Shown here: positions 1-52,407 of the stretch, piece after piece
Position numbering within the stretch: the first letter of the stretch is position 1
How the letters are laid out: every line of letters starts with the position of its first letter
Virus genome (UHGV): UHGV-0113213
Source of the DNA: a virus
Length of the DNA stretch: 52,407 nt
Strand: one strand, 5' to 3'
Made by a program: the position numbers and the translations under genes
The notes under the pieces: generated by a model
Told to the model about the DNA's origin: nothing
What the model saw: the letters and a program-made list of their open reading frames with translations, nothing else
Database searches by the model: none

Positions 1-546
1 TATCCAGCGAATCATTAAAGGGTATCCACACATCCGGCAGCGGCTGTAAAACATACGCGTAAGGCTGCGCCGTCTGATTGGCGTATTCGTGGGCTTCGTC
101 TCTGTATGTCTTAGCTGAATCGGCTGCGCTTGTCGCTGTTGTTGCAGCGTTGGTTGCAGTGGTAGCTGATTGTGATGCTAATTTTGAGGCTGAAATCACA
201 TCTTTGTTGTCGCTAAAAAATTCAACTGCGTCCGCTATTTCTGATTCTTTGCCCTGATAGTAACGCAGTGTTTCGGCTACATCCTGAGCAAGACCATCCA
301 CAGAGATCGAATCTGAAAGCAGGATACTAAATTTAGTTCCAGCCGGAATAGCAGGACTTGCCGCAGGTGTTACTGATAAACTTGTTGCGCTTTTTACCTC
401 TGTGATTGAGAAAATCTGCACCGGATTGCTAATGGCAATAAGGGTGCAACCAACCCTGATCAGAGATAATGCGGCATTGAATTCAGTCCCCGTTCCGGTA
501 ACTGTTTTTCCGCTAACGGCTATCGTGCCTGTTGTGTAAATCATCG
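1..546 (-). CDS. side tail fibre protein, N-terminal part (gene runs off window start)
   Basis: ATG at 546 with GGAG RBS. N-terminus MIYTTGTIAVSGKTVTGTGTEF followed by an Ala/Ser/Thr-rich collar typical of phage tail fibres. ORF is open to position 1. Confidence 0.55.
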
Positions 547-583
547 CAATGACTCCATTATGTTAATTAACCTGGTAATTTTA

Positions 584-627
584 CCATTTTGTGATCTGTG
601 TTACATTTCTGGCTTATACAAAATGTA
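584..627. promoter_or_regulatory. divergent promoter region: CRP-like palindrome (590-605) plus CCATTTTGT/TATACAAAATG motif copies
   Basis: TGTGATCTGTGTTACA fits TGTGA-N6-TCACA. About 45 bp is homologous to 12160-12191, upstream of the other lipoprotein moron. Confidence 0.45.
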
Positions 628-721
628 TTTATTGATTTATATCAATATCCGAAATGTTGTTTTGTCGGATATTTAAGCCACCGGATGAACCTGGCGAGCT
701 AACGAGAATGGGGATTCAAAA

Positions 722-970
722 ATGAAAAACATGCTCAAAGTGGTATTATTCGCTGCGGCTGTTGCTCTTACTGGTTGTGCTGTTGACAAAGATGCTGCAT
801 TGCACAACCTGCCAAATAGCGGAGTAATTCCTCAAGAAATTGTCTATGATGCTAATGGTCATCTTGTCTATGACACTGAAAAACTTCCATATACTGGTCA
901 ATGGTGTCATGAACTAGATCACAATATGCGCCGCATCGGTAGCCCGTCGAATTGTGTAGCTAACTACTAA
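722..970 (+). CDS. small lipoprotein (moron; possible Cor-like superinfection exclusion protein)
   Basis: Signal peptide plus lipobox LTGC. Inserted between two tail fibre genes, with its own promoter and terminator. Confidence 0.55.
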   Translation: MKNMLKVVLFAAAVALTGCAVDKDAALHNLPNSGVIPQEIVYDANGHLVYDTEKLPYTGQWCHELDHNMRRIGSPSNCVANY

Positions 971-974
971 AAGA

Positions 975-1003
975 AAACCCCGCGCAAAGCGGGGTTATTT
1001 TTA
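975..1003. terminator. bidirectional rho-independent terminator
   Basis: CCCCGCgcaaaGCGGGG hairpin flanked by A-run and T-run. Confidence 0.7.
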
Positions 1004-4000
1004 TGACCACGATCCAGAGCTTCTTGTGACAAGGACTAGGCCTGGTCTCCTTATTGCCGCTGATGATGTATTTGTGTAGTTTTCTGTAACAGTTACGGAA
1101 ACATGCTGAGATGTAATACCTGAAACACAATGAACGGCAACGTCTGACTTGTGGGGCGTTGATGCCGCCCTTTCTATGTCTATAGTCTTTGAATTTCCGT
1201 TAATGTTTATGGTTACGTTAATGCGTCCCGACTGGTTATATGTATAGTAAGCAAGGTTATAAGGTATCATTACATAAACCGTTTTCGATAAAGCAGATGA
1301 TGATGAATCCCAATAATTTTTGGTTACACTCCTGCTACCTGACCCTGATTGCGCAGGGAATGTTGCCTCTGGAATTACTGACATACTCGCAACGTCACCA
1401 ACAAAGGATGTAGCTTCTACAGTGCCTCTGAATTTACCGTCAGTCGCGTAAACAGTACCGTTAAACACACCAGAATTAGCGTATACCGTGCCGCGTACTG
1501 TAACGTTGTTAAATGTAGCCCAGCCATCTTTAACTATTGCCCAACCTTGATCGCTACCGTTCCAATTGTATGACGTTATGACATTGCCTATTTTTGCATT
1601 GTCGATTGAACCGTCTTTAATAAACGCTTCGCGCACATACATTGCGCCGTTAGTGACATAGAAAGGTGTCTGATATGTGCCGTTTGCGGCAGTCATTAAC
1701 ACGAATCGGTCAACAAGGAAAATGCACTGCGATTGAACATCAGTACCGCTGCCAGTGAGGCCAAGTGACATTCCTGTTGCGTATTTCATACCGTTGTTAT
1801 CAGTGGCAATCTTGATTGAATATGACGCATCAACGTTACCTTTAAAATCGGTTAACGCTTTCGATGTTGTCTCGATCGCTGTTGTGTTTCCGTTAACGGT
1901 CACTTTCAATTGATCAATTTTTGTCGATAATGCCTCATCTGCCGTTGACATGGCCTGCGACCATTCCGTGATGCTTGAGTTTACATCGTCGAAAGATGCC
2001 GATATTTGAACAAATTTTTCAGCACTTGATGCCTCGTGAGTTGCGAGCGCCGTTGATATATCTGTTATTTTTGCTGAAATGTTTTCATTAATATTGGCTT
2101 CAAGTGATGCTATAGCCTCCGCGCGGGCCTGTGTTTCGTCTGCTATTGCTGTGTCAATCCTTGCTATTTCCGCTTTTGTTTTTATCTGGCCTTTCCTGTA
2201 TTTTGCCTCAATAACGGTGCTCATCTTGCTTTGCGCTATTGAGTTGTTGATAAGTGCAATCGAGGCGTTTTGCAGACTTGCTTTCGCCTGTTCTATCTTG
2301 TCACTGTTTTTATCAACATCACTTTCAACAGAACCAAGCTCCGCACTGATGCCTGATATTGCCTGGGCGCGAGCGCTTGATTCGTCGGCGATAGCTTGAT
2401 CAAGGCGGCTAACACTGGCATTTGTGCTATTTTCAAGCGTTGTTAAATCAGCTTTAACATCTGTTATTGCGTCGCTTCTTGCCTGCGTTTCATCTGATAT
2501 TGCTTTATCGAGACGAGAAACGCTCGCGTCAGTTTTGTTTTCCAGGCTGCTGATACTGGCGTTAACGTTGCTTATAGCCTCCGTTCTAGCCTGCGTTTCG
2601 GTTGCGATTGCTTTGTCAACGCGGGCGATTTCCCCTTTGGTGCTGGAGTCCATTGCGTTCATTTCTGCTGTGATGGTTTCCAGTGATTCCGCTGTCGCTT
2701 TTTTCTCATCTGCGATAACGTTGTCGATACGGTCAATCTGTGCCTTTGTTTCGTTGCGACCTTTCTTATATTGAGCGGTAAGAGTAACCCGCGTGTTAGT
2801 TTGAGCAAGCGAGTTGTTGATCAGAGCAAGCGAAGCGTTTTGTAAACTTGCTTTTGTCTGTGCCAGTTCGTTATTAACGTTTTCGTTTGATACCTCTAAT
2901 GAGTCTATTCTTACCTCATGTTTGCCTATTCCATCGGCGTTTTCTTCGACTTTTTTATAAAGGTCTTCGGTGTCTTTTTTAAGTGTATCTGTATCAGCTT
3001 TAAGGCCATCTGTAGCTGTTTTAAGGTCGGCGGTTGCTGTTTTAAGGTCGGCGGTTGCGCTTTCTATAATATCAGTGCGATCACCAAGATCCTTAATATC
3101 ACTTACCAATTCCTTAAATTGCTCTGAGTTCATCACGTCTTTGGTGACATAGTCGCTGATTTCATCGAAGTTTTCAGTTGGCTTACCTGACGCCTCAACG
3201 AAGTCTGACACGCCAAAGGCATTGCGCGTGCGCACATAAACGTAATAAGTATGGCCCGTGTTCATTCCACCGAACGTCCACTGATACCCGCGCCCGGTAA
3301 ACTGCGCAGACGTGGTTATTTTTGCAGGATCTGTAATCTGGTTTTTCCCTGCATAGTAGAACTCATACGCTGTATCAGTTGTTAGCGTTGTTTTGCTTAT
3401 CGGGTACACTGTAGCCTGAAATACACCTGGAACCCAGTTAACGCCTATTGGCGAGGCTGGTGCACCAATAACAAGATCAACAATACTTTCAGCGCCCTTC
3501 ATGCCAGTATCATTTCTTCCGCGAACGCCTAACGAATACGCGCCAGCGTCGATGCCATAAAAATCATAACTGTATTTCGTTGTTTCGTAGCTTTTAACAA
3601 CCGCACCATCTGTGTTATATATGCGGATCTCAAAGGTCATGCGATGTGTTGTTGTCTGTGTCTCCCATGTTGCGCGGCATTGAACCGTTTCAGATCCAAT
3701 GTTTACCACCTTCAGATTTTCAATGCTCGGCACGCGGAAGTGATTAAGCGTGTCGTTGTTGATTTCAAATATAGCGCCTTCATCGACTACTGCTTGTTTG
3801 TTCGGGTCATGTTGCGCTGCTTCGATGGTGTACACGCTGTTGTTTTCAGTTTCTGCTACGCTGATGATTCGACATAAAACGGGTTTTGCAGATTCGGTTG
3901 ATACAGCAAAAACAGTACCGTTCCGAATCCATGCCGGGGCTGCTGCCAGTGTGATTTTGTTCCCGTTAACACCAGTGATCTGATGTTTTTTAAATTTGCC

Positions 4001-5578
4001 ATCGCCATCAAGTAAACTGATGGTGTCGCCTGCTGCAATGTATTCTGAATCGACTTTATCGACCGTTATCACTTTCCCATTGTTCGCCACGATACGACCG
4101 CCTAAACGCGCGCCTGCGCGGTTATTGTCGAGGATCTCGATTATATCCCCTGGCGTAAAGTGAATCGCATCACGGGCCATTTTAAACGTGAATTTTGACG
4201 GCTCGCGTTTTGCTGTTTCTATCAGCCATTTACCAGCGCGGTGCGCTTGCCCGCGTGAAGTGCACCCGAACGCCTCCAACGTGGTTTCGTTATAACCATC
4301 ACGGGCGATTAGCTCATCATCTGCCACATACTCTTTTGATTGCTCCCAGCCGTTTTCCGGGTCAGTCCATGATACAATCACGGCGTTGTAGCATTCTGCT
4401 CGGGCGATACTTGAACGAGTGAACGCACCATCAACGACGTTTGCGTTTGTGATGGTGGCGATCGGGTCTTGTGGCGCATCAATCATCACGGTAAGGCGTT
4501 GTCCGTCCCATAACGCGATGCCTCGGAACATCCCGGCGATATTGTCCAGTAAATCGCGGGCGCTCATTTGCTCTGTAATGTAAGCATTAAGCGTCATGCG
4601 AGGCTCAAGGCCACCGTAACCATCATCAACCAACTGGTCGCAGTATCGGGAGAGCGTATATAATGCGCCGTCGTCAACGTCAATATAGCCAGCATGGCGG
4701 GCAAGACCGAAACGCTCGTTTTTAACCAGGTAACGGAAGATCCACGCGGGGTTATTGGTGTACGCCTTCTTGAAGCCGCCAAGCCACAAACCGGAATAAG
4801 TGCGCGTTTCCGGGCTATAGTTATCAGGAACGTCAACAATCAGCCCGCGCAGGTGATAAGTGCGGGTAGGTGTATCAGTGTACTGATCATGATCAATAAC
4901 CGCGCCAGCTACAGCTGTGTGGGGATATGACAAATTATCGTCGATTATTTCGCTGTAACTACTCCATCTCGTATCATTCTGCAATAGATCGCTTGTGCTA
5001 TCGGCCGTTACACGGCGAACGCGAATATCAAACGGCTTTTCATCTGGTGCATTGATAATATGCGCTTCAAGATATTCTCCTCTGATCTTGCCGGGGCCTA
5101 TAGTGACATCTTTAACAAGCGTCCACGTAGAAGAAGATGAAGGCTTGACATCAATCATCATCATAACCGATGTGTTATGTTGATTGCTTTGCTCGTCAGA
5201 TTGTACAAGTGAATCGACGCCGATATTCAGGCGAACGCGCGTAACGTTAGGATCTGATACAGTCCTGATTATTGGGGTATCGTGTTTCACCTGAGCGTTA
5301 ACAATAACGGTTGATTCAATGGCGTTAAAACCGTTAATAGGTGATTGATCTAACGTGCCGTTACGCCACGCCACGCTAACACCAGGGACACTTGTATTGC
5401 CGTTCGCGTCTGTAACAGGTGTATCATTAAGCATCACGCTATTTAATGGCGCTTTTGTATTTACAGGTCCATAAATCGGACCTTCAGAAATAATATCAAG
5501 TACACGATAAAATTGTTTATGGTATAGATTATCGTTAATTAAAGTCGGTGTTTTTGCTTTACCGCCGCCGCTACTCAT
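1001..5578 (-). CDS. J: host specificity / tip attachment protein J-like, with ~400 aa coiled-coil insertion
   Basis: N-terminus and central regions align with lambda gpJ (MSSGGGKAKTP..., LNDTPV, GCTSRGQAHRAGKWLI). 1525 aa versus 1132 aa in lambda. Confidence 0.85.
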   Translation of the reverse strand: MSSGGGKAKTPTLINDNLYHKQFYRVLDIISEGPIYGPVNTKAPLNSVMLNDTPVTDANGNTSVPGVSVAWRNGTLDQSPINGFNAIESTVIVNAQVKHDTPIIRTVSDPNVTRVRLNIGVDSLVQSDEQSNQHNTSVMMMIDVKPSSSSTWTLVKDVTIGPGKIRGEYLEAHIINAPDEKPFDIRVRRVTADSTSDLLQNDTRWSSYSEIIDDNLSYPHTAVAGAVIDHDQYTDTPTRTYHLRGLIVDVPDNYSPETRTYSGLWLGGFKKAYTNNPAWIFRYLVKNERFGLARHAGYIDVDDGALYTLSRYCDQLVDDGYGGLEPRMTLNAYITEQMSARDLLDNIAGMFRGIALWDGQRLTVMIDAPQDPIATITNANVVDGAFTRSSIARAECYNAVIVSWTDPENGWEQSKEYVADDELIARDGYNETTLEAFGCTSRGQAHRAGKWLIETAKREPSKFTFKMARDAIHFTPGDIIEILDNNRAGARLGGRIVANNGKVITVDKVDSEYIAAGDTISLLDGDGKFKKHQITGVNGNKITLAAAPAWIRNGTVFAVSTESAKPVLCRIISVAETENNSVYTIEAAQHDPNKQAVVDEGAIFEINNDTLNHFRVPSIENLKVVNIGSETVQCRATWETQTTTHRMTFEIRIYNTDGAVVKSYETTKYSYDFYGIDAGAYSLGVRGRNDTGMKGAESIVDLVIGAPASPIGVNWVPGVFQATVYPISKTTLTTDTAYEFYYAGKNQITDPAKITTSAQFTGRGYQWTFGGMNTGHTYYVYVRTRNAFGVSDFVEASGKPTENFDEISDYVTKDVMNSEQFKELVSDIKDLGDRTDIIESATADLKTATADLKTATDGLKADTDTLKKDTEDLYKKVEENADGIGKHEVRIDSLEVSNENVNNELAQTKASLQNASLALINNSLAQTNTRVTLTAQYKKGRNETKAQIDRIDNVIADEKKATAESLETITAEMNAMDSSTKGEIARVDKAIATETQARTEAISNVNASISSLENKTDASVSRLDKAISDETQARSDAITDVKADLTTLENSTNASVSRLDQAIADESSARAQAISGISAELGSVESDVDKNSDKIEQAKASLQNASIALINNSIAQSKMSTVIEAKYRKGQIKTKAEIARIDTAIADETQARAEAIASLEANINENISAKITDISTALATHEASSAEKFVQISASFDDVNSSITEWSQAMSTADEALSTKIDQLKVTVNGNTTAIETTSKALTDFKGNVDASYSIKIATDNNGMKYATGMSLGLTGSGTDVQSQCIFLVDRFVLMTAANGTYQTPFYVTNGAMYVREAFIKDGSIDNAKIGNVITSYNWNGSDQGWAIVKDGWATFNNVTVRGTVYANSGVFNGTVYATDGKFRGTVEATSFVGDVASMSVIPEATFPAQSGSGSRSVTKNYWDSSSSALSKTVYVMIPYNLAYYTYNQSGRINVTININGNSKTIDIERAASTPHKSDVAVHCVSGITSQHVSVTVTENYTNTSSAAIRRPGLVLVTRSSGSWS
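2080..2760. repeat. ~108-bp imperfect tandem repeats inside J (coiled-coil heptad units D(K/Q)AIxxExxAR...ASVSRLD)
   Basis: Five to six protein-level repeats visible in the translation, with corresponding DNA periodicity. Confidence 0.6.
3015..3056. repeat. perfect 21-bp tandem duplication inside J
   Basis: gctgttttaaggtcggcggtt occurs twice; encodes ATADLKT twice. Confidence 0.85.
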
Positions 5579-5592
5579 GGTTAATTCTCCTG

Positions 5593-6123
5593 TTAACTTA
5601 CAACGTCTAAGGCGTCTTTATTGTTTGTTGTGTCTATGCCTAACGATCCGACGTTTGAACCTACTTTCATTTCTCCTAATAGGATTGGCACTGGTCTACC
5701 CTGTCCTACCCTGTTTTCTATGCTGGTGTAAGTGTTATTAGTTATGGTGTTATCCTGCGCGCTTTCTGATGATGTTTTTACCTTCATGTTGCGAGACATA
5801 AAAATAGAAAAAGCGACGCTGACAACTGATATACCAATCATAATCCAGCCAATCACACCAATACCTGCAATACCACCTTCAACTATTGGCGCAATAATTA
5901 CCGTAGTTCCATCTGGATATTTGCTATTAACAGCCGCTGGCGCGGTCTTTTCGTTGTAATCTTTCCCGGCAATTCGTAAGCGCAAAGGTGTATTTAAAAA
6001 CGCCTTTTTAAATTCCTGATTCTGCGCGGTCAATAAGCGAAGCCCTTGCGCTGGCGTTTCAACGTTTAAACACACTTTGCTGTAATATCTTCGAAGATTG
6101 CCCGTAAATCTAAATTTGAGCAT
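5593..6123 (-). CDS. I: tail assembly protein I-like
   Basis: Similarity to lambda gpI; hydrophobic G/A-rich core and C-terminus EMKVGSNV. Confidence 0.7.
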   Translation of the reverse strand: MLKFRFTGNLRRYYSKVCLNVETPAQGLRLLTAQNQEFKKAFLNTPLRLRIAGKDYNEKTAPAAVNSKYPDGTTVIIAPIVEGGIAGIGVIGWIMIGISVVSVAFSIFMSRNMKVKTSSESAQDNTITNNTYTSIENRVGQGRPVPILLGEMKVGSNVGSLGIDTTNNKDALDVVS

Positions 6124-6797
6124 TTATCAGATCTCCATATTGAATGCGTTTGTCGAACATAAGCAGGCCGCATTTGCTCGCGGCGGCTTAATAATCCGGC
6201 ATGGTCATGATGCAAAACCGTGTTATCACCCAGGTAAATCATTGCGTGACACGGGTCAGCGCCTTTGAATGGCTGGCGAATGATCACATCACCAGGCTGT
6301 ATGCTTTGCGCATCAACCTGATAAAACCCGTTCAATGGCAGGTTTTTTAAATACAGGTTTTCACCGCGAAGCCACCAGCCATCAAGGCGCTCGAAGTCAG
6401 GCAGATCTACACCGCAAAGGTGATATGCGTCGCGGAAAAGCGCGTAACAGTCTGTCGTTCCGTGTACGAATTTACGGCCTAGCAGGTGCGCAACCGGACG
6501 GAATTTCCTGATCTTGCCGCCGGAATATAAAAACCAGGGTAGCCCGGAAATAACCTGTTGCTGTCGATCCCGCGCTGACAATACAGGAATATCACCAACG
6601 TGGGAGTGGAAAACGGCGGTTATAACGCCCAATTCGTCCGCCTTGATGTAATCGTCCGGCGAAATCTTGAAGCTGTTGTAAGGCGTTTCAGACACGTTAG
6701 CGCACGGGTAAAAATACTCGTTATCTATTACAAGTCCGCAAACTTCCTCAAACGGATGCGCGGCGGCATAACGCGACATTTTGTCTTCCATCCCCAT
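6066..6797 (-). CDS. K: tail assembly protein K-like (NlpC/P60 + MPN)
   Basis: Aligns with lambda gpK (HSH..., DCY.LFRDAYH, QPGD). Start chosen at the ATG overlapping the L stop (TAATCATGG). Confidence 0.75.
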   Translation of the reverse strand: MGMEDKMSRYAAAHPFEEVCGLVIDNEYFYPCANVSETPYNSFKISPDDYIKADELGVITAVFHSHVGDIPVLSARDRQQQVISGLPWFLYSGGKIRKFRPVAHLLGRKFVHGTTDCYALFRDAYHLCGVDLPDFERLDGWWLRGENLYLKNLPLNGFYQVDAQSIQPGDVIIRQPFKGADPCHAMIYLGDNTVLHHDHAGLLSRREQMRPAYVRQTHSIWRSDKCSNLDLRAIFEDITAKCV

Positions 6798-6799
6798 GA

Positions 6800-7504
6800 T
6801 TAACCTACCTTGCTGGAACCAGGGAAACAGGAGATCGGCAGTGCTGCCGGACGCGGGAAACGCAAACGGCAACCGCTAAGGCGGTGGCTGCATTTGTCTA
6901 ACGTTGGGTCACTTGTTGGTGTATCTTTATCAGTTGCGACCGGGCCGCCAGAATACATGCACCCGTCGCCTCTGTATTGCCACTGACAAACGTCAGCAAG
7001 GATGGTGCGCCCTGGGATAACGGCTTTATCTGCATCAATTGGCGTTGACAATTCATATTGCACCTGATCCGCTGTTTCTTCGCTCATTGCTTCAACGACG
7101 TAAAAAGATACAGCCTCAATAGATGGATCTGCGTCTGGATTGCCGTTAGGGAAGTTAACGGCGTCCAGGTATTTAACCTCCACCTGGCGGCGCGTAACCT
7201 TCATGCCTCTTAGGTCGTTGAAATCGTTATTCATCCCCGTAATGAGTCCGCCGATGTTGGCTACAACCATTTGAGGGCGCGAATAAACGCCTTCGTTTTT
7301 CATTTCGAAGCCAGTAGCCTCGATCGGGTAGCTGTTGTAAGCCACACCCTTCCAGATAACCGGGCCGTAATAGCCATTCGCGCCGGAATGGAAGCGGATA
7401 ACCTCGCCACCCAGGGGCGTGAGGTCTAATTCAAACAAGTCAATTACCGCGCCGACTCCGGCATCGACGGAATCAATAATCATTTCTCTCGGAATATTGC
7501 GCAT
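6800..7504 (-). CDS. L: minor tail protein L-like
   Basis: Aligns with lambda gpL (LDAVNF.NGN, C.W.YRGD.C.YSG, DKCS..LSGC). Confidence 0.8.
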   Translation of the reverse strand: MRNIPREMIIDSVDAGVGAVIDLFELDLTPLGGEVIRFHSGANGYYGPVIWKGVAYNSYPIEATGFEMKNEGVYSRPQMVVANIGGLITGMNNDFNDLRGMKVTRRQVEVKYLDAVNFPNGNPDADPSIEAVSFYVVEAMSEETADQVQYELSTPIDADKAVIPGRTILADVCQWQYRGDGCMYSGGPVATDKDTPTSDPTLDKCSHRLSGCRLRFPRPAALPISCFPGSSKVG

Positions 7505-7522
7505 TTTCTCACCTTGTCATTC

Positions 7523-7558
7523 TGTGATCTGCGTCACGCTAAATCATACCAAAATGGA
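7523..7558. promoter_or_regulatory. CRP-like palindrome TGTGATCTGCGTCACG plus ATACCAAAATGGA motif
   Basis: The minus-strand reading gives TGgTATGAT, an extended -10 pointing into L. Confidence 0.4.
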
Positions 7559-7633
7559 TTGATCGCGGTTTTTACAATATGTATATTTTACTCAAACGGA
7601 AGCATAGTTAACAAAATGGCGCGGAGGTGCGTT

Positions 7634-7822
7634 ATGACTGAAAAGCTATGGAAGTTGACGGTATTCATGACAGACGGTAGGGAAAAGGTTATCGCCCTGT
7701 ATGACGACGAGGGTGAAGCATTGGTTGACGCGCTTTTACTTGCTGAGGATGACCGCCTTTTGGGATACCAGATCGAACCTGTCAAATATGAGGCTAACAA
7801 AAATGAAAAAATACAGTCTTGA
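7634..7822 (+). CDS. hypothetical small protein (moron gene A)
   Basis: GGAGG RBS. Paralogous to the N-terminal part of gene B (7803-8150). Confidence 0.5.
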   Translation: MTEKLWKLTVFMTDGREKVIALYDDEGEALVDALLLAEDDRLLGYQIEPVKYEANKNEKIQS

Positions 7823-8150
7823 TGTGTGGTTAAGTGGTAGCAAGGAGTGTTTCGGATTATTTGATAGCGAAGAAGTAGCCCTGGAAGAAGGCAGGATTCT
7901 TGAATGTAGTTTAGGCCATCCAGTGAAATATGCTGCTAATCCGGTACAGATAGTTGATGAGGTGGAAGATATGAACCCGAAAGATATTAATGGTAGCTTC
8001 ACTGCTTATTATGCAGATTCTATGGACCAGTCTTGCCCTGGTGAAATACACGCAAAAGGTTTCCCGGCTGACGATCCAGAAGCAAAACGCGAATACGAAA
8101 AAGCGGCGAAAGATTTCTGTATCGATAACCTTTCAGCATTCGATAAATAA
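7803..8150 (+). CDS. hypothetical protein (moron gene B)
   Basis: ATGA overlap with gene A; shares a ~50 aa domain with gene A. Confidence 0.5.
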   Translation: MKKYSLDVWLSGSKECFGLFDSEEVALEEGRILECSLGHPVKYAANPVQIVDEVEDMNPKDINGSFTAYYADSMDQSCPGEIHAKGFPADDPEAKREYEKAAKDFCIDNLSAFDK

Positions 8151-8159
8151 GGCGGCAAC

Positions 8160-8408
8160 ATGGGGCGGCGCAATCACGGTGATTATGTGTACACGTTGAA
8201 ACAGGCCGCCCGCCTCATCGGTTATCATGAACACGAATTTATTGATTTGCTGATTGAGCGCGGGATACTGTACCAGGTCTGTTTAACGCTGTACCCGAAA
8301 GCGAAATACCTACATGAAAAGTTATTCATCATCATGACGGATGAAAACCAGGTTAACCATTCATTCGTCACTGATAAGGGCGTTAATTATCTGCGTGATA
8401 ACTTATAG
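8160..8408 (+). CDS. hypothetical protein with possible HTH (moron gene C)
   Basis: YTLKQAARLIGYHEHEFIDLLIERGIL has a helix-turn-helix-like pattern. Confidence 0.4.
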   Translation: MGRRNHGDYVYTLKQAARLIGYHEHEFIDLLIERGILYQVCLTLYPKAKYLHEKLFIIMTDENQVNHSFVTDKGVNYLRDNL

Positions 8409-8534
8409 GTGACTGATTATAAAAATAAAAGTTTTGGCGCTAATAATAATGGGGTTGATAGTATTTGGCGTTCATGCTGTAGATCTGGACTGGAAAACGA
8501 TAGCAGAAAATATAGCATTAATGGAAATAGAATA

Positions 8535-8568
8535 AAAATAACCCCGCTTCGCGCGGGGTCGTGTTTAT
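8535..8568. terminator. bidirectional rho-independent terminator
   Basis: CCCCGCttcgcGCGGGG hairpin with flanking A/T runs. Confidence 0.7.
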
Positions 8569-8762
8569 ACGCCATCAACCAAAAATAAAACCTCCTTCCC
8601 TTCCCGGGATCTACACCCAACGTACCCATCACCAACGTCGTGAAGATACCATATATCGCCGTTGTCAGCTTTTACAGTAAGGTCGTTGATCTCATAGTCG
8701 TCAAACAATGTAAAAGCGTAAGTTTTGTCAACTACACAAGTCCCGTACATAACAACCCCCAT
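8565..8762 (-). CDS. hypothetical 65 aa protein
   Basis: TAATG coupling to M. Confidence 0.45.
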   Translation of the reverse strand: MGVVMYGTCVVDKTYAFTLFDDYEINDLTVKADNGDIWYLHDVGDGYVGCRSREGKEVLFLVDGV

Positions 8763-9115
8763 TAGCCAACAACTTGCTCAAACGTTGCGTTTAGCGTGTA
8801 CAAAGGCCCGTCTTTAGTCATACTCCATTGCCGACAGACAAAAAGCCTTTGCACGTTATCCATTGACGGCGACCAGTAAAAAGCCTCGACCGCGCCGCGC
8901 GCCCTCAAGAATGCTTCCGCCTGGATTGCTACGTTTCCACCATCACCACATCCGGCGCTACTGCCTTTAAACACCAGGGTGTAGCTATCAAGCAATGGAT
9001 TGATACCTTTTACCTGTCTTTGCTCATAACCATCGCCCAGCTTAACAACAGATACGTCTGGCTTCCTGGTCACGCTGTAGCTTCTTTGCGGCGTCCATCT
9101 GAACACTTCCGGCAT
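8762..9115 (-). CDS. M: minor tail protein M-like
   Basis: Aligns with lambda gpM (FRW.P....S....V.FGDGY.QR). Confidence 0.75.
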   Translation of the reverse strand: MPEVFRWTPQRSYSVTRKPDVSVVKLGDGYEQRQVKGINPLLDSYTLVFKGSSAGCGDGGNVAIQAEAFLRARGAVEAFYWSPSMDNVQRLFVCRQWSMTKDGPLYTLNATFEQVVG

Positions 9116-9129
9116 AAAACCCCCACAAG

Positions 9130-9172
9130 TTACATTTTGTATATATCTTTACGCGCTTCTACGCGAAAAATA
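9130..9172. promoter_or_regulatory. motif copy TTACATTTTGTATATA plus element TTTACGCGCTTCTACGCGAAAAATA
   Basis: The 25-bp element recurs with 2 mismatches at 21418-21442. Confidence 0.35.
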
Positions 9173-9200
9173 AGATCATTGTCACAATGATTATAGCTAG

Positions 9201-9213
9201 TTTACAAAATGGC
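9201..9213. promoter_or_regulatory. TTTACAAAATGGC motif copy
   Basis: Lies in the divergent region between M and the plus-strand moron. Confidence 0.35.
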
Positions 9214-9282
9214 TTCACATAGCACGCAACAAGATGTATATAGAAAGCAAGAAGAAAGTAGTACCAACGAAGGAGGCCCAAA

Positions 9283-9438
9283 ATGAAACGCTATGTAGTA
9301 GTAATGCTAAATAACGCATTCGAACAAGTGGAAATAGCAATCGTTAAGGGTTTCGACGACGCATTCAAATACGGTCAATTCATGATGAATGCGAAAGAAG
9401 ATGAATACCGGGACTTCTTCCTGAAGGCACTTAACTAA
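9283..9438 (+). CDS. hypothetical 51 aa protein (moron)
   Basis: Strong RBS GAAGGAGG; below the 60 aa ORF-track cutoff. Confidence 0.5.
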   Translation: MKRYVVVMLNNAFEQVEIAIVKGFDDAFKYGQFMMNAKEDEYRDFFLKALN

Positions 9439-9455
9439 GGATGATGGGGTGAGTT

Positions 9456-9710
9456 ATGAAACTGGTAGCGATTGACAGAAATCTGAAAGCACAGAAAAAC
9501 GCACAGGACCGGATCATCAAGAAAGGTAAGGAATTACTTAAAGCCTTTCTGAGAAAAGAAGTTTACCCCAAAAAGTTACGCGACGGTTACGGATACAAAA
9601 TGGATATCAATCTTGATTGGAGGCTGTTTAGCGAAGATTTGAAGGTTTGGTTAATTGTTGAGCACCGTGCCTATAACAAGTTATGTGGCGTGAAAGGCAC
9701 TCATAAGTGA
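9456..9710 (+). CDS. hypothetical basic 84 aa protein (moron; possible toxin-like partner)
   Basis: RBS present; K/R-rich; paired with the preceding gene. Confidence 0.45.
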   Translation: MKLVAIDRNLKAQKNAQDRIIKKGKELLKAFLRKEVYPKKLRDGYGYKMDINLDWRLFSEDLKVWLIVEHRAYNKLCGVKGTHK

Positions 9711-9764
9711 GTCGAGATATTCGAAAGGGGATATATCGCGCGGAATGGTCGTTTATAAATACGA

Positions 9765-9795
9765 AAAATAACCCCGGCATTGCACCGGGGTTTAG
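9765..9795. terminator. bidirectional rho-independent terminator
   Basis: CCCCGGcattgcaCCGGGG hairpin followed by a T-run. Confidence 0.7.
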
Positions 9796-9796
9796 T

Positions 9797-12139
9797 TTAT
9801 TTGCGGCGAGGTTGCAACATTCCGCCTGGTCTTTGAGATTCCCTTGTTATCATTTTCATGGCTACACGTTCCATTGTTAATTCAAGTCTGCGGCTGTCTT
9901 CGTCGCTGAATCCGTTCGTGGTCTGAATGCTGATACTGACAGGCATACTAATACCGCCACCGCCGCCAATATCACGGCCCGGAATAACTCTGCCGTTCTC
10001 GCCAGGGATCATATATTGATTGCCGTTAGATGTCTGGAATAGCTCCGGCCTGTTGTGTTCCCCTACGCGGTACATATTACCACCAATGACGCTACCACCA
10101 TTAAAGCGACCGCCGCCGAAAATTGACGTAGCCAGCGACATGATCGCAGTGAGCGCCGCCGAACCAGCCGCCGCCCAGCTACCGCCAGTTGACGCCGCAG
10201 TTGCCGCCGCTGCTGGGGCCGCCGCCGCAGCAATGCTTCCCTGAGCTGCTACCGCGCTTGCTGTTGTACTTGTTTGCGTGGCCTTGCTTTGTGTCTCCAT
10301 CATGATCTGATCTGCTATCCAGTTTGCAGCTATGTCTGAGAGTCTGTTACCGATATTGCCGAGTATATTGCTTCCTAAGTTAGCAAAAACATCACTCAAT
10401 GATTGAGTGCCGTTTAACAGGCCAACAAGCGCATTACTCATTCCGCCTTTAAGGCCATTAACACAATCACCGATAAGGCCGTTTGTGTCGCTTTGCGCCT
10501 GCCATTGTTCCCATTTCAGATCGCGGATCTGTTGCTCATAGGCTAACAATTCCTGTTTCTGTTGCGCTTCAGTAGCGCCCAGGTCTATAAGCATTTGCTT
10601 ACGGATGGCCCATTCATTTTGCGCCTGCTGGATGGGGTCAACTTCGCCTTTTAGCTGATCCATCGGGCTTACTATTTGTGACCATTTATCACGCAATTCA
10701 TCTACCGGAATTTGTGCTAATTCTTCTTTCAGTTCCTTGCCGATCCCTTTTTGCGCGGCGCGGTACTCAAGGAGCGTGATTTTACCCTGGGCAAATGCAG
10801 CATCAATGGCCTTGCCGTTCTCCAACGCTTTGCGCATGGCGGCGGCGTCTTTGTTGTACTGATCAGAAACGCTTATACCTTTGTCACCAAGCCGATCAGC
10901 TTCCGATTTCTTCTCTTTTTTCTGTTTTTTCGGCTTGTCTACTGGCTTGTCGAATCCGGTAATCGCTCCGTCATTGGCAGCATTCTGTTCATTTTTCCTT
11001 GCTTCTTCTGTAGCCTGGATTGCTGCGGTCAGATCATCCTGTAGTTGCATGACCTTGCCAACGGTCTTCCCGTATTTCTTCTCGTAGTTGCTGTTATATT
11101 CGTCGGTTTGCTCTCCTACTACCTCCTTCATCCATTTATAGCCATCCATTAGCGCCTTGATTGGCGTCACCATTGCGATGATCTTCTCTGCCACCTCTCC
11201 AGCCTTAACAGCCACATCATCAAACATGTCGATAAATTCGCTACCAGCCGTTTTGAGTGTGTCGAAGCAGGTTTTAGCGAATTTAGCGCCATCGCCAAGC
11301 CCTTTAACGCCTTTCGTGATCAAGTCGATAGCTGAAACAACGCCATCTGACACGCCAAAAAGATCATCCAACTGCTCAACAAGGCCCATAATTTCTACTT
11401 TAAGCTCATTGATAGCCATGCCGGATGTGCGCGGCAACTGAGCAAACTTATCGTTTGTTTCCTGCGTAGCCGCCTGTATTGCGTTAACCATCCTTTCAGC
11501 CGTGATCTTGCCGTCCAGCATTTCGGCGCGGAACTGGCCCATTGATAATCCCATATGGCGGGCCATTGTTTGTACGATGGTCGGCGTATTTTCAAGCAGG
11601 CTGTTAAATTCTTCGGCACGAAGAACACCGCCGTCGATAGACTGACGGAATTGACGCATTGAGTTAGACATCTGTTCCGCTGACGCGCCGCCTAATGCAC
11701 CCATTTTCTGAATAGTGCCAACCAGGTTAAGCAATTGCCCTTCCGTAGCGGAGGTGTTTTTTAGTGAGATAGCCAGGCCTTGCCATAATTCGCCAGTATC
11801 TTTCAGGCTCTGCCCCGTCTCCCTGGATATTGCTTTCAGGCCGTCGAAAACCCGTCCGGCGGACTCCGCATCGCCCGTAAGCATTTTGATTTTTACGCGA
11901 AGCATTTTTGCTTGCTCCGCCATATCCATAAATTGGCGCACAGCCTCCGCAGCAATTAGCAGATGGATAACCCTGGTCAGTGCCTTGATGGATGTTTTCA
12001 GGGTGTTTACCTGGCGGTCAGCCTGTTTTGCGCCGCGCTCTATACGATCAAAGGCCTGGTCTGCCTGTCGTTGTGCAACGAGAAGTTGACCAGTTTTCGC
12101 ATCAACTTCGTAATAAATTGTACCTACACTGGTAGCCAT
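9797..12139 (-). CDS. H: tail tape measure protein
   Basis: 780 aa, long alpha-helical region, Gly/Ala-rich C-terminus; sits between chaperone and M. Confidence 0.85.
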   Translation of the reverse strand: MATSVGTIYYEVDAKTGQLLVAQRQADQAFDRIERGAKQADRQVNTLKTSIKALTRVIHLLIAAEAVRQFMDMAEQAKMLRVKIKMLTGDAESAGRVFDGLKAISRETGQSLKDTGELWQGLAISLKNTSATEGQLLNLVGTIQKMGALGGASAEQMSNSMRQFRQSIDGGVLRAEEFNSLLENTPTIVQTMARHMGLSMGQFRAEMLDGKITAERMVNAIQAATQETNDKFAQLPRTSGMAINELKVEIMGLVEQLDDLFGVSDGVVSAIDLITKGVKGLGDGAKFAKTCFDTLKTAGSEFIDMFDDVAVKAGEVAEKIIAMVTPIKALMDGYKWMKEVVGEQTDEYNSNYEKKYGKTVGKVMQLQDDLTAAIQATEEARKNEQNAANDGAITGFDKPVDKPKKQKKEKKSEADRLGDKGISVSDQYNKDAAAMRKALENGKAIDAAFAQGKITLLEYRAAQKGIGKELKEELAQIPVDELRDKWSQIVSPMDQLKGEVDPIQQAQNEWAIRKQMLIDLGATEAQQKQELLAYEQQIRDLKWEQWQAQSDTNGLIGDCVNGLKGGMSNALVGLLNGTQSLSDVFANLGSNILGNIGNRLSDIAANWIADQIMMETQSKATQTSTTASAVAAQGSIAAAAAPAAAATAASTGGSWAAAGSAALTAIMSLATSIFGGGRFNGGSVIGGNMYRVGEHNRPELFQTSNGNQYMIPGENGRVIPGRDIGGGGGISMPVSISIQTTNGFSDEDSRRLELTMERVAMKMITRESQRPGGMLQPRRK

Positions 12140-12159
12140 GATTTAACCTCATGCAAAAA

Positions 12160-12219
12160 TGTGATCTGTGTATCTATTTTATACAAAATGGCTTTACTTC
12201 AACGACTCCATTTTGTATA
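12160..12219. promoter_or_regulatory. CRP-like half site plus 40-bp palindrome TATACAAAATGG-N16-CCATTTTGTATA
   Basis: Candidate promoter TTTACT-N17-TATAAG driving the lipoprotein gene at 12267. Confidence 0.45.
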
Positions 12220-12266
12220 AGGAAGCTAAAGGGAATGGTCAGTAAATCAAGTTAGCGTGGTGGGTT

Positions 12267-12926
12267 ATGAAACGGTTAGCAAAAGTGGCAATGATTGCGG
12301 CGGTATTGGGTCTGGTTGGTTGCAATGAGGATAATGAAAAAGCGCCTATAGTGACCAATCAAGAGCAACAAGCATTAGTAGAGAAAAATGCTAAATGGCT
12401 TGCAGAACAACAAGCAAAACAAGCCGCATACGATGCACAGTTAGAAAAAGAAAATGCTGGTAAACAGTGGCTTGTAGTTGAAAGAAAAGATGATATGCAG
12501 GACGCAAAAAACGTATTCCTTTTTGTGAAAGCAGAACAATTCAGCGGAAGTCTTGATGCTTTCCCGACACTGAAGGCACAGGATAAGAATAAACCGGTAT
12601 TAACAATCGCTTGCCAGGGTAATAAAACAAAAATGTTCGTAGCATGGTCACACCATGTAACTGACGCCGGGGACACTACTTATATTAACTACCGGATCGG
12701 CGTTCACAAAGCTGTAGCTACTGAGTGGTGGCGGTCAACTAATTATAAAGCTCTTGGATTATGGGACGGCAAAAAAGCCATCCCAATGATTAAAAAACTG
12801 GTTAACGAAAAACAATTCATCATTGAAGTAGTGCCGGAAGCTGGCGACATTGAGAAAGCAGTGTTTAACATTGATGGTCTTTATAACCACATCGACAAAG
12901 TGAAAAACGCTTGCAACTGGAATTAA
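12267..12926 (+). CDS. lipoprotein (moron)
   Basis: Signal peptide plus LVGC lipobox. Confidence 0.6.
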   Translation: MKRLAKVAMIAAVLGLVGCNEDNEKAPIVTNQEQQALVEKNAKWLAEQQAKQAAYDAQLEKENAGKQWLVVERKDDMQDAKNVFLFVKAEQFSGSLDAFPTLKAQDKNKPVLTIACQGNKTKMFVAWSHHVTDAGDTTYINYRIGVHKAVATEWWRSTNYKALGLWDGKKAIPMIKKLVNEKQFIIEVVPEAGDIEKAVFNIDGLYNHIDKVKNACNWN

Positions 12927-12936
12927 GGGGTAAATC

Positions 12937-13311
12937 ATGAAAAAAATAATCAAAGCGGTTCTCATTGGTGTTATGGCTTTAGCTCTTACAGGGTGCGCAA
13001 GATCAACTGATTTCGTTAAGTTAGCTGATAAAAATTTGCAAGTTGGAATGACTTGTGAGCAAGTGAATAAAATAATGGGGGAACCACAAAGAATCGAGCA
13101 TGACGGTAATTATAGTTATCACGTATGGTATTCAGTAACCAGCACGATAGGATTTACTTACATGGATGTTGAAGAATTATCCCCTTCAAGGGTTATCGCA
13201 AAGTTTGATAACTGCATCCTAAAAGAATGGAAAGATCGCAGTAAGGCAAAGTCTGTATACAATACAATCACACACAGTTCACCAGGTACAGCAATTAAAG
13301 ATTTCAATTAG
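12937..13311 (+). CDS. BamE/SmpA-OmlA-like lipoprotein (moron)
   Basis: LTGC lipobox; GMTCEQVNKIMGEPQ resembles the BamE motif. Confidence 0.5.
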   Translation: MKKIIKAVLIGVMALALTGCARSTDFVKLADKNLQVGMTCEQVNKIMGEPQRIEHDGNYSYHVWYSVTSTIGFTYMDVEELSPSRVIAKFDNCILKEWKDRSKAKSVYNTITHSSPGTAIKDFN

Positions 13312-14011
13312 CAAAACGCCCGGATCTACCGGGCTTTTCTTGCTCACGATTTTTCATTCTTTCTAGTGCCTTTTTAGCGGCCTCCATTTGCTCGTCATAA
13401 GCACGTTTATTTATGTGAATGTTTGGCTTGCTTTTCTCGTTTCTTTCGTCTGGCGGCGTTTTAGCGCGTACAGCGGCCCTATATCCGGTCATTGTCATAT
13501 TCCATGCTTCCGATTCTGACAAGCCCAGGTGAGCAACGGCAGAATAGACGAATTCAAGGACGTTAAAAGTCGGCTTATATTCCCCTTCCGGGATTTCCCC
13601 GGACTCTTCTTCCGGGCCATCACCAATAAGACCGTGGTACATGCAGTGCTGCGCAAGCGTGATGATATCCTCGATCGGCATTAATCCGGGCTTTAACTTT
13701 AACTTACCCGAAGGAGTAAACCAGCATTCGCCCAATAACGGGCCTATTTCGTCGTCTGAGCAACATTTCAGGATGTGCATTGATGTCTGAACTATTTCAC
13801 CATAACACCGCGCCAGAATGCGATTGCGTAGGTCTGGATCTGCTGGCAATCGTGATGGATATTTGCCGCCGTGGATAAGTGCGAAATATTCGACAAGCTC
13901 ACTATCGTTGCCGATTTTAGCCATCGCAGCAAAGCAAGGATTAAACTCATAGCGCTTACCGTTCACCACGGCAGCAAATTGTCCTGTACGAACATGGATC
14001 ATAGTATTCAC
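13304..14011 (-). CDS. tail assembly chaperone-like protein
   Basis: Lies between the major tail protein and the tape measure gene, the conserved G/GT position; no frameshift site identified. Confidence 0.45.
   Translation of the reverse strand: MNTMIHVRTGQFAAVVNGKRYEFNPCFAAMAKIGNDSELVEYFALIHGGKYPSRLPADPDLRNRILARCYGEIVQTSMHILKCCSDDEIGPLLGECWFTPSGKLKLKPGLMPIEDIITLAQHCMYHGLIGDGPEEESGEIPEGEYKPTFNVLEFVYSAVAHLGLSESEAWNMTMTGYRAAVRAKTPPDERNEKSKPNIHINKRAYDEQMEAAKKALERMKNREQEKPGRSGRFAN
13317..13342. terminator. rho-independent terminator
   Basis: CCCGGatctaCCGGG hairpin followed by CTTTTCTT. Confidence 0.6.
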
Positions 14012-14017
14012 CTTAAA

Positions 14018-14045
14018 AGAAAAGGGGCCAAATGGCCCCGATTGT
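14018..14045 (-). terminator. terminator/attenuator downstream of major tail gene
   Basis: GGGGCCatttGGCCCC hairpin followed by TTTTCTTTT on the minus strand. Confidence 0.6.
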
Positions 14046-14057
14046 TAATATTGGCTG

Positions 14058-14534
14058 TTATGCTGGCGGAACGTCGCCTACCGTTACCTTGCCAGCGCTT
14101 TCGCACTCAATAGACCAGGTGGAAACATCATCATGCGGATCTTCTTCTTTAAAGGAAGTGCAAAGGAATGGGCCTTCAGTTACGTCTACAGGAGAAACGA
14201 TCTTCAGCCATACATAAGGTTGTGATCCGGTGGTTTCACCTGGCGTAATTACGTGGCGTTTCAGCGCTTTCTGATTATGGATTTCTTCAGTGCGGGACAC
14301 ACCGTCGCCGGAGAAAGAAACGGATTTGTAAGTAACCATTGATTCTTTCGTGTAATCGGCTGATTTATCGGCGGTGGCGTCAGCGGTTTCCCATTCAACG
14401 GAAAGTGTTTTACCACGCATCATGCCTAACGCTTTGTACGCTTCAGCTTCCGGCTTCGCATTTGGACAAGCGATAGCGAAGAATACAGCAACGTCACGGC
14501 CTGTAAACGTGCCTTTTTCGCAAGTCTGAGACAT
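14058..14534 (-). CDS. major tail protein
   Basis: Position and size fit; a terminator follows. Confidence 0.55.
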   Translation of the reverse strand: MSQTCEKGTFTGRDVAVFFAIACPNAKPEAEAYKALGMMRGKTLSVEWETADATADKSADYTKESMVTYKSVSFSGDGVSRTEEIHNQKALKRHVITPGETTGSQPYVWLKIVSPVDVTEGPFLCTSFKEEDPHDDVSTWSIECESAGKVTVGDVPPA

Positions 14535-14547
14535 GTTTAGTTACCTC

Positions 14548-14934
14548 TTATCTGGATATTATGGTTTGAAAAGCTACGGTAAAAATAAAGCGCCCTTCTC
14601 TCGTCTGCATTGCGGGAATAGCGCCAACTGGCTTCATGTGTGTAATTTTATCAGTTTTATACTCGGTTATCATACTTTGACGTATTGCGTCGGCGAGGTC
14701 TTCCACTTCACTAATATTTGCATCGTTACGCGCTGAAATAACCAGGATGCGAAAATAGTCACGGGTTATCGCCTCTTCTCCCGCCGCGCCGCCGTTTTGC
14801 TGTATGACAATATATCTGCTGTTATTCGAATTGGATCGCTCATTCCAGAAACGGGCCTGCAAAATATAACCTTCGTCGTACCCGTGGGATTTAATCCAAT
14901 CCCTTATTTCGTCGTAAACCTCGCTGCGTTTCAT
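14548..14934 (-). CDS. tail terminator / tail completion protein
   Basis: Position. Confidence 0.4.
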   Translation of the reverse strand: MKRSEVYDEIRDWIKSHGYDEGYILQARFWNERSNSNNSRYIVIQQNGGAAGEEAITRDYFRILVISARNDANISEVEDLADAIRQSMITEYKTDKITHMKPVGAIPAMQTREGRFIFTVAFQTIISR

Positions 14935-15371
14935 GTCTTGTAACCTTCTATAATCGTTTTATAAATATCGTCTGCGTTATCTGGTTCCTCGAATGCTTTG
15001 CGCAAAAATTCAGGCTCCGCGTTCGGATCCCAGTAATTACCCTTACCAGTACCGCCGCCAAATTCGACGCCTTCTCTGGTTTTACCGAAATGTTCGCGCG
15101 GCTGGCCTTTTAATGTGCCCGGCATGTCATGCACCCATTCAGCGTAGCGGGCGGTATAACCCAGACGTAATTGCATACCCTCAGGAGTGTCACCTATATA
15201 CTGGAATTGACTGTTAATTAAAAAACCAGTATCGATCGGCGTCATATTTGCAGCAAATCCACCAGCAACAAGCCCCACTCGCCATAATACATCGTGCGTT
15301 TTTCTGTCTGTAATTTCCTTTAGCTCCTGCTTCAATCGCTCCCTGACGCGTTTAACGCCCTTAATAGGCAT
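14931..15371 (-). CDS. HK97 gp10-like head-tail joining protein
   Basis: N-terminus MPIKGVKRVRERLKQ is typical of the gp10 family. Confidence 0.5.
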   Translation of the reverse strand: MPIKGVKRVRERLKQELKEITDRKTHDVLWRVGLVAGGFAANMTPIDTGFLINSQFQYIGDTPEGMQLRLGYTARYAEWVHDMPGTLKGQPREHFGKTREGVEFGGGTGKGNYWDPNAEPEFLRKAFEEPDNADDIYKTIIEGYKT

Positions 15372-15373
15372 AA

Positions 15374-15763
15374 TTAACCCCCTGTTACGATCTTATAATC
15401 CGGCGTGTCGTTAAACATGCTCATGTCCCATTCAACGATTCCGGTTATAAAGTTGGCCCCAGCCGCCAGCGGGTCGGAAATAGCAGTAGTGTCACCAGTG
15501 GCAAGCATCCATCCTTTTTCAGGGAGCTGCACTGGCTGCATCTTGTGAAGCAGTTCGGTATATACGGTTATCGTGTTGCTAACCTCATTCCCGTTTGCGT
15601 CTGTTGCGGTTCCGTCAGTACGCTCCCATGCACAATCTACCAGGTATGGCGCACCGTATACGTCGGAGTTTGTCCAGTCGTCACGCGTTACGGGGTAAAT
15701 GGTGGCTAATGCCTTGTAACTGAATCTCGCGATCTTACTCATAGCCATAGCTCCATTTAACAA
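15374..15763 (-). CDS. head-tail adaptor protein
   Basis: Position. Confidence 0.35.
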   Translation of the reverse strand: MLNGAMAMSKIARFSYKALATIYPVTRDDWTNSDVYGAPYLVDCAWERTDGTATDANGNEVSNTITVYTELLHKMQPVQLPEKGWMLATGDTTAISDPLAAGANFITGIVEWDMSMFNDTPDYKIVTGG

Positions 15764-15920
15764 TTTTCGGATGGGTTTTCGCCACGCGCGGGCAAAGAAT
15801 TACCCATTCGCCAGCATCATTGAGGTAGGCGGCTACCTGTCGCCCGGTGTCTGTCTTCACCCATACGCGGGTAAACAGTTTCGGCAATAACGGATCCGGT
15901 AATGTCAGGTCGTTCCACAT
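15735..15920 (-). CDS. hypothetical 61 aa protein
   Basis: ORF in the structural operon. Confidence 0.3.
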   Translation of the reverse strand: MWNDLTLPDPLLPKLFTRVWVKTDTGRQVAAYLNDAGEWVILCPRVAKTHPKIVKWSYGYE

Positions 15921-15922
15921 TG

Positions 15923-16309
15923 TTACATCCTCCCACTTTTACCTATCCAAAGCCCTGCGTGCGCGGTGTTTTCTGGATCTGCTGGAATCAGTTCGGCTGT
16001 ACAGTGATGTTTATCAATGGAGTAAAGCAACGAATAGGCCGCCTTCCATCGTTTGTTGAAATCGACATAGCGGTATGACTGACTCGCACCGTTCGGCCCA
16101 GTCTGCGAGGAAACGTATTTATCAGCCTGGCTTAGTCCTAACAGGCCAATCAGATAAAGCTGAATCAATGTTGCAGTGGAGGCCGGATAGTTGGCATCAA
16201 GGCATTCATTAACGCTATTTGCCTGCTCCACCAGCAAAGATAAGATAATGTCTGGCAGGTCAATACCCTGGCTTTCAAGATATTCCCGCGCCTGTTCTGT
16301 AGTGACCAT
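15923..16309 (-). CDS. head-tail connector (gp6-like)
   Basis: Internal start MVTTEQAREYLESQG chosen. Confidence 0.45.
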   Translation of the reverse strand: MVTTEQAREYLESQGIDLPDIILSLLVEQANSVNECLDANYPASTATLIQLYLIGLLGLSQADKYVSSQTGPNGASQSYRYVDFNKRWKAAYSLLYSIDKHHCTAELIPADPENTAHAGLWIGKSGRM

Positions 16310-16326
16310 TTTGTTTGCTCCACATA

Positions 16327-16355
16327 CAAAAAAAATCCCCGGCATCGCGCCGGGG
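16327..16355 (-). terminator. strong terminator downstream of major capsid gene
   Basis: CCCCGGCgcgatGCCGGGG hairpin plus T8 on the minus strand. Confidence 0.75.
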
Positions 16356-16374
16356 AGTTACAGGAAATACGAAA

Positions 16375-17427
16375 TTATTTGTGACCGTAAACAACACCGG
16401 AACGGCCCAGCATGTCGCAGGTGATTTGTAAGCCTTCGGCAGACATGATTTTGAAGTTGTAGTTATCGGTAGGCATGGTGCGCGGCAGAGGCACTACGCC
16501 AGTAGTCATACCAACCAGCGGGGTAATGACGTTGCGGCGGCGTTGATAGGCAATGAACTCGTTGCCTTTCAGTGCATAGGTCTGACGGATTTCTTTAACC
16601 GGAATGAACGGTTTAACGATATTCAGAACACTGCCTACGACAGTCCCGTTTGCAATGTGCGGCGCTGCCAGGTTAGCCATAATTTCAGGTGACACCCACA
16701 TGAGATCATACTGGTCAACGCGGTTGTTGCGGGCCATAACACCGAATGCACCAGTGGTGAAGAATTTGATGAGAGCATCGAATCCGTCAGTGGTGAGATC
16801 TTCGGAGGTCATGACTAGTTGCTGGGTATTGCGGTGATTTTTAATACCCTGGCCAGGTTTACCGTTGACGTTGATTTTTGCGTTACCGTTAAGGTAATAA
16901 TCAACGCGGGCCTTGTTGAATTTTTGCAGTTTCAGGCGCTGGCTATCCAGTGCAAGGTCAATACCAACAGTTTTCAGACCTTCGGAATGACGCCAGCTGA
17001 CACCGTAACCCGCTGCGAACATCGGGATCGGGTCGCCATCGCTGCCATATTCAGTGTGATCGAAGCCATGCGGGGCTTGACCATCGATACTAACGACAAC
17101 TTCATCGTTAATATCACCGGATACGCTGTACATTTTCTCGGTTTTACCGATTGGCAATACGGTTTGCACAGCCATCAAATCGTTTACGATTTCAATACCA
17201 GTCTCTTCGGTGCTCATTTCGATAATCTGGTTATCGACAGCTTTCCAGAACTCCTGATCGAAGCCGCCAACGGCATTACATGCCAGGATGTCAGCGGTCA
17301 TGTTTGCCATATTTGCGGCAATAAGAGCGCCGTCCTGATCATTGAACATGTTGCGCTGCGCCCAAAGGTGATCCCACTGGGCACGAATGCGGCTGTTGGT
17401 AGCAAGGTTGTGTTTATTAAACAACAT
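16375..17427 (-). CDS. major capsid protein
   Basis: 350 aa; follows decoration and scaffold genes; a strong terminator follows. Confidence 0.7.
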   Translation of the reverse strand: MLFNKHNLATNSRIRAQWDHLWAQRNMFNDQDGALIAANMANMTADILACNAVGGFDQEFWKAVDNQIIEMSTEETGIEIVNDLMAVQTVLPIGKTEKMYSVSGDINDEVVVSIDGQAPHGFDHTEYGSDGDPIPMFAAGYGVSWRHSEGLKTVGIDLALDSQRLKLQKFNKARVDYYLNGNAKINVNGKPGQGIKNHRNTQQLVMTSEDLTTDGFDALIKFFTTGAFGVMARNNRVDQYDLMWVSPEIMANLAAPHIANGTVVGSVLNIVKPFIPVKEIRQTYALKGNEFIAYQRRRNVITPLVGMTTGVVPLPRTMPTDNYNFKIMSAEGLQITCDMLGRSGVVYGHK

Positions 17428-17446
17428 AGTTTTTCACCTCTTATTA

Positions 17447-17848
17447 TTATGCAACGCGGACACGTACAAAATCAGCCGCTTCAAGGGTTACAGTTTCCTG
17501 GCAGAAAGCGAAAACAGGTTCATCAGATGTAACCAATTTAAAGCCACCTTCACCAATGGTGATGGCAGCGTCTTTGGTGTAAGCACCTTCAGGAAGCAGA
17601 ATCGCAAATTCACGTCCTTCTTCTGCGTAGTCAGCAACCACGGAATGACCAACCGGGATCGCATCTTCAATGCCTAAACCTTCATGGTATGCCGGGTTAA
17701 CAACATAAATACGTCCTGTGGTATCAGTTGCGGCAGCGAATTTACCAGACGCCATTTTTACCGGAGTACCCGGCTTAAGTGCTGCGGCAGATACTGCTGT
17801 TTCAGTAACGGATTTGCCGTCAATATTTACACGACGAAAACGGGCCAT
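17447..17848 (-). CDS. head decoration protein-like
   Basis: Position between scaffold and capsid genes. Confidence 0.45.
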   Translation of the reverse strand: MARFRRVNIDGKSVTETAVSAAALKPGTPVKMASGKFAAATDTTGRIYVVNPAYHEGLGIEDAIPVGHSVVADYAEEGREFAILLPEGAYTKDAAITIGEGGFKLVTSDEPVFAFCQETVTLEAADFVRVRVA

Positions 17849-17858
17849 AATTCACCTC

Positions 17859-19145
17859 TTATGCGAAATAGTTGTTAATGTCAGGGGTGGCAGGTTTATT
17901 TCCACCAGCGGCTGAGTTTGCTGCCATTGGTGCTGCTTTACCCAGGGATTTAAACATTGCGTCTAACGCTTCACCACTTAATGCGTTAGCAACAATTTCG
18001 CCGTGTACTTTTGCTACTGCGGCGCGTTTTTCTGCTTCTTCTTTATTTGCGTTTGCTGCGATCTCTTCTTTAATCGCTTTCTGATTGGTCTGTAATTCTT
18101 CAACGCTTGCCTGTACTGGTTTTAATGCCTCTGCTACTGCATTAGCGATATTGGCGGATAAGCCTTCGTTAATTTCTTTTACCAGTTCGGCGCGTTCTTC
18201 TTTGGTCAAAGGCATGGGATCGTCCTCCGATTTATTGGCCTTAATTTTTTCATTCAGGGAGAAAAGATTAGAAAGGTGTTCAGCGAACTGCGTAAACCAG
18301 GATTTACTTTCCTCGTTGGTTGCAAGCTCGCCATTATTGAGAATAATTTTATCAGCCTGTTTTTCATATGCGCAAACTTGAGCACTTTCTGTATTAGTGG
18401 CGATCGTCACTTCTTTATCAGTGAAGTCCACCACATACACGTAATCGGCATCAGGAAATAATTCACGCGCCGCGTCGGTTAATTGTTTCTCAAGCGTACG
18501 GTAACTGTTTTCTTTCATTGCCACCGCCATTAACGGTTTCGCCTGGTCAGTATTAACCATCAACCCTACACCCTGTTCAGGTGATGCGGCTGGCGGCTCA
18601 TGCAGCAAAATAGCGTCATGGTCGATCGACATAATTTTTACTACATGGTCAGCGCCCTGGGCTTTCATCTCTTCAGTAGCTGGCATACGCTGACGATATA
18701 CAGCGACGGACGACCAGATAGGATCTTTGCTTTCTCCTTTCTCCAGTGCTTCCAGTCGGGTTAATAATTCACGCCCCTGTTCTGAATGGCTGGCTGTTTC
18801 AATATCCACCCATTTTTCCACATAAACACGATTGCCGCGTAATTCAACGTTTCTGTTCCACGCTCCACAAAACCCGGTGTTCAATCCTTCCGGGCTAAAT
18901 GCGGAAACAAATTTACCGTCAACGGTAGGATGACCCAGCGGGGCGAGTGTCCCCTCCAGTGACTGGTAATTAGCGATAATTTCAGCTTCCGGGTAATATT
19001 CACGATTCATAACGATATTGAATGGCAGCGTATATGATGGCACAACAATGTGCTCGCGTCCGTTATAAGTTTCCCGGCGTATGGTATTAGCGGTTAATTT
19101 GGTATTAACCTGAATCAGTTCTTTACTCACGGTTTTTACTCCCAA
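17859..19145 (-). CDS. scaffold / prohead protease-like protein
   Basis: C-terminal coiled coil. Confidence 0.4.
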   Translation of the reverse strand: MGVKTVSKELIQVNTKLTANTIRRETYNGREHIVVPSYTLPFNIVMNREYYPEAEIIANYQSLEGTLAPLGHPTVDGKFVSAFSPEGLNTGFCGAWNRNVELRGNRVYVEKWVDIETASHSEQGRELLTRLEALEKGESKDPIWSSVAVYRQRMPATEEMKAQGADHVVKIMSIDHDAILLHEPPAASPEQGVGLMVNTDQAKPLMAVAMKENSYRTLEKQLTDAARELFPDADYVYVVDFTDKEVTIATNTESAQVCAYEKQADKIILNNGELATNEESKSWFTQFAEHLSNLFSLNEKIKANKSEDDPMPLTKEERAELVKEINEGLSANIANAVAEALKPVQASVEELQTNQKAIKEEIAANANKEEAEKRAAVAKVHGEIVANALSGEALDAMFKSLGKAAPMAANSAAGGNKPATPDINNYFA

Positions 19146-20077
19146 TCTTCGCCATATTTAGCGTGCGCAACTTTATAGTTTTCTTGCGCCCGATCTAATA
19201 TTCGTTCGTTTAATATGTTACCGTCTTCGTCAACTAATACGGTAATCGTGCTACATTTGCAGTTAATTGAATTAGGGGATCTACTCCACCATTCGCGCTG
19301 CTCATCTATGGTGTATGTTTTACCGTGCCGCTGCGCGTGCGATAGCCTGGTAGTCGGTGATAATGCCGAAATGTGCATTTGCATAGTGCGCAGATTAAAT
19401 TCTTCTGTCGCCGCTTCTGCCTCATCCATACGCGCTGTGCGTAACGCTGTGCATATTTCAGTTCGAGCAATACGTTTACACCTGTATAGCGGTAATTGCG
19501 TCTCCTGATTCAATGTGCGCGCTATTTCCAGTGGGTTTAAACCACGGGCCATGCCTTCAGTTAATCGCCGGGCCATATCCTTTTTGATCTGTGCGGTCAG
19601 CCCGCGCATTTCCTCAAATACACGGGTACGGACCAGAGCAAGGCGTGTTCGGTAAGTTGTACTGGATAACACGGCAGATACATCGGGATAAACGCTTGAG
19701 TACGTGACAGACTGGTTAGCAAGGTTGGCGTATTCCTGTGCCGTGCCTCGCAGATACGCGACCTTCACGTATTCCTGCCAGAACCAAAAACTTTCCGGGT
19801 CGGTTAGCTCGAATATCTCATCAATCATGTCGCTGGCGTCCTCCAGCATGTCGTGCAATTCATCCATGTAAATCTGGAAGGTATATTTCTTATTAACAGC
19901 CAGGCTATATTGTATTTTGTCCAGTATGGCGATATATGGATCGGCTACTTTTTTCAGGCAGGATTTGAAACGCTTAATAGCGCCAGACCTCAACCTCCCT
20001 GTCATGGTCGGGTCTTCGGTGTTAGATGGCATTATCGCGGCTGGAGGTATTCGCCTGATTATTTTCTTCACCTTCAT
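19136..20077 (-). CDS. head morphogenesis protein (SPP1 gp7 / Mu F-like)
   Basis: Lies downstream of the portal gene. Confidence 0.5.
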   Translation of the reverse strand: MKVKKIIRRIPPAAIMPSNTEDPTMTGRLRSGAIKRFKSCLKKVADPYIAILDKIQYSLAVNKKYTFQIYMDELHDMLEDASDMIDEIFELTDPESFWFWQEYVKVAYLRGTAQEYANLANQSVTYSSVYPDVSAVLSSTTYRTRLALVRTRVFEEMRGLTAQIKKDMARRLTEGMARGLNPLEIARTLNQETQLPLYRCKRIARTEICTALRTARMDEAEAATEEFNLRTMQMHISALSPTTRLSHAQRHGKTYTIDEQREWWSRSPNSINCKCSTITVLVDEDGNILNERILDRAQENYKVAHAKYGEDWE

Positions 20078-21416
20078 TGTCGTTTTCCTCGTCGTCCAGT
20101 TCTACTTCCTGCGTTGGCCCTTCATACCCGGCAGCCTCGCGGATCTCGTCACCGTCGAATACTTGTTCACCTGTGGCGAGACATGCCTGATTGATTTGCG
20201 CCATTTTGTATGCCGCGTCGAGTAGCTCGGCTTTCGTCATGGCGTTAAGGTCGTCCCACAGTACCGACACGTCGACTGGCATACTGATAAGGCGGAGATC
20301 TGCCATCTTGCGGAATAGTTCCTCAAGCTCGCCTCCTATTTCCTCCCGGCGGGTCATACAGCGGTTATTGAAGTAGCGGAGGTCTTCGGTTGATGCACGC
20401 TCACCCTGCTGATTCCCAACCAGGATACGCGTTGGAATGTCGATACCAGCGGCGGCGGTTTGCAGGTTGACGTCATAGGTAGCTGATGGATCCGCCACGG
20501 CAGTAACCAGCGGGCTAACGGTAGCTCCCTGTAATGCCATCATCACATCATTCCCTTTGTTTATATCCTCTGCCGCTTCATTGAATTTTTCGCGCAGCTC
20601 TGTAACGTCGCAACCGTATGTCGCAGCCAGGGAACGGAAATCAATCTCTTTGTCGAATGAGATAGCTAGTTGACGCGCTGCGTTTTTCAGAAAGGATTCA
20701 CCGCTACCGCCTTCCACTTTCTCCAGCGATACAAAAGCGTTATAGGACGGCTCAAGGAAAGCGATGGCATCATCAGAATAATCACCGAAGATAAATATGC
20801 GATCTGGATGTATCTTTCTTGCTATGGTCTTACTGTTAATGCGCTCCTTGTATTCCCACCATGTCGGCAGGCCATAGCTTTCACTTTCCGGATCTTCTTC
20901 GAAGTCCTTCGGTGTAAGAGCACCAGCCCATACAGGGGTAAATTTGGCAATGCCTACACCTTTCGTCACTGGCTGATCCCACGGCTGGTTATCCCTGACG
21001 TGAATTAACAGGCCAGCATAACGACCAATGAGGCGGCGGCGATCGCATTCAGCTATGACGCGCCAGAAACGATTATCAAATCGTTTTTTGATTTCTCTTT
21101 CCCACGGCGTTTCCTTTTTTGCTTTCTCGTCTTCCGTACCTTCGATCAGCGTTGGCCTGGTGCGCCAGCACGTAGTGATGATCTTCTCAATAGCACCGTG
21201 AGCGATACCACCGCGACGATACAGTTTGTATAAATCGGCATAGGTGATTTCTTCTTTGAATCCGTATTCACTCCACGCAGCATCACGCTTTGCATCAATA
21301 CCCATTGAGAAAGGATGCGCGGCGGCATAGCGTGCAAAGGCCGCCTGACGTTGTGACAAGGCAGCATTAACCGCCAATTCTAAATTGGATGGCATAATGT
21401 TTACTCCTGAATGCAT
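20022..21416 (-). CDS. portal protein
   Basis: 464 aa; lies downstream of TerL. Confidence 0.55.
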   Translation of the reverse strand: MHSGVNIMPSNLELAVNAALSQRQAAFARYAAAHPFSMGIDAKRDAAWSEYGFKEEITYADLYKLYRRGGIAHGAIEKIITTCWRTRPTLIEGTEDEKAKKETPWEREIKKRFDNRFWRVIAECDRRRLIGRYAGLLIHVRDNQPWDQPVTKGVGIAKFTPVWAGALTPKDFEEDPESESYGLPTWWEYKERINSKTIARKIHPDRIFIFGDYSDDAIAFLEPSYNAFVSLEKVEGGSGESFLKNAARQLAISFDKEIDFRSLAATYGCDVTELREKFNEAAEDINKGNDVMMALQGATVSPLVTAVADPSATYDVNLQTAAAGIDIPTRILVGNQQGERASTEDLRYFNNRCMTRREEIGGELEELFRKMADLRLISMPVDVSVLWDDLNAMTKAELLDAAYKMAQINQACLATGEQVFDGDEIREAAGYEGPTQEVELDDEENDNEGEENNQANTSSRDNAI

Positions 21417-21417
21417 G

Positions 21418-21442
21418 TTTACGCGTTGCTACGCGAAAAATA
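21418..21442. promoter_or_regulatory. element TTTACGCGTTGCTACGCGAAAAATA (second copy)
   Basis: Immediately upstream of the portal start; matches 9148-9172. Confidence 0.35.
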
Positions 21443-21473
21443 GAAAAATTCGTGATGGATTGTGAGATGTTTT

Positions 21474-22988
21474 TTAAAATCCGCGCAGGCGCTTAGGTAA
21501 CATAAGGCCCATTGCCTGTGGCTGGCTTAATTCAGTGATACCCCACACCATAGCGTCGAGGCGGTCAGGTGATTTTTTAGCGGTAGCTGGCACGTATTCC
21601 ATCATTTGATTTTCCAGCGTGTACAGGCTGCCTGTGTGGGCCACCCTTCCTTGTGCATACAGTGCCGATATTGGCTCGGCGCGGGCGAATTTACCCTTGC
21701 TTGCGTGCACCTTAACAATGCGGCCTTTGAATCCGGCGTTACGTAGCGTGGCCTCTGCCATATCACCACCCTGGTTGGTTTCGATAACCATCGCGTCAGC
21801 TTCATGGATGTTGTAGGCGTTCATTGCTGCTTGCGCCCAGTCATTAGGTGACATGCGTCCTGAGTAGTCACCGTCTACTGAATACTGAGCATTCTTGCCA
21901 CCACCATAAGCGGAACAGGCTACAATCCCTGTTTCGTCTGACTCATCAGATGATGTTGTCGCCGGGTCGATGGCTATCACCGTGCGAATTTTCTCCTGCG
22001 TTATCTGCATCCTGTGCGCGGCGGTTATCATCGCTTCAGTCCACAATGCGCCCTCTTGATCGAACTTGCGCGGACACTGCATATATTGAGCTTCGAATGT
22101 TCGGCGATGTGATTTAAGAGTTGATTCATCTTTATCACTATGCTTATGCAACCATAGCCAGCCATCCGGCAGGTTGTGAGGAACAGGAATAGCAAATTTG
22201 TTTTCCGGGTACAGATCCCAATAGTCAAGACTGTTGTCGATCTTCACTGGCAGGCAAAGGTGATGCCATTTCTCACCACTACCGCCACGTAACAGGTAGC
22301 CGGATAAATCATCGTAGTGGATACGCTGCATGATGACGATCACTGGCGTTGTTTGCACAGCCAGGCGCGAAGAAAGCGTGTCGTTGTAATTGGTATTAAC
22401 CTGCTTTCGCACCACATCAGAATAAGCGTCAGCTGGTTTCAGGGGGTCATCAATAATCATTGCGCCGTTAAACCCAGGTTCCATGTACCCGGCGCGGAAC
22501 CCTGTCACCTGTCCAAGCGATGACGTCGCATACACGCCGCCACCCTGAGTGGTCCACCACAGGTTTTTCGCGTTCGAATCGTTGCGCATTTGCATAGGCC
22601 ACAATTCCTGATATTGCGGCATCGTGATTATGTTTCTTGTCTCTGAGGAATTAAGCAAGGCGAGTCCGTGTGAATACGATACATGCAGGAATCTGGTGCG
22701 GGGTTCTATTGCGAGGCAGCGGGCCATCATGTGAATTGTGGCAATCATTGTTTTGCCATAGCCCGGTGGGATGTTGATTATCAACCTGGTGATTTCACCA
22801 TTAATAACTCGTTGTAGCGTATCGGCAATTATTCTGTGATGACGCCCAACCAAAAAGTCCTTGCCAACCTGTTGCTTATAAAAGTAGGAACTAAAAAACA
22901 AAGGTGCTGATATGTCTTTGGGGGCACAACCTTTAACACACAACCCCCTTAGAACCTCTCTGTCAATCTTTGTCGTCGCAGTCTCCAT
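21474..22988 (-). CDS. terminase large subunit
   Basis: Walker A PPGYGKT, Walker B IIDDPLK, C-terminal nuclease region. Confidence 0.85.
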   Translation of the reverse strand: METATTKIDREVLRGLCVKGCAPKDISAPLFFSSYFYKQQVGKDFLVGRHHRIIADTLQRVINGEITRLIINIPPGYGKTMIATIHMMARCLAIEPRTRFLHVSYSHGLALLNSSETRNIITMPQYQELWPMQMRNDSNAKNLWWTTQGGGVYATSSLGQVTGFRAGYMEPGFNGAMIIDDPLKPADAYSDVVRKQVNTNYNDTLSSRLAVQTTPVIVIMQRIHYDDLSGYLLRGGSGEKWHHLCLPVKIDNSLDYWDLYPENKFAIPVPHNLPDGWLWLHKHSDKDESTLKSHRRTFEAQYMQCPRKFDQEGALWTEAMITAAHRMQITQEKIRTVIAIDPATTSSDESDETGIVACSAYGGGKNAQYSVDGDYSGRMSPNDWAQAAMNAYNIHEADAMVIETNQGGDMAEATLRNAGFKGRIVKVHASKGKFARAEPISALYAQGRVAHTGSLYTLENQMMEYVPATAKKSPDRLDAMVWGITELSQPQAMGLMLPKRLRGF

Positions 22989-23478
22989 GAGTATTGTACT
23001 CCTTATTCAGGTTATCGATTATCTCAAGGACAGTAGTCTGATTTACTTCTACCTGGACGGGCGCTTCTTCCCTGTTACCTACGATCTCCTGCGTGACGCG
23101 CTCACCATATTTACGCGGTTGCAGTTTTGCCAGTAACCATTTACGAGTTTCAATCATCAGTTGATGGCGGCGGCATTGGTCTTTATCGGTGTTCTCCGCT
23201 GCGTCTGCTATGTCGATAATCTCATCAGCCAATATCTCAAAACCGATCTCCTTCGCGCGCATGTACATGTCCGAGAACTCCGGCACGTCTCTGAACCATT
23301 TAAGGATTGTTGAACGCGCAGGCATATCAGGCATCTTCGAAATTTTGTTAATACTCTGACCGTCCGCCACCAGCTCACAGATTTCTAATGCCTTTTCTTC
23401 GGTATAACCATGCGGACGGCCCGTCTTTTTGGCTGCTGGCTTTTTATCGTCAGCATTTGCCTTTTTAGTGCGGGCCAT
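22963..23478 (-). CDS. terminase small subunit (Sf6 gp1-like)
   Basis: GRP.GYTEE.A.EIC..VADG.S.NK..K.P.MP..ST...W pattern matches Sf6-type TerS. Confidence 0.75.
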   Translation of the reverse strand: MARTKKANADDKKPAAKKTGRPHGYTEEKALEICELVADGQSINKISKMPDMPARSTILKWFRDVPEFSDMYMRAKEIGFEILADEIIDIADAAENTDKDQCRRHQLMIETRKWLLAKLQPRKYGERVTQEIVGNREEAPVQVEVNQTTVLEIIDNLNKEYNTHGDCDDKD

Positions 23479-23488
23479 AATTCACCTC

Positions 23489-23632
23489 TTAATCATCTTT
23501 ACCAAATCTTAATTTAAATTCATTCATCATCTTTTCTACTTCCTGTTCGGAAAGATAGATGGTTTCATTATTTTCTGCTGAATCAAGTGCCTTTCTTATT
23601 TCATCTGCTATTTTTAGTTCTTCATCGTTCAT
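23489..23632 (-). CDS. hypothetical acidic 47 aa protein
   Basis: RBS GAGGTGA; internal start MNDEEL. Confidence 0.4.
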   Translation of the reverse strand: MNDEELKIADEIRKALDSAENNETIYLSEQEVEKMMNEFKLRFGKDD

Positions 23633-23643
23633 ATCGTCACCTC

Positions 23644-23727
23644 TTAATATTTGTTGATGATATATACGCAAGCCACAAAACTTGCGCAATATGTTAATAC
23701 TTCCAACCAGTCGAATAGCTCTTTCAT
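23644..23727 (-). CDS. tiny TM peptide K (27 aa) MKELFDWLEVLTYCASFVACVYIINKY
   Basis: ATGA coupling with peptide J. Confidence 0.5.
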   Translation of the reverse strand: MKELFDWLEVLTYCASFVACVYIINKY

Positions 23728-23867
23728 TGTTGCCCCTTGAATATATGCTTCGCTTCTCTGTAAATTAGCGCACCAGTCATTACAATCGCGTATACGCATA
23801 ACATTAACGCGACGATAAGCACGCCAGAACAAAGCAAAAACATCAGTAGATCGATAAATTCAAACAT
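23724..23867 (-). CDS. tiny TM peptide J (47 aa) MFEFIDLLMFLLCSGVLIVALMLCVYAIVMTGALIYREAKHIFKGQQ
   Basis: RBS GGTGAGAAATATT. Confidence 0.55.
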   Translation of the reverse strand: MFEFIDLLMFLLCSGVLIVALMLCVYAIVMTGALIYREAKHIFKGQQ

Positions 23868-23875
23868 AATATTTC

Positions 23876-23944
23876 TCACCAGGAGAAAACAATAACAACC
23901 AACAGTGCGCTTATAGCTATAATTAAGAAATCACTATCAGACAT
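23876..23944 (-). CDS. tiny TM peptide I (22 aa) MSDSDFLIIAISALLVVIVFSW
   Basis: ATGTCTGA overlap with peptide H. Confidence 0.5.
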   Translation of the reverse strand: MSDSDFLIIAISALLVVIVFSW

Positions 23945-24011
23945 TGATAATTACCAAGATAATAAATAACGCAACTGTACACACGATCAACATAATATCA
24001 ATAGCGTTCAT
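23937..24011 (-). CDS. tiny TM peptide H (24 aa) MNAIDIMLIVCTVALFIILVIINV
   Basis: RBS GGTGAGCGA. Confidence 0.55.
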   Translation of the reverse strand: MNAIDIMLIVCTVALFIILVIINV

Positions 24012-24019
24012 TCGCTCAC

Positions 24020-24088
24020 CTACTGAGTCAGTGCTGTCATGGTAAGAACAATCGCGACAATCAGGAAAAAGAAATCAAGCCATTTCAT
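24020..24088 (-). CDS. tiny TM peptide G (22 aa) MKWLDFFFLIVAIVLTMTALTQ
   Basis: RBS GGAGTTAAA. Confidence 0.55.
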   Translation of the reverse strand: MKWLDFFFLIVAIVLTMTALTQ

Positions 24089-24103
24089 TTTAACTCCTGA
24101 GAT

Positions 24104-24175
24104 TCAGTTAACACTTAAAAGCACCGCAACGATGACAATCACTATAATCATGCAAAAGAAGTCTGCTTCTCTCAT
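24104..24175 (-). CDS. tiny TM peptide F (23 aa) MREADFFCMIIVIVIVAVLLSVN
   Basis: ATGA overlap with peptide E. Confidence 0.5.
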   Translation of the reverse strand: MREADFFCMIIVIVIVAVLLSVN

Positions 24176-24252
24176 CTTTTTAGCCCTCGATAAAAATCAA
24201 CAGCAATGACTACAACTACAGCCACCAGCAATAGCATTTCGTATGCGTTCAT
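24172..24252 (-). CDS. tiny TM peptide E (26 aa) MNAYEMLLLVAVVVVIAVDFYRGLKR
   Basis: ATGA overlap with peptide D. Confidence 0.5.
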   Translation of the reverse strand: MNAYEMLLLVAVVVVIAVDFYRGLKR

Positions 24253-24347
24253 TTGATGCTACCCATAACAAGGCCGATGATAATAATTATGGCGACAATG
24301 CCTAACATCATTCCGAACATAATCGCCATCAGTTCGAATATATCCAT
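24249..24347 (-). CDS. tiny TM peptide D (32 aa) MDIFELMAIMFGMMLGIVAIIIIIGLVMGSIK
   Basis: Follows peptide C closely. Confidence 0.5.
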   Translation of the reverse strand: MDIFELMAIMFGMMLGIVAIIIIIGLVMGSIK

Positions 24348-24350
24348 GCT

Positions 24351-24425
24351 TCAGCTTTCAATGAATATCATGATCGCCAGCCATACGGCGACGCATAAGG
24401 AAAGGATGATTAGCGGGTCAATCAT
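24351..24425 (-). CDS. tiny TM peptide C (24 aa) MIDPLIILSLCVAVWLAIMIFIES
   Basis: RBS GGGGTGAAAAT. Confidence 0.55.
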   Translation of the reverse strand: MIDPLIILSLCVAVWLAIMIFIES

Positions 24426-24429
24426 ATTT

Positions 24430-24534
24430 TCACCCCACCAAATACTTGATATATACGTTTATCAGCGCAACTATAATAGAACCAGCAAGAAACACAGAAA
24501 CGCCGATTAATACGGCAATGATGTAAGCGGCCAT
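24430..24534 (-). CDS. tiny TM peptide B (34 aa) MAAYIIAVLIGVSVFLAGSIIVALINVYIKYLVG
   Basis: TAATGA coupling; an alternative start lies 7 nt upstream. Confidence 0.5.
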   Translation of the reverse strand: MAAYIIAVLIGVSVFLAGSIIVALINVYIKYLVG

Positions 24535-24539
24535 AATCA

Positions 24540-24602
24540 TTACTTCCACAACAAAAACAATATTACAGCCGCCGCCATTCCGATAAATAAATAAGCGTCC
24601 AT
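24540..24602 (-). CDS. tiny TM peptide A (20 aa) MDAYLFIGMAAAVILFLLWK
   Basis: RBS GAGG; TGATTATG coupling to the upstream HExxH gene. Confidence 0.55.
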   Translation of the reverse strand: MDAYLFIGMAAAVILFLLWK

Positions 24603-24604
24603 AA

Positions 24605-25189
24605 TCAGCCTCGTTTAAAGCTCATTACACGCGGTACAAGCGCCTCTTTTGCTTTAGGCTTACGTTTGCCTTTCTTGGCTGGTTTTTTCTCTTCTTTCGG
24701 CTCCTCTGCCTGCTCTACTGCCTGTTCTGCTGCATCAGTCGCCTTTTCCGCCTGCTCCAATGCCTGCTCAACGACTTCAGCGGCCTGCATAGCTGCCAAC
24801 TGTGCTTCGTTAGATTCAGCCAGGATCGGGAAGAATGCATCAAAGATGCGGCCCACCATGTAAGCATATGTCTCGTTTGCCGGATGGCTTGGTTCTGTAG
24901 TCGCTACGACACCGACATCACTTAAAACGTGGAATGTAGTGTGAGCCGCTTCATGTACCAGCGTACCAAGCTCATTATCGAATACTGCGATCACGTAGAA
25001 GTTACCGCCTTTCTCGCCAGTGCAAGTAAGTGTTAAACCTCCTGCCAGTTCAAAATCAGGTTCGATTGGGATCCCTGCCTTTTCGCAAAATTCATAGAAC
25101 ATGTCACGAGTCGGGCAGAAGAAAACTGTTGTATGCTCGAAGAGCGGGACTTTGAATTGAGGCAACTTAATGCCTTTACCCTTAGCCAT
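24605..25189 (-). CDS. putative zinc metallopeptidase-like protein (HEAAHTTFH = HExxHxxxH), acidic linker, Lys-rich tail
   Basis: ImmA/IrrE-type HExxHxxxH signature. C-terminus KKPAKKGKRKPKAKE. Confidence 0.45.
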   Translation of the reverse strand: MAKGKGIKLPQFKVPLFEHTTVFFCPTRDMFYEFCEKAGIPIEPDFELAGGLTLTCTGEKGGNFYVIAVFDNELGTLVHEAAHTTFHVLSDVGVVATTEPSHPANETYAYMVGRIFDAFFPILAESNEAQLAAMQAAEVVEQALEQAEKATDAAEQAVEQAEEPKEEKKPAKKGKRKPKAKEALVPRVMSFKRG

Positions 25190-25526
25190 CAGAATATTCC
25201 TCTATCCTGAAAAATATAACCCCCGCAAAACTGGACACCGCAGGGAGTGAAAACAGATATAAAACACTGAAAACGGCGCTTAGTGAGTACCGTTTGCAGA
25301 ATTTTATAAAACTGGACCTGCTTAACATCTCTGATAAACAGATCCGGGCGCTCGTCCTACGCGTGGCAGGTGAGTAAATGGCGCTTTCTTCTACCCAGGT
25401 AGCGCCGTACCTGTTAATGAGGTTGTTTACCCGGTATTACGTGTTTTTGAATTTCCGCCGTCGCTCGCGGGAAGGATTGACCCGGTTATGGCTGGCTGGC
25501 AGAAACGGCGACACGTCCACGAGCTG

Positions 25527-26015
25527 TTATTCTTTACGCAAGCACTGCGTTTTGATGTAGTCCTGTAGGCCAGTGATCTGTGCGTCTTTTATTTTTAGTT
25601 GTTCTCTGAGGGATAGATAAGCCGATTTAGCGTCGGCAGTAGGTTCGCAGGTGGCTCCATCAATGCGGCTGGAGGTTCCGGTATTACTGTCTGTTCGCAT
25701 TGGCACGGCGTTGACGCGCAACCGGATAGTACCGTTATCAATGCCAGTGCGCAGATCGGCAATGTCAGATCTGATAGCTTTAATCTCATCGTGATACCTC
25801 TTATCAAGTTTTGACAGTTCGGCGTTTCGCTCCTTCATCTGCTGAATAGTGTTACTTGCTGTCTTCAGTGCGCCTTTCGTCACCGTGACTTCTTCCTGTA
25901 ACCTTGTCGCCTCACCCTGGTAATAACACGTTACGGCGGTTAGTCCGGCAATAATGCAAACAACAGCGGCGATAATTAACGCCTTCACCTTGTCCACGTT
26001 TCCCCCCATTCGCAA
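25527..26015 (-). CDS. Rz: i-spanin Rz
   Basis: N-terminal TM, coiled coil; follows the endolysin gene. Confidence 0.7.
25595..25789 (-). CDS. Rz1: o-spanin Rz1 (embedded in the Rz +1 frame)
   Basis: Lipobox LSGC; proline-rich. Confidence 0.65.
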   Translation of the reverse strand: MRLKLSDLTLPICALALITVLSGCASTPCQCEQTVIPEPPAALMEPPANLLPTLNRLIYPSENN

Positions 26016-26476
26016 ACGGCATATTCAACATCTCGGCGGTTTACCAGGCCTTGCCACTTCTTACCACCAGCGTATACCCAGCGTTTAAGCTGTGCGCACG
26101 CCTCTGATTTCTTACCGTCATTGAGTAGCTTTAATAAGGTTGATGTTTTGAAGTTGGTTGCGCCTACGTTATAGGCGAATGAATAAAGCGCAGCGCGGGT
26201 AAAATCTGATATTTCGACTTTGATATATGGGTTAATCGCTTTTGCGGTTTTGTGGAGATCTTTGTTTAACAAAGTATCGCATTCTGATTGCGTGTAAGTC
26301 TTACCAAGCATGATGTCTTTTCCGGTGTGACCATAGCAAACAGTCCATACACCGATAACATCACGATAAGGATCGTACTCCACGCCCTCTAATGGTTTAA
26401 CCATCACAGCCGCAATAGCGATCGCCCCACCAGCCGCCGCAGCAATAATTTTATTCTTCAGCGATTGGCTAATCAT
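25985..26476 (-). CDS. R: SAR endolysin (phage 21 R-like lysozyme)
   Basis: [21 protein letters not shown]...YSFAYNVGA is near-identical to R21. N-terminal SAR domain rich in G and A. Confidence 0.85.
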
Positions 26477-26477
26477 G

Positions 26478-26678
26478 TTACTTATTCCCCATTCGCGCGT
26501 CGTGTTCCTCTTGCGCTCGCTTGTTCTCCTGTGATTTGAAGTAATAGTTAACGGCAAATGTGCCTATGGTTGATAAGATACCCACAAAGACAGCAATATC
26601 ATTAATGGTTATCGCGCCGAAAAAAGCAGTTACGGCCCCGGTCACATACGCGCACGCCTCCCGTATTCTGTCGAACAT
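26478..26678 (-). CDS. S: holin (S21 pinholin-like, 2 TMD)
   Basis: 66 aa, two TMDs, charged C-terminus; ATGA overlap with the endolysin. Confidence 0.7.
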
Positions 26679-26691
26679 AGATTTTCCTCCA

Positions 26692-26720
26692 ACAAAGCAA
26701 AAACCCGGCTCGTGGCCGGG
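26692..26720 (-). terminator. tR-prime-like terminator upstream of holin
   Basis: CCCGGCCACGAGCCGGG hairpin followed by TTTTTGCTTTGTT on the minus strand. Confidence 0.6.
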
Positions 26721-26783
26721 TAATTACAATTTCGCATTGTTAGGAAATATTTTAATCTATTTGTTTTTTATGCGCGATTATGG

Positions 26784-26966
26784 CTACAAATCACTAACTT
26801 TCACCAAATCGCCATTATCAAGCCAGATTTTAATTGTTTCTCGCGTCGTCTTGATGATTGGCGCTACCCACTCACCATCGCTAACGCAAACGCGAATATC
26901 ACCACCCTCTATGCGATAAAACATCTTGTCGATTAGTGTTACGGCGTATATACCATCTTCAATCAT
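26784..26966 (-). CDS. hypothetical 60 aa protein
   Basis: ORF in a tightly packed minus-strand operon. Confidence 0.35.
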   Translation of the reverse strand: MIEDGIYAVTLIDKMFYRIEGGDIRVCVSDGEWVAPIIKTTRETIKIWLDNGDLVKVSDL

Positions 26967-27157
26967 TTCTTGCGCTCCTTAATAACCCTTTTGATCTGCG
27001 CGCGCGCGGCATCTACGAGAGCAATAAACACCGCTACAGGCCAGAAAGGAATCTCAAGACCACCACGATCGAGATCATTAGATTTGATAAAACAAGACAT
27101 CAGGATAGCGCCAGCAATATAAAGGAGAAACACAGCAATGATAAGACATTCAATCAT
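26963..27157 (-). CDS. small membrane protein (64 aa)
   Basis: TM helix. Confidence 0.4.
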   Translation of the reverse strand: MIECLIIAVFLLYIAGAILMSCFIKSNDLDRGGLEIPFWPVAVFIALVDAARAQIKRVIKERKK

Positions 27158-27292
27158 CCTCTTTCTCCCCGCCTAAATATTGATATATTTCTTCAGCATT
27201 TTCCCCGCGCTCAAAACAATAATGTTCAAACATGCGCCAATTTTCACTAAGAAACATAACAATAAAATTGTTAACGTATTCGTCATCCATAG
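27155..27292 (-). CDS. hypothetical acidic 45 aa protein
   Basis: ATGA coupling. Confidence 0.3.
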
Positions 27293-27604
27293 TTAATCAT
27301 CCTCTTCATCATCTTCTTGTTCAGCCAGGAAATCATCTACGGCACGGTAAGTAACTGGAGGGATATATTCGAAGTCATCCGTATCAAGATCGAGCGTCCG
27401 GCTGTCGCCGTCGTCGTCCAGCGTATTCATCCCTAATTCACCGAAAGGGCCGTACCCAATGTGGCCCAGGTATTCGCAACCAATCGTAAACCCAGGGTAT
27501 TCGCCTTTACACCGGATTTTGTAAGGTTTATTTGATGCGCTCAATTTCCGACCCTCCACTTTCTGCTTTAGTGATTTTGTATTCTGCCGCCAGTTCAGCG
27601 CCAA
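27293..27604 (-). CDS. hypothetical protein, acidic C-terminus (start uncertain; overlaps upstream ORF)
   Basis: ORF. Confidence 0.3.
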   Translation of the reverse strand: MALNWRQNTKSLKQKVEGRKLSASNKPYKIRCKGEYPGFTIGCEYLGHIGYGPFGELGMNTLDDDGDSRTLDLDTDDFEYIPPVTYRAVDDFLAEQEDDEEDD

Positions 27605-27851
27605 GCAATTCCACTTCCATATTAGCGATACCCTGGAACATCAGATAGGCAAAAACTAGGCTTTTAATTCTATCCGGGTCTTCAAGATGGTCTGCATTAA
27701 AAGGCGGTTCCGATACGTGGAAGCATTTAACATGCGCATCGTCTTCAGTGGCTACACAGAAACATGCGCCAGGTTGCCCGGCGAATTCCCCCAATCTTTC
27801 TTCGTTCGGTAAAGTACCACGGAAAACTTTAACGCTGATAAATTTAGTCAT
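27528..27851 (-). CDS. hypothetical protein
   Basis: ORF. Confidence 0.35.
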   Translation of the reverse strand: MTKFISVKVFRGTLPNEERLGEFAGQPGACFCVATEDDAHVKCFHVSEPPFNADHLEDPDRIKSLVFAYLMFQGIANMEVELLGAELAAEYKITKAESGGSEIERIK

Positions 27852-27854
27852 TGT

Positions 27855-28136
27855 TTATTCTCCTTCGTAAAGAGTTGCCACCAGTTCGGCATCTGTTAGC
27901 GTGTTATAATCTGTATAAAACCCGCAACGCATAAGTGAAGAAAGGCCAGCCACTTTGCACCACATAGGGGTCGATTCGCTCAAATATTCATTCTCCCTTT
28001 TTTCGCTGTATTCCAGTTCATAAAACCGACTATTGTTAACAACCTCAATTACACGGCTGTATGTGCCATCAAGCCTACTAACTCCGCGCCATAGTCTGAT
28101 CACAACCATAATTTCTACTCCGTTTGATGGGGCCAT
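27855..28136 (-). CDS. hypothetical protein
   Basis: ORF. Confidence 0.35.
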   Translation of the reverse strand: MAPSNGVEIMVVIRLWRGVSRLDGTYSRVIEVVNNSRFYELEYSEKRENEYLSESTPMWCKVAGLSSLMRCGFYTDYNTLTDAELVATLYEGE

Positions 28137-28148
28137 TCTGCCCCGTGT

Positions 28149-28289
28149 TTATTCTTCTTCTCCTCCTCTAAATCCTAAGCACTCCGCGTATTCGTCAATG
28201 CTTAATGCTTCTTCACCTGGTGCCAATACTTCAAAGTAGCGGGCGTATAGTTCGAAAACCCAGGCCGGATATTTAGCGTTAGCGTTCAT
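28149..28289 (-). CDS. hypothetical acidic 46 aa protein
   Basis: RBS AGGGGGAA. Confidence 0.35.
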   Translation of the reverse strand: MNANAKYPAWVFELYARYFEVLAPGEEALSIDEYAECLGFRGGEEE

Positions 28290-28298
28290 GGTTCCCCC

Positions 28299-28577
28299 TT
28301 ATGCCATGCGTGCAAATTCAAGTGATTTGCATTCGTAGTCTTCCTCTGCCTGTTCGATGACTGCCATCATCATTTCGTTTGCGTTGTTGAATGCGTTGCT
28401 TTGTGCGAACTTGTCGGCTCCACCTTCTTCTTCGAACTCCGCGTTGTTTGCTGCAATGTAGTGATATTCGATGTTGTTCAGGTAAGGGCTTGCAGCGTGT
28501 GCTGGGTCTTCTTTCTCCACCATCTCCCAAAATGCGTTTAAGCGAGATTCGACTTCTTTGTTAATCCAGCGTTTCAT
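28299..28577 (-). CDS. hypothetical protein
   Basis: Preceded by a promoter-like site. Confidence 0.4.
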   Translation of the reverse strand: MKRWINKEVESRLNAFWEMVEKEDPAHAASPYLNNIEYHYIAANNAEFEEEGGADKFAQSNAFNNANEMMMAVIEQAEEDYECKSLEFARMA

Positions 28578-28612
28578 TTTTCTACCCTCCGCATCGTTCT
28601 CTCTTCAGCTTC

Positions 28613-28674
28613 TTTATAACAAAATGGCACTGCCGAAACAATGCCATTTCGTAAACCTTGTGATACAGATCACA
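28613..28674 (-). promoter_or_regulatory. promoter TTGTTT-N17-TATAAA overlapping motif CCATTTTGTTATAAA; perfect CRP-like site TGTGATACAGATCACA at 28659-28674
   Basis: Read directly from the sequence. Confidence 0.5.
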
Positions 28675-28675
28675 T

Positions 28676-28903
28676 TTACGTTTCTTCCGTAAAAGTAACC
28701 TTCATCGCCCCATCCGAACTACGGACAACATAACGACCAATACCGCCTAGCGGCCCTGCATACCATAAGTGACCGTAAGTGTCAGTCACGACGATAAACG
28801 GAAATTTAGGAGACAATCCCATCGGTTTTTCAGCCGTGTACTGTGCTCCTTCCTCAAAACAACCTAATCCCGATTCGTTACACGTTAAAATCATTTTATG
28901 CAC
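28676..28903 (-). CDS. paralog family protein P4 (C..S..CF..G..Y... GxxW[YF])
   Basis: Shares a motif with the next three genes. Confidence 0.45.
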   Translation of the reverse strand: MHKMILTCNESGLGCFEEGAQYTAEKPMGLSPKFPFIVVTDTYGHLWYAGPLGGIGRYVVRSSDGAMKVTFTEET

Positions 28904-29135
28904 CTACATACGAAAACGCAGCAAAAGCACCACCACAAGCCCGCGCATAAACAAGCGCAGTTCCACATCCCATCTTATAAAATCGCCATAACTGGCCCTG
29001 GTCGTCAGTAATGGCGTGAATATATTCCTGATCCTTTGCGTCAAACAATGCCGCTCCGACTTCGTAGATCTTGCCATTCTTAAAAAACGCGCTGCATCGT
29101 GAGTATGTGCACTGGTATCTCTGATTCTGTCTCAT
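28896..29135 (-). CDS. paralog family protein P3
   Basis: See P4 (28676-28903). Confidence 0.45.
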   Translation of the reverse strand: MRQNQRYQCTYSRCSAFFKNGKIYEVGAALFDAKDQEYIHAITDDQGQLWRFYKMGCGTALVYARACGGAFAAFSYVGA

Positions 29136-29144
29136 AACACTACC

Positions 29145-29360
29145 TCACCACTTAACAAAACGCGCGATCGGTTCCGTACTGAACTGGCTGGCAACGTGTC
29201 CACGCGCGTAACAATCCCAATAGCGCCACGCGTCTCCGTGGTCGTCTTTAATGTATTGGGTGTTAAGTTCATCACCAGTCAGGTGAGCTACGGTATATAT
29301 TCCGCCAACCTCAAAGCATGATGATTTTGATTCAGTGCATCTAACATACATGATATTCAT
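29145..29360 (-). CDS. paralog family protein P2
   Basis: See P4 (28676-28903). Confidence 0.45.
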   Translation of the reverse strand: MNIMYVRCTESKSSCFEVGGIYTVAHLTGDELNTQYIKDDHGDAWRYWDCYARGHVASQFSTEPIARFVKW

Positions 29361-29581
29361 TCCTTATTTGCATTTATAAATAGCGCAACTGGCACACCAT
29401 TACCGCCAACGCCATCAACGAATCCGCTACCATTGAGATCGTTATAAAAAAACCACGGATCGCCATCTTCATCATAAATGTACTGAATATCGTTAGTTCT
29501 GCTTATTAGCGTTTCTATGTCGTAAATCTCATCAACCACAAAAAGATTAGGGAAACGAGACTTTATACATTTTACAAACAT
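29357..29581 (-). CDS. paralog family protein P1
   Basis: See P4 (28676-28903). Confidence 0.45.
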   Translation of the reverse strand: MFVKCIKSRFPNLFVVDEIYDIETLISRTNDIQYIYDEDGDPWFFYNDLNGSGFVDGVGGNGVPVALFINANKE

Positions 29582-29832
29582 CAGAAAACCCCTTTATAAT
29601 CGACCGTGTATTTTACCACCAATTTCCACTCGCTATAGTTTTCCATGTCGCGCGGCTGCCAGCCTTTCATGCCTACAGCACTACGCGCAGCGTGGCGGCG
29701 ATAATCGTCATTAAGATCGGCAATGCACCACGGTTGAAGGAAGAACATATAATTCGCTTCGTTAACCAGAATAGCCATCATCCGTCCAGTGGCCTTATCT
29801 TTCGCCCTGAAATAACTTACCTTGATTTTCAT
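29581..29832 (-). CDS. hypothetical protein
   Basis: ORF. Confidence 0.35.
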   Translation of the reverse strand: MKIKVSYFRAKDKATGRMMAILVNEANYMFFLQPWCIADLNDDYRRHAARSAVGMKGWQPRDMENYSEWKLVVKYTVDYKGVF

Positions 29833-30044
29833 TTTAATACCTCGTCGATCAGCATTTCTTCTTCCAGGTTAGCCGGACGTTTACGGAATATCCCGGCAAA
29901 AACCAGGTCATCAAGTAGGTCTTTGCGTTTAAATAGCCACTCTTTCATTATTACCCCGTCATCGCTGCGATATACGACGCCGTTTTTCAAAAAATAAAAA
30001 GTGCTGGTATTTGTTTGAAGGTATAAATCTTCGTAAACGTCCAT
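29829..30044 (-). CDS. hypothetical protein
   Basis: ORF. Confidence 0.35.
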   Translation of the reverse strand: MDVYEDLYLQTNTSTFYFLKNGVVYRSDDGVIMKEWLFKRKDLLDDLVFAGIFRKRPANLEEEMLIDEVLK

Positions 30045-30048
30045 GATA

Positions 30049-30276
30049 TTAACCCTCGACTACTTGCAAGCCGCGCCCCTTATCGCCTACGAAGTCGCCC
30101 AGGCTAAACGTATATGACCACGCCGGGTTAATGTAGTAATCATCAGCACCGTGAGCGATAAGGTCTTTACCCAAAATGACGCAGGTCACATCATCAGAAT
30201 GAACAACGTCTACCGTTTCCCCTACCACGCGTTTTAATGATGGGTAGCCGTGATCGTGCAAGAATTTAACTTTCAT
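30049..30276 (-). CDS. hypothetical protein
   Basis: ORF. Confidence 0.35.
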   Translation of the reverse strand: MKVKFLHDHGYPSLKRVVGETVDVVHSDDVTCVILGKDLIAHGADDYYINPAWSYTFSLGDFVGDKGRGLQVVEG

Positions 30277-30560
30277 ATTTCTTTCCCTTTATAAGTAACA
30301 GCATCAGCGATCAACAATACCGCCAGCAATTCACCGTCATGTAACGGGTCTGGAATAGCAAAAAATATGTCGCTGTTTTTGTCCGGCACTACTACGCGCA
30401 TATTTCCCTGTTTGTCTTCATGCACGAACCACGGCTTTTCGTGTGGCTCAAACATGCCGAAAAGTAATTTAAGATCTATTTCTTCACCCTTCGTGAATAA
30501 CGACACATCAGTTGTAGTGATAACTAACGCTTTCTGATCTGCTGTTTTCTTCGCTCTCAT
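30273..30560 (-). CDS. hypothetical protein
   Basis: ORF. Confidence 0.35.
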   Translation of the reverse strand: MRAKKTADQKALVITTTDVSLFTKGEEIDLKLLFGMFEPHEKPWFVHEDKQGNMRVVVPDKNSDIFFAIPDPLHDGELLAVLLIADAVTYKGKEI

Positions 30561-30835
30561 TCCTCTGTCTCCCAGCGGTCTATGCTGATTAAAAAGTCCC
30601 GGATAGCGTGTCGCTCGTCGCGCGTCGGTTTACGCTTCCGGTAAATTTTGAAATCGAACCATTCTTTTTCTTGTTCGAAGTCCAGATCGTAAGCAAGCGC
30701 CTCGATATATCCGCAGTCGTGATACTGGTAAGCCACGCCAGCACGAACAAAAAAGCGGGTTTTATCCCGCTTGTGTTCATAGATACACATATTTGCCCCA
30801 CTATGCAGTTGTGTAACTATCAACCAGCTTTTCAT
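30557..30835 (-). CDS. hypothetical protein
   Basis: ORF. Confidence 0.35.
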   Translation of the reverse strand: MKSWLIVTQLHSGANMCIYEHKRDKTRFFVRAGVAYQYHDCGYIEALAYDLDFEQEKEWFDFKIYRKRKPTRDERHAIRDFLISIDRWETEE

Positions 30836-31031
30836 CCTTCATTCTGGAAAGCTGCATGATATTCATCGTGTAGCCGTTGTCAGAGAAAAGCCACTCCGCA
30901 GCCTTGCGACGAAAAACAATATCATCATGGTTACGTGTCCATGTAGCTATCACAACGCGTTTCCCGTTAGTGGCGAACATAGATAACGCGTTATCAACTA
31001 CGTCGATAGCCTGCCAGATTTTTAGTTCCAT
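30801..31031 (-). CDS. hypothetical protein
   Basis: ORF. Confidence 0.3.
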   Translation of the reverse strand: MELKIWQAIDVVDNALSMFATNGKRVVIATWTRNHDDIVFRRKAAEWLFSDNGYTMNIMQLSRMKDEKLVDSYTTA

Positions 31032-31387
31032 GATTTATCTCCGTAGATTTTGAATAGTTCACACGCTTCCTGATTTTCAAGTATATTCATATGCAGGTCA
31101 CGCAGGCGGCGCATTGTGCGGAATCGCGGTCTGAACTCCTGGCTACGTTTAATGTATTTGCCGCCAATTGAATAAATATGCCCGTATGCGTACCATCTGT
31201 TGCCTACCCATATATCATATTCTTTTCCTTCGTAATTAAATTTTATAGTTAGCTCGCCTACTTCAACTATTAACCCTTTATCAATGATGTCATTAAGCAT
31301 TTCGTCCCATTCTTTGAGGAATGGTTGCTGATAAAAACCAAAAAGCGTATTTGCAGCATGGCAAAGATAATCAATGATTATTTGCAT
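31022..31387 (-). CDS. hypothetical protein
   Basis: ORF. Confidence 0.35.
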   Translation of the reverse strand: MQIIIDYLCHAANTLFGFYQQPFLKEWDEMLNDIIDKGLIVEVGELTIKFNYEGKEYDIWVGNRWYAYGHIYSIGGKYIKRSQEFRPRFRTMRRLRDLHMNILENQEACELFKIYGDKSWN

Positions 31388-31391
31388 ATTA

Positions 31392-31628
31392 TCACCACAT
31401 CATGTAATAAACGTTCTCGTCAGCTAATGCGTCCGCTACATCCTGCGTCATGTGCCTGACTTCAAGGAAAAAATCCTCATCATGCCATTCACTAACAAGC
31501 ATACGCGCCCATTTACGGCGGCGGCGCTTATTGTGTCGTAGATCATCAAAAGTCATTAATGCTTTGTCATATGCCCTTACAAGGCGTTTACGGTTACTTT
31601 TCATTGCTCGACCCACCTTAACATCCAA
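31392..31628 (-). CDS. hypothetical basic protein
   Basis: ORF. Confidence 0.35.
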   Translation of the reverse strand: MDVKVGRAMKSNRKRLVRAYDKALMTFDDLRHNKRRRRKWARMLVSEWHDEDFFLEVRHMTQDVADALADENVYYMMW

Positions 31629-31912
31629 TTCACATCACATTTAATTGCGAATACTCTCACCGGATCAGTGCCGAATAATGGATGTGTGATAGTTTTCACT
31701 TCGTACCCAAAATAAGGAAGGTTAATAATCCTGTGTTTTTCGTGGTTGGCAGGGTATCCCCATTTAATAATCAGGCGCTCATATTCCCGCCCTTCCAGAC
31801 GTTTACGCCAATAGTCATTATAAAGCCGGTATTCCTCCACCTTCTTTCCCGCCCGGATAGCGTGGAAATATTCCCCTTTCAGATTCAAATGCAGGTCTTT
31901 ACTTGCCATCGC
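31601..31912 (-). CDS. ASCH/DUF3850-like protein
   Basis: DLHLNLKGEYFHAIRAGKKVEEYRL resembles the ASCH N-terminal motif. Confidence 0.4.
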   Translation of the reverse strand, partial: AMASKDLHLNLKGEYFHAIRAGKKVEEYRLYNDYWRKRLEGREYERLIIKWGYPANHEKHRIINLPYFGYEVKTITHPLFGTDPVRVFAIKCDVNWMLRWVEQ

Positions 31913-32081
31913 TATGATCCTGTAAACAGTCGTTATAGCCTTCAATATATCCGGTTAATCCGGTATTACTCACTGACCATTCAGCCGAACGGCGTTTGAT
32001 GGCCTTGTCCATCGTCATTTCATCGCCTGGTCCGCCTGGCTCAATGTATTTTCTTAAATCCCTTACTATCCACGCCATCAA
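31899..32081 (-). CDS. hypothetical protein
   Basis: ORF. Confidence 0.3.
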   Translation of the reverse strand: MMAWIVRDLRKYIEPGGPGDEMTMDKAIKRRSAEWSVSNTGLTGYIEGYNDCLQDHSDGK

Positions 32082-32156
32082 TGATGCGTATCACTGCACA
32101 CACGCGCCGTTAATGTCAGGTCATTGACCAGCTTTGCAAATAGATGTTCTTTTAAT

Positions 32157-32504
32157 TTAGGCTTCATTGTCGTCACCTTCGAAATACTGCTCAATCGCAC
32201 GTTTGACGTTCATTTCTCGCTGATAATTGTTACCGCTATAGATTGCGGCTGCCGATACGTGATCGATAATTTGCTGTAATAAATAAGGATGAATTTTTAT
32301 TTTTTCATCAAGGACAATGCGAGATGGCTTAGGTGCTGTAGCAATATCATCAACGATTTCTATCTCACCACCTCCGCCGCAGCGAGGACAAACGAATTTA
32401 TCACCTTGATACAGCATGATGCCGCAACCTTTTTCGGTTTTTACGACCATGCCATCGTCGTCGCAGTTTTCGCAATACAGCCACCGAATATTAATTATTT
32501 TCAT
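32157..32504 (-). CDS. zinc-ribbon protein (CxxC...CxxC)
   Basis: CENC...CPRC. Confidence 0.35.
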   Translation of the reverse strand: MKIINIRWLYCENCDDDGMVVKTEKGCGIMLYQGDKFVCPRCGGGGEIEIVDDIATAPKPSRIVLDEKIKIHPYLLQQIIDHVSAAAIYSGNNYQREMNVKRAIEQYFEGDDNEA

Positions 32505-32694
32505 TGTCGTTACTCCGTCCGTAAATATGGACAGGCTCAACTGGTACTGCTGGCAATTCGCCATCATTTAACTCGCTCGCCATGCCTAATATTAAACGCG
32601 CTTCAGCACCAGTGACTTTCTTGCACCATGCGTCGCCTGTTTTATCTTCAAATAAGATAACGGCAAACTGATCGTTTATTTCCAGCTTATCCAT
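32491..32694 (-). CDS. hypothetical protein
   Basis: TAATG coupling to Q. Confidence 0.35.
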   Translation of the reverse strand: MDKLEINDQFAVILFEDKTGDAWCKKVTGAEARLILGMASELNDGELPAVPVEPVHIYGRSNDNENN

Positions 32695-33422
32695 TATTCA
32701 CCCCGTGTCACTCGTTTGATTTCGCTTTCCGCGCGAGATTCTTCTTTGAATAGCTCCGCTATGGCGTCTTCATAGAAAACCCTGTATTTCTTCCACCATG
32801 TTGATCTGCTTACCGGGAAAACAAGCTGGTTAACAGCCTGCCGGACGAGATCTACAGGGAAACGCGAGTACCCGCGCCCGCCGCAGTGCTGGCACGTTTT
32901 GAATACTGGCATTTCCGCCGCTTCGCTGGCTGCTTTATCCGGTACTTCGCCACGCCCCTTGCACCTCTGGCAATGGTTTTTAACGTAGCCTTTGCCGTTG
33001 CACCGCGAGCAAACTGTCGATGTGTATTCACAATATGGATTCGGTAAAAGCCCGTTACCTCCGCACTTAGGGCAAACCTTTTCGGTAGCCGCACTTTGGC
33101 AGTAATCCCGAAACGCGAAAACGGCAACAAGAATAATAAGATCATTGCGTTGTTCTTCATTTAATTCCATCACGTATTCGTAATCTTTCGCCATAACCCT
33201 TAAACGCTCTGTAAGCAAAATTACGGCCCTGTGTTTTTCAGCTTGCGATAGCTCCATTTTCCCTAAAAAAGCACTATAGCCAAGCTCTACGCGCGATTGC
33301 GCCATACCAGCGGCGGTAAGCGCATCCGTCGTATTAAGTGCATCCGGGGATGTTCCCCGGCTTTCGTCTGATAATCGCGGTGATTTGGGAAAGTGGAATT
33401 TCAGAATGGATTCTAAATTCAT
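32694..33422 (-). CDS. Q: late antiterminator Q (lambda Q family)
   Basis: MNLESILKFHFPKSPRLSDESRGTSPDAL...AAGMAQS matches the lambda Q N-terminus; Cys4 zinc site. Confidence 0.85.
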   Translation of the reverse strand: MNLESILKFHFPKSPRLSDESRGTSPDALNTTDALTAAGMAQSRVELGYSAFLGKMELSQAEKHRAVILLTERLRVMAKDYEYVMELNEEQRNDLIILVAVFAFRDYCQSAATEKVCPKCGGNGLLPNPYCEYTSTVCSRCNGKGYVKNHCQRCKGRGEVPDKAASEAAEMPVFKTCQHCGGRGYSRFPVDLVRQAVNQLVFPVSRSTWWKKYRVFYEDAIAELFKEESRAESEIKRVTRGE

Positions 33423-33604
33423 TATTTACCCCCATAGCGAGCAATAAGGCGTTTGCGATCAGAAATGGTTTGCACCAGTTTTCTTTCAAGCTCTTTCAGC
33501 GCAAGTAATTCCTGCATGTGAAAAGCCTGGATTCGTCTGACTGTCGCTAAATCATGCTCGTCACGTTGAACATCTATTTGCAGATCTTTAATTTCGTTTT
33601 TCAT
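33422..33604 (-). CDS. hypothetical 60 aa coiled-coil protein
   Basis: ORF. Confidence 0.35.
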   Translation of the reverse strand: MKNEIKDLQIDVQRDEHDLATVRRIQAFHMQELLALKELERKLVQTISDRKRLIARYGGK

Positions 33605-34008
33605 TGCTCACCCCACATATTAGTCGCATATTCGTTAATATCCGGTAGCAGGTCGCCGCGTTCGCATACCTTAATAAACAATCGCCCGCCTTTTACCTTC
33701 CGGCAGCGGACAATTTTTATTGAGTCGATTTGCCCATCATCATTCCAGAATCCGGCACAAGTAAGGCTGTCAAAAAGGCATTTTGGGATATTATCAAGAT
33801 CTCTGACCCGGTTATCCGGCGGCGCGGCATAAATGGCGATTGCCAGTCGGCAAGATAGGTTAATGTCTAAATTTAATAATTCGATGATGTCTTTTACTTG
33901 TTCCCGGTATTCCTTCCCCACTTCGCTGATATAGTGAAAACCTCGTGAATGTCGGTAATATCGGTTATTAGATGGCGGGTAAGGTAGGCTAAATGTATAC
34001 TCGTTCAT
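33601..34008 (-). CDS. rusA: Holliday junction resolvase RusA
   Basis: LPYPPSNNRYYRH...DLDN..K...D.L...GFW.DD matches RusA. Confidence 0.85.
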   Translation of the reverse strand: MNEYTFSLPYPPSNNRYYRHSRGFHYISEVGKEYREQVKDIIELLNLDINLSCRLAIAIYAAPPDNRVRDLDNIPKCLFDSLTCAGFWNDDGQIDSIKIVRCRKVKGGRLFIKVCERGDLLPDINEYATNMWGEQ

Positions 34009-34610
34009 GCTGCCTTTCTCCTTAAGGCGTCCAATTTTGCCTGATAGATGTTTATTAGCTCCTTACATTCTGCGATCGTCCATTTATGCGTATCATTGTT
34101 GTTCTCCAGCGCTTCCACCCTGGCGAGGCCAATTTTTCGAATCAGTGCTGGGCGATAGGCTTGTATGTTTCCGTCTAATGTCTGATTGCAGTGCCTACAT
34201 TGTTTATGGACGTTATCTTCATTGAAGCGAAGGTGTCCGGCGGCGGCGACCGTCCTGTAATGCCCCGCATCGTATCCGCATTGCTCACCGTAGTAAGTCC
34301 CGCAGGATATGCACGGCAACCGCGCGTCACGTTCGCGGATATAGGCATTAAATACCGCTTGTGCCTGCTTTAACCAATAGCTACGCGGATTTAACTGCTT
34401 CCGCTTCCGGTTGCGTTCTTCCCGCTGGCTATCACGGCGTTTCTTCCGTTCCATAGCCTTCATAGCCTTCTCACGGTCGCGGCATAACTGGTCAAATTTC
34501 AGTTCTTCCAGGCATTCGTCGCTGCACCACGTTTGATTGTGATATTTAGGCTCAAAAAAAACGCCGCAGCATTTGCAACGGCGTCTTATTGGTTTCTTAG
34601 GGTTTTGCAT
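34005..34610 (-). CDS. ninG: NinG / Rap recombination endonuclease
   Basis: RRRCKCCG, PRSYWLKQAQ, LPCISCG, DAGHYRT, RFNE.N.HKQC are conserved with lambda NinG. Confidence 0.85.
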   Translation of the reverse strand: MQNPKKPIRRRCKCCGVFFEPKYHNQTWCSDECLEELKFDQLCRDREKAMKAMERKKRRDSQREERNRKRKQLNPRSYWLKQAQAVFNAYIRERDARLPCISCGTYYGEQCGYDAGHYRTVAAAGHLRFNEDNVHKQCRHCNQTLDGNIQAYRPALIRKIGLARVEALENNNDTHKWTIAECKELINIYQAKLDALRRKAA

Positions 34611-34624
34611 AAAAACCACCCCAA

Positions 34625-34801
34625 TTATTTTTGATTCTCTGTTTCGTTCAGCCTTTCGGCGTGTCCGGCCCTTAGCGAGTGATCTACACATTCGTTGTAC
34701 TCGTTACATTCTCCTTTTTTCGTGCTGCATACATTGCACATTGCACGCATGACGCTTTCTCGTTCATAGTCGTCATGCCATTGGTAATCATCAAAAGACA
34801 T
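34625..34801 (-). CDS. hypothetical Cys-rich 58 aa protein
   Basis: RBS AAAGGAGAGAGC; lies directly downstream of the nut-like site. Confidence 0.45.
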   Translation of the reverse strand: MSFDDYQWHDDYERESVMRAMCNVCSTKKGECNEYNECVDHSLRAGHAERLNETENQK

Positions 34802-34830
34802 AATGCTCTCTCCTTTTCAGGTGATTTCTA

Positions 34831-34863
34831 CGCATTTCAGCGCTGCCGGATTTTTAAAGAGCA
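34831..34863 (-). promoter_or_regulatory. nut-like site: boxA TGCTCTTTAAAAATCCGG plus boxB-like hairpin CGCTGAAATGCG
   Basis: The boxA matches the nutR candidate (43322-43339) base for base over 18 nt. Confidence 0.55.
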
Positions 34864-34879
34864 TTTTGTTTGCTTGAAG

Positions 34880-34959
34880 TATACAAAATGGATACCCCCA
34901 AACAAGGCAAAAAGCGCCATTATGTGATCCGCATCACGCAATGATGCCATTTTGTAAAC
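34880..34959. promoter_or_regulatory. promoter region: TATACAAAATGGA ... CRP-like TGTGATCCGCATCAC ... CCATTTTGTAAAC
   Basis: Inverted motif pair flanks the palindrome. The minus-strand reading gives -10 TATACT. Confidence 0.45.
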
Positions 34960-34960
34960 T

Positions 34961-35725
34961 TTAGTCCGGTAAAATGCGGTTAAGCGTAGTACGAGTGATG
35001 GCCCGGTCGTTAGCCAGGAATACAGCACGGGCAAAGCCGCGCGGCGTTAGTGAGCGGATCATCTTAGTGCGTTTCGACTCTCCTCCTAACTTCGCGTGCT
35101 GTTTGCTGTCTTCCCATTCATCCGGCATAGGTACAGGCCGGAATAGCGGCTGCTTAAATCCATTCCCGCACCAGATACAAGTTTTCTTCGTGTATGCGTC
35201 GCGGGCAGCTATGTATTCAGGGAAAGCAGGGTGTTTGTCGTCTTCAGGCAGGTAGCCACCGTAAGCGCACGGGTTGAAGATAAAATCAGGTTTGCGCCAT
35301 AACGTTGACAGCGCACCTACCGGATTTTCCACCATCCACGGGACGTGGTACATATCAGCAAGCGTTTCTACCAGTTTTGCGTTGTATACCGCCTTCTGCT
35401 GGAAGTAAGGTTCTTTTTTCCGCTTATCAGCAAACCAGCGAGCGCCGGACACCGCAAGATCGTCGCACGGAGGAAAGCCCAGGATAATGTCAGGATCTGG
35501 ATAAACAGACAATTCAGGGGAGAACATTACCAGGAAATGGCTGTCAATCCATACGTTGATATACTCAATGTTCGGATGAATGATTTTGACGCCTTCATAA
35601 TCGCCGTGATTAGCGCCATCATAGTTGAAGCAATAGCATTTATAACCAGCGTCGGCCCAATCTTTAACGGCGTATCCGCTGCCGTCGTACAGCGACCACA
35701 CCACCCAATTTCTAAGCCCACTCAT
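34961..35725 (-). CDS. C5-cytosine DNA methyltransferase-like protein (short, no obvious TRD)
   Basis: GFPPC (motif IV PC), ENPVGA (motif VI ENV-like), LYDGSGY (motif I-like). Confidence 0.4.
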   Translation of the reverse strand: MSGLRNWVVWSLYDGSGYAVKDWADAGYKCYCFNYDGANHGDYEGVKIIHPNIEYINVWIDSHFLVMFSPELSVYPDPDIILGFPPCDDLAVSGARWFADKRKKEPYFQQKAVYNAKLVETLADMYHVPWMVENPVGALSTLWRKPDFIFNPCAYGGYLPEDDKHPAFPEYIAARDAYTKKTCIWCGNGFKQPLFRPVPMPDEWEDSKQHAKLGGESKRTKMIRSLTPRGFARAVFLANDRAITRTTLNRILPD

Positions 35726-36225
35726 TTCCTACCCTCGAACGTAAAGTAGCGGCGCATGATGATAGTGATCACCGTTACCGCCGCCATTTTTGAGATGAAT
35801 TGCATAGCTGATATTTCCGGCATGAATGCCATAAACGATAGCGTTGGGAAAATTAACGCATCGCCAATGGCGGACGCTATATTTGCAGGCCAGCGTTTAG
35901 AATCGAAATCACCAGGTAAAACCCGGTAAACGCCGCCAGAAATAAGCGCACCGGAAACAACCGCGACGAATGACGCGATCGCCACCATTCCGGCGTCGTA
36001 ATTTATCAGCACCGTGATTGCGCCAGCGGCGGCGCATGTTGTAGCCGACCATTTAAGGCCGCCGTCATATAACAGAAAATCACGAATCATCATATTGACA
36101 CACACGGCGGCTACCGTGGTGATCGGAATTACCCACGGGCCACAGTGGTTAACAATAAGATTGATGATAACGAAAACGGCGACATAAACGCAGGCTAATA
36201 ACCTGTCAATTGCCACCATCTTCAT
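35722..36225 (-). CDS. YhhQ/DUF165 (queuosine-precursor transporter family)-like membrane protein
   Basis: SKRWPANIASAIGDALIFPTLSFMAF aligns with YhhQ SRRWWLAPTASTLFGNVSDTLAFFFIAF; polytopic. Confidence 0.5.
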   Translation of the reverse strand: MKMVAIDRLLACVYVAVFVIINLIVNHCGPWVIPITTVAAVCVNMMIRDFLLYDGGLKWSATTCAAAGAITVLINYDAGMVAIASFVAVVSGALISGGVYRVLPGDFDSKRWPANIASAIGDALIFPTLSFMAFMPEISAMQFISKMAAVTVITIIMRRYFTFEGRK

Positions 36226-36400
36226 TTAGCTCTTCCTCCCGATACGCTAATATCTGTTCGGCCTTAAGCGCGTTATAAGCAATAAGGTCTATAAGAGTGT
36301 CGAGCGGATCAGTTCCATTAGCGAGAATAGCCCCTAAACGCGCTTCCTTGAGGCAAATCATTAGATCCCATACATCAAGTGGGGTTAAATTCGCATTCAT
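36206..36400 (-). CDS. hypothetical protein
   Basis: ORF. Confidence 0.35.
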   Translation of the reverse strand: MNANLTPLDVWDLMICLKEARLGAILANGTDPLDTLIDLIAYNALKAEQILAYREEELNEDGGN

Positions 36401-36517
36401 CTTAGCGTTGAAAATAGCCGCTATTTTTGGCGCTGATTTTTCTTCTTTTCGATCGTATCCGTTTTGCTCCCTCTTGCCTCGATAGTTTCAGCCGCAAGTC
36501 TCAGCAATTCAGCCGCT

Positions 36518-37057
36518 TTATTCATTTTCTGCACCTCTTGCATATAGCTCTTTACGTGTTATCTGCGTGAAAATACATTCATGTCTGCATCGTGGATGCC
36601 AGATCAGGAACAAGCTCCCCTTATTGTTCCCGCTTACTGGTTTCCCTGTTGCAGCATTGATAAACGCCAGCCGCCCGCGCGTGATTAATCGGCATTCGTT
36701 TGCCGTCTCCACGCCGTTCATAAACCAGCTAACAGAAATGTCAGCGGGCAATAACATTACGCATCCGATATGATTTCGGCTGTGTTCAAGCGCCGCTTTA
36801 TCAACGAATGGCCCCGGATTAGAATATGGCGGATTCATCCAGACATACTCACCAGGCATCGCCACCGCTCCCCACGGATAATGGAGCGTGTCCATTTCTT
36901 CGGTTATATATCGCGGTATTAATGCGTTTGCCTTGTTTGCCGCCACATCCGCGACGAACTCGAATTCTCGATCCATTCCTCTAAAAACGGGTTTTGGCGT
37001 TTGCCATAAGTCCTTTATTTCTTTCGGCGTATGGCTGCCGCCGTAATCATTTTTCAT
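36518..37057 (-). CDS. phage N6-adenine DNA methyltransferase (Dam_N6A-like)
   Basis: NPPYS motif IV; size matches phage Dam-like methyltransferases. Confidence 0.7.
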   Translation of the reverse strand: MKNDYGGSHTPKEIKDLWQTPKPVFRGMDREFEFVADVAANKANALIPRYITEEMDTLHYPWGAVAMPGEYVWMNPPYSNPGPFVDKAALEHSRNHIGCVMLLPADISVSWFMNGVETANECRLITRGRLAFINAATGKPVSGNNKGSLFLIWHPRCRHECIFTQITRKELYARGAENE

Positions 37058-37066
37058 TACGCCCCC

Positions 37067-37555
37067 TTAGAAATAATCCTGATCTGTTCCCCAGCGGTTA
37101 TTCAGATACCCCACCAACCACACAAAACGCTCAATACTGATTAGCGGGGCGACCTTGCGATAATGCTTATCTAATATCAGCCGCGTGGCTTTATCGCTGT
37201 AGCCGTTCTTCTCTACCTCCGCTTTGCAGGCCGAAAGCGCGGCGCGGGCGGCAGTCTTTACGGCGTTAAATTGCGGCTCTGACATATTGAATAAGGCCAT
37301 AGGATCACCATGTGTCAGTCCAATCCGGCGCGGCAGTCCAGCAAAAACCAATGAATGCGCTAACAGCCAATAAAGCGCGGGCTGCAAAAAGAATATTCCC
37401 AATGTCGTTAAATTCAGGAAGCGACCACGTAATAAACATAGCCCCAGCATAATAACACCGATAACAGTCATGGCCGCCAGGAAAACAAAAAGCGTAGCCA
37501 AAAGCCACGCCCCCAACCAGTTAAAAAAGCTCTTAAGCATTTTAAACGTCCTCAA
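37067..37555 (-). CDS. membrane protein (3-4 TM)
   Basis: Hydrophobic N-terminal half. Confidence 0.4.
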   Translation of the reverse strand: MRTFKMLKSFFNWLGAWLLATLFVFLAAMTVIGVIMLGLCLLRGRFLNLTTLGIFFLQPALYWLLAHSLVFAGLPRRIGLTHGDPMALFNMSEPQFNAVKTAARAALSACKAEVEKNGYSDKATRLILDKHYRKVAPLISIERFVWLVGYLNNRWGTDQDYF

Positions 37556-37745
37556 TTACCCCGCCTTTCACACGCTCTTTAATATCCCATACGTGAGGCT
37601 TGCATATTTCCTGATAATAGTGATCCGGCCTGCTGCCGAAATACCATTTGCCATCCATATAAAAATAAACGCCAGAATAATTTCCTGGCGCTGCCTTTGT
37701 TGCTGCTTCTGGAATTTTCCATTCCATGTAATGTTTAAATTTCAT
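37542..37745 (-). CDS. hypothetical protein
   Basis: ORF. Confidence 0.3.
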   Translation of the reverse strand: MKFKHYMEWKIPEAATKAAPGNYSGVYFYMDGKWYFGSRPDHYYQEICKPHVWDIKERVKGGVIEDV

Positions 37746-37929
37746 GAGTTTTTAAATAACCCCTTCTGAATGCTTTGATGTAAAGTCCTAGCCTTCTTAT
37801 ATGCTGAACGCCATCAATGATGCGCACTAAATAAATTGCACCGTTTGTGTCAGATACAAAATGACAGCCAAAACCAATACCAACCAACTTCAGGTTGTCA
37901 GGTATTCTATAATCAGTTTTCTGTTCCAT
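37735..37929 (-). CDS. hypothetical protein
   Basis: ORF. Confidence 0.3.
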   Translation of the reverse strand: MEQKTDYRIPDNLKLVGIGFGCHFVSDTNGAIYLVRIIDGVQHIRRLGLYIKAFRRGYLKTHEI

Positions 37930-38027
37930 GCCTCACCTCATATGGTATTCAATAAACCACCTGATAAACAGACATAAGGCAATAAAACCCCAGCAACAGC
38001 ACATATAAAACAATGTGTCGTCCATAA

Positions 38028-38246
38028 TTAAGCCTCAATAACACCGTAATCGAACGTGCCTAAATACCGTTCGATACTTACAACCTCAATACCATCAATG
38101 CACCGTTTCCACACAGACACCTGGCTTTCATTTTCTCTGAAGTGCATATTAGAAAGCACTTCATCGGCTGGGTAGCCTTTCCCGGCGACGTAGGCATCGT
38201 GACCTACGCCACCTTCTACGCAATAAAGCATCAATTCGCGTTCCAT
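38028..38246 (-). CDS. hypothetical protein
   Basis: Internal start MERELM has an RBS. Confidence 0.35.
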   Translation of the reverse strand: MERELMLYCVEGGVGHDAYVAGKGYPADEVLSNMHFRENESQVSVWKRCIDGIEVVSIERYLGTFDYGVIEA

Positions 38247-38282
38247 CTTGTTTCCTCCGTGCCGTAAACCTCTTAATTTCAG

Positions 38283-38340
38283 TTTACAAAACGGATATGC
38301 GATCGCAATACAAAATGTATATTTATGTGATCGCAATCAC
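38283..38340. promoter_or_regulatory. motif copies TTTACAAAACGG / ATACAAAATGTA plus CRP-like TGTGATCGCAATCAC
   Basis: Read directly from the sequence. Confidence 0.4.
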
Positions 38341-38344
38341 GCTG

Positions 38345-38995
38345 TTAATGCAGTACACGTTTTTCCTGTTCATGAATAGGCTGTGCACTTTTCATTGCTT
38401 CGTTAAGCGTAGCTATAGCCGCCTGTACGCCGAATTCATTAGCGCGCATATCATCGCCAACAAATTTTCCGTAAAGCACCGGAATAAACGCCTTAACGTT
38501 CACTTCTTCGTGTCCTTCCTCAATAAATTTCTGCAACATCTTAACCTCAAAGACCTTTTTCATCAGGCCGCGCATAGAATGCAGTGAAACACTGCCAAGC
38601 AGATCCTTGTTCAACGGGAAAATAACAGCACTTCCGAACGCGAGCGGATCAACATCTTCCGGCACTGGTGCGCGTCCGAATTCCTCCTCCATGCGTCTTA
38701 CGAAAGTGAGGCAGAACACATAACGCGCTACCGATGTTTTTTCTTCCATGCTTAAAGACACGTAATCGCGGATTGATGCATTCATCATAATATCGACAAT
38801 CTGTAGCGCCAGATTTAAGTCACTGTCATACACTCCTGCTTCCATATCTTTTAAAACTTCGTGATAATCCTTAGTTACCACTTCGTGAAAGCTCGCGTCC
38901 TCTGTGTAGCGAGTAATTAACATGCCTTCGCTGCCGAGTGAATAAGCCGTTTTGATATTGTTCATAATATTTACCCTTATAGTGGATGATGCCAT
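38345..38995 (-). CDS. hypothetical protein
   Basis: ORF. Confidence 0.4.
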   Translation of the reverse strand: MASSTIRVNIMNNIKTAYSLGSEGMLITRYTEDASFHEVVTKDYHEVLKDMEAGVYDSDLNLALQIVDIMMNASIRDYVSLSMEEKTSVARYVFCLTFVRRMEEEFGRAPVPEDVDPLAFGSAVIFPLNKDLLGSVSLHSMRGLMKKVFEVKMLQKFIEEGHEEVNVKAFIPVLYGKFVGDDMRANEFGVQAAIATLNEAMKSAQPIHEQEKRVLH

Positions 38996-39309
38996 TTCAT
39001 TTCAGTTTCTGAATTAAACGGGTTTCCTTCGCTTGAAAGGAATAAATCACGCTCCCGTTTCAGTTCTTCCGGGCTTATTTCTATTTCATCAATCTGACCG
39101 AACGATCCAGGCATCATCCGTTTTAAATCGGATAGCGGACGCATAAGGCCGCAGCCACGTAACAGCATGTCTATAGCGAATTGTCTACGCCCTGCTGCAT
39201 CATTAAAGCGACGCGCCCACGGGACACACACAATCCGGCGTTCGAACTCAATAAATAGTGATAGCTTGTTAGTCTGACTATCATAGGCCTTATGTAATTT
39301 AATTTTCAT
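38977..39309 (-). CDS. hypothetical protein
   Basis: ORF. Confidence 0.35.
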   Translation of the reverse strand: MKIKLHKAYDSQTNKLSLFIEFERRIVCVPWARRFNDAAGRRQFAIDMLLRGCGLMRPLSDLKRMMPGSFGQIDEIEISPEELKRERDLFLSSEGNPFNSETEMKWHHPL

Positions 39310-39490
39310 TTAACACCTCAACATATTGTTCAAGATGCCATCTCCCCACCTCATCATCTTCCTCATCAAATAATATTACTTGACCACCAGGCAAAAAAGA
39401 AAAGGCAGCTATAATAAACTCATAGCCATACCAAGTGCGGATCTTCTCACCGCCTTTCAGGTGTTTTACTTTCACTAATTTTATAGCCAT
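39299..39490 (-). CDS. hypothetical protein
   Basis: ORF. Confidence 0.3.
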   Translation of the reverse strand: MAIKLVKVKHLKGGEKIRTWYGYEFIIAAFSFLPGGQVILFDEEDDEVGRWHLEQYVEVLNEN

Positions 39491-39753
39491 ACGCCGTACA
39501 TCCCATTCAGCCCGGCAAACAATTTCCGCCAGTGGTCTTCAACATAATCCCGGAACGGCTTAACGCGAACATTGCGGGCCTTCAGTTCAATCTTGTCAAA
39601 GAAACGAGGCTCAATAATCGTTCCATCCAGATATTTAACCAGGATCGGGCGCTCAAGATCGTTATATGTCTTGTTCAGCACAACCAGACCAGGGTCGCTA
39701 CGATATTCTGGCAAAACAACAAGATCGCCATCTTTTGCATTCCAAGTAACCAT
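39481..39753 (-). CDS. hypothetical protein
   Basis: ORF. Confidence 0.35.
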   Translation of the reverse strand: MVTWNAKDGDLVVLPEYRSDPGLVVLNKTYNDLERPILVKYLDGTIIEPRFFDKIELKARNVRVKPFRDYVEDHWRKLFAGLNGMYGVWL

Positions 39754-39872
39754 CACATCGCCCCTTTACAAATAAAGCTAATCACCGCAGCAAGTGCGCC
39801 GCAAAACACAATCGTAAACAGGAAACAAATAACGCAAAAAGCGACCCTTACAATATTCTTGCAAACCTTCAT
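39753..39872 (-). CDS. 39 aa hydrophobic peptide MKVCKNIVRVAFCVICFLFTIVFCGALAAVISFICKGAM
   Basis: RBS GGGGTGAG; fills an otherwise ORF-free gap. Confidence 0.45.
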   Translation of the reverse strand: MKVCKNIVRVAFCVICFLFTIVFCGALAAVISFICKGAM

Positions 39873-39875
39873 AAC

Positions 39876-39995
39876 TCACCCCAACAATGCAACAATTAAT
39901 TCAGCAATAAAAACGGCGACATAAAAAGAAGCTGTGATATAAATCACCCCAATAACGAAGGCGGCGGCTAATGCCGCAATTTTTACCATGCTCAT
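39876..39995 (-). CDS. 39 aa hydrophobic peptide MSMVKIAALAAAFVIGVIYITASFYVAVFIAELIVALLG
   Basis: RBS GGAGGCTGATAA. Confidence 0.45.
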   Translation of the reverse strand: MSMVKIAALAAAFVIGVIYITASFYVAVFIAELIVALLG

Positions 39996-40231
39996 TTATC
40001 AGCCTCCGCAATGAACTTATCAAGCCATTTGTTATTGGCCAGGCGTTCGGCATCTTCGCCAAATGTTTTACGTTCGCTTAATTCCTTGCGCGTTGGTATA
40101 GGCCATTTATCGTGCCACCCGGCAGACGTTTCGAACTCATACAGGCCGCCGTTAAAAGTGACATAGTCATCAGATGAGTCAGGCAGCTCTTTATCAACAT
40201 CTTTTTCTTCGATCATGATTTGATACCTCAT
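39992..40231 (-). CDS. hypothetical protein
   Basis: ORF. Confidence 0.35.
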   Translation of the reverse strand: MRYQIMIEEKDVDKELPDSSDDYVTFNGGLYEFETSAGWHDKWPIPTRKELSERKTFGEDAERLANNKWLDKFIAEADK

Positions 40232-40509
40232 TAATCGTTAATAACCTGGCCCATACGCCCGCGATATTTGCGCATACGTGGATCGACATATTCAGGCCAG
40301 TGCATATCCGGTTTTCTTTGCAGCGGATAAAAACTTGCCTGCCAGTTGTCGAACCATATTTGTTTTGCGTACAGGTCACTAAATCTTTTCGCCATCCGTT
40401 CCGCTGCCGTGCCGCATAAAAAAAGCCCGCGATCGATTTGATCACGGGCTTCTTTTAATACTTGCTCTTTTGTTCGTGGCGGTGGTGGCGGTTTTAGATA
40501 ATCAACCAT
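40231..40509 (-). CDS. hypothetical protein
   Basis: ORF. Confidence 0.35.
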   Translation of the reverse strand: MVDYLKPPPPPRTKEQVLKEARDQIDRGLFLCGTAAERMAKRFSDLYAKQIWFDNWQASFYPLQRKPDMHWPEYVDPRMRKYRGRMGQVIND

Positions 40510-40524
40510 CGCTAACCTATTGGA

Positions 40525-40929
40525 TCAAAACGGGATATCGTCATCAAAGTCCATCGGCGGATTATTCCCGTTATTATTCTGCTGCTGCGGAGGCGCTTTC
40601 TGCTGCTGGCCTTGTTGGTTAACGTTCATGAATTCAAATTCGTTAACCGCCACTTCTACCGCCGTTCCCTTCGTGCCGTCGTTCCGGTCATATTGCCGAA
40701 CATCCAGGCGACCGCTTACCACTATTTTTCCACCCTTGCGGATATGTGGCGCTAATTTTTCCGCACGCTCACCAAATACCAGGCAAGTGACCCACATTGT
40801 CCGCTTATTATCGCCGTAGCCATTCGTTACAGCTAACGGAAAACTACCAATCGCTTTCCCGTTTTGTGTGTAGCGAACCTCCATATCATTACCGATATTC
40901 CCGCCCAGCGTGATTGAATTTAAACTCAT
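40525..40929 (-). CDS. ssb: single-stranded DNA-binding protein
   Basis: OB-fold pattern; Gln/Pro-rich linker; acidic tail DFDDDIPF. Confidence 0.85.
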   Translation of the reverse strand: MSLNSITLGGNIGNDMEVRYTQNGKAIGSFPLAVTNGYGDNKRTMWVTCLVFGERAEKLAPHIRKGGKIVVSGRLDVRQYDRNDGTKGTAVEVAVNEFEFMNVNQQGQQQKAPPQQQNNNGNNPPMDFDDDIPF

Positions 40930-41573
40930 TAACCCATCTCCCCGTTAAGCTCTGCTACCCGGATGTCATAAACATCTTTTGCCTTGATTCGATGTTCCGA
41001 TCCTTCCGGTAGTAATTTCCAGCATTTGCCAAATATTTCACGCAGCTTGTTAGCGTCCTGCGCTTTCGCTGCTGCATCACAGAAACGTGCTAATACTTCA
41101 TCAGGATTTGGCGGCGCTTTCTGCTGCTGTGGTTGTTGTTTTGGTGGGTTTTTCTGCTGGCGAGGCTGCTGGCCTGTCTGCTTAGCGTATGCGTCAGTAT
41201 CAGGATCTCGCGCATCATCAATGCAGAATAAACCGTTCAAAGCGTATTTTCGCGCGTAACTTGATGTCGCACCTGTTAGCTGGCTTGCGTCCATTCCCTT
41301 CTTGCTTTCTTCTTCCCTGGCGTAAGCCGTTACCGCTATTTCGTCTTCACCGTCGCTTAGCGTCGCCGTAGCTTTCACATAATAGCGATTGCCGATCAGG
41401 ACAATTTCATCGCTTACAGTCAGCGTAATACTTTGAAGCAGTGGTTTAACCGCCTCTAAAATATCCTCCGCCGACCTGTAATTATATCCACCAAAATTAT
41501 TACGCTGATTTTTCGGCGCGTTCAGCGTTTGCTGAATCGTCCATAGCTTTTTATGTAACTCTGTTTTCACCAT
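40929..41573 (-). CDS. Erf-family single-strand annealing protein
   Basis: GGYNYRSAEDI...YARKYALNGLF. Confidence 0.6.
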   Translation of the reverse strand: MVKTELHKKLWTIQQTLNAPKNQRNNFGGYNYRSAEDILEAVKPLLQSITLTVSDEIVLIGNRYYVKATATLSDGEDEIAVTAYAREEESKKGMDASQLTGATSSYARKYALNGLFCIDDARDPDTDAYAKQTGQQPRQQKNPPKQQPQQQKAPPNPDEVLARFCDAAAKAQDANKLREIFGKCWKLLPEGSEHRIKAKDVYDIRVAELNGEMG

Positions 41574-41689
41574 TTAATCTCCCGTGCTGTTAACACTATG
41601 TATAAGGCTTTATTCGCGGCGCTCCACATTTCGGCATCGTGAAGCATTTCCGCTACTGCCAGTTTGAATTGAAGCGCCTGAATAACCAT
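41570..41689 (-). CDS. hypothetical 39 aa protein
   Basis: RBS GGAG; coupled to erf. Confidence 0.35.
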
Positions 41690-41719
41690 AATGTCATCTC
41701 CGGATGTTTACATTTTGTA

Positions 41720-42010
41720 TTAATGGTAGCGGACTTTATCCAGGGGTTTTTCCCCTAAATGGCGTGGTTGCGTTGCGTGGTAGTAGCTGCCGCTTTCATT
41801 TTCCGTATACCATTTTACTGATCCTTTGCGACGTTCTTTAATGCTATTTGGTTTGCATCTTTCCTCGTTTGCAAATCGAATAGCTTTATCCACATTGTCT
41901 GTTTTATTGATTGCAGGTGATGATTTTCTTTCGTTTTCTCTTTTTATCCTTCTGCGTTCCCTGGCATTCATTTTGCTATCACATTTACCATATATAATTG
42001 TAACGCTCAT
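41720..42010 (-). CDS. N: N-like antitermination protein
   Basis: Arginine-rich motif NARERRRIKRENERK; first gene downstream of the pL candidate and a nutL-like boxA. Confidence 0.55.
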   Translation of the reverse strand: MSVTIIYGKCDSKMNARERRRIKRENERKSSPAINKTDNVDKAIRFANEERCKPNSIKERRKGSVKWYTENESGSYYHATQPRHLGEKPLDKVRYH

Positions 42011-42299
42011 AATCTGATCTCCGTATATCCTTGATGATACTTAATAAAAAATCATCTTCGTTAATTGCCGCACTTCCAGCGGCTGACCAGATTGTTAATG
42101 AGCGGCTTAACATCTTTCAACTAATCCCGCAATCATCGCCGTTCCCGGCGTGACCTTGCTCACTCCAAGCAAGCTGACTCGTCGCCTTGCGTGCGGTTTC
42201 GTGGGGGATGTAACGCTTTAAACACCCCATGCGCCTTGTTATCAGTGCCGCTTTCGGTCCCCCATCGGGGAGTTACTCCACGGTTGACAAGGTGTTAAG

Positions 42300-42317
42300 C
42301 CTGATTTTTAAAGTGCC
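42300..42317 (-). promoter_or_regulatory. nutL-like boxA GGCACTTTAAAAATCAGG
   Basis: 15/18 match to the other two boxA copies. No clear boxB; a TCCCCGATGGGGGA hairpin lies ~35 nt downstream. Confidence 0.35.
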
Positions 42318-42349
42318 AGGAAGTTGCTTTTGTTACCTGCGCCCTTCCT

Positions 42350-42387
42350 TTGACTCGCAATATACGCCCCGTAAAACATCGAGTCAA
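42350..42387 (-). promoter_or_regulatory. pL candidate TTGACT-N17-TATATT inside an inverted repeat TTGACTCG-N22-CGAGTCAA
   Basis: Near-consensus sigma70 promoter on the minus strand. Motif copy TCCATTTTGTATAC lies just upstream. Confidence 0.5.
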
Positions 42388-42477
42388 TCCATTTTGTATA
42401 CTTTTTTAAAATATTTTATATGCCATTGATATTTAAATAATAAATAACGTTTTCTGTTTACGTTTTGGTGTTTTCCA

Positions 42478-42504
42478 GGCAAAGAAAAGCCGCCATTCGG
42501 CGGC
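42478..42504 (-). terminator. terminator after cI
   Basis: GCCGCCGAATGGCGGC followed by TTTTCTTT on the minus strand. Confidence 0.65.
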
Positions 42505-42510
42505 TAATGT

Positions 42511-43158
42511 TTATGGCAGGTTTACGATCTTCGCATCAACCACCACGCCTATAATTTTTGATTCTGGATTCATAGGGATTGGCGGATACAGCGGATTGAG
42601 CGAACGTAAAAGCCTTTGACCTCCATCAATAATCAACTGTTTAAACGTCGGTATCTGCCCTTCCTCAAGCTGGGCTATAACCAGTTTGCCGTCAATAGCT
42701 GGCGCGTGCGGGTCCACAAGTATCATCGTCCCCGCCGGGATGCTCAACCCCTGCGGCGCGTTCATTGATTCACCTTTGGCAACCAGCCAGTAACTGTCAT
42801 CTGAACAAATAACGCTAGTCGTAACGTGTCGTAATGCTGAACGCCTTGCGTCATCCATATTGTTTACTGTGTCCTTCCAGTCAATAACCGGGTAACTACC
42901 TAAATCACGCGGCGGCACGGCCTGAAGTGTATTAGAAACAGAATCATCAATGACCATGCCATCATGTGTAACAGTAAACTGCCGACGACCAAGCTCGCGC
43001 ATAATCCGCGCAATATCTTCAAGATTTGGCTCTCGGCGACCGTTCAGCCAGTGTGACAGGCCGCCTTTAGTTATCCCCATACGATCCGCGAGTGAATCCT
43101 GGCTCATGCCCTGCGCCCGCATGAGCTGCTTTGCTAAGTCATACCATTTTGTTTTCAT
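42511..43158 (-). CDS. cI: CI-like repressor (HTH_XRE + S24 LexA-like peptidase)
   Basis: N-terminal HTH (QDSLADRMGITKGGLSHWLNG); C-terminal SMN...G and K dyad consistent with the S24 family. Confidence 0.8.
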   Translation of the reverse strand: MKTKWYDLAKQLMRAQGMSQDSLADRMGITKGGLSHWLNGRREPNLEDIARIMRELGRRQFTVTHDGMVIDDSVSNTLQAVPPRDLGSYPVIDWKDTVNNMDDARRSALRHVTTSVICSDDSYWLVAKGESMNAPQGLSIPAGTMILVDPHAPAIDGKLVIAQLEEGQIPTFKQLIIDGGQRLLRSLNPLYPPIPMNPESKIIGVVVDAKIVNLP

Positions 43159-43189
43159 GTCGCTACCCTATAACCTCAAAAAGTTTGAT

Positions 43190-43282
43190 GCAAGTCACAA
43201 AACGTGTATTTTAAGCCTTGATCTTAAAATTCCATTTTGTAAACTTGCAGACAAGGTAAGGCCATACTTGCAAAGACGCAAG
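43190..43282. promoter_or_regulatory. OR-like region: pR candidate TTGATC-N16-TAAACT with operator-like palindromes CTTGCAGACAAG and CTTGCAAAGACGCAAG; motif copy TCCATTTTGTAAAC
   Basis: The CTTGC/GCAAG half-site recurs four times between cI and the first rightward gene. Confidence 0.4.
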
Positions 43283-43321
43283 GAAAAAGATAACGGAAGG
43301 CACAAAAAGGCACTTACCTTA

Positions 43322-43355
43322 TGCTCTTTAAAAATCCGGTGTCGCTGCGAAGCGA
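43322..43355 (+). promoter_or_regulatory. nutR candidate: boxA TGCTCTTTAAAAATCCGG plus boxB hairpin TCGCTGCGAAGCGA
   Basis: Consensus boxA (CGCTCTTTA-like), with a stem-loop 3 nt downstream. Confidence 0.55.
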
Positions 43356-43463
43356 AAAACAAATATCACGCAACGGCGGGATCTGTTGAGCGGTCAGTCA
43401 CTGCTATCTAATGCTAATGGGATGCCCGCCCGCGCGTTCACTCTAACCATAGGAGAAAATGCG

Positions 43464-43730
43464 ATGAGTATAAACATGATTAGTAAAGCATGGAACGTAA
43501 AACTTAATAGCCCGATTCAAAAACTTGTCTTAATGGCTCTGGCTGAAAAGGCAGATAACAAAGGACGGGTACATGATGCATCACGCAAAGAAGTAGCCGC
43601 AATGTGTGAACTTCCTGTTCATACGGTACATGATGCCTTCGCCGCGTTAATGGATAAAGGATTTGTTTGTCGTCTTGATGCATTCAGTGATGTCTATGTA
43701 GTGATGTTGCCGGGGGGGGATGATCTATGA
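43464..43730 (+). CDS. winged-HTH protein resembling the N-terminal DNA-binding domain of replication protein O
   Basis: KLVLMALAEKADNKGRVHDASRKEVAAMCELPVHTVHDAF resembles lambda O residues ~50-100. RBS AGGAGAAAATGCG. Confidence 0.45.
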   Translation: MSINMISKAWNVKLNSPIQKLVLMALAEKADNKGRVHDASRKEVAAMCELPVHTVHDAFAALMDKGFVCRLDAFSDVYVVMLPGGDDL

Positions 43731-44773
43731 AGTGGTTTAAGCATGACAGCGATGCGAACCGCGATGAAAAACTTCAAAACGTTTTGTTAGATTATGGCCT
43801 GGAAGGGTACGGGCTTTATTGGTATTGCCTCGAACTAATAACTTATGACGTAGATCAGCACAATCTGAATTTTGACCTACGACATGACGCGAGAATCATT
43901 GCGCGAAACGTCGGATCGACTGAAAAACGTATAGAAGAAATGATGAAATACTTCATCGAAATTGGTTTGTTTGAATGTTCTCAAGGCCACATAACTTGTT
44001 TAAAGTTATTGAAAAGGCTTGATCAATCAATGACTTCTAAAAGCGCGTACAGGGCCGCCATAAACACAGCTAAGGAGCAATTAAAATTAGAAAAGTTAAT
44101 CAATCCAACACAAAAAGGTCATGATAGGGTCATGACCGGGTCAGGAAAGGGTCATGAATTAGAAGTAGAAGAAGAAAGAGAAAAAGATATATACACTTCG
44201 TGTATTGTCGAAAATGAACAAAAAATGTTCAATCGGGATGGCGTAAACGAAGCGGCATTGCGTTGTCTTTCCTTCTACAACGACAAGGCAGGATGCAAAT
44301 GTCGTGATGCGAAGCCATTCATAGAACTACTGACAGAAACAAAAACACGTAAAGCATATACTGAGGAAGAAATCACATTAGTAATCGAGTGGGCTTTAAC
44401 GCAATGGCGTAGCCGTGGTGGAACACCTAAGCCTATCAACATTTGCCGGGTAACTAAATTTGATGGGTATCTGGCTGATGCTGAACAATGGCGCAAACTG
44501 TCAGCCACTGCAAACGCTGCCGATGTGGTGGAAGCATTTAACAGCACGTTTGACGGTCTGTTACCACATGCCGAACTGGATCGGGATCTTGAACGTAAGA
44601 TCTATGCGTTCACTGACTACCTGAAAGACAAAAGCATCACTGGCTTTATTGCTTACTTTGAGGCGTTCAAAAACACGGCTTCAGATTTTTACTTCGGCAA
44701 TGGCTTTACTGCGACACTGGATTTTCTACTTAAACCAAAAACGCTACGTGATACACGATGTGGCGCTCTTTGA
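43727..44773 (+). CDS. replisome organiser / replication initiation protein (Phage_rep_org_N-like)
   Basis: MKWFKHDSDANRDEKL N-terminus; iterons embedded in the linker region. Confidence 0.55.
   Translation: MKWFKHDSDANRDEKLQNVLLDYGLEGYGLYWYCLELITYDVDQHNLNFDLRHDARIIARNVGSTEKRIEEMMKYFIEIGLFECSQGHITCLKLLKRLDQSMTSKSAYRAAINTAKEQLKLEKLINPTQKGHDRVMTGSGKGHELEVEEEREKDIYTSCIVENEQKMFNRDGVNEAALRCLSFYNDKAGCKCRDAKPFIELLTETKTRKAYTEEEITLVIEWALTQWRSRGGTPKPINICRVTKFDGYLADAEQWRKLSATANAADVVEAFNSTFDGLLPHAELDRDLERKIYAFTDYLKDKSITGFIAYFEAFKNTASDFYFGNGFTATLDFLLKPKTLRDTRCGAL
44117..44200. promoter_or_regulatory. candidate replication origin: four GGTCATGA iterons at 11-bp spacing, then an AT/purine-rich tract
   Basis: Iterons at 44117, 44128, 44139 (degenerate) and 44150; followed by agaagtagaagaagaaagagaaaaagatatata. 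Confidence 0.5.
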
Positions 44774-44905
44774 CCAATCACGATCCGCAAAAATCCAAAA
44801 TTACCCACAAACAACCTCACCAGCTAGCTAAATCGCATGTGGTGCTACACTTGCTTACCTTTTTGCGATTAGCTCGTTATAGAGCGTTACAGAGAGGATT
44901 TTAAA

Positions 44906-45007
44906 ATGGACGGTAAACACGTTTTCGCCCTGGCTTTTGCCATCGCTGCGGCAATCGCTGTTAACGTCGCCTTGTTCGGCGGATTGTATCTGCTAGTTAA
45001 TCCATAA
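44906..45007 (+). CDS. 33 aa hydrophobic peptide MDGKHVFALAFAIAAAIAVNVALFGGLYLLVNP
   Basis: RBS AGAGGA; fills an intergenic gap. Confidence 0.35.
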   Translation: MDGKHVFALAFAIAAAIAVNVALFGGLYLLVNP

Positions 45008-45147
45008 CTACCCTTCTACCTTAAAAATCGAAAATTAGCCACATGATTGCGCTTCTGGCGCAAAAAAGACACTGCAACCTTACAAGTGGGTTACGCGGTG
45101 GGTTTTTGCGTTGTAGCGCGTCTGAGGCGTTTTAAGGAGTTGGATCG

Positions 45148-46071
45148 ATGCGCAAGTTAACACATGATGAACAGGTTGCGGCTATCGCTAAGGTTAATCA
45201 TGATGTCGAAGTGCTTGGGGAAATTGTCAATAACAGGACAAAAGTATCCTGCCGCTGCAAGGTTTGCAGTCACGAATGGTCGGCTAGACCTTACAATCTT
45301 AAAAGCGGTTACGGCTGCCCGAAATGCGCCGGAAAGATGAAATTATCACACGAAGAACAGGTTGCCGCTATCGAGAAGGTTAATTCTGATGTCGAAGTGA
45401 TTGGCGAAATAATAAACGGCGATACAAAAGCATTATGCCGCTGCAAAGTTTGTAATCACGAATGGTCGGCTAAACCTAACAACCTAAAAAACGGGCGCGG
45501 CTGCCCGAAATGTAAAGGTTTAAAAATCGCACAAAGACGAACATTATCACACGAAGAACATTTATCCGCTATCACTAAGGTAAATCATGATATTGAAGTA
45601 TTGGGAGAAATAATAAACGATAGGACAAAAGTATTATGTCGATGCAAGGTTTGTGATCATAAGTGGTCGCCTAGACCTTATGCTATTAAAAGCGGGCAAG
45701 GCTGCCCGAAATGTGCGAAACACGGTTTTTTGTCACACAATTTCGGCAAACTTTACATCATGGTTGATGATCCTGAAGTGCCTACACAAATGAAAATCGG
45801 CGTAAGCGTTAATGAGAACAAGCGAAGAAATCGGGTATTAAAAAGCGCACATAAATCAGGCGTTAGAATCCCTGATTTATGTGTCGTGAAAACGTTAGAA
45901 GGTCCAACCGAAAATATCCATGAATTAGAAAGCACGATGCATAAATATTTCAGCAATTATAAAATTAACTTTCCTGTAAAATTTGATGGCAGTAATGAGT
46001 TTTTCTATTACAGGCCGGAAGTATTCGACATGGTAGAAGAAGCATATAAAGAGATTGTTTGCTGTCAATGA
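45148..46071 (+). CDS. protein with 3 tandem zinc-ribbon repeats plus C-terminal GIY-YIG/T5orf172-like domain
   Basis: Three copies of CRCKVCxHEWS..P...K.G.GCPKC; C-terminus GKLYIMVDD...MKIGVS. Confidence 0.5.
   Translation: MRKLTHDEQVAAIAKVNHDVEVLGEIVNNRTKVSCRCKVCSHEWSARPYNLKSGYGCPKCAGKMKLSHEEQVAAIEKVNSDVEVIGEIINGDTKALCRCKVCNHEWSAKPNNLKNGRGCPKCKGLKIAQRRTLSHEEHLSAITKVNHDIEVLGEIINDRTKVLCRCKVCDHKWSPRPYAIKSGQGCPKCAKHGFLSHNFGKLYIMVDDPEVPTQMKIGVSVNENKRRNRVLKSAHKSGVRIPDLCVVKTLEGPTENIHELESTMHKYFSNYKINFPVKFDGSNEFFYYRPEVFDMVEEAYKEIVCCQ
45157..45729. repeat. three ~190-200 bp tandem repeats (zinc-ribbon units)
   Basis: Protein-level triplication mirrored in the DNA. Confidence 0.6.
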
Positions 46072-46104
46072 ATATACAAAATGTAAACATGAGGAAATAA
46101 CAAC

Positions 46105-47223
46105 ATGTCACAAAGAAAGATAAGCGATGAGCAATTGATCGCTGAATATAACAACGGTTTAACGTACAAGCAGATCGCTGAAAAATATGGCATGTCAAAA
46201 CGCAACGTCGAGCGCCTGGGCGCAAAGCTGGCGAAACGCGGTTTAATATCCACGCGTCGCGCGCCGGGTTTTGGCGTCAATGGCGAGTCATTGCTAGTTG
46301 ATAAGGATGGCAATGTGATTATGCGCTGGATTAAAACAGCCCGTGATCGCGATGAAATGGAAAGGCTAATGCAAGCGGCTTGCGATGCTTTCACGGAAGA
46401 CATGCCACGCGCTGAGGCTGTGCCAGTGCCGGAAATTGATTTCCAAAAAAGCCTGGCTCTTTATCCGGTATTCGATCTGCATATCGGTGCGCTTGCGCAT
46501 AAAGCTGAATGCGGTGAGAGCTACGACACCGGGATCGCCGAACGTGTGTTAAATGACTTCTTCGACTACGCGGTGGGCGCTGCGCCAATGTCTGAAAAGG
46601 CTGTTTTGTTGTTAGGAGGTGATATTCTTCACACTGACGGCCTGTTACCAGTGACGCCATCAAGCAATCACGTCCTGGATTGCGATTCACGCTACGCAAA
46701 ACTGGTTTACGTGGCGATCCGGTCGGTCCGGCGTGCGGTCGGGAAGATGTTACTAAATCATAAGTATGTCGAGATCCAGACATTATCCGGTAATCACGAC
46801 CAATCAGGGATGATCTGGCTACGTGCGGCGCTGGCGGCTTTTTACGAAGATGAACCGCGCGTAACTGTTGATGTGTCCCCTGCTATCGTTCACCACACAC
46901 AGTACGGCAAAACATTCCTTGCTTACCACCACGGACACACCATCAAAAAACCAGAAAATTTGTTGTCTGCCTGCGTCTCTGACTGGCGGGAGGATTTCGG
47001 CAAGTCGTCGGCGGTTTACGCTCATTGCGGACACTGGCATCACCAACGGCTGATTGAATCATCGTTAGGCGTTGTTGAGTATCACGGCACGTTAGCTGGC
47101 AAAGACGCTTATTCAACAAATGGCGGCTGGCGGTCGCGTCGGCTGGCTGCGGTAATAATTTACAGTCCTGATCATGGGGAAATCGGGCGCTTTGTTTATT
47201 ACCCTGAATATTCCATTTTGTAA
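46105..47223 (+). CDS. HTH plus calcineurin-like metallophosphoesterase fusion protein
   Basis: N-terminal HTH (LTYKQIAEKYGMSKRNVERL). Phosphoesterase motifs DLHIG, GGDILH, GNHD, HHGH, GHWHH. Confidence 0.5.
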   Translation: MSQRKISDEQLIAEYNNGLTYKQIAEKYGMSKRNVERLGAKLAKRGLISTRRAPGFGVNGESLLVDKDGNVIMRWIKTARDRDEMERLMQAACDAFTEDMPRAEAVPVPEIDFQKSLALYPVFDLHIGALAHKAECGESYDTGIAERVLNDFFDYAVGAAPMSEKAVLLLGGDILHTDGLLPVTPSSNHVLDCDSRYAKLVYVAIRSVRRAVGKMLLNHKYVEIQTLSGNHDQSGMIWLRAALAAFYEDEPRVTVDVSPAIVHHTQYGKTFLAYHHGHTIKKPENLLSACVSDWREDFGKSSAVYAHCGHWHHQRLIESSLGVVEYHGTLAGKDAYSTNGGWRSRRLAAVIIYSPDHGEIGRFVYYPEYSIL

Positions 47224-47241
47224 ACCGGAGGCGATACCATA

Positions 47242-48663
47242 ATGATAACCGAACAAGTAAACTCATTGCGGCAAGAAAGAGAATCTGCGGTTATCGGTGG
47301 CCTGCTGTTAGGTGGGCTTACTCCTAACGCGCAAGACGTTCTCGCTACTCTAGATCCTGAAGTATTCACTATTCCGCTATATAAGCGGGCTTTTGAAATT
47401 ATCCGTGCGCAAGCCAGAAACAGAAATCTCATCGACGCGTTACTGGTTGGTGATGAGATTGGTAATGAAAACTTTGTGCCGCTAATGCAAACGGCGCGAT
47501 CGTGCCCTTCTGCTGCCAACCTGAAGGGGTACGCACAGTTACTACGTGAAGAGCACCAACGTCGGCAGATGTTGGAACTCATCGACGATATGCGCTACAA
47601 ACTGGAAACTGGGACACTTGAGGTCGTCAAAGAGACGATGAAAGATTTTGATTCCCGGTATTCAAAATTAAAGGTAACAAAAGATCAGATTATCCCGGTG
47701 CTGTTGCGAGATGCTGTCCAGGAATACACGGAAGTGCTAAGTAAACGCATGGAGTGTGGCGTGAACTCTGACAACATCAAAACAGGGATTGACCCACTCG
47801 ACGAAATGTTAGGCGGCATTAACGCTACTGATATGGTGCTTATCGCCGGACGCCCAGGGTCTGGTAAATCGGCGTTGGCGTTGGCAATTGCCCGCGCGGC
47901 GGCTGAACGCCAATACCCTGGCGGAGAAGGTCAGCGGGTAGGCGTTTTGCTGTTCACGCTTGAAATGTCGCTCGATCAGATGACTGAACGCGCTATCGCT
48001 GGCGCAGGGAACTTGTCAACGGATTGCCTACGTAATCCGGTAAAACTGGATGACGAAGGGTGGGCGCACGTTGCCCAGGGGATGAGCGCACTTGCCGATC
48101 TCGACGTGTGGATTGTTGACGCATCACAGTTAACGGTCGAGGAAATACGCGCCACCACGGAACGGATGAAACAGGACCATCCTAACCTGGGAATGGTAAT
48201 GATTGACTACATCGGGTTAATGAAGCTGGCTAAGGCCGAACGTCATGATCTCGCCGTAGGGCAATTGTCGTGGTCATTGAAAATGATGGCGAAAGAGTTG
48301 CGCGTGCCAGTGGCGGCGCTGGCGCAATTATCCCGCCGCGTTGAAGAACGACCGAACAAGCGCCCTAACAATTCTGATCTGCGTGATTCCGGCAATCTGG
48401 AACAAGACGCAGACAGGATCATCATGGTCTACCGCGACGGCTACTACAACGAACAATCAGTTGCACGCGAGTACATGGAGATCATCGTTTCAAAAAACCG
48501 TCACGGGAAAACGGGTACTGTTTACCAGCGGTTTGATGATAACGGCAACATTTTACCATGCGACCAGGCCCGCGCGGCGTCCGCGTGTATCCAGTCAATG
48601 CAACAACGTCAGGCGACAAGCCGATTCTCCCAGCGAAATAACCAGACAAACTCATCTTTTTAA
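47242..48663 (+). CDS. replicative DNA helicase (DnaB family)
   Basis: Walker A GRPGSGKSALAL, LFTLEMS, DLRDSG..EQDAD. Confidence 0.85.
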   Translation: MITEQVNSLRQERESAVIGGLLLGGLTPNAQDVLATLDPEVFTIPLYKRAFEIIRAQARNRNLIDALLVGDEIGNENFVPLMQTARSCPSAANLKGYAQLLREEHQRRQMLELIDDMRYKLETGTLEVVKETMKDFDSRYSKLKVTKDQIIPVLLRDAVQEYTEVLSKRMECGVNSDNIKTGIDPLDEMLGGINATDMVLIAGRPGSGKSALALAIARAAAERQYPGGEGQRVGVLLFTLEMSLDQMTERAIAGAGNLSTDCLRNPVKLDDEGWAHVAQGMSALADLDVWIVDASQLTVEEIRATTERMKQDHPNLGMVMIDYIGLMKLAKAERHDLAVGQLSWSLKMMAKELRVPVAALAQLSRRVEERPNKRPNNSDLRDSGNLEQDADRIIMVYRDGYYNEQSVAREYMEIIVSKNRHGKTGTVYQRFDDNGNILPCDQARAASACIQSMQQRQATSRFSQRNNQTNSSF

Positions 48664-48739
48664 TTAACTTGAGAAACGGCTTACCGGAAAGTTTACCGCT
48701 TTCTGGTGGCTGTTTTCGCGCTTAAATCGAGGCTAAAAA

Positions 48740-49297
48740 ATGAGCGTTGAACTTGAAACAAAAATTATCAATATCCTTGAACTTGATGGCATCGACACAA
48801 TGCACCAGCTACGCCAGAAAACAGGATTATCAGCGGAATATGACGAAGCTGGATGTTTGCCTGAGACAATTAAACACCTGATAGACGCTGGTATTGTTGA
48901 GCGTGTGTATACATATTTTGGACCGCGCCGCCGCTTGCTGGGGTATCGAATTAAATATTTGTATGCTCAACGGCGCGATCGTGTGGCGGCGTTATTTAGT
49001 GACTACAGCGTTAAAAAGCGTATGCGTGACATTAGCGCGGAAACTGGTATTCCGTGGAATTACCTGTCGCGCACGCTGCGTTTAATGGTACTTGATGAAA
49101 CGCTTTGCATAGACACCAATAAACACGGCCTTAACTTTTACTCACTGTTTAAACCTGGGCGCTTTGGTCACGCTAATGATCTCGCGTTTAATTTTGACAG
49201 CCGCCTGAATGAATACCGGAAAAATAACGGCCTGTTACCGGATAAACCAGTATTTGAGATCGAAAAACTTAACGGTGAAACGGGGTTAGAATTATGA
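48740..49297 (+). CDS. hypothetical protein
   Basis: ORF. Confidence 0.4.
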   Translation: MSVELETKIINILELDGIDTMHQLRQKTGLSAEYDEAGCLPETIKHLIDAGIVERVYTYFGPRRRLLGYRIKYLYAQRRDRVAALFSDYSVKKRMRDISAETGIPWNYLSRTLRLMVLDETLCIDTNKHGLNFYSLFKPGRFGHANDLAFNFDSRLNEYRKNNGLLPDKPVFEIEKLNGETGLEL

Positions 49298-49500
49298 GAC
49301 GGGTAATCTTTTATTCAGTTGAAACGTTTATCGACGATACGCGCGTTTATTATCCGTGGGAAGTATACGACGCAAAGGTGTATACACCGCCACTGATGCG
49401 GAAATATAAACACGTAAAATTTAACCGGGTTTTTGTGCCAATGCACGATGCATTGCGGGCGCTGCGTGGGGAATTGCGAAACACAATGCGGATTGTGTAA
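49294..49500 (+). CDS. hypothetical protein
   Basis: ORF. Confidence 0.35.
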   Translation: MRRVIFYSVETFIDDTRVYYPWEVYDAKVYTPPLMRKYKHVKFNRVFVPMHDALRALRGELRNTMRIV

Positions 49501-49508
49501 GGGGAGTT

Positions 49509-49706
49509 ATGGACAAGGAACTGGATTTAACTGTTGAAGACCTGAGCACGATTGCGGAATACATGCGCGGCGATGATCCTGATCGCCCTGTTGTCGTTGA
49601 TATGAAAAAACTTAAAAACGATTTTATGGCTAGTTCAAGGCTCATTTCTTTATGGGCGATCATGTATGCGCGTGCACCGCGTGAAAATAGTAACGGTGTA
49701 TCATGA
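49509..49706 (+). CDS. hypothetical protein
   Basis: ORF. Confidence 0.35.
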   Translation: MDKELDLTVEDLSTIAEYMRGDDPDRPVVVDMKKLKNDFMASSRLISLWAIMYARAPRENSNGVS

Positions 49707-50134
49707 AACAAATTAGATTTGAAATAGTTAATGACGCTGTGAAAGAAAATGCTATCAGGCAGATAAGGGAAATACAGCCTGATAGCAAAAGCCCGCTGAT
49801 AATTACCATCCAGGAGAAAACCCGCTCGCTAAGCCAAAATGCGTTGCTTTGGGCGCTGTTGACCGACATTAGCGATCAGGTTAATTGGTACGGTAAGAAG
49901 CTGTCGCCGGAAGACTGGAAAGCGGTATTCACTGCCGGACTTAAGAAATATGGCGTAGTCCCTAACCTGGATAAATCAGGCTTCGTTGTATTGGGAACGT
50001 CTACAAGTCGAATGAGTAAATCAGAATTCAGCGAACTAATCGAATTGATTTACTCGTTCGGTGCGGAGCATGATGTTCAATGGTCGGGTGATACGAAATT
50101 AAATGAGGAATTCATAAAACGCTGGGGGCAATAA
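49703..50134 (+). CDS. ninB: NinB recombination protein
   Basis: QNALLWALLTDIS...WYGKKL..EDWK matches lambda NinB. Confidence 0.85.
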   Translation: MKQIRFEIVNDAVKENAIRQIREIQPDSKSPLIITIQEKTRSLSQNALLWALLTDISDQVNWYGKKLSPEDWKAVFTAGLKKYGVVPNLDKSGFVVLGTSTSRMSKSEFSELIELIYSFGAEHDVQWSGDTKLNEEFIKRWGQ

Positions 50135-50310
50135 TGGCGCGTTATTATATGGCTAAACCTACCGGAATTTTGTATAAGATTGATGGCGAATACGTTTTTT
50201 ATTTTCACAACCAGGCGCGAGAGTGGCGATTGTGTCACGCGCACTTTCAGCACGAAATAGAAAACCACCCTGAATATTTTATTAAGGTTGACAATGTAAC
50301 GGTGGCGTAA
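50134..50310 (+). CDS. hypothetical 58 aa protein
   Basis: TAATG coupling. Confidence 0.35.
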   Translation: MARYYMAKPTGILYKIDGEYVFYFHNQAREWRLCHAHFQHEIENHPEYFIKVDNVTVA

Positions 50311-50325
50311 CTGAGGATAGGCAAA

Positions 50326-50973
50326 ATGAATAAACTTAAAGCAATTGGCGTAATTCGCCATCGTGTAGACCCGGACTACCCTTCTTTTGAGGTTGCCACA
50401 TACCGCAACGAATACCAATATGGATCATCTTTCCTTGTGGGTGTTCGCGCTGATACTGGCGGCACTTATTCAGTTATGGCGGCTTCATGTGTTTTTGAAG
50501 AATATAAAAATATAGATGATGACGGCATGAATAAAGAAAGTGAAATCATTGATGAATTAATCGAAGATGAGCGGCATGATTGCGATAAACCGGAAGTTAC
50601 AGAATGGAAGGCAGGAGAAAAGCCGCCGTGCGGAGTGTGGCTTGATTGCATTGGATCAAGAAGCGATATAGTGATTGATGTCGTTAAGTTTTTCTACCTG
50701 GGCGATAAGTGGTCTATTGCTCACAGTAAATTAGATACAGGTATTGAAACACCAATTGCATGGAAACAATACTCGTACCGCATTCACATTGACCCGAAAG
50801 AAAAAGCACTGGCGGAAATTGCGTTTGCGCTGGCTACTAAGGTGATTGGTGAAGATGCGGCAAAAGAAATTAATTTTAACCGCGACAACGAATTTTCATG
50901 CGATTATCGCAACATGGCGCAAGCTATTATCGACGGATGTATCGGACACGTTGAATACACGGGAGGTAAATAA
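50326..50973 (+). CDS. hypothetical protein
   Basis: ORF. Confidence 0.4.
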   Translation: MNKLKAIGVIRHRVDPDYPSFEVATYRNEYQYGSSFLVGVRADTGGTYSVMAASCVFEEYKNIDDDGMNKESEIIDELIEDERHDCDKPEVTEWKAGEKPPCGVWLDCIGSRSDIVIDVVKFFYLGDKWSIAHSKLDTGIETPIAWKQYSYRIHIDPKEKALAEIAFALATKVIGEDAAKEINFNRDNEFSCDYRNMAQAIIDGCIGHVEYTGGK

Positions 50974-51203
50974 TGGATAAAACAGGGACAATCCTTCTTA
51001 GTCGCCCTGCCATCTGCCGGATGCTTGGTGGAATTAGCAGGGGAACATTTTATTTATGGCGTAAAAAATGGGAACGGAACGGAACTCCGTTCCCCGACCC
51101 GGTTGATGTACTTGGTAACGGTCGTGGCGTTATGTACCGCTATCAGGACGTAATGCAGTTCTTTGATCAGATTGGTTTAACGTCAGCCAAAGATAATACA
51201 TAA
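50973..51203 (+). CDS. AlpA-family excisionase / transcriptional regulator
   Basis: LLSRPAICRMLGGISRGTFYLWRKK is typical AlpA; lies adjacent to int. Confidence 0.65.
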   Translation: MDKTGTILLSRPAICRMLGGISRGTFYLWRKKWERNGTPFPDPVDVLGNGRGVMYRYQDVMQFFDQIGLTSAKDNT

Positions 51204-52357
51204 TCAGCAAACTTATTTAGCGCCTCCTTTTGTTCGTCAAGATAATCGTATTTATCGTACACCGCCAGTATTCCCCTTAATGAATGGCCTAAGATCTTTT
51301 CCGCAATATGTACCGGAACACCTATAGCTGAAAGGTGTGTCCGGCACGTCCTGCGGAGGTCGTGACAGGACCATGATTTACCGCCCATCCTTTTACGCAC
51401 GAAGATTGCGGCTACTTTTATCACCGATGCGTTTACTGGCCTGTTACCGCCGTTAATCACTGGCGGGAACACGTAATCATACTCATGGGAGGATAACACC
51501 TCCCTGAGCATTTTTATCGACAAATCTGATAATCCCCGCCTGATTTCACTTCTTGTCTTCGCCACCGCTGCCGGGACGGTCCACACCCCGTTATCCAGGT
51601 CGAGGTGCTCCCTTCTCATTTTCTGCAACTCCCCCACCCTGCACCCGGTGAGCAATAATAGCTTTAATGCTATCTTGTTCTGACGGTAGATCTGCGAATC
51701 ATCCACCGTTCGCCAGAAATGGCCTATTTCATCGCATGATAAATAACGCTCGCCAACCGCATAATTTTCGCCAACGTCAATAACCCTGATATTGTTTATC
51801 GCTGTACTGGTCATTAGCCCGCGCCTGATAGCGCTGTTCACAACAATCTTCATTCGCTTAAGTATCAGTCCCGCCGTAACCGCGTGGCCCGCCGCAGTGA
51901 TCTCGCCGAATATGTCCATCCATTGTTTCGTACTGACATCATCGGCAATATACTCACCGAATTTATCGACAACATGGCGCTTAAGCGCGCTCCTGACGTC
52001 ATTATATGCAACCAGCTTAATAACGTTCGGCAGGGATAAATAGTCACTCACAATGGCGCTTATTGTTAATTTGCCACGCTCAATACTTATCGCTTGCTTT
52101 ACTGAAACGGTTGGATTCTTCCCCTTCGCTAATAGTTCTTTGTATTCTGCCACCGCGTGGCGTGCATCTTTCAACGTCATGCTGCCGTAATCGCCGATCT
52201 TCATCCTTACAGGCTTACCGTTGAACCTGTACCGGAACTGGAAAATAATTTTCCCTTTCGGGCTTATCCTGGCAGACAAGCCATCGCGATCTGCTATCTC
52301 GTTCGGGCCGTCATATGGCTTGTTTGCTATTGCGCGTAATTTCGTATCCGTCAGCAT
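51167..52357 (-). CDS. int: tyrosine integrase (P4-type)
   Basis: C-terminal catalytic region HDLRRT...LGH..........Y; N-terminal arm-binding domain MLTDTKLRA. Confidence 0.85.
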   Translation of the reverse strand: MLTDTKLRAIANKPYDGPNEIADRDGLSARISPKGKIIFQFRYRFNGKPVRMKIGDYGSMTLKDARHAVAEYKELLAKGKNPTVSVKQAISIERGKLTISAIVSDYLSLPNVIKLVAYNDVRSALKRHVVDKFGEYIADDVSTKQWMDIFGEITAAGHAVTAGLILKRMKIVVNSAIRRGLMTSTAINNIRVIDVGENYAVGERYLSCDEIGHFWRTVDDSQIYRQNKIALKLLLLTGCRVGELQKMRREHLDLDNGVWTVPAAVAKTRSEIRRGLSDLSIKMLREVLSSHEYDYVFPPVINGGNRPVNASVIKVAAIFVRKRMGGKSWSCHDLRRTCRTHLSAIGVPVHIAEKILGHSLRGILAVYDKYDYLDEQKEALNKFADYVLSLADVKPI

Positions 52358-52407
52358 TCTGATACCTCTTTTTGGTCACGATTTGGTACACAGTTTTATC
52401 TGAACGG

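What the first reader, a model, noticed from the sequence alone, without database searches (positions are those of the whole stretch)
23644..25189. Array of 11 tiny single-TM peptide genes coupled to an HExxHxxxH metallopeptidase-like gene
Between the lysis cassette and TerS lies a 960-bp stretch that has no ORF of 60 aa or more on the minus strand. It can be read as 11 consecutive mini-genes on that strand (20 to 47 aa each).
- Each has its own RBS or an ATGA/TAATG overlap with its neighbour, so they are tightly translationally coupled.
- Each peptide is a short acidic N-terminus followed by one hydrophobic helix: MDAY.., MAAY.., MIDP.., MDIFE.., MNAYE.., MREADFF.., MKWLDFF.., MNAID.., MSDSDF.., MFEFIDL.., MKELFDWL...
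- The shared N-terminal pattern suggests a tandemly duplicated paralog family.
- The first mini-gene is coupled (TGATTATG) to a 194-aa protein carrying HEAAHTTFH, an ImmA/IrrE-like HExxHxxxH signature.
- The only track ORF here (24253..24510, plus strand) is the antisense shadow of these genes.
I do not recognise an operon of a putative peptidase plus about 11 diversified micro-membrane-peptides in a late-region position as a described lambdoid feature. Candidate roles are membrane-targeting effectors (superinfection exclusion, inhibition of membrane-bound defence or division proteins), lysis-timing modulators, or a protease-processed peptide family.
Basis: seen in the sequence. Interest (0 to 1): 0.9.

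Follow-up and report, generated by a model that had tools for sequence, protein, structure and literature searches.

The report
Array of tiny membrane-peptide genes in coliphage
A prophage of the gut coliphage group mEpimmI carries eleven real, back-to-back genes for 20-47-residue single-helix membrane peptides between a zinc-peptidase-like gene and the DNA-packaging genes; related phages keep the same genes in the same order but differ in which ones they carry, and their function is unknown.

Summary
On the minus strand, 24602..23644 holds 11 ATG-started ORFs of 20-47 aa, each with one hydrophobic helix, covering 96% of the stretch. Dinucleotide shuffles give a mean of 1.1 such ORFs (max 5 of 1000).

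They are genes:
- 48 distinct homologous arrays keep the frames, with pN/pS 0.23 in frame against 0.99-1.35 out of frame.
- 60% of substitutions fall at codon position 3, and indels are almost absent.
- 83% of starts have a Shine-Dalgarno-like motif, against 18% of other ATGs.

About 23 peptide families occur in a strictly colinear order. Five are near-universal and the rest are present or absent, giving 0-13 genes per phage. Acidic N-tails and basic C-tails predict an N-out/C-in topology.

The 194-aa neighbour belongs to a widespread phage family with invariant HExxH, a Glu on the next helix, and a Tyr, so it looks zincin-like. It is not demonstrably ImmA/IrrE, and the third His is not conserved.

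The functional link to the peptides is not supported. The nearest outgroup phage joins this gene directly to TerS with no array, and 80 distant homologue loci have none.

Best reading: a lineage-specific, late-operon cassette of accessory single-pass membrane micro-proteins that act on membrane targets. The targets are unknown.

The parts
24605..25189 (-). 194-aa protein. It has an N-terminal ~130-aa zincin-like domain with HExxH at residues 79-83, E106 and Y110. This is followed by an Ala/Glu-rich helix of variable length and a basic disordered tail.
   Evidence: Matches phrog_1365 at E 1.6e-29. There are 218 relatives in 1.84e9 representatives. H79, E80, H83, E106, Y110 and G51 are invariant in 49 diverse sequences. 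The AF2 domain model has pLDDT 93.4. There is no Pfam hit above threshold.
24540..24602 (-). Mini-gene 1 (family F18), 20 aa, MDAYLFIGMAAAVILFLLWK
   Evidence: Starts 2 nt after the stop of the upstream gene, with GAGG upstream. Found in 6 of 48 arrays, as one of six alternative families at the head of the array.
24430..24534 (-). Mini-gene 2 (F04), 34 aa, MAAYIIAVLIGVSVFLAGSIIVALINVYIKYLVG. An alternative in-frame ATG lies at 24540.
   Evidence: Found in 41 of 48 arrays; pN/pS 0.25. This sequence has been called as a hypothetical protein in some records.
24351..24425 (-). Mini-gene 3 (F02), 24 aa, MIDPLIILSLCVAVWLAIMIFIES
   Evidence: Found in 44 of 48 arrays; pN/pS 0.30; GGTGGGGTG lies upstream.
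24249..24347 (-). Mini-gene 4 (F08), 32 aa, MDIFELMAIMFGMMLGIVAIIIIIGLVMGSIK
   Evidence: Found in 24 of 48 arrays; pN/pS 0.12.
24172..24252 (-). Mini-gene 5 (F03), 26 aa, MNAYEMLLLVAVVVVIAVDFYRGLKR
   Evidence: ATGA overlap with gene 4. Found in 47 of 48 arrays once fused-ORF variants are counted; pN/pS 0.24.
24104..24175 (-). Mini-gene 6 (F10), 23 aa, MREADFFCMIIVIVIVAVLLSVN
   Evidence: ATGA overlap with gene 5. Found in 18 of 48 arrays; pN/pS 0.24. Paralogue of F01 and F12.
24020..24088 (-). Mini-gene 7 (F01), 22 aa, MKWLDFFFLIVAIVLTMTALTQ
   Evidence: AGGAG lies upstream. Found in 44 of 48 arrays; pN/pS 0.13.
23937..24011 (-). Mini-gene 8 (F05), 24 aa, MNAIDIMLIVCTVALFIILVIINV
   Evidence: GGTGAG lies upstream. 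Found in 33 of 48 arrays; pN/pS 0.37.
23876..23944 (-). Mini-gene 9 (F07), 22 aa, MSDSDFLIIAISALLVVIVFSW
   Evidence: Overlaps gene 8 by 8 nt. Found in 30 of 48 arrays; pN/pS 0.30.
23724..23867 (-). Mini-gene 10 (F13), 47 aa, MFEFIDLLMFLLCSGVLIVALMLCVYAIVMTGALIYREAKHIFKGQQ. It has a long hydrophobic stretch and a basic C-tail.
   Evidence: Found in 12 of 48 arrays; pN/pS 0.27. Only 11 sequence clusters were found among 5.8e9, with every name given being an E. coli hypothetical protein.
23644..23727 (-). Mini-gene 11 (F00), 27 aa, MKELFDWLEVLTYCASFVACVYIINKY. It is the last membrane peptide of the array and the most conserved.
   Evidence: ATGA overlap with gene 10. Found in 45 of 48 arrays, with the allelic family F21 in the other 3. 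pN/pS 0.08. Where no F19 gene follows, it ends 10-11 nt before the TerS start in the arrays read.
23489..23632 (-). 47-aa acidic soluble small protein (F19), an optional tail cassette, MNDEELKIADEIRK...
   Evidence: GAGGTG lies upstream. Found in 6 of 48 arrays. The same TAAGAGGTGA junction is repeated on both sides of it. It is called as a hypothetical protein on 81 contigs.
22963..23478 (-). Small terminase subunit (Sf6 type), the downstream boundary of the array
   Evidence: PF20901 at E 1.5e-37.
25190..25526 (-). Conserved non-coding region between Rz and the 194-aa gene. It carries two hairpins, each followed by a T-run (25271-25295 and 25220-25245).
   Evidence: Alignment of 7 relatives. 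Fold energy -28.4 kcal/mol. The second hairpin is annotated as terminator TERM_6 in mEp021.
24253..24510 (+). 85-aa plus-strand ORF; an antisense shadow, not a gene
   Evidence: Intact only in the near-identical L008 and interrupted by 3-9 stops in the four other arrays that cover it. Antisense frames show no purifying selection, apart from the frame that mirrors the coding frame.

Best explanation
**What it is (shown).** This is a genuine polycistronic array of micro-genes.
- Each gene encodes one transmembrane helix, with a short acidic N-tail and usually a neutral or basic C-tail.
- The array is specific to the mEpimmI group of temperate coliphages.
- It fills the junction between a conserved zincin-like gene and the small terminase gene.

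**How it evolves (shown).**
- About 23 peptide families keep one fixed order.
- Five families (F03, F00, F01, F02, F04) are almost universal. The rest come and go cleanly at gene boundaries.
- Alternative families occupy the first and last slots.

**How it most likely works (inferred).**
- The genes have no promoter or terminator of their own. They lie in line between the lysis and packaging genes, downstream of the predicted Q regulator. They would therefore be transcribed with the late operon and translated by coupling or from their own Shine-Dalgarno sites.
- The peptides would insert into the inner membrane N-out/C-in. This follows the positive-inside rule and the membrane-potential- and YidC-assisted insertion known for Pf3 coat protein.
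- Each peptide would then act inside the bilayer by helix-helix binding to a particular membrane protein of the host, of the phage's own lysis machinery, or of a competing phage. Known examples of this kind of action are AcrZ, MgtS and MgrB, and the TM domains of single-gene lysis proteins that inhibit MraY or MurJ.
- The set would be a variable accessory repertoire, not part of the core lytic machinery.
- It does not depend on the neighbouring peptidase-like protein.
For: **Real and non-random**
- 11 TM-like ATG-ORFs cover 96% of the stretch; shuffles give a mean of 1.1.

**Coding**
- pN/pS is 0.23 pooled (0.08-0.37 per family); shifted frames give 0.99 and 1.35.
- With orthologues defined at the DNA level, substitutions at codon positions 1/2/3 are 389/316/1061, and only 2 of about 205 variants have gaps.
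- Of 439 mini-genes, 83% have an SD-like motif against 18% of other ATGs. 93% have an SD-like motif or a stop-start distance of -10 to +4 nt.
- GC3 is 0.47, like the neighbouring genes. The low overall GC therefore reflects hydrophobic codons, not foreign origin.

**Conservation and variation**
- There are 48 distinct arrays in 55 loci, 318-1154 bp long, with 43 gene-content patterns. No pair of membrane-peptide families occurs in both orders.
- More divergent phages carry 7, 2 and about 7 divergent genes. One related phage carries none.

**Topology**
- Summed net charge of the N-flanks is -23 and of the C-flanks +12 over 23 families. 10 of 23 families have D or E at residue 5.

**Late operon**
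- The array shares the strand of, and lies between, the lysozyme/Rz genes and TerS/TerL.
- A Q-type late regulator is annotated upstream of the lysis cassette in mEp021.
- Promoter-like sites are fewer than in shuffles: 3 found against 7.4 expected.

**Independence from the peptidase-like gene**
-.
Against: - There is no expression, peptide or localisation data for any of these genes. The mEpimmI genome and virion-proteome paper does not mention them.
- No target is known, and no peptide matches any Pfam, PHROG, NCBIfam or PADLOC family.
- Conservation along the helices shows no helical periodicity that would mark a binding face. Only 1 of 13 families reached p < 0.05.
- Late expression is inferred from position only. 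The consensus promoter scan is crude and could miss a weak or non-sigma-70 promoter active in lysogens.
- A collective, non-specific effect on the membrane is not excluded.
Confidence: 0.55

Rival explanations
1. Peptidase-plus-substrates operon. The 194-aa HExxH protein would process, activate or degrade the downstream peptides, or work with them as one system.
For: - There is a 2-nt stop-start junction, with the SD for the first mini-gene inside the end of the peptidase-like gene. This holds in all five arrays whose junctions were read.
- The active-site-like residues are invariant.
Against: - The nearest outgroup phage (L055; its protein is 56% identical) has the gene 4 nt from TerS and no array.
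- Of 80 loci with distant homologues, 75 have no TM mini-ORF within 1.2 kb downstream, 4 have one and 1 has two.
- In several of the eight distant loci read, the homologue sits just upstream of terminase genes or after a lysis-type lipoprotein. Its conserved partnership is therefore with that position, not with peptides.
- The protein has no TM segment or signal peptide, while the peptides' N-tails are predicted to be periplasmic.
- Peptides of 20-27 aa leave nothing to process.
Confidence: 0.07
2. Lysis-timing modulators. The peptides would tune holin triggering, either as antiholin-like partners or by lowering membrane potential.
For: - They are single TM helices.
- They are predicted to be expressed late.
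- The array lies about 0.9 kb downstream of the holin-lysozyme-Rz cassette.
Against: - The array is separated from the lysis cassette by a conserved 338-bp non-coding region with terminator-like hairpins, and by the 194-aa gene.
- Gene number ranges from 0 to 13 among phages with the same type of lysis cassette.
- Each family is under sequence-specific purifying selection, which is not expected for a bulk membrane effect.
- There are no holin-family matches.
Confidence: 0.18
3. Prophage-expressed conversion or superinfection-exclusion genes (moron-like). They would block DNA entry of other phages at the inner membrane.
For: - The position between lysis and terminase genes is a classic site for accessory genes in temperate phages (own knowledge).
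- Known exclusion proteins are small inner-membrane proteins (own knowledge).
- The content is highly variable.
Against: - There is no promoter-like or terminator-like signal of its own above background.
- The genes are in line with, and translationally coupled to, essential late genes.
- The exclusion functions described for this phage group are a lipoprotein and the repressor, encoded elsewhere (PMC11893012).
Confidence: 0.1
4. Not genes. The ORFs would be chance products of T-rich DNA, fragments of a decayed multi-pass membrane protein gene, or type I toxin-like killer peptides with antisense RNAs.
For: - The region is T-rich (37% T).
- Most of the peptides are too short to be called by gene finders. 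The six shortest looked up are absent from a 15-billion-protein collection.
- Their size and hydrophobicity resemble Ibs- or Ldr-type toxins (own knowledge).
Against: - Shuffles do not reproduce the chain.
- There is frame-specific purifying selection, and stops and starts are conserved across 48 arrays.
- SD motifs are enriched at the true starts.
- The concatenated peptides match no Pfam family.
- There is no Rfam hit, no internal promoter enrichment and no DNA repeats.
Confidence: 0.03

Closest known systems
Bacterial small membrane-protein regulators (AcrZ, MgtS, MgrB, PmrR, CydX, KdpF; 20-50 aa) - own knowledge
   Same: They share the size range and consist of a single TM helix with very short tails. 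They act by binding larger membrane proteins within the bilayer, and they are often missed by annotation.
   Different: Those are single chromosomal genes with known partners. Here up to 12 unrelated or weakly related peptides are encoded back to back in a phage late operon, and no sequence similarity to any of them was found.
TM domains of single-gene lysis proteins (phiX174 E on MraY; ssRNA-phage Sgl proteins on MurJ) - own knowledge
   Same: They are phage-encoded, very small, and inhibit a specific integral membrane enzyme through a single TM helix.
   Different: Those phages lack a holin-endolysin system. This phage has a complete holin/lysozyme/Rz cassette, so the peptides are not needed for lysis.
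Pf3 / M13 coat-type membrane insertion - own knowledge
   Same: Both have an acidic N-tail, one hydrophobic helix and a basic C-tail, and both are predicted to sit N-out/C-in.
   Different: The array peptides are shorter (mostly 20-34 aa). There is no evidence that they are virion components, and the mEpimmI paper's text does not mention them.
Zincin-like metallopeptidase domains of phage and plasmid polyvalent proteins (MPTase; Iyer et al. 2017, PMC5512222) and SprT-like proteins - for the 194-aa neighbour
   Same: The HExxH lies on one helix and an invariant Glu on the next, preceded by a small beta-sheet and an N-terminal helix. One relative is labelled 'PolyVal Metallopeptidase superfamily domain' by its source. 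12 of 49 relatives give sub-threshold SprT-like hits.
Morons / accessory-gene hot spot between lysis and packaging genes of temperate phages (e.g. lambda bor) - own knowledge
   Same: It occupies the same genomic position, has variable content between otherwise similar phages, and is not essential, since a related phage lacks it.
   Different: Classic morons carry their own promoter and terminator and are expressed from the prophage. This array has neither and is translationally chained into the late operon.

Membership tests
phrog_1365 (phage protein family of unknown function) - 194-aa protein | Significant match to the family profile over its length | tested here: met
   E 1.6e-29; residues 3-130 match profile positions 5-123 of 127.
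Zincin-like metallopeptidase (gluzincin-type MPTase) | HExxH motif on a helix, conserved across the family | tested here: met
   H79, E80 and H83 are invariant in 49 sequences that are 23-65% identical to the window protein. They lie in predicted helix 74-91.
Zincin-like metallopeptidase (gluzincin-type MPTase) | Third metal ligand: a Glu on the following helix | tested here: met
   E106 is invariant, within an N-E-T-[FY]-x-Y motif, and lies in predicted helix 103-129. The definition is taken from PMC5512222.
Zincin-like metallopeptidase (gluzincin-type MPTase) | Core fold: a three-stranded sheet with an N-terminal helix before the two active-site helices | tested here: inconclusive
Zincin-like metallopeptidase (gluzincin-type MPTase) | Significant sequence or profile match to a curated peptidase family | tested here: not met
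   The window protein has no Pfam peptidase hit. Among 49 relatives, SprT-like is hit by 12 with a best E of 0.0091, below threshold. A profile search against PDB sequences finds no peptidase.
Zincin-like metallopeptidase (gluzincin-type MPTase) | Zinc binding and proteolytic activity | not testable with these tools
   Needs biochemistry.
ImmA/IrrE (Peptidase_M78) | Match to PF06114, and pairing with a Xre/CI-type repressor substrate | tested here: not met
   PF06114 is hit by 1 of 49 relatives at E 0.099 and not by the window protein. The neighbours are lysis and terminase genes, not a repressor. The third His of 'HExxHxxxH' is not conserved.
Holin / antiholin | Match to a holin family, or a position inside the lysis cassette next to the endolysin | tested here: not met
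   No Pfam or PHROG holin hit for any peptide. The holin homologue lies upstream of the lysozyme. The array is separated from Rz by 338 bp of non-coding DNA plus the 194-aa gene.
Type I toxin-antitoxin peptides (Hok, Ibs, Ldr, TisB...) | Own promoter, and an overlapping or adjacent antisense RNA for each toxin gene | tested here: not met
   There is no promoter enrichment (3 sites found against 7.4 expected) and no Rfam hit in the array. The genes are chained by overlaps and SD sites.
Moron (autonomous accessory transcription unit) | Own promoter upstream and terminator downstream | tested here: not met
   No such signals flank the array. In the window its last small gene (F19) ends 10 nt before the TerS start.
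Single-pass N-out/C-in inner-membrane micro-proteins (a functional class, not a homology family) | One hydrophobic stretch of at least 15 residues, with a charge bias of negative N-flank and positive C-flank | tested here: met
   All 11 window peptides have a 15-residue window with mean Kyte-Doolittle hydropathy of at least 2.0. Net charge over 23 families is -23 for the N-flanks and +12 for the C-flanks. Actual insertion and topology were not tested.

The most novel reading that the evidence does not exclude
The array would be a phage-encoded, combinatorially varying repertoire of 'transmembrane-helix binders'. Each cassette would neutralise or hijack a different host or rival-phage membrane protein, such as a membrane-anchored defence system, a DNA-entry channel or a cell-envelope enzyme. 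The repertoire would be reshuffled between phages by recombination at the conserved start-codon junctions. This would make it a membrane-phase counterpart of anti-defence gene islands, one that current annotation does not see because most members are under 30 aa.
Probability: 0.15. Interest if true: 0.8.

Novelty: new variant of a known kind. Interest (0 to 1): 0.55.

Why it matters
- **Prevalence.** The describers of mEpimmI phages report them to be as common as lambdoid phages in their collection from human faeces (PMC11893012). Even so, 2-12 genes per genome in this region are mostly absent from annotations. The six shortest peptides looked up are not in a 15-billion-protein collection.
- **Strength of the case.** The array is a clear, statistically solid example of very small genes under selection.
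- **A natural experiment.** Related phages carry 0 to 13 of these genes in 43 combinations. This makes the role of phage micro-membrane-proteins directly testable in a K-12-infecting, genetically tractable phage (mEp021 and relatives).
- **Annotation.** It shows why gene callers with 30-aa cut-offs leave 'empty' regions in phage late operons.
- **The neighbouring gene.** The zincin-like protein belongs to a widespread uncharacterised phage family. In several of the distant loci examined it sits just upstream of terminase genes, and it deserves study in its own right.

Tried and rejected
- **Profile search against PDB sequences.** It returned only chance hits: an RNase A fusion and TraO.
- **Genome-contig scan with the protein alignment.** No locus was confirmed.
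- **Searching for the peptides outside the group.**
  - blastn 'distant' and tblastn of the concatenated peptides against 50,697 phage records found only the seven mEpimmI-type phages.
  - F13 alone found 11 clusters, with every name given being an E. coli hypothetical protein.
  - A concatenate of 23 family representatives returned nothing. The candidate list was probably saturated by hydrophobic words, so this result is uninformative.
- **Family libraries.** Pfam, PHROGs, NCBIfam and PADLOC on the peptides and on their concatenate gave nothing significant.
- **Helical periodicity of conservation**, looked for as a sign of a binding face. It was not significant.
- **Rfam and tandem repeats in the array.** Nothing was found in the array. 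The only tandem repeat lies in the coiled-coil part of the 194-aa gene.
- **Ipe, the known small pleiotropic protein of mEp021.** It is a 77-aa early-region gene (mEp021_29), unrelated to this array.
- **Alignment A2** was too diverse for a locus scan, so a sub-alignment was used instead.


Full report
**1. What is in the window**

Reading the minus strand from 25189 down to 22963 gives this order:
- a 194-aa gene (24605-25189);
- eleven ATG-started ORFs of 20, 34, 24, 32, 26, 23, 22, 24, 22, 47 and 27 aa (24602 down to 23644);
- a 47-aa acidic, non-hydrophobic ORF (23489-23632);
- the small terminase gene (22963-23478, PF20901, E 1.5e-37) and the large terminase.

Upstream lie a lysozyme (PF00959) and an Rz spanin (PF03245).

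Junctions between the small ORFs run from -8 to +15 nt. Three are ATGA overlaps. The first ORF starts 2 nt after the stop of the 194-aa gene.

**2. Is it more than chance?**

- The eleven ORFs cover 96% of the 961 bp, and 58% of second codon positions are T.
- In 1000 dinucleotide-preserving shuffles, the number of ATG-ORFs of at least 20 aa with a hydrophobic 15-residue window averaged 1.1 (max 5). Coverage averaged 14% (max 69%).
- The antisense strand has none.
- Elsewhere in the 52-kb window such ORFs are scattered. The only other adjacent group is at 39675-39995.

**3. Relatives**

- The region matches seven sequenced phages: mEp021, mEp010, mEp013, mEp044, mEp515, mEp554 and MagusPhagus. 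It also matches 35 of 5426 complete E. coli genomes.
- These phages form the mEpimmI group, described in 2025 as Nus-dependent, non-lambdoid and common in human faeces (PMC11893012). That paper does not discuss this region.
- With 47 IMG/VR loci added, I had 55 loci and 48 distinct versions of the interval between the 194-aa gene and TerS, 318-1154 bp long.
- Every version is filled about 90% by small plus-sense ORFs, 2-12 of them TM-like.

**4. The ORFs are genes**

- Clustering the peptides gives about 23 families of hydrophobic peptides, plus overlapping out-of-frame ORFs that are not hydrophobic.
- Within families, pooled pN/pS is 0.23 (range 0.08-0.37). It is 0.99 and 1.35 in the two shifted frames. 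Of the antisense frames, only the one mirroring the coding frame is low (0.32), as expected.
- To avoid circularity I redefined orthologues by blastn only. Substitutions at codon positions 1/2/3 were then 389/316/1061, and only 2 of about 205 variants contain a gap.
- Of 439 mini-genes, 83% have a Shine-Dalgarno-like motif 4-16 nt upstream, against 18% of the 823 other ATGs in the same DNA. 93% have such a motif or a stop-start distance of -10 to +4 nt.
- GC3 of the array (0.47) equals that of its neighbours (0.47-0.53). The low GC (0.38) therefore comes from hydrophobic codons.
- The plus-strand 85-aa ORF is broken by stops in the four divergent arrays that cover it.
- There is no Rfam match and no DNA tandem repeat in the array.
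- The concatenated peptides match no Pfam family, which argues against a decayed multi-pass gene.

**5. Architecture and evolution of the array**

- The families occur in one fixed order: [F09/F15/F20/F18/F27/F28] - F04 - [F22/F17] - F02 - F06 - [F33] - F08 - F03 - F10 - F01 - F05 - F07 - F12 - F13 - F00 (or F21) - [F19, soluble].
- No pair of membrane-peptide families is ever seen in both orders. The single apparent exception involves the soluble F19 and comes from a fused-ORF call.
- There are 43 different gene-content patterns among the 48 arrays, with 3-13 genes and a median of 10.
- F03, F00, F01, F02 and F04 are in 41-47 of the 48 arrays. The others are in 2-33.
- Whichever family comes first inherits the same junction with the upstream gene. 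The DNA upstream of F06 in one phage is found upstream of F03 in a phage that lacks F06 and F08. Gain and loss therefore appear to happen at or just after the start codons. This last point is an inference.
- Some families are paralogues or alleles: F00/F21, F03/F17, F06/F26, F09/F20 and F01/F10/F12. In all, 11 of 253 family pairs have z > 4 against segment-preserving shuffles. Most pairs are not detectably related.
- More divergent phages, whose 194-aa protein is 65-78% identical, carry 7, 2 and about 7 divergent genes. The nearest outgroup (56% identical) has none, with only 4 nt between that gene and TerS.
- Outside this group the peptides were not found in 50,697 phage records, and F13 has only 11 clusters among 5.8 billion.
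- The six shortest peptides looked up are absent from a 15-billion-sequence collection, so they have never been called.

**6. Properties of the peptides**

- Each has a hydrophobic core of 15-30 residues.
- Over 23 family representatives, the N-flanks sum to a net charge of -23 and the C-flanks to +12. Residue 5 is Asp or Glu in 10 of 23.
- By the positive-inside rule, and by analogy with Pf3 coat protein (established knowledge, not tested here), this predicts N-terminus out and C-terminus in. It also predicts insertion that needs no signal peptide.
- Conservation along the helix shows no significant helical periodicity.

**7. The 194-aa protein**

- Its first 130 residues match phrog_1365, a family of unknown function.
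- An exhaustive profile search found 218 relatives, most of them stand-alone proteins of about 120 aa.
- In 49 diverse members the invariant residues are G51, H79, E80, H83, E106 and Y110.
- The AF2 model of the domain (pLDDT 93.4) has strand-helix-strand-strand followed by two helices that carry HExxH and the Glu. This is the core given for zincin-like metallopeptidases in PMC5512222.
- One relative carries the source label 'PolyVal Metallopeptidase superfamily domain'.
- I therefore call it zincin-like with a conserved putative active site. Family membership is not established.
- The rest of the protein is an Ala/Glu-rich helix of variable length, with a 14-residue indel and a tandem repeat at 24705-24766, followed by a basic disordered tail.

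**8. Is the peptidase-like gene functionally tied to the array?**

- Physically yes, by the 2-nt junction. Comparatively no.
- The outgroup phage lacks the array.
- In 80 viral loci carrying homologues 54-74% identical to a distant subfamily, the 1.2 kb downstream contains 0 TM mini-ORFs in 75 loci, one in 4 and two in 1.
- In several of the eight such loci read, the homologue lies directly upstream of terminase genes or downstream of a spanin-like lipoprotein.
- Its recurrent association in those loci is with the lysis/packaging junction. The array is an insertion into that junction in one lineage.

**9. Expression (inferred)**

- The array is co-oriented with, and lies between, the lysis and packaging genes.
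- mEp021 is annotated with a Q-type late regulator 2.7 kb upstream of the holin, and with predicted terminators before the holin and after Rz.
- The consensus scan finds fewer promoter-like sites than in shuffles and no convincing terminator inside the array.
- The simplest reading is transcription by the antiterminated late transcript, that is, synthesis late in lytic growth.

**10. Interpretation**

- *Shown:* a conserved, selected, translationally organised array of genes for single-helix hydrophobic peptides, with cassette-like variation.
- *Inferred:* late expression, insertion into the inner membrane N-out/C-in, and action by helix-helix binding to membrane proteins.
- I favour an accessory, target-specific role for three reasons. 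Each family is under sequence-specific purifying selection. Gene content differs between close relatives. One related phage does without the array.
- A role in lysis timing is a plausible special case, which I put at about 0.18. Prophage-expressed exclusion is less likely without a promoter (0.10). Peptidase coupling is unlikely (0.07). Non-coding explanations are essentially excluded.

**11. Novelty and score**

- Small membrane proteins are common in phage genomes, and accessory genes between lysis and terminase genes are a known theme (own knowledge).
- I found no description of this array, or of a comparably dense, ordered array of sub-35-aa TM genes, in the papers searched.
- I rate it a new variant of a known kind.
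- Interest is 0.55. It is solid, testable in a tractable phage, and exposes an annotation blind spot, but its function is still unknown and the peptidase-peptide link does not hold.

Noticed in passing
window 25190-25526 (minus strand), between Rz and the 194-aa gene: This is a 338-bp stretch without a credible gene. Its first ~150 nt are nearly identical even in phages whose flanking 194-aa protein is only 65-78% identical. It contains a TTTATAAAATTCTG box and two hairpins followed by T-runs (25271-25295, 25220-25245). The second hairpin is annotated as a terminator in mEp021. The window and mEp021 carry a ~59-bp insertion that the other relatives lack. It may be a cis-acting site, regulatory or for packaging.
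   Followed up: partly
window 39675-39995 (minus strand): Two adjacent 39-aa ORFs, each with a strong hydrophobic stretch (MSMVKIAALAAAFVIGVIYITASF..., MKVCKNIVRVAFCVICFLFTIVFCG...), are followed by a 21-aa one. This may be a second, smaller cluster of membrane micro-genes in the early region.
   Followed up: no
window 23489-23632 (minus strand): A 47-aa acidic soluble protein gene sits between the array and TerS. It is present in only 6 of 48 arrays. The same TAAGAGGTGA junction flanks it on both sides, as if it was inserted by recombination at that junction. It gives only a weak hit to phrog_7284 (E 0.009).
   Followed up: partly
L006 (mEp013) 2127-2612; L060 2252-2773; L061 4750-5253: HNH endonuclease genes are inserted at different points of the same module in different relatives. 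One lies right after the 194-aa gene, one between lysozyme and Rz, and one between TerS and TerL. This suggests mobile homing endonucleases are active in this region.
   Followed up: no
window 24705-24766, inside the 194-aa gene: A 12/21-nt tandem repeat encodes the Ala/Glu-rich helix. Relatives differ by a 14-residue indel here (proteins of 180 vs 194 aa), so the length of the helix is variable.
   Followed up: partly
L080 2870-3508 and L072 3061-3693: In some distant phages the homologue of the 194-aa protein is followed by a second, unrelated HExxH protein (motif EHELYHIA). In L080 the next ORF after that is a 162-aa protein that looks like a small terminase but was not checked. This would put two putative metallopeptidases in a row at the lysis/packaging junction.
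   Followed up: no
window as a whole; L008: The IMG/VR contig IMGVR_UViG_2541047750_000003 (52,473 bp) encodes an identical 194-aa protein, and its array has the same length and gene content (its TerS is 99.4% identical). Two of the peptides carry accessions from E. coli HVH 107 (4-5860571). The window is therefore most likely a prophage of that strain or a near-identical one.
   Followed up: partly

Follow-up and report, generated by a model that had tools for sequence, protein, structure and literature searches.

Twenty-four small genes lie between the Q antiterminator gene and a candidate late promoter in an mEpimmI-group coliphage

In six lambda-Q-family phages outside the mEpimmI group, the DNA directly after Q has the same layout, namely a -10 hexamer, 5-7 nt, (T)AAC(G/A)NT and a terminator. 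The sequence after Q is TAAATT tgactc AACGAT in lambda, TATCAT aaccct AACAGT AGAAAT in ST104, TAATAT cgtttct AACAGT AGAAAT in ES18, TAACGATGGG in Proteus Brookers and Klebsiella phi5.1, and TAACACTAGAAAT in Erwinia 59. In Stx phages, the stx genes are located downstream of PR' and tR'. Herein, we analysed the virus genome UHGV-0113213 (the whole stretch of 52,407 nucleotides is termed the window), which comes from a temperate phage of the previously described mEpimmI (mEp021-like) group of coliphages. The corresponding sequence of this phage, cctAACAATgcGAAAT, was found before the holin gene rather than after Q.

The Q gene of the initial annotation, together with its TAATG overlap with the next gene, was confirmed by PF03589, phmmer and the sequence itself. 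The 242-aa ORF matched Pfam PF03589 at 108.7 bits (cut-off, 26.7; 1.7e-31) and PHROG 127 at 3.7e-79, and PF00684 (DnaJ_CXXCXGXG) was also matched. The phmmer alignment with lambda Q (PDB 7UBM; 3e-37) covered both halves, with query residues 1-113 and 150-240 aligned to lambda residues 1-113 and 117-207, respectively, and the zinc-ribbon arm holds a 36-aa insertion with two additional CxxCxGxG motifs. The ORF is a genuine member of the lambda Q family as defined previously (PMC9388147), N-terminal segment and zinc-ribbon arm included. Q is under selection, since its identity was 85-96% across all relatives holding the region. TAATG or TGATG occurs at the junction of Q and the next gene in every relative examined, and the retention of this stop/start overlap means that there is no non-coding DNA directly 3' of Q.

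Downstream of Q, we counted 24 tightly packed small genes on the same strand (Table 1), in line with the initial estimate of about 24, and neighbouring genes overlap at 14 of the 23 internal junctions. The products are indeed small (46-121 aa; median, 76.5); the upper value of the 45-140 aa proposed earlier had come from long alternative starts. The start of the block, previously set at 27155, left out g02 and g01, with which the block ends, and the block reaches 26784. The full interval from the Q stop to holin is 6015 bp, as expected from the approximately 6 kb given between Q and the lysis cassette, and contains only two non-coding gaps longer than 12 bp, one of 98 bp (28578-28675) and one of 105 bp (26679-26783). 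Given that 22 of the 24 genes matched PHROG families and all 24 have homologues in related phages, the block does not reflect chance ORF density. Among 20 related genomes with both Q and the terminator element, the Q-to-terminator distance varied from 1927 bp (mEp021, 8 genes) to 6725 bp, and the presence and identity of the block genes were mosaic, indicating that this is a hypervariable accessory site, as had been suspected.

Table 1. Positions of Q, the small genes, candidate regulatory elements and lysis genes in the window.
Feature	Position	Strand	Basis or remarks
Q antiterminator, lambda family, 242 aa	32694-33422	minus	profile and phmmer matches
Q stop/g24 start overlap TAATG	32694-32698	minus	sequence reading, ggtgaaTAATGg
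24 small genes, g24 to g01	26784-32694	minus, same strand as Q	gene count; one (g22) frameshifted
g24, 67 aa	32491-32694	minus	phrog_35000 at 2.8e-40
g23, 115 aa, small CxxC...CxxCGGGG zinc-finger protein	32157-32504	minus	weak PF00684 match
g22, homologue of a 273-bp gene, broken by a 1-nt deletion near 32082-32083	31899-32170	minus	
g21, 102 aa, ASCH-like protein	31601-31909	minus	phrog_625 at 4.5e-36; weak PF04266 ASCH
g20, 70 aa, basic	31392-31604	minus	phrog_8758 at 4.3e-26
g19, 121 aa	31022-31387	minus	phrog_16975 at 5.8e-61
g18, 76 aa	30801-31031	minus	phrog_38280 at 6e-52; in 8/9 annotated loci
g17, 77 aa	30557-30790	minus	phrog_30442; in 8/9 annotated loci
Intrinsic-terminator-like hairpin and T6 within g17, AAGCGGG-ataaaa-CCCGCTT-TTTTGTT	30735-30775	minus	terminator scan
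g16, 95 aa, variable	30273-30560	minus	phrog_33175 at 1.5e-65; in 3/9 annotated loci
g15, 75 aa	30049-30276	minus	phrog_5009 at 1.5e-31; in 8/9 annotated loci
g14, 71 aa	29829-30044	minus	in 9/9 annotated loci
g13, 83 aa	29581-29832	minus	phrog_38609 at 5e-60; in 9/9 annotated loci
g12, g11, g10, g09 (74, 71, 79, 75 aa), four tandem paralogues	28676-29581	minus	
Hairpin AAATGGCA-12 nt-TGCCATTT then TGTTAT, in the 98-bp gap	28621-28648	minus	sequence reading
g08, 92 aa, acidic	28299-28577	minus	phrog_7287 at 1e-37
g07, 46 aa	28149-28289	minus	phrog_22232 at 2.9e-34
g06, 93 aa	27855-28136	minus	phrog_32200 at 1.9e-55
g05, 107 aa	27528-27851	minus	phrog_23107 at 9.5e-63
g04, 83 aa, acidic C-terminal tail, start codon uncertain	27293-27544	minus	phrog_25234, full length, 3.5e-56
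g03, 46 aa	27150-27290	minus	phrog_15754 at 8e-24
g02, 64 aa, hydrophobic	26963-27157	minus	phrog_10061 at 1.4e-24
g01, 60 aa, last small gene	26784-26966	minus	phrog_15318 at 2.3e-28
Alternative or additional promoter-like site GTGAAA-16-CATAAT	26777-26804	minus	promoter scan
Candidate late promoter core	26736-26766	minus	sequence reading and group conservation
Spacer AAACAAATAGAT, conserved, candidate Q-binding region	26766-26755	minus	
-10 TAAAAT	26754-26749	minus	then 7 nt (atttcct)
-10-like AACAAT, candidate sigma70-dependent pause element, ~+1 to +6	26741-26736	minus	
Intrinsic terminator, tR'-like, ACCCGGC-cacga-GCCGGGT and T-run	26692-26721	minus	terminator scan
Holin, HP1 family, first gene past the terminator	26478-26678	minus	PF16080 at 1.8e-14; phrog_20 holin
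Endolysin	25985-26476	minus	synteny and annotation in MagusPhagus and mEp021
Rz-like i-spanin	25527-26009	minus	annotation of relatives

The individual genes differ in their distribution. g24 is missing from mEp021 and mEp044, and g18 comes directly after Q in mEp021; the 348-bp g23 gene was found in MagusPhagus and mEp010 only among the nine annotated loci. Both halves of g22 matched phrog_29262 (profile positions 1-28 and 31-89), and the deletion is visible in the DNA alignment with MagusPhagus and MLI107; g22 is either a pseudogene or a sequence error. In 933W, the g21 homologues carry the label 'ASCH domain-containing protein' and are encoded next to the ea-type accessory genes, close to the left end of the record. 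For g19, 45 homologues were found in E. coli and Salmonella, the Salmonella homologue being situated in the early operon of a P2-like prophage, and a fold search with the AF2 model (pLDDT 81) gave no informative match. The phrog_30442 match begins at Met16 of the long g17 ORF. Membership of g04 in the g09-g12 family was not demonstrable by hhalign. g02, which also weakly matches a 'membrane protein' moron PHROG, is by its sequence probably a membrane protein, and relatives carry one or two paralogues at the g01 position. g14 shares 93% identity with mEp021 by tblastn and is apparently homologous to mEp021 gp41, which is annotated as 'virion structural protein'. This mEp021 homologue was found in virions by mass spectrometry, and previous work on the mEpimmI group described a structural-protein gene that is conserved and mislocated, lying upstream of the lysis region (PMC11893012).

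The initial annotation placed a tR'-like terminator at 26692-26720 before holin, which stands as a strong hairpin and T-run at 26721-26692, and did not locate the late promoter. Judging from the sequence, the 105-bp gap beside this terminator is the most likely site of the missing promoter, and the candidate core there probably represents it. The core occurs once in the window (0 expected), whereas the motif TANNNT-N6-7-AACRRT alone is not rare (4 versus 4.5 expected). The element was present in each of the 47 genomes gathered for the group, namely 9 annotated loci plus 38 from IMG/VR. The IMG/VR loci were picked by a pattern spanning only 26757-26730, inside the element, and are therefore not independent evidence for the 28-base conservation. 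The element was found in 35 E. coli genomes and 7 phages located by similarity, was present even in prophages with a holin just 57% identical, and did not co-vary with the 240-aa versus 242-aa Q alleles. Homology to many relatives starts about 12 bp upstream of TAAAAT, within the spacer; the Q-binding element of lambda lies in the corresponding spacer. The -35 position for TAAAAT is TCGCGC in this window and TTGTAG, TTGTGG or TTGTAT in most relatives, so the promoter may be weak here, or the upstream CATAAT may be used. GTGAAA-16-CATAAT is specific to the 'variant A' upstream sequence carried by this window; CATAAT is common to 13 of the 47 genomes, and its -35 lies in non-conserved coding DNA. 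The leader RNA at the terminator folds at -25.3 kcal/mol (z = -4.2), and the stem is nearly invariant among relatives, with changes concentrated in the loop. The equivalent terminator is annotated TERM_5 in mEp021 and presumably corresponds to t5, which is among the experimentally demonstrated terminators of the group (PMC11893012).

It seems improbable that the holin-proximal element is only a terminator and ribosome-binding region, with the late genes expressed by N-like read-through of early transcripts and Q acting elsewhere or being dispensable. An N-modified polymerase would be expected, from lambda N, to pass such a terminator, which counts for this explanation, as does the poor -35 of this window's variant. 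An N-like system with three nut sites has also been documented for the group (PMC11893012). However, the explanation is at odds with the selection on Q in relatives, with sequence conservation that extends well beyond the upstream side of the hairpin and includes the -10 and AACNNT layout typical of the family, and with pR, which is without such a pause element.

A late promoter at the Q stop/g24 start (~32720-32671) would place the whole block in a Q-dependent late transcript, like stx, and the g17, gap and holin-proximal hairpins would be successive terminators ignored by Q-modified polymerase. At 32689 on the minus strand we found the motif GTGACA-16-TAAGCT-7-AACGAT, one of the four TANNNT-N6-7-AACRRT occurrences in the window, in which AACGAT matches the lambda pause element exactly and the -35 agrees with five of six consensus positions; it is present in 15 of 21 distinct junction sequences. 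In most relatives, therefore, a motif occupies the canonical position of the Q cassette and its PR' (PMC9388147), which counts against the model that we prefer, and the virion association of the g14 homologue in mEp021 would likewise suit late expression better. Nevertheless, the motif lies wholly inside coding sequence, its -10 TAAGCT agrees with just three of six consensus positions, and in this window the 1.9 kb that follow it contain no terminator. It is missing in mEp021, a viable and studied phage, and in five relatives with a different gene after Q, and the relatives without it all keep the holin-proximal element. We regard a late promoter at the Q stop as unlikely. The toxin genes of Stx phages lie 3' of PR', whereas here the sole conserved PR'-like cassette lies 3' of the block, before holin; the equivalence with the Stx interval drawn in the initial annotation is probably wrong transcriptionally, and the block appears closer to the lambda nin region than to the stx site.

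Hairpins are also conserved within the block. The g17 hairpin is near-invariant, its 41 nt being 99.3% identical across 29 relatives; in mEp010 the stem has a compensatory G-to-C/C-to-G pair, and in L015 it has a G.U pair. In the hairpin of the 98-bp gap, found in about 29 relatives, the stem is kept and the loop varies whatever genes flank it; the annotations of mEp044 and mEp010 include ARNold terminators at a similar position between small genes, and the gap hairpin is a candidate weak terminator or RNA-processing element. Conserved terminator-like hairpins within the block fit an antitermination-dependent operon. In the lineage of this phage, the 98-bp gap also carries a perfect CRP-type palindrome (TGTGA-N6-TCACA, 28674-28659), followed at approximately the spacing of a class I CRP site by an extended -10, TGTTATAAA. 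The palindrome and extended -10, the hairpin ahead of g08, as at moron boundaries, and the resemblance of g02 to a small membrane protein would suit morons with their own promoters, in which case some or all of the small genes would be expressed from the prophage for the lysogen (superinfection exclusion, defence) rather than for lytic growth. This seems doubtful, because the palindrome is not a conserved feature in most relatives, promoter-like sites in the region are depleted (13 versus 23.8 expected in the promoter scan), the genes overlap or abut like a single operon, their composition is that of the adjoining early genes, and the 10 largest proteins had no PADLOC match. Neither of the other two promoter-like sites within the block is conserved.

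We consider it probable that the block consists of hypervariable accessory genes of the distal early operon, inserted between Q and the site where Q acts. From the observed gene order, strand, packing, Q family, terminator, element conservation and block variability, we infer the transcription start, the pause, Q binding in the spacer and the expression timing. On the minus strand, the proposed order would start with pR (~42387-42359), the N-like gene, and the replication and methylase genes, continue with a nutR2-like site (~34860), ninF, ninG, rusA, Q and g24 to g01, and end with the late promoter, pause element and terminator (26766-26692), holin, endolysin, Rz, and the terminase and virion genes; all genes run the same way as pR and the N-like gene. 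Once modified by the N-like Gp17, RNA polymerase would read past Q, the internal block hairpins and further, and the 24 small genes would thus be made with Q as delayed-early products. Q would work in trans on polymerase started at the promoter just before holin, which would pause at AACAAT and, without Q, terminate at the hairpin some 20-45 nt further on. Since the conserved PR'-like cassette lies downstream of the block, the block most likely belongs to the transcript of the early promoter, extended by N-like antitermination, rather than to the Q-dependent late transcript, and the homologues of g19 and g21 in early regions of other temperate phages count for early expression. By our own reading of the sequence, ninF, ninG and Q are preceded by a boxA/boxB-like site, in agreement with the published nutR2 position (PMC11893012).

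The anti-defence role proposed in the initial annotation is neither supported nor refuted. No match was obtained for any of the 24 block genes in a PDB sequence search, for 23 of the 24 in Pfam, or for the 10 largest proteins in NCBIfam and PADLOC, and in these searches no block protein matched any known anti-defence family. g09-g12 are predicted to form a six-stranded beta-barrel, a rare fold that they would have in common with Bas11 Gp54; this small protein is non-essential and acts as a trigger of the CapRel defence system (PMC11578894). Collectively, the small proteins most likely are made early in infection and modulate the host or its defences, and the separation of Q from its probable late promoter is an unusual arrangement but one typical of the mEpimmI group.

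An 8-kb query around the region matched seven phages of a single group (MagusPhagus, mEp010, mEp013, mEp021, mEp044, mEp515 and mEp554), with 86-89% identity over 39-79% of the query. The gene order is also shared, and the window belongs to this group, mEpimmI; the 86-89% refers to nucleotide identity in the aligned portions. The 2025 description of the group characterises it as Nus-dependent temperate coliphages prevalent in the human gut (PMC11893012). No record identical to the window was found in the collection searched, and the gene content between Q, the late-gene antiterminator gene, and the holin gene is a new mosaic within mEpimmI.

The genes considered here are minus-strand genes and run in the direction shared by nearly all genes from ~42.4 kb down to ~1 kb. 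Between Q and the holin, 24 genes were called on this strand (g24 to g01, hereafter the block), encoding 46-121 aa with a median of 76.5. The initial annotation had described about 24 small genes of 45-140 aa in this interval. The interval is real and 22 of the 24 genes match a PHROG, every family being without assigned function; the genes are indeed small, but their range is narrower than stated, and a start at 27155 leaves out g02 and g01. The internal junctions overlap in 14 of 23 cases, and the whole stretch from Q to the holin holds only two non-coding gaps larger than 12 bp. In g22, a one-base deletion splits the gene, whose halves match the two halves of phrog_29262, so that g22 is either a pseudogene or the product of a sequencing error.

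Positions and sequence features of the Q-to-holin region and its surroundings, with the DNA that follows Q in other phages
Feature	Position in window	Strand	Description
Q	32694-33422	-	242 aa; PF03589, 108.7 bits against a cut-off of 26.7
Q insertion	32977-33084	-	Q residues ~114-149; 36 aa absent from lambda Q
Candidate 3	~32720-32671	-	GTGACA-16-TAAGCT-7-AACGAT
g22 deletion	31899-32170, near 32082-32083	-	by comparison with MagusPhagus and with the MLI107 prophage of E. coli; 273-bp gene becomes two ORFs
Candidate 2	30883-30856	-	CTGACA-16-TATCAT, ~100 nt upstream of the g17 hairpin
g17 hairpin	30775-30735	-	41 nt in coding sequence; AAGCGGG-ataaaa-CCCGCTT followed by T6
98-bp gap	28578-28675		non-coding
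CRP-type palindrome	28659-28674	-	TGTGATCTGTATCACA
Extended -10	28612-28620	-	TGTTATAAA
105-bp gap	26679-26783		non-coding
Candidate 1, proposed promoter core	26766-26736	-	
Terminator	26721-26692	-	terminator scan; ACCCGGC-cacga-GCCGGGT then TTTTGCTTTG; 7-bp GC-rich stem and T-run
Holin	26478-26678	-	
boxA/boxB-like site	~34862-34825	-	TGCTCTTTA ... GCGCTGAAATGCGT
N-like ORF	41720-42010	-	arginine-rich motif
pR	42387-42359	-	TTGACT-17-TATATT
LexA/CI-like repressor gene	42511-43158	-	
Gene after large terminase	20022-21416	-	
Lambda, DNA right after Q			TAAATT-tgactc-AACGAT-GGG
ST104, DNA right after Q			TATCAT-aaccct-AACAGT-AGAAAT
ES18, DNA right after Q			TAATAT-cgtttct-AACAGT-AGAAAT
Proteus phage Brookers and Klebsiella phi5.1, DNA right after Q			...ttcTAACGATGGG
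Erwinia phage 59, DNA right after Q			TATAGT-cctat-AACACT-AGAAAT

The product of Q is a putative antiterminator of the Q-lambda family (PF03589), for which the roles of the segments, including that of the N-terminal segment in antitermination, have been described (PMC9388147). It matched PHROG 127 ("anti-termination protein Q-like") over its full length and lambda Q (PDB 7UBM) at 3e-37, residues 1-113 aligning with lambda 1-113 and residues 150-240 with lambda 117-207, and is homologous to lambda Q in the N-terminal segment and the HTH body. Residues 114-152 of lambda Q form a zinc-ribbon "arm" that contacts DNA (PMC9388147), and the four cysteines of this arm are retained, CQRC...CQHC in the window being aligned with CRDC...CGRC in lambda. 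The 36-aa insertion contributes two extra CxxCxGxG motifs and gives a PF00684 match; the resulting four motifs are predicted to be a DnaJ-like double zinc module. The insertion is located in the arm that, in lambda, contacts the Q-binding element and sigma region 4. Long forms of Q (254-257 aa) also occur in the closest lambdoid relatives, ST104 and ES18.

In the canonical cassette (PMC9388147), PR', a sigma-dependent pause element and a terminator come immediately after the Q gene and lead into the late genes. In the window, the Q gene and the proposed transcription unit lack this direct adjacency. The stop of Q and the next start share the TAATG overlap reported in the initial annotation, and TAATG or TGATG was found at this junction in every relative examined. 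Since the canonical adjacency is missing, three candidate promoter sites were examined, and we propose from the sequence that the late promoter, pause element and terminator lie in the 105-bp gap before the holin (candidate 1). The gap reads AAACAAATAGAT-TAAAAT-atttcct-AACAAT-gcgaaattgtaatt-hairpin, in which, at the sequence level, the pause-like AACAAT starts 7 nt past the -10 TAAAAT. The hairpin bears out the tR'-like terminator that the initial annotation placed before the holin; it is followed by an HP1-family holin, an endolysin and Rz, and in mEp021 it is annotated as TERM_5. TERM_5 is probably the published t5, which the group paper lists among the experimentally demonstrated terminators (PMC11893012). 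Across the relatives, the hairpin stem hardly changes and most differences fall in the loop. The leader has a much lower folding energy than shuffled controls (z = -4.2).

As a putative sigma70 promoter, the element in the window has a good -10 (TAAAAT) and a poor -35. Most relatives carry TTGTAG, TTGTGG or TTGTAT at the -35 position, and the window and 12 other genomes with the same sequence variant carry TCGCGC. This variant also has CATAAT 23 bp upstream of TAAAAT, which yields an alternative promoter-like arrangement, GTGAAA-16-CATAAT. The variant -35 and the upstream CATAAT therefore give two possible start readings in the window phage, both of which place a promoter-proximal -10-like element and a terminator within ~80 bp upstream of the holin.

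The motif -10-N6-7-AACRRT is by itself not rare (4 occurrences in the window against 4.5 expected). The element as a whole was found by similarity in 42 genomes (35 E. coli genomes and seven phages), which include prophages whose holin is only 57% identical. A DNA-level similarity search with the element among lambdoid phages returned only the seven phages of the group. In many relatives, homology begins ~12 bp upstream of TAAAAT, within the spacer. In lambda, the Q-binding element is located in the corresponding spacer. The conserved spacer AAACAAAYRGAT is a candidate Q-binding element by its position; it is not similar to the lambda Q-binding element. Outside the group, (T)AAC(G/A)NT was found at the same place in all six other phages examined that have a Q of this family, and a terminator follows within ~50-80 nt in the five short-leader phages and ~190 nt downstream in lambda. 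The element in the window has the architecture of these six phages and in detail is like the ST104/ES18 type (cTAACAaTgcGAAAT).

The remaining sites were compared with the holin-proximal element. A minor alternative is that the late promoter lies at the Q stop and g24 (candidate 3), where the lambda pause hexamer occurs in the canonical position. However, this site is wholly inside coding sequence, its -10 is weak and no terminator occurs within 1.9 kb downstream; moreover, it is absent from mEp021 and five other relatives with a different gene after Q, all of which keep candidate 1. Candidate 2 was rejected, both of its hexamers being changed in nearly all relatives. Early promoter pR was likewise rejected as a Q-loading site, as no -10-like AACNNT follows its -10.

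If PR' is holin-proximal, as we propose, the 24 genes would be outside the Q-dependent transcript, and the block may be expressed through N-type antitermination from the pR side. The block is co-oriented with pR and with an ORF that has an arginine-rich motif and resembles the N-like protein Gp17. By our reading, a boxA/boxB-like site is present upstream of ninF, ninG, rusA and Q, and its position agrees with that given for nutR2 in the group paper (PMC11893012). The block lies on the same strand as, and downstream of, the nut-like site and the N-like gene, with no strong promoter between; promoter-like sites in the region are rarer than expected (13 against 23.8), and the composition of the block is that of the neighbouring early genes. 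Only one observation speaks against reading the block as early, namely the virion association of a g14 homologue: gp41 of mEp021 is annotated "virion structural protein", and it is probably the conserved, "mislocated" structural protein mentioned in the group paper (PMC11893012).

The LexA/CI-like repressor gene precedes the N-like gene and the early rightward promoter on the same strand. In lambda, the repressor and the early rightward genes are arranged divergently. The arrangement in the window agrees with the published placement of nutL upstream of the repressor gene in mEp021.

Conserved hairpins were also found inside the block. The hairpin segment in g17 is 99.3% identical in 29 relatives, and flanking synonymous sites vary; mEp010 has a compensatory G-to-C/C-to-G pair, and one further genome has a G.U pair. 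The hairpin looks like an intrinsic terminator or attenuator under selection at the RNA or DNA level. It was also considered as a boxB/nut site, but no boxA precedes it and T6 follows it, which makes a terminator more likely. A weaker conserved hairpin is present in the 98-bp gap. Conserved terminator-like hairpins inside the operon fit antitermination-dependent expression, as in lambda nin. The 98-bp gap also contains a perfect CRP-type palindrome, with an extended -10 ~40 nt past it, near class I CRP spacing, before g08. The palindrome occurs in ~9 genomes of this lineage only and is missing from most relatives; because of this restriction, it may be due to chance.

The size and content of the block vary widely in the group. 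Only eight genes separate Q from the holin in mEp021, and about 17-27 do so in the other annotated relatives. A further 38 IMG/VR genomes were collected with a pattern inside the terminator-proximal element, so the 28 bases that make up this pattern are conserved by construction in these loci. In the 20 genomes that have both Q and the element, the two are separated by 1927-6725 bp (5939 bp in the window, measured between the Q stop and the point where the searched core of the element begins). The individual genes are mosaic in presence and identity across nine annotated loci: g13 and g14 occur in all nine and g15, g17 and g18 in eight, and the least widespread genes occur in two. The suggestion of an accessory-gene site is thus upheld by both distance and content. 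In the E. coli MLI107 prophage (L006, 8732-9000), AGCCGTATTTGT, which is normally 3' of the last small gene, is present twice, and between the two copies is an additional ORF-sized segment (~250 bp, unannotated) that immediately precedes the promoter-like element. From this arrangement, the boundary looks like a recombination joint at which cargo is added. At some distance from the block, the gene after the large terminase (14467-15840 in the related locus L005 and 14577-15947 in L006) is annotated as portal in mEp021, but in two related prophages RefSeq names it "anti-CBASS protein Acb1 family protein"; the Acb1 name reflects either a real domain or a naming artefact.

The proteins of the block gave few leads to function. 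Pfam searches of 23 of the 24 genes returned only weak matches to ASCH and to DnaJ-type zinc fingers, NCBIfam and PADLOC searches of the 10 largest small proteins gave no match, and all 24 proteins, concatenated, had no relative among PDB sequences at E <=10. No match to a characterised anti-defence protein was found in PHROG, Pfam or NCBIfam annotation of the scanned proteins or among PDB sequences. A tRNA scan of the window and an Rfam search of the whole window were also negative. Two genes of the block have homologues in the early regions of other temperate phages: a homologue of g19 is located between cox and the replication gene in a P2-like Salmonella prophage, and a homologue of g21 (ASCH-like) lies beside ea-type accessory genes in 933W. 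Runs of Glu/Asp were seen at the C-termini of g03, g04, g06, g07, g09, g17 and g23 (26784-32694), and in several cases the acidic tail coincides with the GGAG or GAGG that serves as Shine-Dalgarno sequence for the gene overlapping it downstream. Given this overlap, the acidity may arise as a side effect of translational coupling and not reflect DNA mimicry.

Four tandem paralogues, g09-g12, form a family of their own (pairwise blastp 2e-4 to 4e-7), and three of the four match phrog_31142. A profile of the family, searched against 1.84 billion representative proteins, found only ~15 small proteins, apparently of the same four subfamilies. Weak matches of the profile to single beta-propeller blades (Reg_prop, NHL) were discounted as motif-level resemblance, and g04 and g14 were not supported by hhalign as additional members. 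Structure searches on predicted models, the route advised at the outset, were productive for g11 and not for g19, whose reasonable model had no informative fold match. The AlphaFold model of g11, built on a 15-sequence alignment, is of good confidence (pLDDT 87.5) and all-beta with six strands. The matches in a Foldseek search of viral models were to many small, uncharacterised proteins from coliphages and from phages infecting related enterobacteria, and the predicted model is a six-stranded beta-barrel with the topology of Gp54(Bas11) (PDB 9AXB). The six-stranded barrel of Gp54(Bas11) is rare; the protein is small and non-essential, and its function is unknown. As a direct trigger, it binds the immunity protein CapRel-SJ46 and activates it, and its authors speculate that it may inhibit another defence (PMC11578894). 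Both Gp54 and g09-g12 are small phage proteins without assigned function, the window differing in its four tandem paralogues. Sequence homology to Gp54 was not detected (10% identity in the structural alignment; no PDB sequence match at E <=10), and the link, drawn from a predicted model, is at the fold level only and does not demonstrate anti-defence activity or CapRel sensitivity. A far-reaching scenario would make the block a fast-evolving counter-defence or decoy island expressed early, together with Q, in which the g09-g12 barrels are diversified CapRel-type sensor binders or decoys, the g17 hairpin is an attenuator metering expression and the Q split is adaptive, keeping large exchangeable cargo under N-type control with the late switch undisturbed; we regard this scenario as unlikely.

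The lambda Q switch is among the closest known systems. Q is homologous over its full length, the proposed target resembles that of lambda in its -10, in a -10-like AACNAT where the transcript would start and in an intrinsic terminator before the lysis genes, and ninG and rusA lie upstream of Q in both. In lambda, however, Q is followed by its target, whereas 1.9-6.7 kb of small genes intervene in the group (6.0 kb in the window); the leader is estimated at ~47 nt against ~194 nt in lambda; lambda Q lacks the 36-aa insertion with its two extra CxxCxGxG motifs in the DNA-binding arm; and, unlike lambda, the window variant has a weak or absent -35. In lambda, the nin region between P and Q carries small delayed-early genes and the internal terminators tR2-tR4. 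Like the block, it is made of small, overlapping genes, is mosaic between relatives and has internal terminators, which are putative in the block. The nin genes are largely dispensable and lie on the N-antiterminated rightward transcript, and both would also hold for the genes of the block. The nin region is upstream of Q and the block downstream, and the block is larger (24 genes) and has genes present in nearly all relatives examined (g13-g15, g17 and g18).

The initial annotation had equated the interval with the Q-to-S interval of Stx phages. In Stx and other lambdoid phages, this site occupies the same place between Q and the holin and takes foreign genes (stx, tRNAs and other morons). 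The stx genes are downstream of PR' and tR' and are Q-dependent. In the window, by contrast, the PR'-like cassette, the only such cassette found throughout the group, would be downstream of the block, which argues against the equivalence, and there are no tRNA genes. The block is a hypervariable accessory site, though probably one that is early and precedes the late promoter, not a late site of the stx type; it appears better compared with a nin-like region displaced to the far side of Q. N15, a linear plasmid-prophage, encodes Q far from its late operon, Q acting in trans at a distant qut; its Q belongs to a different family and its genome is of a different type.

Both the phage group and the variable "regulation cluster" it carries have been published before; the position of the late promoter and the separation of Q from it are not treated in the passages of PMC11893012 searched. 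New here are the proposed position of the late promoter, pause element and terminator; the 1.9-6.7 kb block between Q and its putative target in all 20 group genomes with both; the conserved internal hairpins; and the paralogue family with a predicted Gp54-like fold. If our inference holds, several kb of exchangeable cargo can separate the parts of the textbook Q cassette, and the leader of the target would be very short in this group (~47 nt, estimated). The group would then be a natural test of Q acting in trans. It would also correct an annotation habit: a position between Q and the holin does not by itself make a gene late and Q-dependent, as stx is. With its 24 uncharacterised small phage proteins, the block also offers a compact catalogue of reasonable candidates for functional screens, and one four-member family among them is predicted to have a fold in common with a known trigger of a bacterial immune protein.

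Follow-up and report, generated by a model that had tools for sequence, protein, structure and literature searches.

Four consecutive genes on the minus strand of a temperate E. coli siphophage are, by sequence comparison, true paralogs of one ~70-residue protein that diverged anciently, and we tentatively propose that they encode free-standing binding modules for host or host-defence proteins, of which different phages assemble different sets. The genes lie in the virus genome UHGV-0113213, a stretch of 52,407 nucleotides (the window). The array begins with gene D (29357-29581; 74 aa, acidic) and continues through C (29145-29360; 71 aa) and B (28896-29135; 79 aa, the sole basic member, pI 8.75) to A (28676-28894; 72 aa), the last array gene. 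All four are present where the first-pass annotation had placed them, with A extended there to its mechanical ORF start, GTG 28903 (28676-28903). The likely start of A is ATG 28894 (MILTC...), which has an AGGTG Shine-Dalgarno sequence 6 nt upstream and at which the orthologs P0005 and P0018 also begin; C may start at 29351 (MYVRC; 68 aa), as in P0003. Shine-Dalgarno sequences precede the genes. Across the 47 related loci compared below, neighbouring array genes overlap or lie 1-11 nt apart (for the majority of real starts the gap is between -25 and +11 nt), and this spacing suggests that they are translationally coupled.

A tandem paralog family had been proposed from a shared motif pattern, and multiple alignment, BLASTP and shuffle z-scores all place the similarity above chance. 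The 4-way alignment has nine invariant columns (M1, C8, S11, F16, Y22, I37, D41, G44 and W47), to which the motifs C..S..F, G..Y.V and D..G..W correspond; the acidic stretch said to separate the Y and D..G..W motifs is inconsistent, A reading PMGLSPKFPF there. The family alignment contains no conserved stretch of 7-10 columns. Among 22 local small proteins, BLASTP links C to D (2e-8), B to D (3e-6), B to C (2e-5) and A to C (4e-5). Smith-Waterman comparison against 1000 shuffles yields z-scores of 12.0 for C-D, 9.3 for B-C, 9.2 for B-D and 8.9 for A-C, with 0/1000 shuffles equalling the observed score. Since A-D similarity is not detectable (z 0.5) and A-B reaches only z 3.6, A is joined to D and B transitively, through C. 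There are no DNA-level repeats among the four genes, and the array DNA has no GC or other compositional anomaly, which makes the duplications old.

The proteins had also been described as Cys-containing, which holds for a single conserved position: C8, in strand 1. The remaining cysteines vary among orthologs (the extra ones of B are replaced in P0010 and P0012), and there is thus no metal-site signature. A zinc- or other metal-binding Cys protein is ruled out, C8 alone being conserved among the paralogs as against four CxxC-type Cys/His ligands. The array proteins carry no signal peptide, transmembrane segment or other membrane or secretion signals.

The phage belongs to the mEp021 or 'mEpimmI' group, which has been described (PMC11893012) in a paper that makes no mention of the array family. 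Parts of the 27.0-31.5 kb region are 85-87% identical to MagusPhagus, mEp044, mEp554, mEp010, mEp013, mEp021 and mEp515. The array itself (28676-29581) is 99.9% identical to a prophage region of the E. coli N25 chromosome (NZ_CM165897.1, 1994653-1995558), and the phage DNA therefore probably derives from the N25 prophage or a near-identical one. The array sits among ~22 small genes of the same direction that extend from after the Q-type antiterminator gene (32694-33422, minus strand; Pfam PF03589 Antiterm, E 1.7e-31, and the annotation of relatives), the upstream boundary of the block, to the holin gene (26478-26678, minus strand; annotated in MagusPhagus and mEp021), which is the first gene of the lysis cassette and forms the downstream boundary. 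None of the remaining genes of this Q-to-lysis block has a known function. The Q protein matches the DnaJ-type CXXCXGXG zinc finger (5.8e-8), and the ORF at 32157-32567 (minus strand), downstream of Q, has a faint match (0.006) to the same motif. A further ORF, 29829-30044 (minus strand), two genes upstream of D, is 93% identical to mEp021_41, annotated 'virion structural protein'; it lies in the Q-to-lysis accessory block, not among the structural genes.

In word-indexed searches, 36 and 85 proteins were recovered from 5.8 billion; wherever a source is named it is E. coli, one of its phages or an unclassified phage, and a Pfam domain is absent from all of them. An exhaustive HMMER scan of 1.84 billion representatives returned just 30 matches at E<=1e-3. 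Of 5426 complete E. coli genomes, 19 contain array DNA and three the full D-C-B-A arrangement, and every copy is annotated 'hypothetical'. Related loci in 45 viral contigs and GenBank phages were compared using gene F (described below) as an anchor, and members were sorted by iterated HMM searches and clustering. This comparison resolves at least ten subtypes (A, B, C, D, G, H, I, J, K and L), besides E and F. The tandem part keeps a collinear order of slots: K, then D C, H or I as alternatives, then G, B and A, with F ~1 kb beyond. The 47 distinct loci hold between zero and five array genes: F alone is found at nine, I-G-B-A at eight, H at six and D-C-B-A at three, plus the window itself.

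This pattern bears out the earlier assignment of the genes to an accessory block, and the block proves to be highly variable. Nine of the 47 related loci lack the array and its composition differs among the others, and mEp021, which forms plaques and lysogenises, has no copy in the block. On this comparative evidence, the absence from mEp021 and the range of zero to five genes across loci indicate that the array is dispensable. Within subtypes A, B, C, H, I and F, dN/dS is 0.10-0.22 (0.42 for D, from two sequences), so the genes are nevertheless maintained. Tandem diversification, as first suggested, is thus apt for paralogs that have diverged but not for an ongoing process, purifying selection acting within subtypes; the lack of DNA repeats and these dN/dS values together rule out recent duplication or arms-race diversification. 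Variation arises mainly through the presence, absence and swapping of whole genes, not through fast residue change.

Directly after the stop codon of A, a 15-bp hairpin with a U-rich tract (28619-28652, minus strand) forms a terminator-like end to the array; its RNA fold has a z-score of -3.2, no shuffle folds as well, and in mEp044 the annotation gives Rho-independent terminator T7 at the corresponding position. Immediately before the holin gene (26703-26804, minus strand), a consensus scan and inspection of the sequence identify a promoter-like site, GTGAAA-16-CATAAT (26804-26777), followed within ~60 nt by a strong intrinsic-terminator hairpin (26721-26703). The equivalent terminator of mEp021, t5, is reported to have been experimentally demonstrated (PMC11893012). 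This unit is a candidate late promoter with a tR'-like terminator and resembles the lambda pR'-tR' unit, which suggests a late promoter downstream of the variable block and not beside Q; if so, the array would be carried on a delayed-early transcript. There is no convincing promoter for the array itself, the promoter scan giving fewer sites than shuffles. Elsewhere in the block, at 30753-30883 (minus strand), a promoter-like CTGACA-16-TATCAT (10/12) has a strong hairpin of terminator type, AAGCGGG...CCCGCTT TTTTGT, ~85 nt behind it; site and hairpin fall within the ORF at 30557-30835 and may represent a second short leader unit.

Two further genes of the window belong, or probably belong, to the family. 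Gene E (8565-8762, minus strand; 65 aa) is a dispersed fifth copy, situated in the tail operon directly downstream of a minor tail protein gene (8762-9115). It is recovered by an HMM of the four array genes from 543 window ORFs (E 0.0015), and its comparison with C gives a Smith-Waterman z of 6.3 (0/1000 shuffles). E is the ortholog of mEp021_70, falls in phrog_3249 (1.5e-22) and has homologs with 40-50% identity in Rtp-like and other Drexlerviridae. In this region (7514-8408, plus strand, and 8417-9115, minus strand) the tail operon is broken by a small opposite-strand island that is bounded by a bidirectional terminator and has E at its edge; the island genes in mEp021 are antirepressor-like and hypothetical.

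Gene F (27293-27544, minus strand; 83 aa from TTG 27544) carries the family motifs C, GFTxG, EY and DDDGD in its N-terminal half, followed by a strongly acidic tail, and has a net charge of -16. Alignment to the family by hhalign (P 0.005-0.015, in the expected register) suggests that F is probably a half-homolog. In-frame natural chimeras (P0019, P0027, P0038, P0048 and P0085) join C-, D-, H-, K- or L-type N-terminal halves to the F tail, with the junction exactly at DDxGD; in P0016, P0036 and P0042, B- or K-type N-terminal halves are fused to the C-terminus of the unrelated gene at 27528-27851. Such natural fusions point to recurrent deletions across 1-2 kb of the block. F is the family gene most widespread in databases, and Bas11 ORF 42369-42554 (bas11_0061) has a similar layout (YPGFIAGKTY...DEDGDARYL...acidic end). 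The acidic tail of F contains DDFEYIPP, a loose likeness to DFDDDIPF, the acidic tip at the C-terminus of SSB from E. coli.

Structure prediction, one of the checks proposed in the first-pass annotation, was performed for A and C using AlphaFold2 with templates off and 21-sequence alignments. Both models (A, pLDDT 90.3 and pTM 0.77; C, pLDDT 88.5 and pTM 0.75) are six-stranded and all-beta with a long loop between strands 1 and 2. All four proteins are accordingly predicted to share one fold, a six-stranded SH3-like beta-barrel with an Asp-box-like DxGxxW hairpin. The DxGxxW turn of the strand3-strand4 hairpin (TDDQGQLW in B, for example) is conserved and Asp-box-like (SxDxGxTW motif), and this accounts for spurious matches to sialidase/BNR repeats: a PDB sequence search with the family profile returned just insignificant sialidase matches. 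The long repeat proteins P0101-P0103, P0105 and P0109 were dropped from the family, their match being confined to the DxGxxW hairpin at motif level.

The sole characterised structural relative is Gp54 of phage Bas11. The protein is bas11_0054, as confirmed by 11 residues named in PMC11578894; it defines Pfam PF25180, 'Phage antiviral trigger protein Gp54', against which it scores 116 bits, and its structure is PDB 9AXB. Gp54 is small and non-essential, and binds the sensor domain of CapRelSJ46 directly as the trigger of defence (PMC11578894). Its fold has been reported as very rare or nearly unique, and has been solved so far for Gp54 only. The features of the 9AXB fold, a six-stranded small beta-barrel with a prominent strand1-strand2 loop, are found in the A and C models, and the resemblance extends to size (66 aa against 68-79 aa here), to the FxxG before strand 2 and the GxxW in strand 4 at equivalent positions, and to genetic context, both being non-essential accessory genes (here on comparative evidence) in a small-gene cluster of an E. 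coli siphophage. The differences are also clear. Gp54 is single-copy in a virulent Drexlerviridae phage, whereas 4-6 paralogs are found here in a temperate phage; the strand2-strand3 loop is ~7 residues longer in the array proteins; Gp54 has neither the conserved Cys nor the DDxGD motif; and there is no significant sequence similarity between the two. A-D have no match to PF25180 (hmmscan against Pfam, E<=1), and three hhalign comparisons of the family with Gp54 give non-significant probabilities of 0.4%, 0.1% and 1.6%, with the FxxG motif in the same register in all three. These comparisons do not support a sequence relationship, and the two are therefore described as sharing a predicted fold, with homology unproven.

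Wider relatives are found chiefly among other enterobacterial phages. C (1.6e-40), D (3.4e-9) and B (2.5e-5) are members of phrog_31142, whereas A has no PHROG match; neither phrog_31142 nor phrog_3249 has an assigned function, and membership as paralogs of one array is not recorded for them. Foldseek comparison with predicted viral structures gives TM-scores of 0.7-0.84 to many uncharacterised small proteins, mostly of Drexlerviridae, with others in Klebsiella, Citrobacter, Salmonella and Cronobacter phages; several phages encode more than one such protein, and some of the proteins have two or three domains. In Bas01 the homolog of E is located in a cluster of small genes that separates the helicase gene from the lysis genes. 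With the family profile, matches extend to P0108 and the multi-repeat proteins P0104, P0106, P0107, P0110 and P0111, which share the pattern VKC...F/L-T-x-G-K-x-Y-x-V...DDxG...RF; five of the six (all except P0107) match at E 1e-5 to 4e-4 against 1.84 billion proteins. These relatives match PHROGs 4927, 3523, 10169 and 10580 and Pfam DUF6501/DUF7244, the DUF7244 matches of P0104, P0106 and P0108 being sub-threshold. A wide HMM identifies several such genes in Bas11 and Bas07, among them bas11_0041, a genuine DUF7244 protein whose gene immediately precedes that of the Bas11 holin, and in Bas07 a polynucleotide kinase-phosphatase has the family domain fused at its C-terminus. Coordinates recorded for the wider family are 45669-46382 in Bas07 and 33759-33929, 37578-37943 and 45147-45338 in Bas11.

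DUF7244 (PF23896) and DUF6501 (PF20111) resemble the array family as small phage barrel domains encoded near lysis cassettes, with the VKC...DDxG...RF pattern in common, and are linked to it through intermediates. The DUF domains are ~55 aa and five-stranded, whereas the array proteins add a strand between the W hairpin and the last strand. A-D, E and F have no match to PF23896, the link being transitive (through P0104, P0106, P0108 and the wide-HMM match bas11_0041), and A-D have none to the Pfam model of DUF6501.

Of the explanations considered, the following tentative model of function is the best supported. A-D would be free-standing cytoplasmic proteins of ~70 residues and one fold, old specialised paralogs produced from a cassette with translational coupling, in the dispensable block between Q and the lysis genes of mEpimmI-type temperate coliphages. 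The wider phage family around them would consist of small barrel domains, present in multiple copies in many phages of enterobacteria. Binding would be stoichiometric, every paralog having its own host or host-defence protein as target, and phages would gain, lose and swap array slots according to the hosts they meet. As a corollary, single members may be ligands of host immune sensors, as Gp54 is for CapRelSJ46. We infer the binding action, the host or defence targets and the timing of expression from the combined evidence: the genes are maintained although phages can do without them, divergence among the paralogs is deep, the slots are swappable, three of the four proteins are acidic, and the one characterised structural relative binds an immune sensor directly. 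The occurrence of the domain as tandem repeats and as a fusion to a kinase-phosphatase also fits a portable binding module. Against this reading, the low dN/dS values carry no residue-level signature of an arms race, SH3-like barrels have many roles, and the similarity of fold comes from predicted models. Gp54, moreover, is known as a trigger alone; its authors suggest that it may inhibit another defence, but this benefit to the phage is their speculation (PMC11578894). A-D match no characterised family in Pfam, NCBIfam or PADLOC, and their PHROG matches are confined to families without a function; no link to a validated anti-defence protein was found in Pfam, PHROGs or NCBIfam, nor in PADLOC, which covers defence and not anti-defence proteins.

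An improbable alternative is that the array proteins are accessories of the lysis module, SH3-like barrels that bind the cell wall or the endolysin. Such a role has recently been proposed for the standalone DUF7244 protein of T1-like phages, a member of the SH3 clan (PMC13164509), and the sub-threshold DUF7244 matches of the three remote relatives, the recovery of bas11_0041 beside the Bas11 holin and the position of the array, which precedes the holin gene and shares its direction of transcription, are all in keeping with it. The DUF7244 hypothesis is itself a proposal made without experiments, however, and A-D lack a DUF7244 match; an A3-only HMM gives bas11_0041 an E-value of 0.28. The DUF7244 gene adjoins the lysis cassette, whereas ~2 kb separate the stop codon of A from the holin start, an interval that holds eight unrelated ORFs and the terminator-like hairpin. 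All 47 loci have the same holin, endolysin and Rz families whether they hold zero or five array genes, and mEp021 lyses without any array gene in its block; the constancy of the cassette and the lysis of mEp021 both weaken this explanation, and array content does not co-vary with lysis-gene type. The lack of signal peptides and transmembrane segments likewise argues against it.

It is decidedly improbable that the proteins are virion-associated or assist assembly, as decoration proteins, chaperones or ejected proteins. This view draws on the location of E, which directly follows the minor tail protein gene in the tail operon, on the mEp021_41-like gene upstream of D, and on some relatives whose PHROGs or records bear the label 'virion structural protein' or 'minor capsid protein'. 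The second of these labels is an unverified annotation, though, and the array is missing from mEp021 and many relatives that have the same structural genes; the mEp021 virion proteome is uninformative on genes that mEp021 lacks.

A role as small nucleic-acid-binding regulators, SH3-, Sm- or OB-like barrels that modulate phage or host gene expression, is more remote. Small SH3-like barrels include RNA- and DNA-binding families, one relative matches phrog_14634 ('DNA binding protein'), the Bas07 domain is fused to an enzyme of RNA or DNA ends, and B is basic. The acidity of three of the four array proteins (A, C and D) speaks against such binding, however: charges are -2 to -7.5 for A, C, D and E, F is more acidic still, the alignment has no conserved basic patch, and the closest structure, Gp54, binds a protein. 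Finally, although the phage is temperate, the block varies greatly in gene content and the interval between Q and the lysis genes is a classical site of morons in lambdoid phages (stx, bor), it is very unlikely that the genes are lysogen-expressed morons conferring superinfection exclusion or another host fitness trait, given that they are co-oriented and translationally coupled in the lytic operon with no convincing promoter of their own, show no GC anomaly and no membrane or secretion signals, and that E has homologs in strictly virulent Drexlerviridae.

The reading of the array as a set of binding modules has a more specific form, which we consider unlikely. The Gp54 fold may mark out a large family of small barrels that is specific to phages, and the mEpimmI array may be a swappable battery in which each member, as inhibitor, decoy or trigger, would be the ligand of a different immune sensor of the host. 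Gp54 is among the few phage proteins structurally shown to be read directly by a bacterial immune sensor, and even its close homologues do not activate CapRelSJ46 (PMC11578894). New here are the Gp54-like predicted fold in a tandem, slot-structured and dispensable array of a temperate coliphage group prevalent in the gut, and its predicted occurrence in many uncharacterised T1-like phage proteins. The ten or more subtypes and the natural chimeras constitute a collection of natural variants with which the use of this fold to phages, and its recognition by other sensors, may be probed. Should the array consist merely of accessory genes without a link to defence, the outcome would be a cleaner annotation of a block in which all copies are 'hypothetical'; if the battery exists, array composition would decide which defences, CapRel-type or other, a phage evades or sets off.

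Follow-up and report, generated by a model that had tools for sequence, protein, structure and literature searches.

The window analyzed in this study, a 52,407-nucleotide stretch of viral DNA (UHGV virus genome UHGV-0113213), contains a CI-like repressor gene between two divergent candidate early promoters, a gene for an N-like protein on the leftward side, and nin-type and Q antiterminator genes farther along the same strand (Table 1). Positions 34000–46000 are 85–87% identical to mEp021, mEp515, mEp010, mEp013, mEp554, and mEp044, and this 12-kb query was 91–92% covered at 85–86% identity by mEp515 and mEp021, with which it shares the gene order. These alignments place the window among the mEp021-like ("mEpimmI") temperate E. 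coli phages. The mEp phages were isolated as Nus-dependent, and Gp17, the N-like early antiterminator of mEp021, uses three nut sites, which are located beside the repressor gene (nutL), upstream of gp17 (nutR1), and downstream of the methyltransferase gene (nutR2). The positions of these sites are similar across all 48 mEpimmI genomes, and Gp17-dependent antitermination, i.e., terminator read-through, has been reported for mEp021; Rep021, a homolog of the CI-like repressor in the window, is described in the same paper (PMC11893012). The window is oriented opposite to the published mEp021 map, so the L and R names in the first-pass annotation were swapped relative to mEp021; the published names are used here.

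The N-like protein is 93% identical to mEp021 Gp17 and matches PHROG 271 ("anti-termination protein N-like", E = 1.3e-13), in agreement with its initial description as an N-like arginine-rich protein. It carries R17, R19, R20, R21, and R24; the conserved arginines of the Gp17 arginine-rich motif (ARM) are R17, R19, R20, and R24 (PMC11893012). The protein had no Pfam family match and no PDB sequence match, and its resemblance to lambda N is confined to the ARM. Pfam also bore out the proposed succession of a small gene, NinG, RusA, and Q after the internal site, and the Q protein is 30–39% identical to lambdoid Q proteins.

Table 1. Features of the nut-containing region (positions in the window)
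Feature	Position	Strand	Sequence or basis
Rightward early promoter-like module	43184..43245	+	Geometry conserved in relatives
Palindrome of rightward module	43184-43199	+	TTTGA-N6-TCACA
-35 of rightward module	43218-43223	+	TTGATC; 16-nt spacer to -10
-10 of rightward module	43240-43245	+	TAAACT, within 13-mer CCATTTTGTAAAC
nutL, complete nut of rightward (replication) early operon	43322..43355	+	18-mer and hairpin; conservation; map position
nutL boxA	43322-43330	+	TGCTCTTTA; 18-mer continues to 43339
nutL boxB	43342-43355	+	UCGCU-GCGA-AGCGA; folding, -6.5 kcal/mol
CI-like repressor gene	42511..43158	-	Pfam HTH_3 and Peptidase_S24
Leftward early promoter candidate	42359..42387	-	TTGACT-17-TATATT; best sigma-70 match of the region, 10/12
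Orphan boxA-like 18-mer	42300..42317	-	GGCACTTTAAAAATCAGG; 5' edge of ~213-nt cassette
nutR1, complete nut 57 nt upstream of N-like gene	42067..42104	-	boxA, spacer, and boxB; folding; conservation
nutR1 boxA	42104-42090	-	CGCTCATTAACAATC, then spacer TGGTCA
nutR1 boxB	42083-42067	-	GCCGC-UGGAAGU-GCGGC; -10.1 kcal/mol
N-like antiterminator gene (Gp17 homolog, 96 aa)	41720..42010	-	ARM NARERRRIKRENERK
Hairpin past methyltransferase-like gene; predicted terminator TERM_4 (t4) in mEp021	34912..34948	-	Overlaps palindrome of nutR2 module
Promoter-like module directly upstream of nutR2	34878..34938	-	Paralogy; conserved half-sites and hexamers
Palindrome of nutR2 module	34938-34923	-	CGTGA-N6-TCACA
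-35 of nutR2 module	34905-34900	-	TTGTTT; 16-nt spacer to -10
-10 of nutR2 module	34883-34878	-	TATACT; boxA would start at about +9
nutR2, internal nut	34830..34863	-	18-mer, hairpin, conservation, covariation
nutR2 18-mer	34863-34846	-	Exact copy of TGCTCTTTAAAAATCCGG
nutR2 boxB	34843-34830	-	GCGC-UGAAAU-GCGU; -5.5 kcal/mol; extendable to C34845/G34828
Genes that nutR2 and the terminator would gate	32694..34801	-	Pfam, PHROG
ninF-like gene	34801-34625	-	
Strong intrinsic terminator at 5' end of ninG	34554..34587	-	ACGCCGUUGCAAAUGCUGCGGCG, then U8; -18.7 kcal/mol, z -3.7
NinG gene	to 34005	-	Pfam NinG, 1e-66
RusA gene	34008-33601	-	Pfam RusA, 1e-14
60-aa ORF	between RusA and Q genes	-	
Q antiterminator gene	33422-32694	-	Pfam Antiterm (Q), 1.7e-31; PHROG 127 Q-like, 3.7e-79

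A word match across the window found the 18-mer TGCTCTTTAAAAATCCGG in two exact copies, at 43322–43339(+) and 34846–34863(−), and in one copy with three mismatches, GGCACTTTAAAAATCAGG, at 42300–42317(−); three such matches appeared in none of 100 shuffles. Elements that fit the boxA consensus CGCUCUU(U)A (PMC2724277) are present: the E. coli rrn consensus boxA UGCUCUUUA has two perfect copies in the window, and one further site has CGCUCAUUA. Folding predicted boxB hairpins at both exact copies but none beside 42300–42317. The first-pass description of three nut-like sites with near-identical boxA sequences is thus correct for two complete sites, whereas the third is a boxA-like orphan; the complete promoter-proximal nut of the leftward operon is at 42104–42067 and had been missed. 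The resulting three boxA–boxB sites, each with a predicted hairpin, are found where mEp021 has them.

With the repressor gene on one side and the first rightward gene on the other, nutL is placed as in the published figure legend (PMC11893012). Its earlier designation as a nutR candidate, which followed lambda logic, was right as to the nut and its hairpin but not as to the name. In relatives, nutL loops are GNRA-type variants only (GCGA, GCAA, and GUGA). The nutR2 site, located between cytosine-methyltransferase-like and ninF-like genes as published (PMC11893012), is present in 47 of the 48 genomes, and the contig of the remaining one ends before the site; the claim of an internal nut copy ahead of the small gene, NinG, RusA, and Q is upheld by its predicted hairpin and this match. 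The nutR1 site is present in all 48 related genomes with a variable boxA (e.g., TGCTCTTTAACAATC), and in mEp021 its equivalent lies 7.95 kb upstream of nutR2. In mEp021, read-through by polymerase reportedly extends as far as nutR2, over 7.9 kb beyond nutR1. Because of this matching distance, the presence in 48/48 genomes, and the legend "upstream of gp17" (PMC11893012), 42104–42067(−) most likely corresponds to the published nutR1.

The boxB stems are also supported by comparison of the relatives. In a set of 13 distinct sequences from nutL, nutR2, and L167-nutR1, pairing holds in 72.5% of cells, whereas sliding the partners gives no more than 54%. One boxB pair occurs as five pair types, none of 500 shuffles attained the covariation score, and the nutR2 stem covaries; covariation events are few because the relatives are closely related. 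The boxB hairpins are short. Their folding z-scores were −0.1 to −0.8 in 41–45-nt contexts and reached about −2 to −2.6 only in 17–21-nt windows.

The layout of boxA, spacer, and boxB hairpin on early transcripts is that of lambda N/nut (CGCTCTTAAAAATTAA-GCCCTGAAGAAGGGC in lambda nutL and CGCTCTTACACATTCCA-GCCCTGAAAAAGGGC in lambda nutR). Lambda and the window share the gene order of repressor, early promoter, nut, and N, an N-terminal ARM (AQTRRRERRAEK in lambda and ARERRRIKRENE in the window), and the location of Q and nin genes downstream of terminators. They differ in that the window has three complete nut sites rather than two, a boxA that is the rrn consensus with an extra U, and a boxA-to-boxB distance about 4 nt longer. 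The boxB of the window has a 3–5-bp stem with a U-GNRA-U/A or UGGAAGU loop, unlike the GAAAA or GAAGA pentaloop of lambda, and the nin-Q genes come after the N/recombination operon, whereas in lambda they come after the replication operon.

Taken together, the repeats are very probably nut sites of a lambda-N-like processive antitermination system in an mEp021-like coliphage. Sequence, conservation, covariation, gene identities, and terminator prediction form the basis for the window itself. The nut observation is real yet already known from experiments on mEp021 in 2023–2025 (Valencia-Toxqui et al. 2023, Arch Virol 168:92; PMC11893012, 2025), from which the window, as another member of the group, shows no substantive difference. 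mEp021 has the same nutR1 and nutR2 sequences, nutL is one base off, and the sites are placed alike relative to the repressor, gp17, methyltransferase-like, and nin-Q genes. The function of the sites is carried over from mEp021, and they would be expected to work identically here. We did not find the orphan boxA at the gp16 cassette, the module upstream of nutR2, or the terminator inside ninG in PMC11893012.

How polymerases come to use nutR2 can be read in two ways. In the published view, the site would serve only polymerases from the leftward early promoter, reloading or reinforcing the Gp17 complex after more than 7 kb and before the ninG terminator, with no internal promoter involved. We regard this as quite possible, though short of being the favored account. 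PMC11893012 treats nutR2 as part of the same early transcription, which is rightward in the published orientation. From 42010 to 32694 every gene is on the minus strand and the gaps are short, so a single long transcript is possible. Several terminator-like hairpins (37692–37668 and 37514–37488) lie between nutR1 and nutR2, and the Gp17 complex could be lost en route. The reported read-through past 7.9 kb agrees with this view. However, polymerase modified by lambda N retains its modification for many kilobases, and by that precedent the need for a second nut is not obvious.

The sequence directly upstream of nutR2 also argues against a single source of polymerases. It is conserved and paralogous to the rightward module, and its −35 and −10 elements keep a fixed spacing: 46 of 67 columns are identical (score 17 against 2.9 ± 1.5 for shuffles), the half-sites and hexamers are kept while the center and spacer vary (38 distinct sequences), and the palindrome-to-(−10) distance is 31–32 nt at nearly all of the 43 loci. 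Both hexamers (TTGTTT/TATACT) are weak and fell below the promoter-scan threshold. The t4 hairpin just upstream of nutR2 gives an arrangement resembling an operon boundary. Alternatively, the palindrome could form the stem of predicted terminator t4, the hairpin of which has −23.4 kcal/mol (z −5.3) in mEp021 and −15 kcal/mol (z −1.15) in the window; no compensatory changes were seen in the aligned sequences of relatives. From its sequence, we infer that an internal promoter exists at nutR2, and the site may load Gp17 onto polymerases from this promoter, besides long read-through transcripts. The first-pass proposal that antitermination is set up anew midway along the leftward transcript is accordingly one possibility only, since the conserved module may make the nut promoter-proximal for a separate transcript. 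The accompanying idea of a relocated, inverted distal pR-type operon gains some support from the paralogy of the internal nut and its module to the rightward promoter and nut; it is plausible as evolutionary inference.

The leftward early promoter candidate is conserved in relatives and would drive the orphan boxA, gp16, nutR1, and the N-like gene. The orphan lies at about +35 from this promoter, consistent with the 35–50 nt given initially, but has no adjacent boxB. It borders a ~213-nt cassette that carries a 37-codon ORF (gp16) and is confined to the mEp021-like group at 98.5–99.5% identity; of 48 related genomes, 35 have the 42300–42317 site and 13 lack it. In the first-pass annotation this site was a functional promoter-proximal nut, which would call for a distant or unconventional boxB. 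Apart from its position relative to the best promoter, this reading draws on a match to the other boxA 18-mers at 15 of 18 bases, a strongly structured leader RNA (z −3.6), and an 8-bp helix (GCUUAACA/UGUUAAGC) that would place the orphan next to the nutR1 boxA and boxB. It is unlikely, given that no hairpin follows at the usual distance, that an A replaces the conserved U (GCACUUU), and that the 13 genomes lacking both the orphan and the cassette have one canonical nut instead, as in mEp013-type genomes, which lack the cassette and carry a single promoter-proximal nut. The preferred reading is that the site would be an orphan boxA left at the margin of a small insertion.

Two further accounts are much less probable. 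The repeat is larger than the 18-mer, since paralogy extends into ~65 nt of promoter-like sequence preceding both exact copies, and the same cassette recurs with no nut at 38341–38277 and 28674–28610. Nevertheless, it is highly improbable that the internal 18-mer is a mere passenger of a duplicated regulatory cassette with no role in antitermination: the nut is the most conserved part of that intergenic region (38 distinct sequences), its hairpin is conserved and covaries in relatives, a strong, invariant terminator follows it at a distance of 300 nt, and PMC11893012 lists nutR2 as a functional site.

The same low probability attaches to rrn-type boxA-only antiterminators that would employ host Nus factors without a phage N-like protein, with incidental hairpins. 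The rrn boxA is 5'-UGCUCUUUA-3', as against CGCUCUUA in lambda, and binds NusB/NusE and NusA better than the latter does (PMC2724277). The sequences at 43322 and 34863 are identical to it, nutR1 of relatives (UGCUCUUUAACAAUC) matches it together with the start of the rrn spacer (ugcucuuuaacaauuua), and the orphan at 42317 has boxA alone. In contrast to rrn, in which boxA acts with NusB/NusE/NusA/NusG and boxB is upstream of boxA and dispensable, the window has a conserved hairpin after boxA. Its distance from boxA is constant across the three paralogous sites, compensatory changes occur, and the loop variants retain GNRA. The gene for an ARM protein with 93% identity to Gp17 lies beside the sites, and mEp021 work reports antitermination that depends on Gp17 and requires this phage protein, unlike rrn (PMC11893012).

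In the lambda-N-like system that we favor, a boxA equal or nearly equal to the rrn consensus would be bound in the nascent RNA by NusB/NusE, and about 11 nt beyond it, a short GC-stemmed boxB with a U-GNRA-U/A-type or UGGAAGU loop would be bound by the ARM of the Gp17 homolog; the assembled complex would make RNA polymerase resist downstream terminators. The nutR2 site may be used by polymerases starting at the adjacent promoter-like module as well as by long transcripts that read through from the leftward early promoter. The terminator at the 5' end of ninG, ahead of rusA and Q, is nearly invariant, lying 298–302 nt past nut in all 47 genomes that cover the locus, and ARNold terminators are annotated at this position in mEp515, mEp010, and mEp013. 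With this strong terminator ~300 nt past it, nutR2 would gate ninG-rusA-Q and therefore late gene expression.

The sequence between 34000 and 46000 aligned with Escherichia phages mEp515, mEp021, mEp010, mEp013, mEp554 and mEp044 at 85–87% identity over 82–92% of its length with a common gene order, and a related prophage is carried by 35 complete E. coli genomes. This phage group has been named mEpimmI, and early antitermination in mEp021 is carried out by a lambda-N-like protein, Gp17; all 48 genomes of the group have nut sites at similar positions, with nutL beside the repressor gene, nutR1, the most variable of the sites, ahead of gp17, and nutR2 past the cytosine-methyltransferase gene (PMC11893012). 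The additional nut site is what sets mEp021 apart from lambda, and the experimental work cited for the system is that of Valencia-Toxqui et al. (2023, Arch Virol 168:92) (PMC11893012). The three-nut layout has already been described in print for mEp021 and the 48 genomes of its group; as seen in the window, the feature is real and, by homology, functional, and novelty remains only in the unverified reading of an internal promoter and its regulatory modules. Because the supplements of PMC11893012 do not give the nut sequences, the published names were mapped onto window coordinates indirectly.

Pfam and PHROG matches, together with the identity to Gp17, supported the gene calls of the first-pass annotation (the N-like protein, a small gene, NinG, RusA and Q). 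The N-like protein had no Pfam match, and a PDB sequence search returned nothing meaningful. The first ORF past the rightward nut, 43464–43730(+), encodes 88 aa (PHROG 4617, E 2e-22) and resembles a replication-initiator N-terminal domain, not a Cro-type regulator; no obvious cro candidate was found between the rightward promoter and the replication genes.

Genes of the antitermination and nin-Q regions, with their assignments
Feature	Coordinates	Strand	Assignment
N-like protein, 96 aa, motif NARERRRIKRENERK	42010–41720	−	93% identical to mEp021 Gp17; PHROG 271 'anti-termination protein N-like', E 1.3e-13
CI-like repressor	43158–42511	−	HTH_3 + Peptidase_S24
ninF-like gene, 58-aa ORF	34801–34625	−	PHROG 30170 (function unknown); counterpart of mEp021 gp34, annotated 'putative NinF protein'
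NinG	to 34005	−	Pfam E 1e-66
RusA	34008–33601	−	Pfam E 1e-14
60-aa ORF	33604–33422	−	no family
Q	33422–32694	−	Pfam Antiterm E 1.7e-31; 30–39% identical to lambdoid Q proteins

The 18-mer TGCTCTTTAAAAATCCGG occurs exactly at 43322–43339(+) and 34846–34863(−), as the first-pass annotation had reported, and a third copy with three mismatches, GGCACTTTAAAAATCAGG, lies at 42300–42317(−); three matches were reached in 0 of 100 dinucleotide-preserving shuffles. Every boxA-like site was tabulated in 43 related viral contigs, fetched with Gp17 as the anchor, and in four mEp phages. This search replaced a scan of viral contigs with the 14-mer GCTCTTTAAAAATC, which lacked stringency and brought up mainly unrelated contigs; one of these (locus L011, IMGVR_UViG_641509421_000001, 2233–2900) holds seven copies of GCTCTTTAAAAATC at an exact 109-nt spacing, a tandem array with a boxA-like word. 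The sites at 43322 and 34863, both found in essentially all genomes, correspond by the indirect mapping to the published nutL and nutR2, respectively.

The third copy behaved differently, being present in only 35 of 48 genomes and having no hairpin at the usual distance. When the leaders from the promoter to gp17 were aligned, 42300–42317 formed the 5′ edge of a cassette of about 213 nt with a 37-codon ORF (mEp021 gp16). This cassette is absent from mEp013-type genomes, which have one canonical nut there, TGCTCTTTAA(T/C)AATCTGGTCA-GCCGCUGGAAGUGCGGC. At the 3′ edge of the cassette in the window, 57 nt before the start codon of gp17, is a canonical nut composed of boxA CGCTCATTAACAATC (42104–42090), the spacer TGGTCA and the boxB GCCGC-UGGAAGU-GCGGC (42083–42067, −10.1 kcal/mol). 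In mEp021, 7,947 nt separate its counterpart from the nutR2 boxA further downstream. This distance matches the 2023 mEp021 work, which reportedly places nutR2 more than 7.9 kbp beyond nutR1. The 42104–42067 nut is present in 48/48 genomes and its boxA is the most variable, which fits the description of nutR1 as the most variable site, 'upstream of gp17' (PMC11893012). We concluded from this indirect mapping that 42104–42067 is the published nutR1 and that 42300–42317 is an orphan boxA-like copy. The site map is corrected accordingly: the first-pass annotation rightly recognized the type of system, that an internal nut exists and where it lies, but took the orphan copy for the third site and missed both the real, promoter-proximal nutR1 and the wider extent of the repeat.

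The gp16 cassette has 195 nt (42105–42299, minus strand) between its two imperfect boxA copies and is also bracketed by an 8-bp inverted repeat, GCTTAACA...TGTTAAGC. Found in 35/48 genomes, it is 98.5–99.5% identical between phages whose flanks are about 85% identical. In the phage collection it had no locus other than this one, in this phage group, and the idea of a mobile element was set aside on that ground. The leader RNA (42352–42008) folds unusually well (z −3.6), and a hairpin, GAUGAU-U5AUUAAGU-AUCAUC (42056–42033(−)), between the nutR1 boxB and the RBS of the N-like gene is kept in relatives. The lambda N leader contains an RNase III-sensitive hairpin; the position of the hairpin here is reminiscent of it, and by analogy translational control of Gp17 is possible.

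The boxA of E. coli rrn is 5′-UGCUCUUUA-3′, whereas that of lambda is 5′-CGCUCUUA-3′ (PMC2724277); at two sites the boxA of the window is identical to the rrn form. The order of boxA, spacer and hairpin is the same in the lambda nut sites, nutR being CGCTCTTACACATTCCA-GCCCTGAAAAAGGGC and nutL CGCTCTTAAAAATTAA-GCCCTGAAGAAGGGC (J02459). Folding placed a predicted hairpin after both exact copies of the 18-mer, as anticipated in the first-pass annotation: UCGCU-GCGA-AGCGA (43342–43355, −6.5 kcal/mol) and GCGC-UGAAAU-GCGU (34843–34830, −5.5 kcal/mol). For these short hairpins, z-scores of about −2.3 to −2.6 required 17-nt windows, and windows of 41–42 nt gave values near zero; folding energy alone is therefore weak evidence. 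The lower stem of nutR2 varies among relatives as CAGCGC..GCGUAG, UAACGC..GCGUAA and CCCCGC..GCGGAA, while nutR1 of the relative L167 combines a different stem with the same loop (UGCAC-UGAAAU-GUGCA), and the nutL loops GCGA, GCAA and GUGA all keep a G-N-R-A core. When 13 distinct sequences were aligned without gaps, 72.5% of cells were paired, versus at most 54% with slid partners, five pair types occurred at one pair, and the covariation score was reached by 0/500 shuffles; the genomes are closely related and the independent events thus few, yet all point one way. Judged by these substitutions, the boxB hairpins are conserved as structures. The repeat is wider than the 18-mer, and its hairpins are conserved in relatives. 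With gathering thresholds, an Rfam scan gave zero matches anywhere in the window, and as far as it shows the nut sites belong to no Rfam family.

In the rightward operon, a 375-nt gap (44774–45147(+)) contains a 33-codon hydrophobic ORF (44907–45008) and a weak boxA-like word, CCTTAAAAATC, at 45020–45030 (CTTTAAAAATC in locus L137), followed by the hairpin TTGCGC-TTCTG-GCGCAA. This pair was rejected as a nut site because it is without GCTC and its loop is not purine-rich.

A canonical intrinsic terminator, ACGCCGUUGCAAAUGCUGCGGCG followed by U8, is predicted at 34587–34554(−), at the 5′ end of ninG (−18.7 kcal/mol, z −3.7). It lies 298–302 nt past the nutR2 boxA core in 47/47 genomes covering the region, and it varies only by single bases, within the loop and 5′ of the stem. 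The annotations of mEp515, mEp010 and mEp013 have ARNold terminators at the matching place. Given that Q lies beyond this terminator, Q expression and late transcription should require Gp17 action at or before nutR2.

The likeness of the 43322 and 34863 loci runs past the 18-mer to include the boxB stem and about 65 nt upstream. Both upstream segments contain a palindrome near TGTGA-N6-TCACA (TTTGA-N6-TCACA at 43184–43199 and CGTGA-N6-TCACA at 34938–34923), a −35-like hexamer 18–19 nt past it (TTGATC and TTGTTT, respectively), a 16-nt spacer and a −10-like hexamer (TAAACT and TATACT) inside the 13-mer CCATTTTGTAWAC. Further copies of this module are found at 38341–38277(−) and 28674–28610(−), each intergenic and directed as the downstream genes; pairwise alignment scores were 14–20, versus shuffle means of 3–5 (sd 1.5–2). 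Among 38 distinct sequences upstream of nutR2, the palindrome half-sites, CTTGT of the −35 and the −10/13-mer are conserved and the palindrome centre and promoter spacer are variable; the gap from palindrome to 13-mer is 31–32 nt in nearly all 43 loci. Counted from the candidate internal promoter, the nutR2 boxA is at about +9 and the palindrome centre at about −60, the class I CRP position.

From this arrangement we tentatively propose an internal promoter upstream of nutR2, a reading that may well turn out wrong. It would lie at about 34905–34878 as one of four paralogous modules with a CRP-consensus-like palindrome near −60 and a −10 in the dispersed 13-mer. Its transcripts would meet nutR2 at about +9 and would pass the ninG terminator only with Gp17 present, and a third promoter would be the reason for a third nut. 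That the nin-Q segment is an autonomous third early transcription unit, not the distal part of the N operon, is likewise a proposal less likely to hold than not. The hexamers are weak and fall below the promoter-scan threshold, and other roles, as binding sites, are conceivable for both the 13-mer and the palindrome. In the published view, nutR2 is reached by read-through, which is compatible with an internal promoter; the two are not mutually exclusive. A hairpin annotated in mEp021 as the predicted terminator TERM_4 overlaps the palindrome upstream of nutR2, and the region therefore reads terminator, promoter, nut, terminator, an order that would be safe in a lysogen because transcripts without Gp17 would end at the ninG terminator. 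We also keep the reading that the palindrome is merely the stem of predicted terminator t4. The t4 hairpin folds strongly in mEp021 (z −5.3) but only weakly in the window (z −1.15), no compensatory changes were seen in the relatives' sequences, and three further loci show this palindrome-to-(−10) geometry without the outer stem.

The asymmetric 13-mer GTWTACAAAATGG has 21 matches at ≤2 mismatches in the window, versus 3.6±1.9 in shuffles, with exact copies at 9200(+), 34879(+), 34947(−), 42389(−), 43232(−) and 47213(−) and inverted pairs at 584/614, 9132/9200, 12179/12208 and 34879/34947. In the promoter-like modules the 13-mer overlaps the −10, and at the leftward early promoter it adjoins the −35. 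The repressor or another regulator may use it as an operator; the Rep021 operators are not defined in PMC11893012. An extended −10, an IHF site and a DnaA site were each discarded for misfit of register or consensus, judged by eye against known consensus sequences. The CRP-consensus-like TGTGA-N6-TCACA occurs nine times at ≤1 mismatch (590, 7523, 28659, 31685, 34923, 38326, 39933, 43184 and 46618), versus 1.4±1.1 in shuffles, and four of the nine fall in the modules 43184–43245(+), 38341–38277(−), 34938–34878(−) and 28674–28610(−), centred at about −60. Such sites hint that cAMP-CRP or a phage activator may control several internal promoters.

Lambda carries nin-Q at the end of its pR (replication) operon, whereas in the window nin-Q is encoded on the other strand, behind the N/recombination operon. 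The nut and module ahead of it are paralogs of the rightward (replication-side) promoter and nut, as expected had a pR-nutR-...-nin-Q unit broken in two and the distal piece moved together with a copy of its control region. The paralogy is suggestive of a relocated distal pR-type operon carrying nin-Q but does not demonstrate it. It is chiefly in the three-nut layout that the regulation of this abundant group of gut coliphages differs from that of lambda; the internal nut would gate Q via one strong, invariant predicted terminator. If an internal promoter with paralogy to the rightward one were confirmed, the early-to-late switch would have to be drawn differently, and Q expression and lytic commitment would depend jointly on Gp17 availability and on input from cAMP-CRP or a phage regulator.
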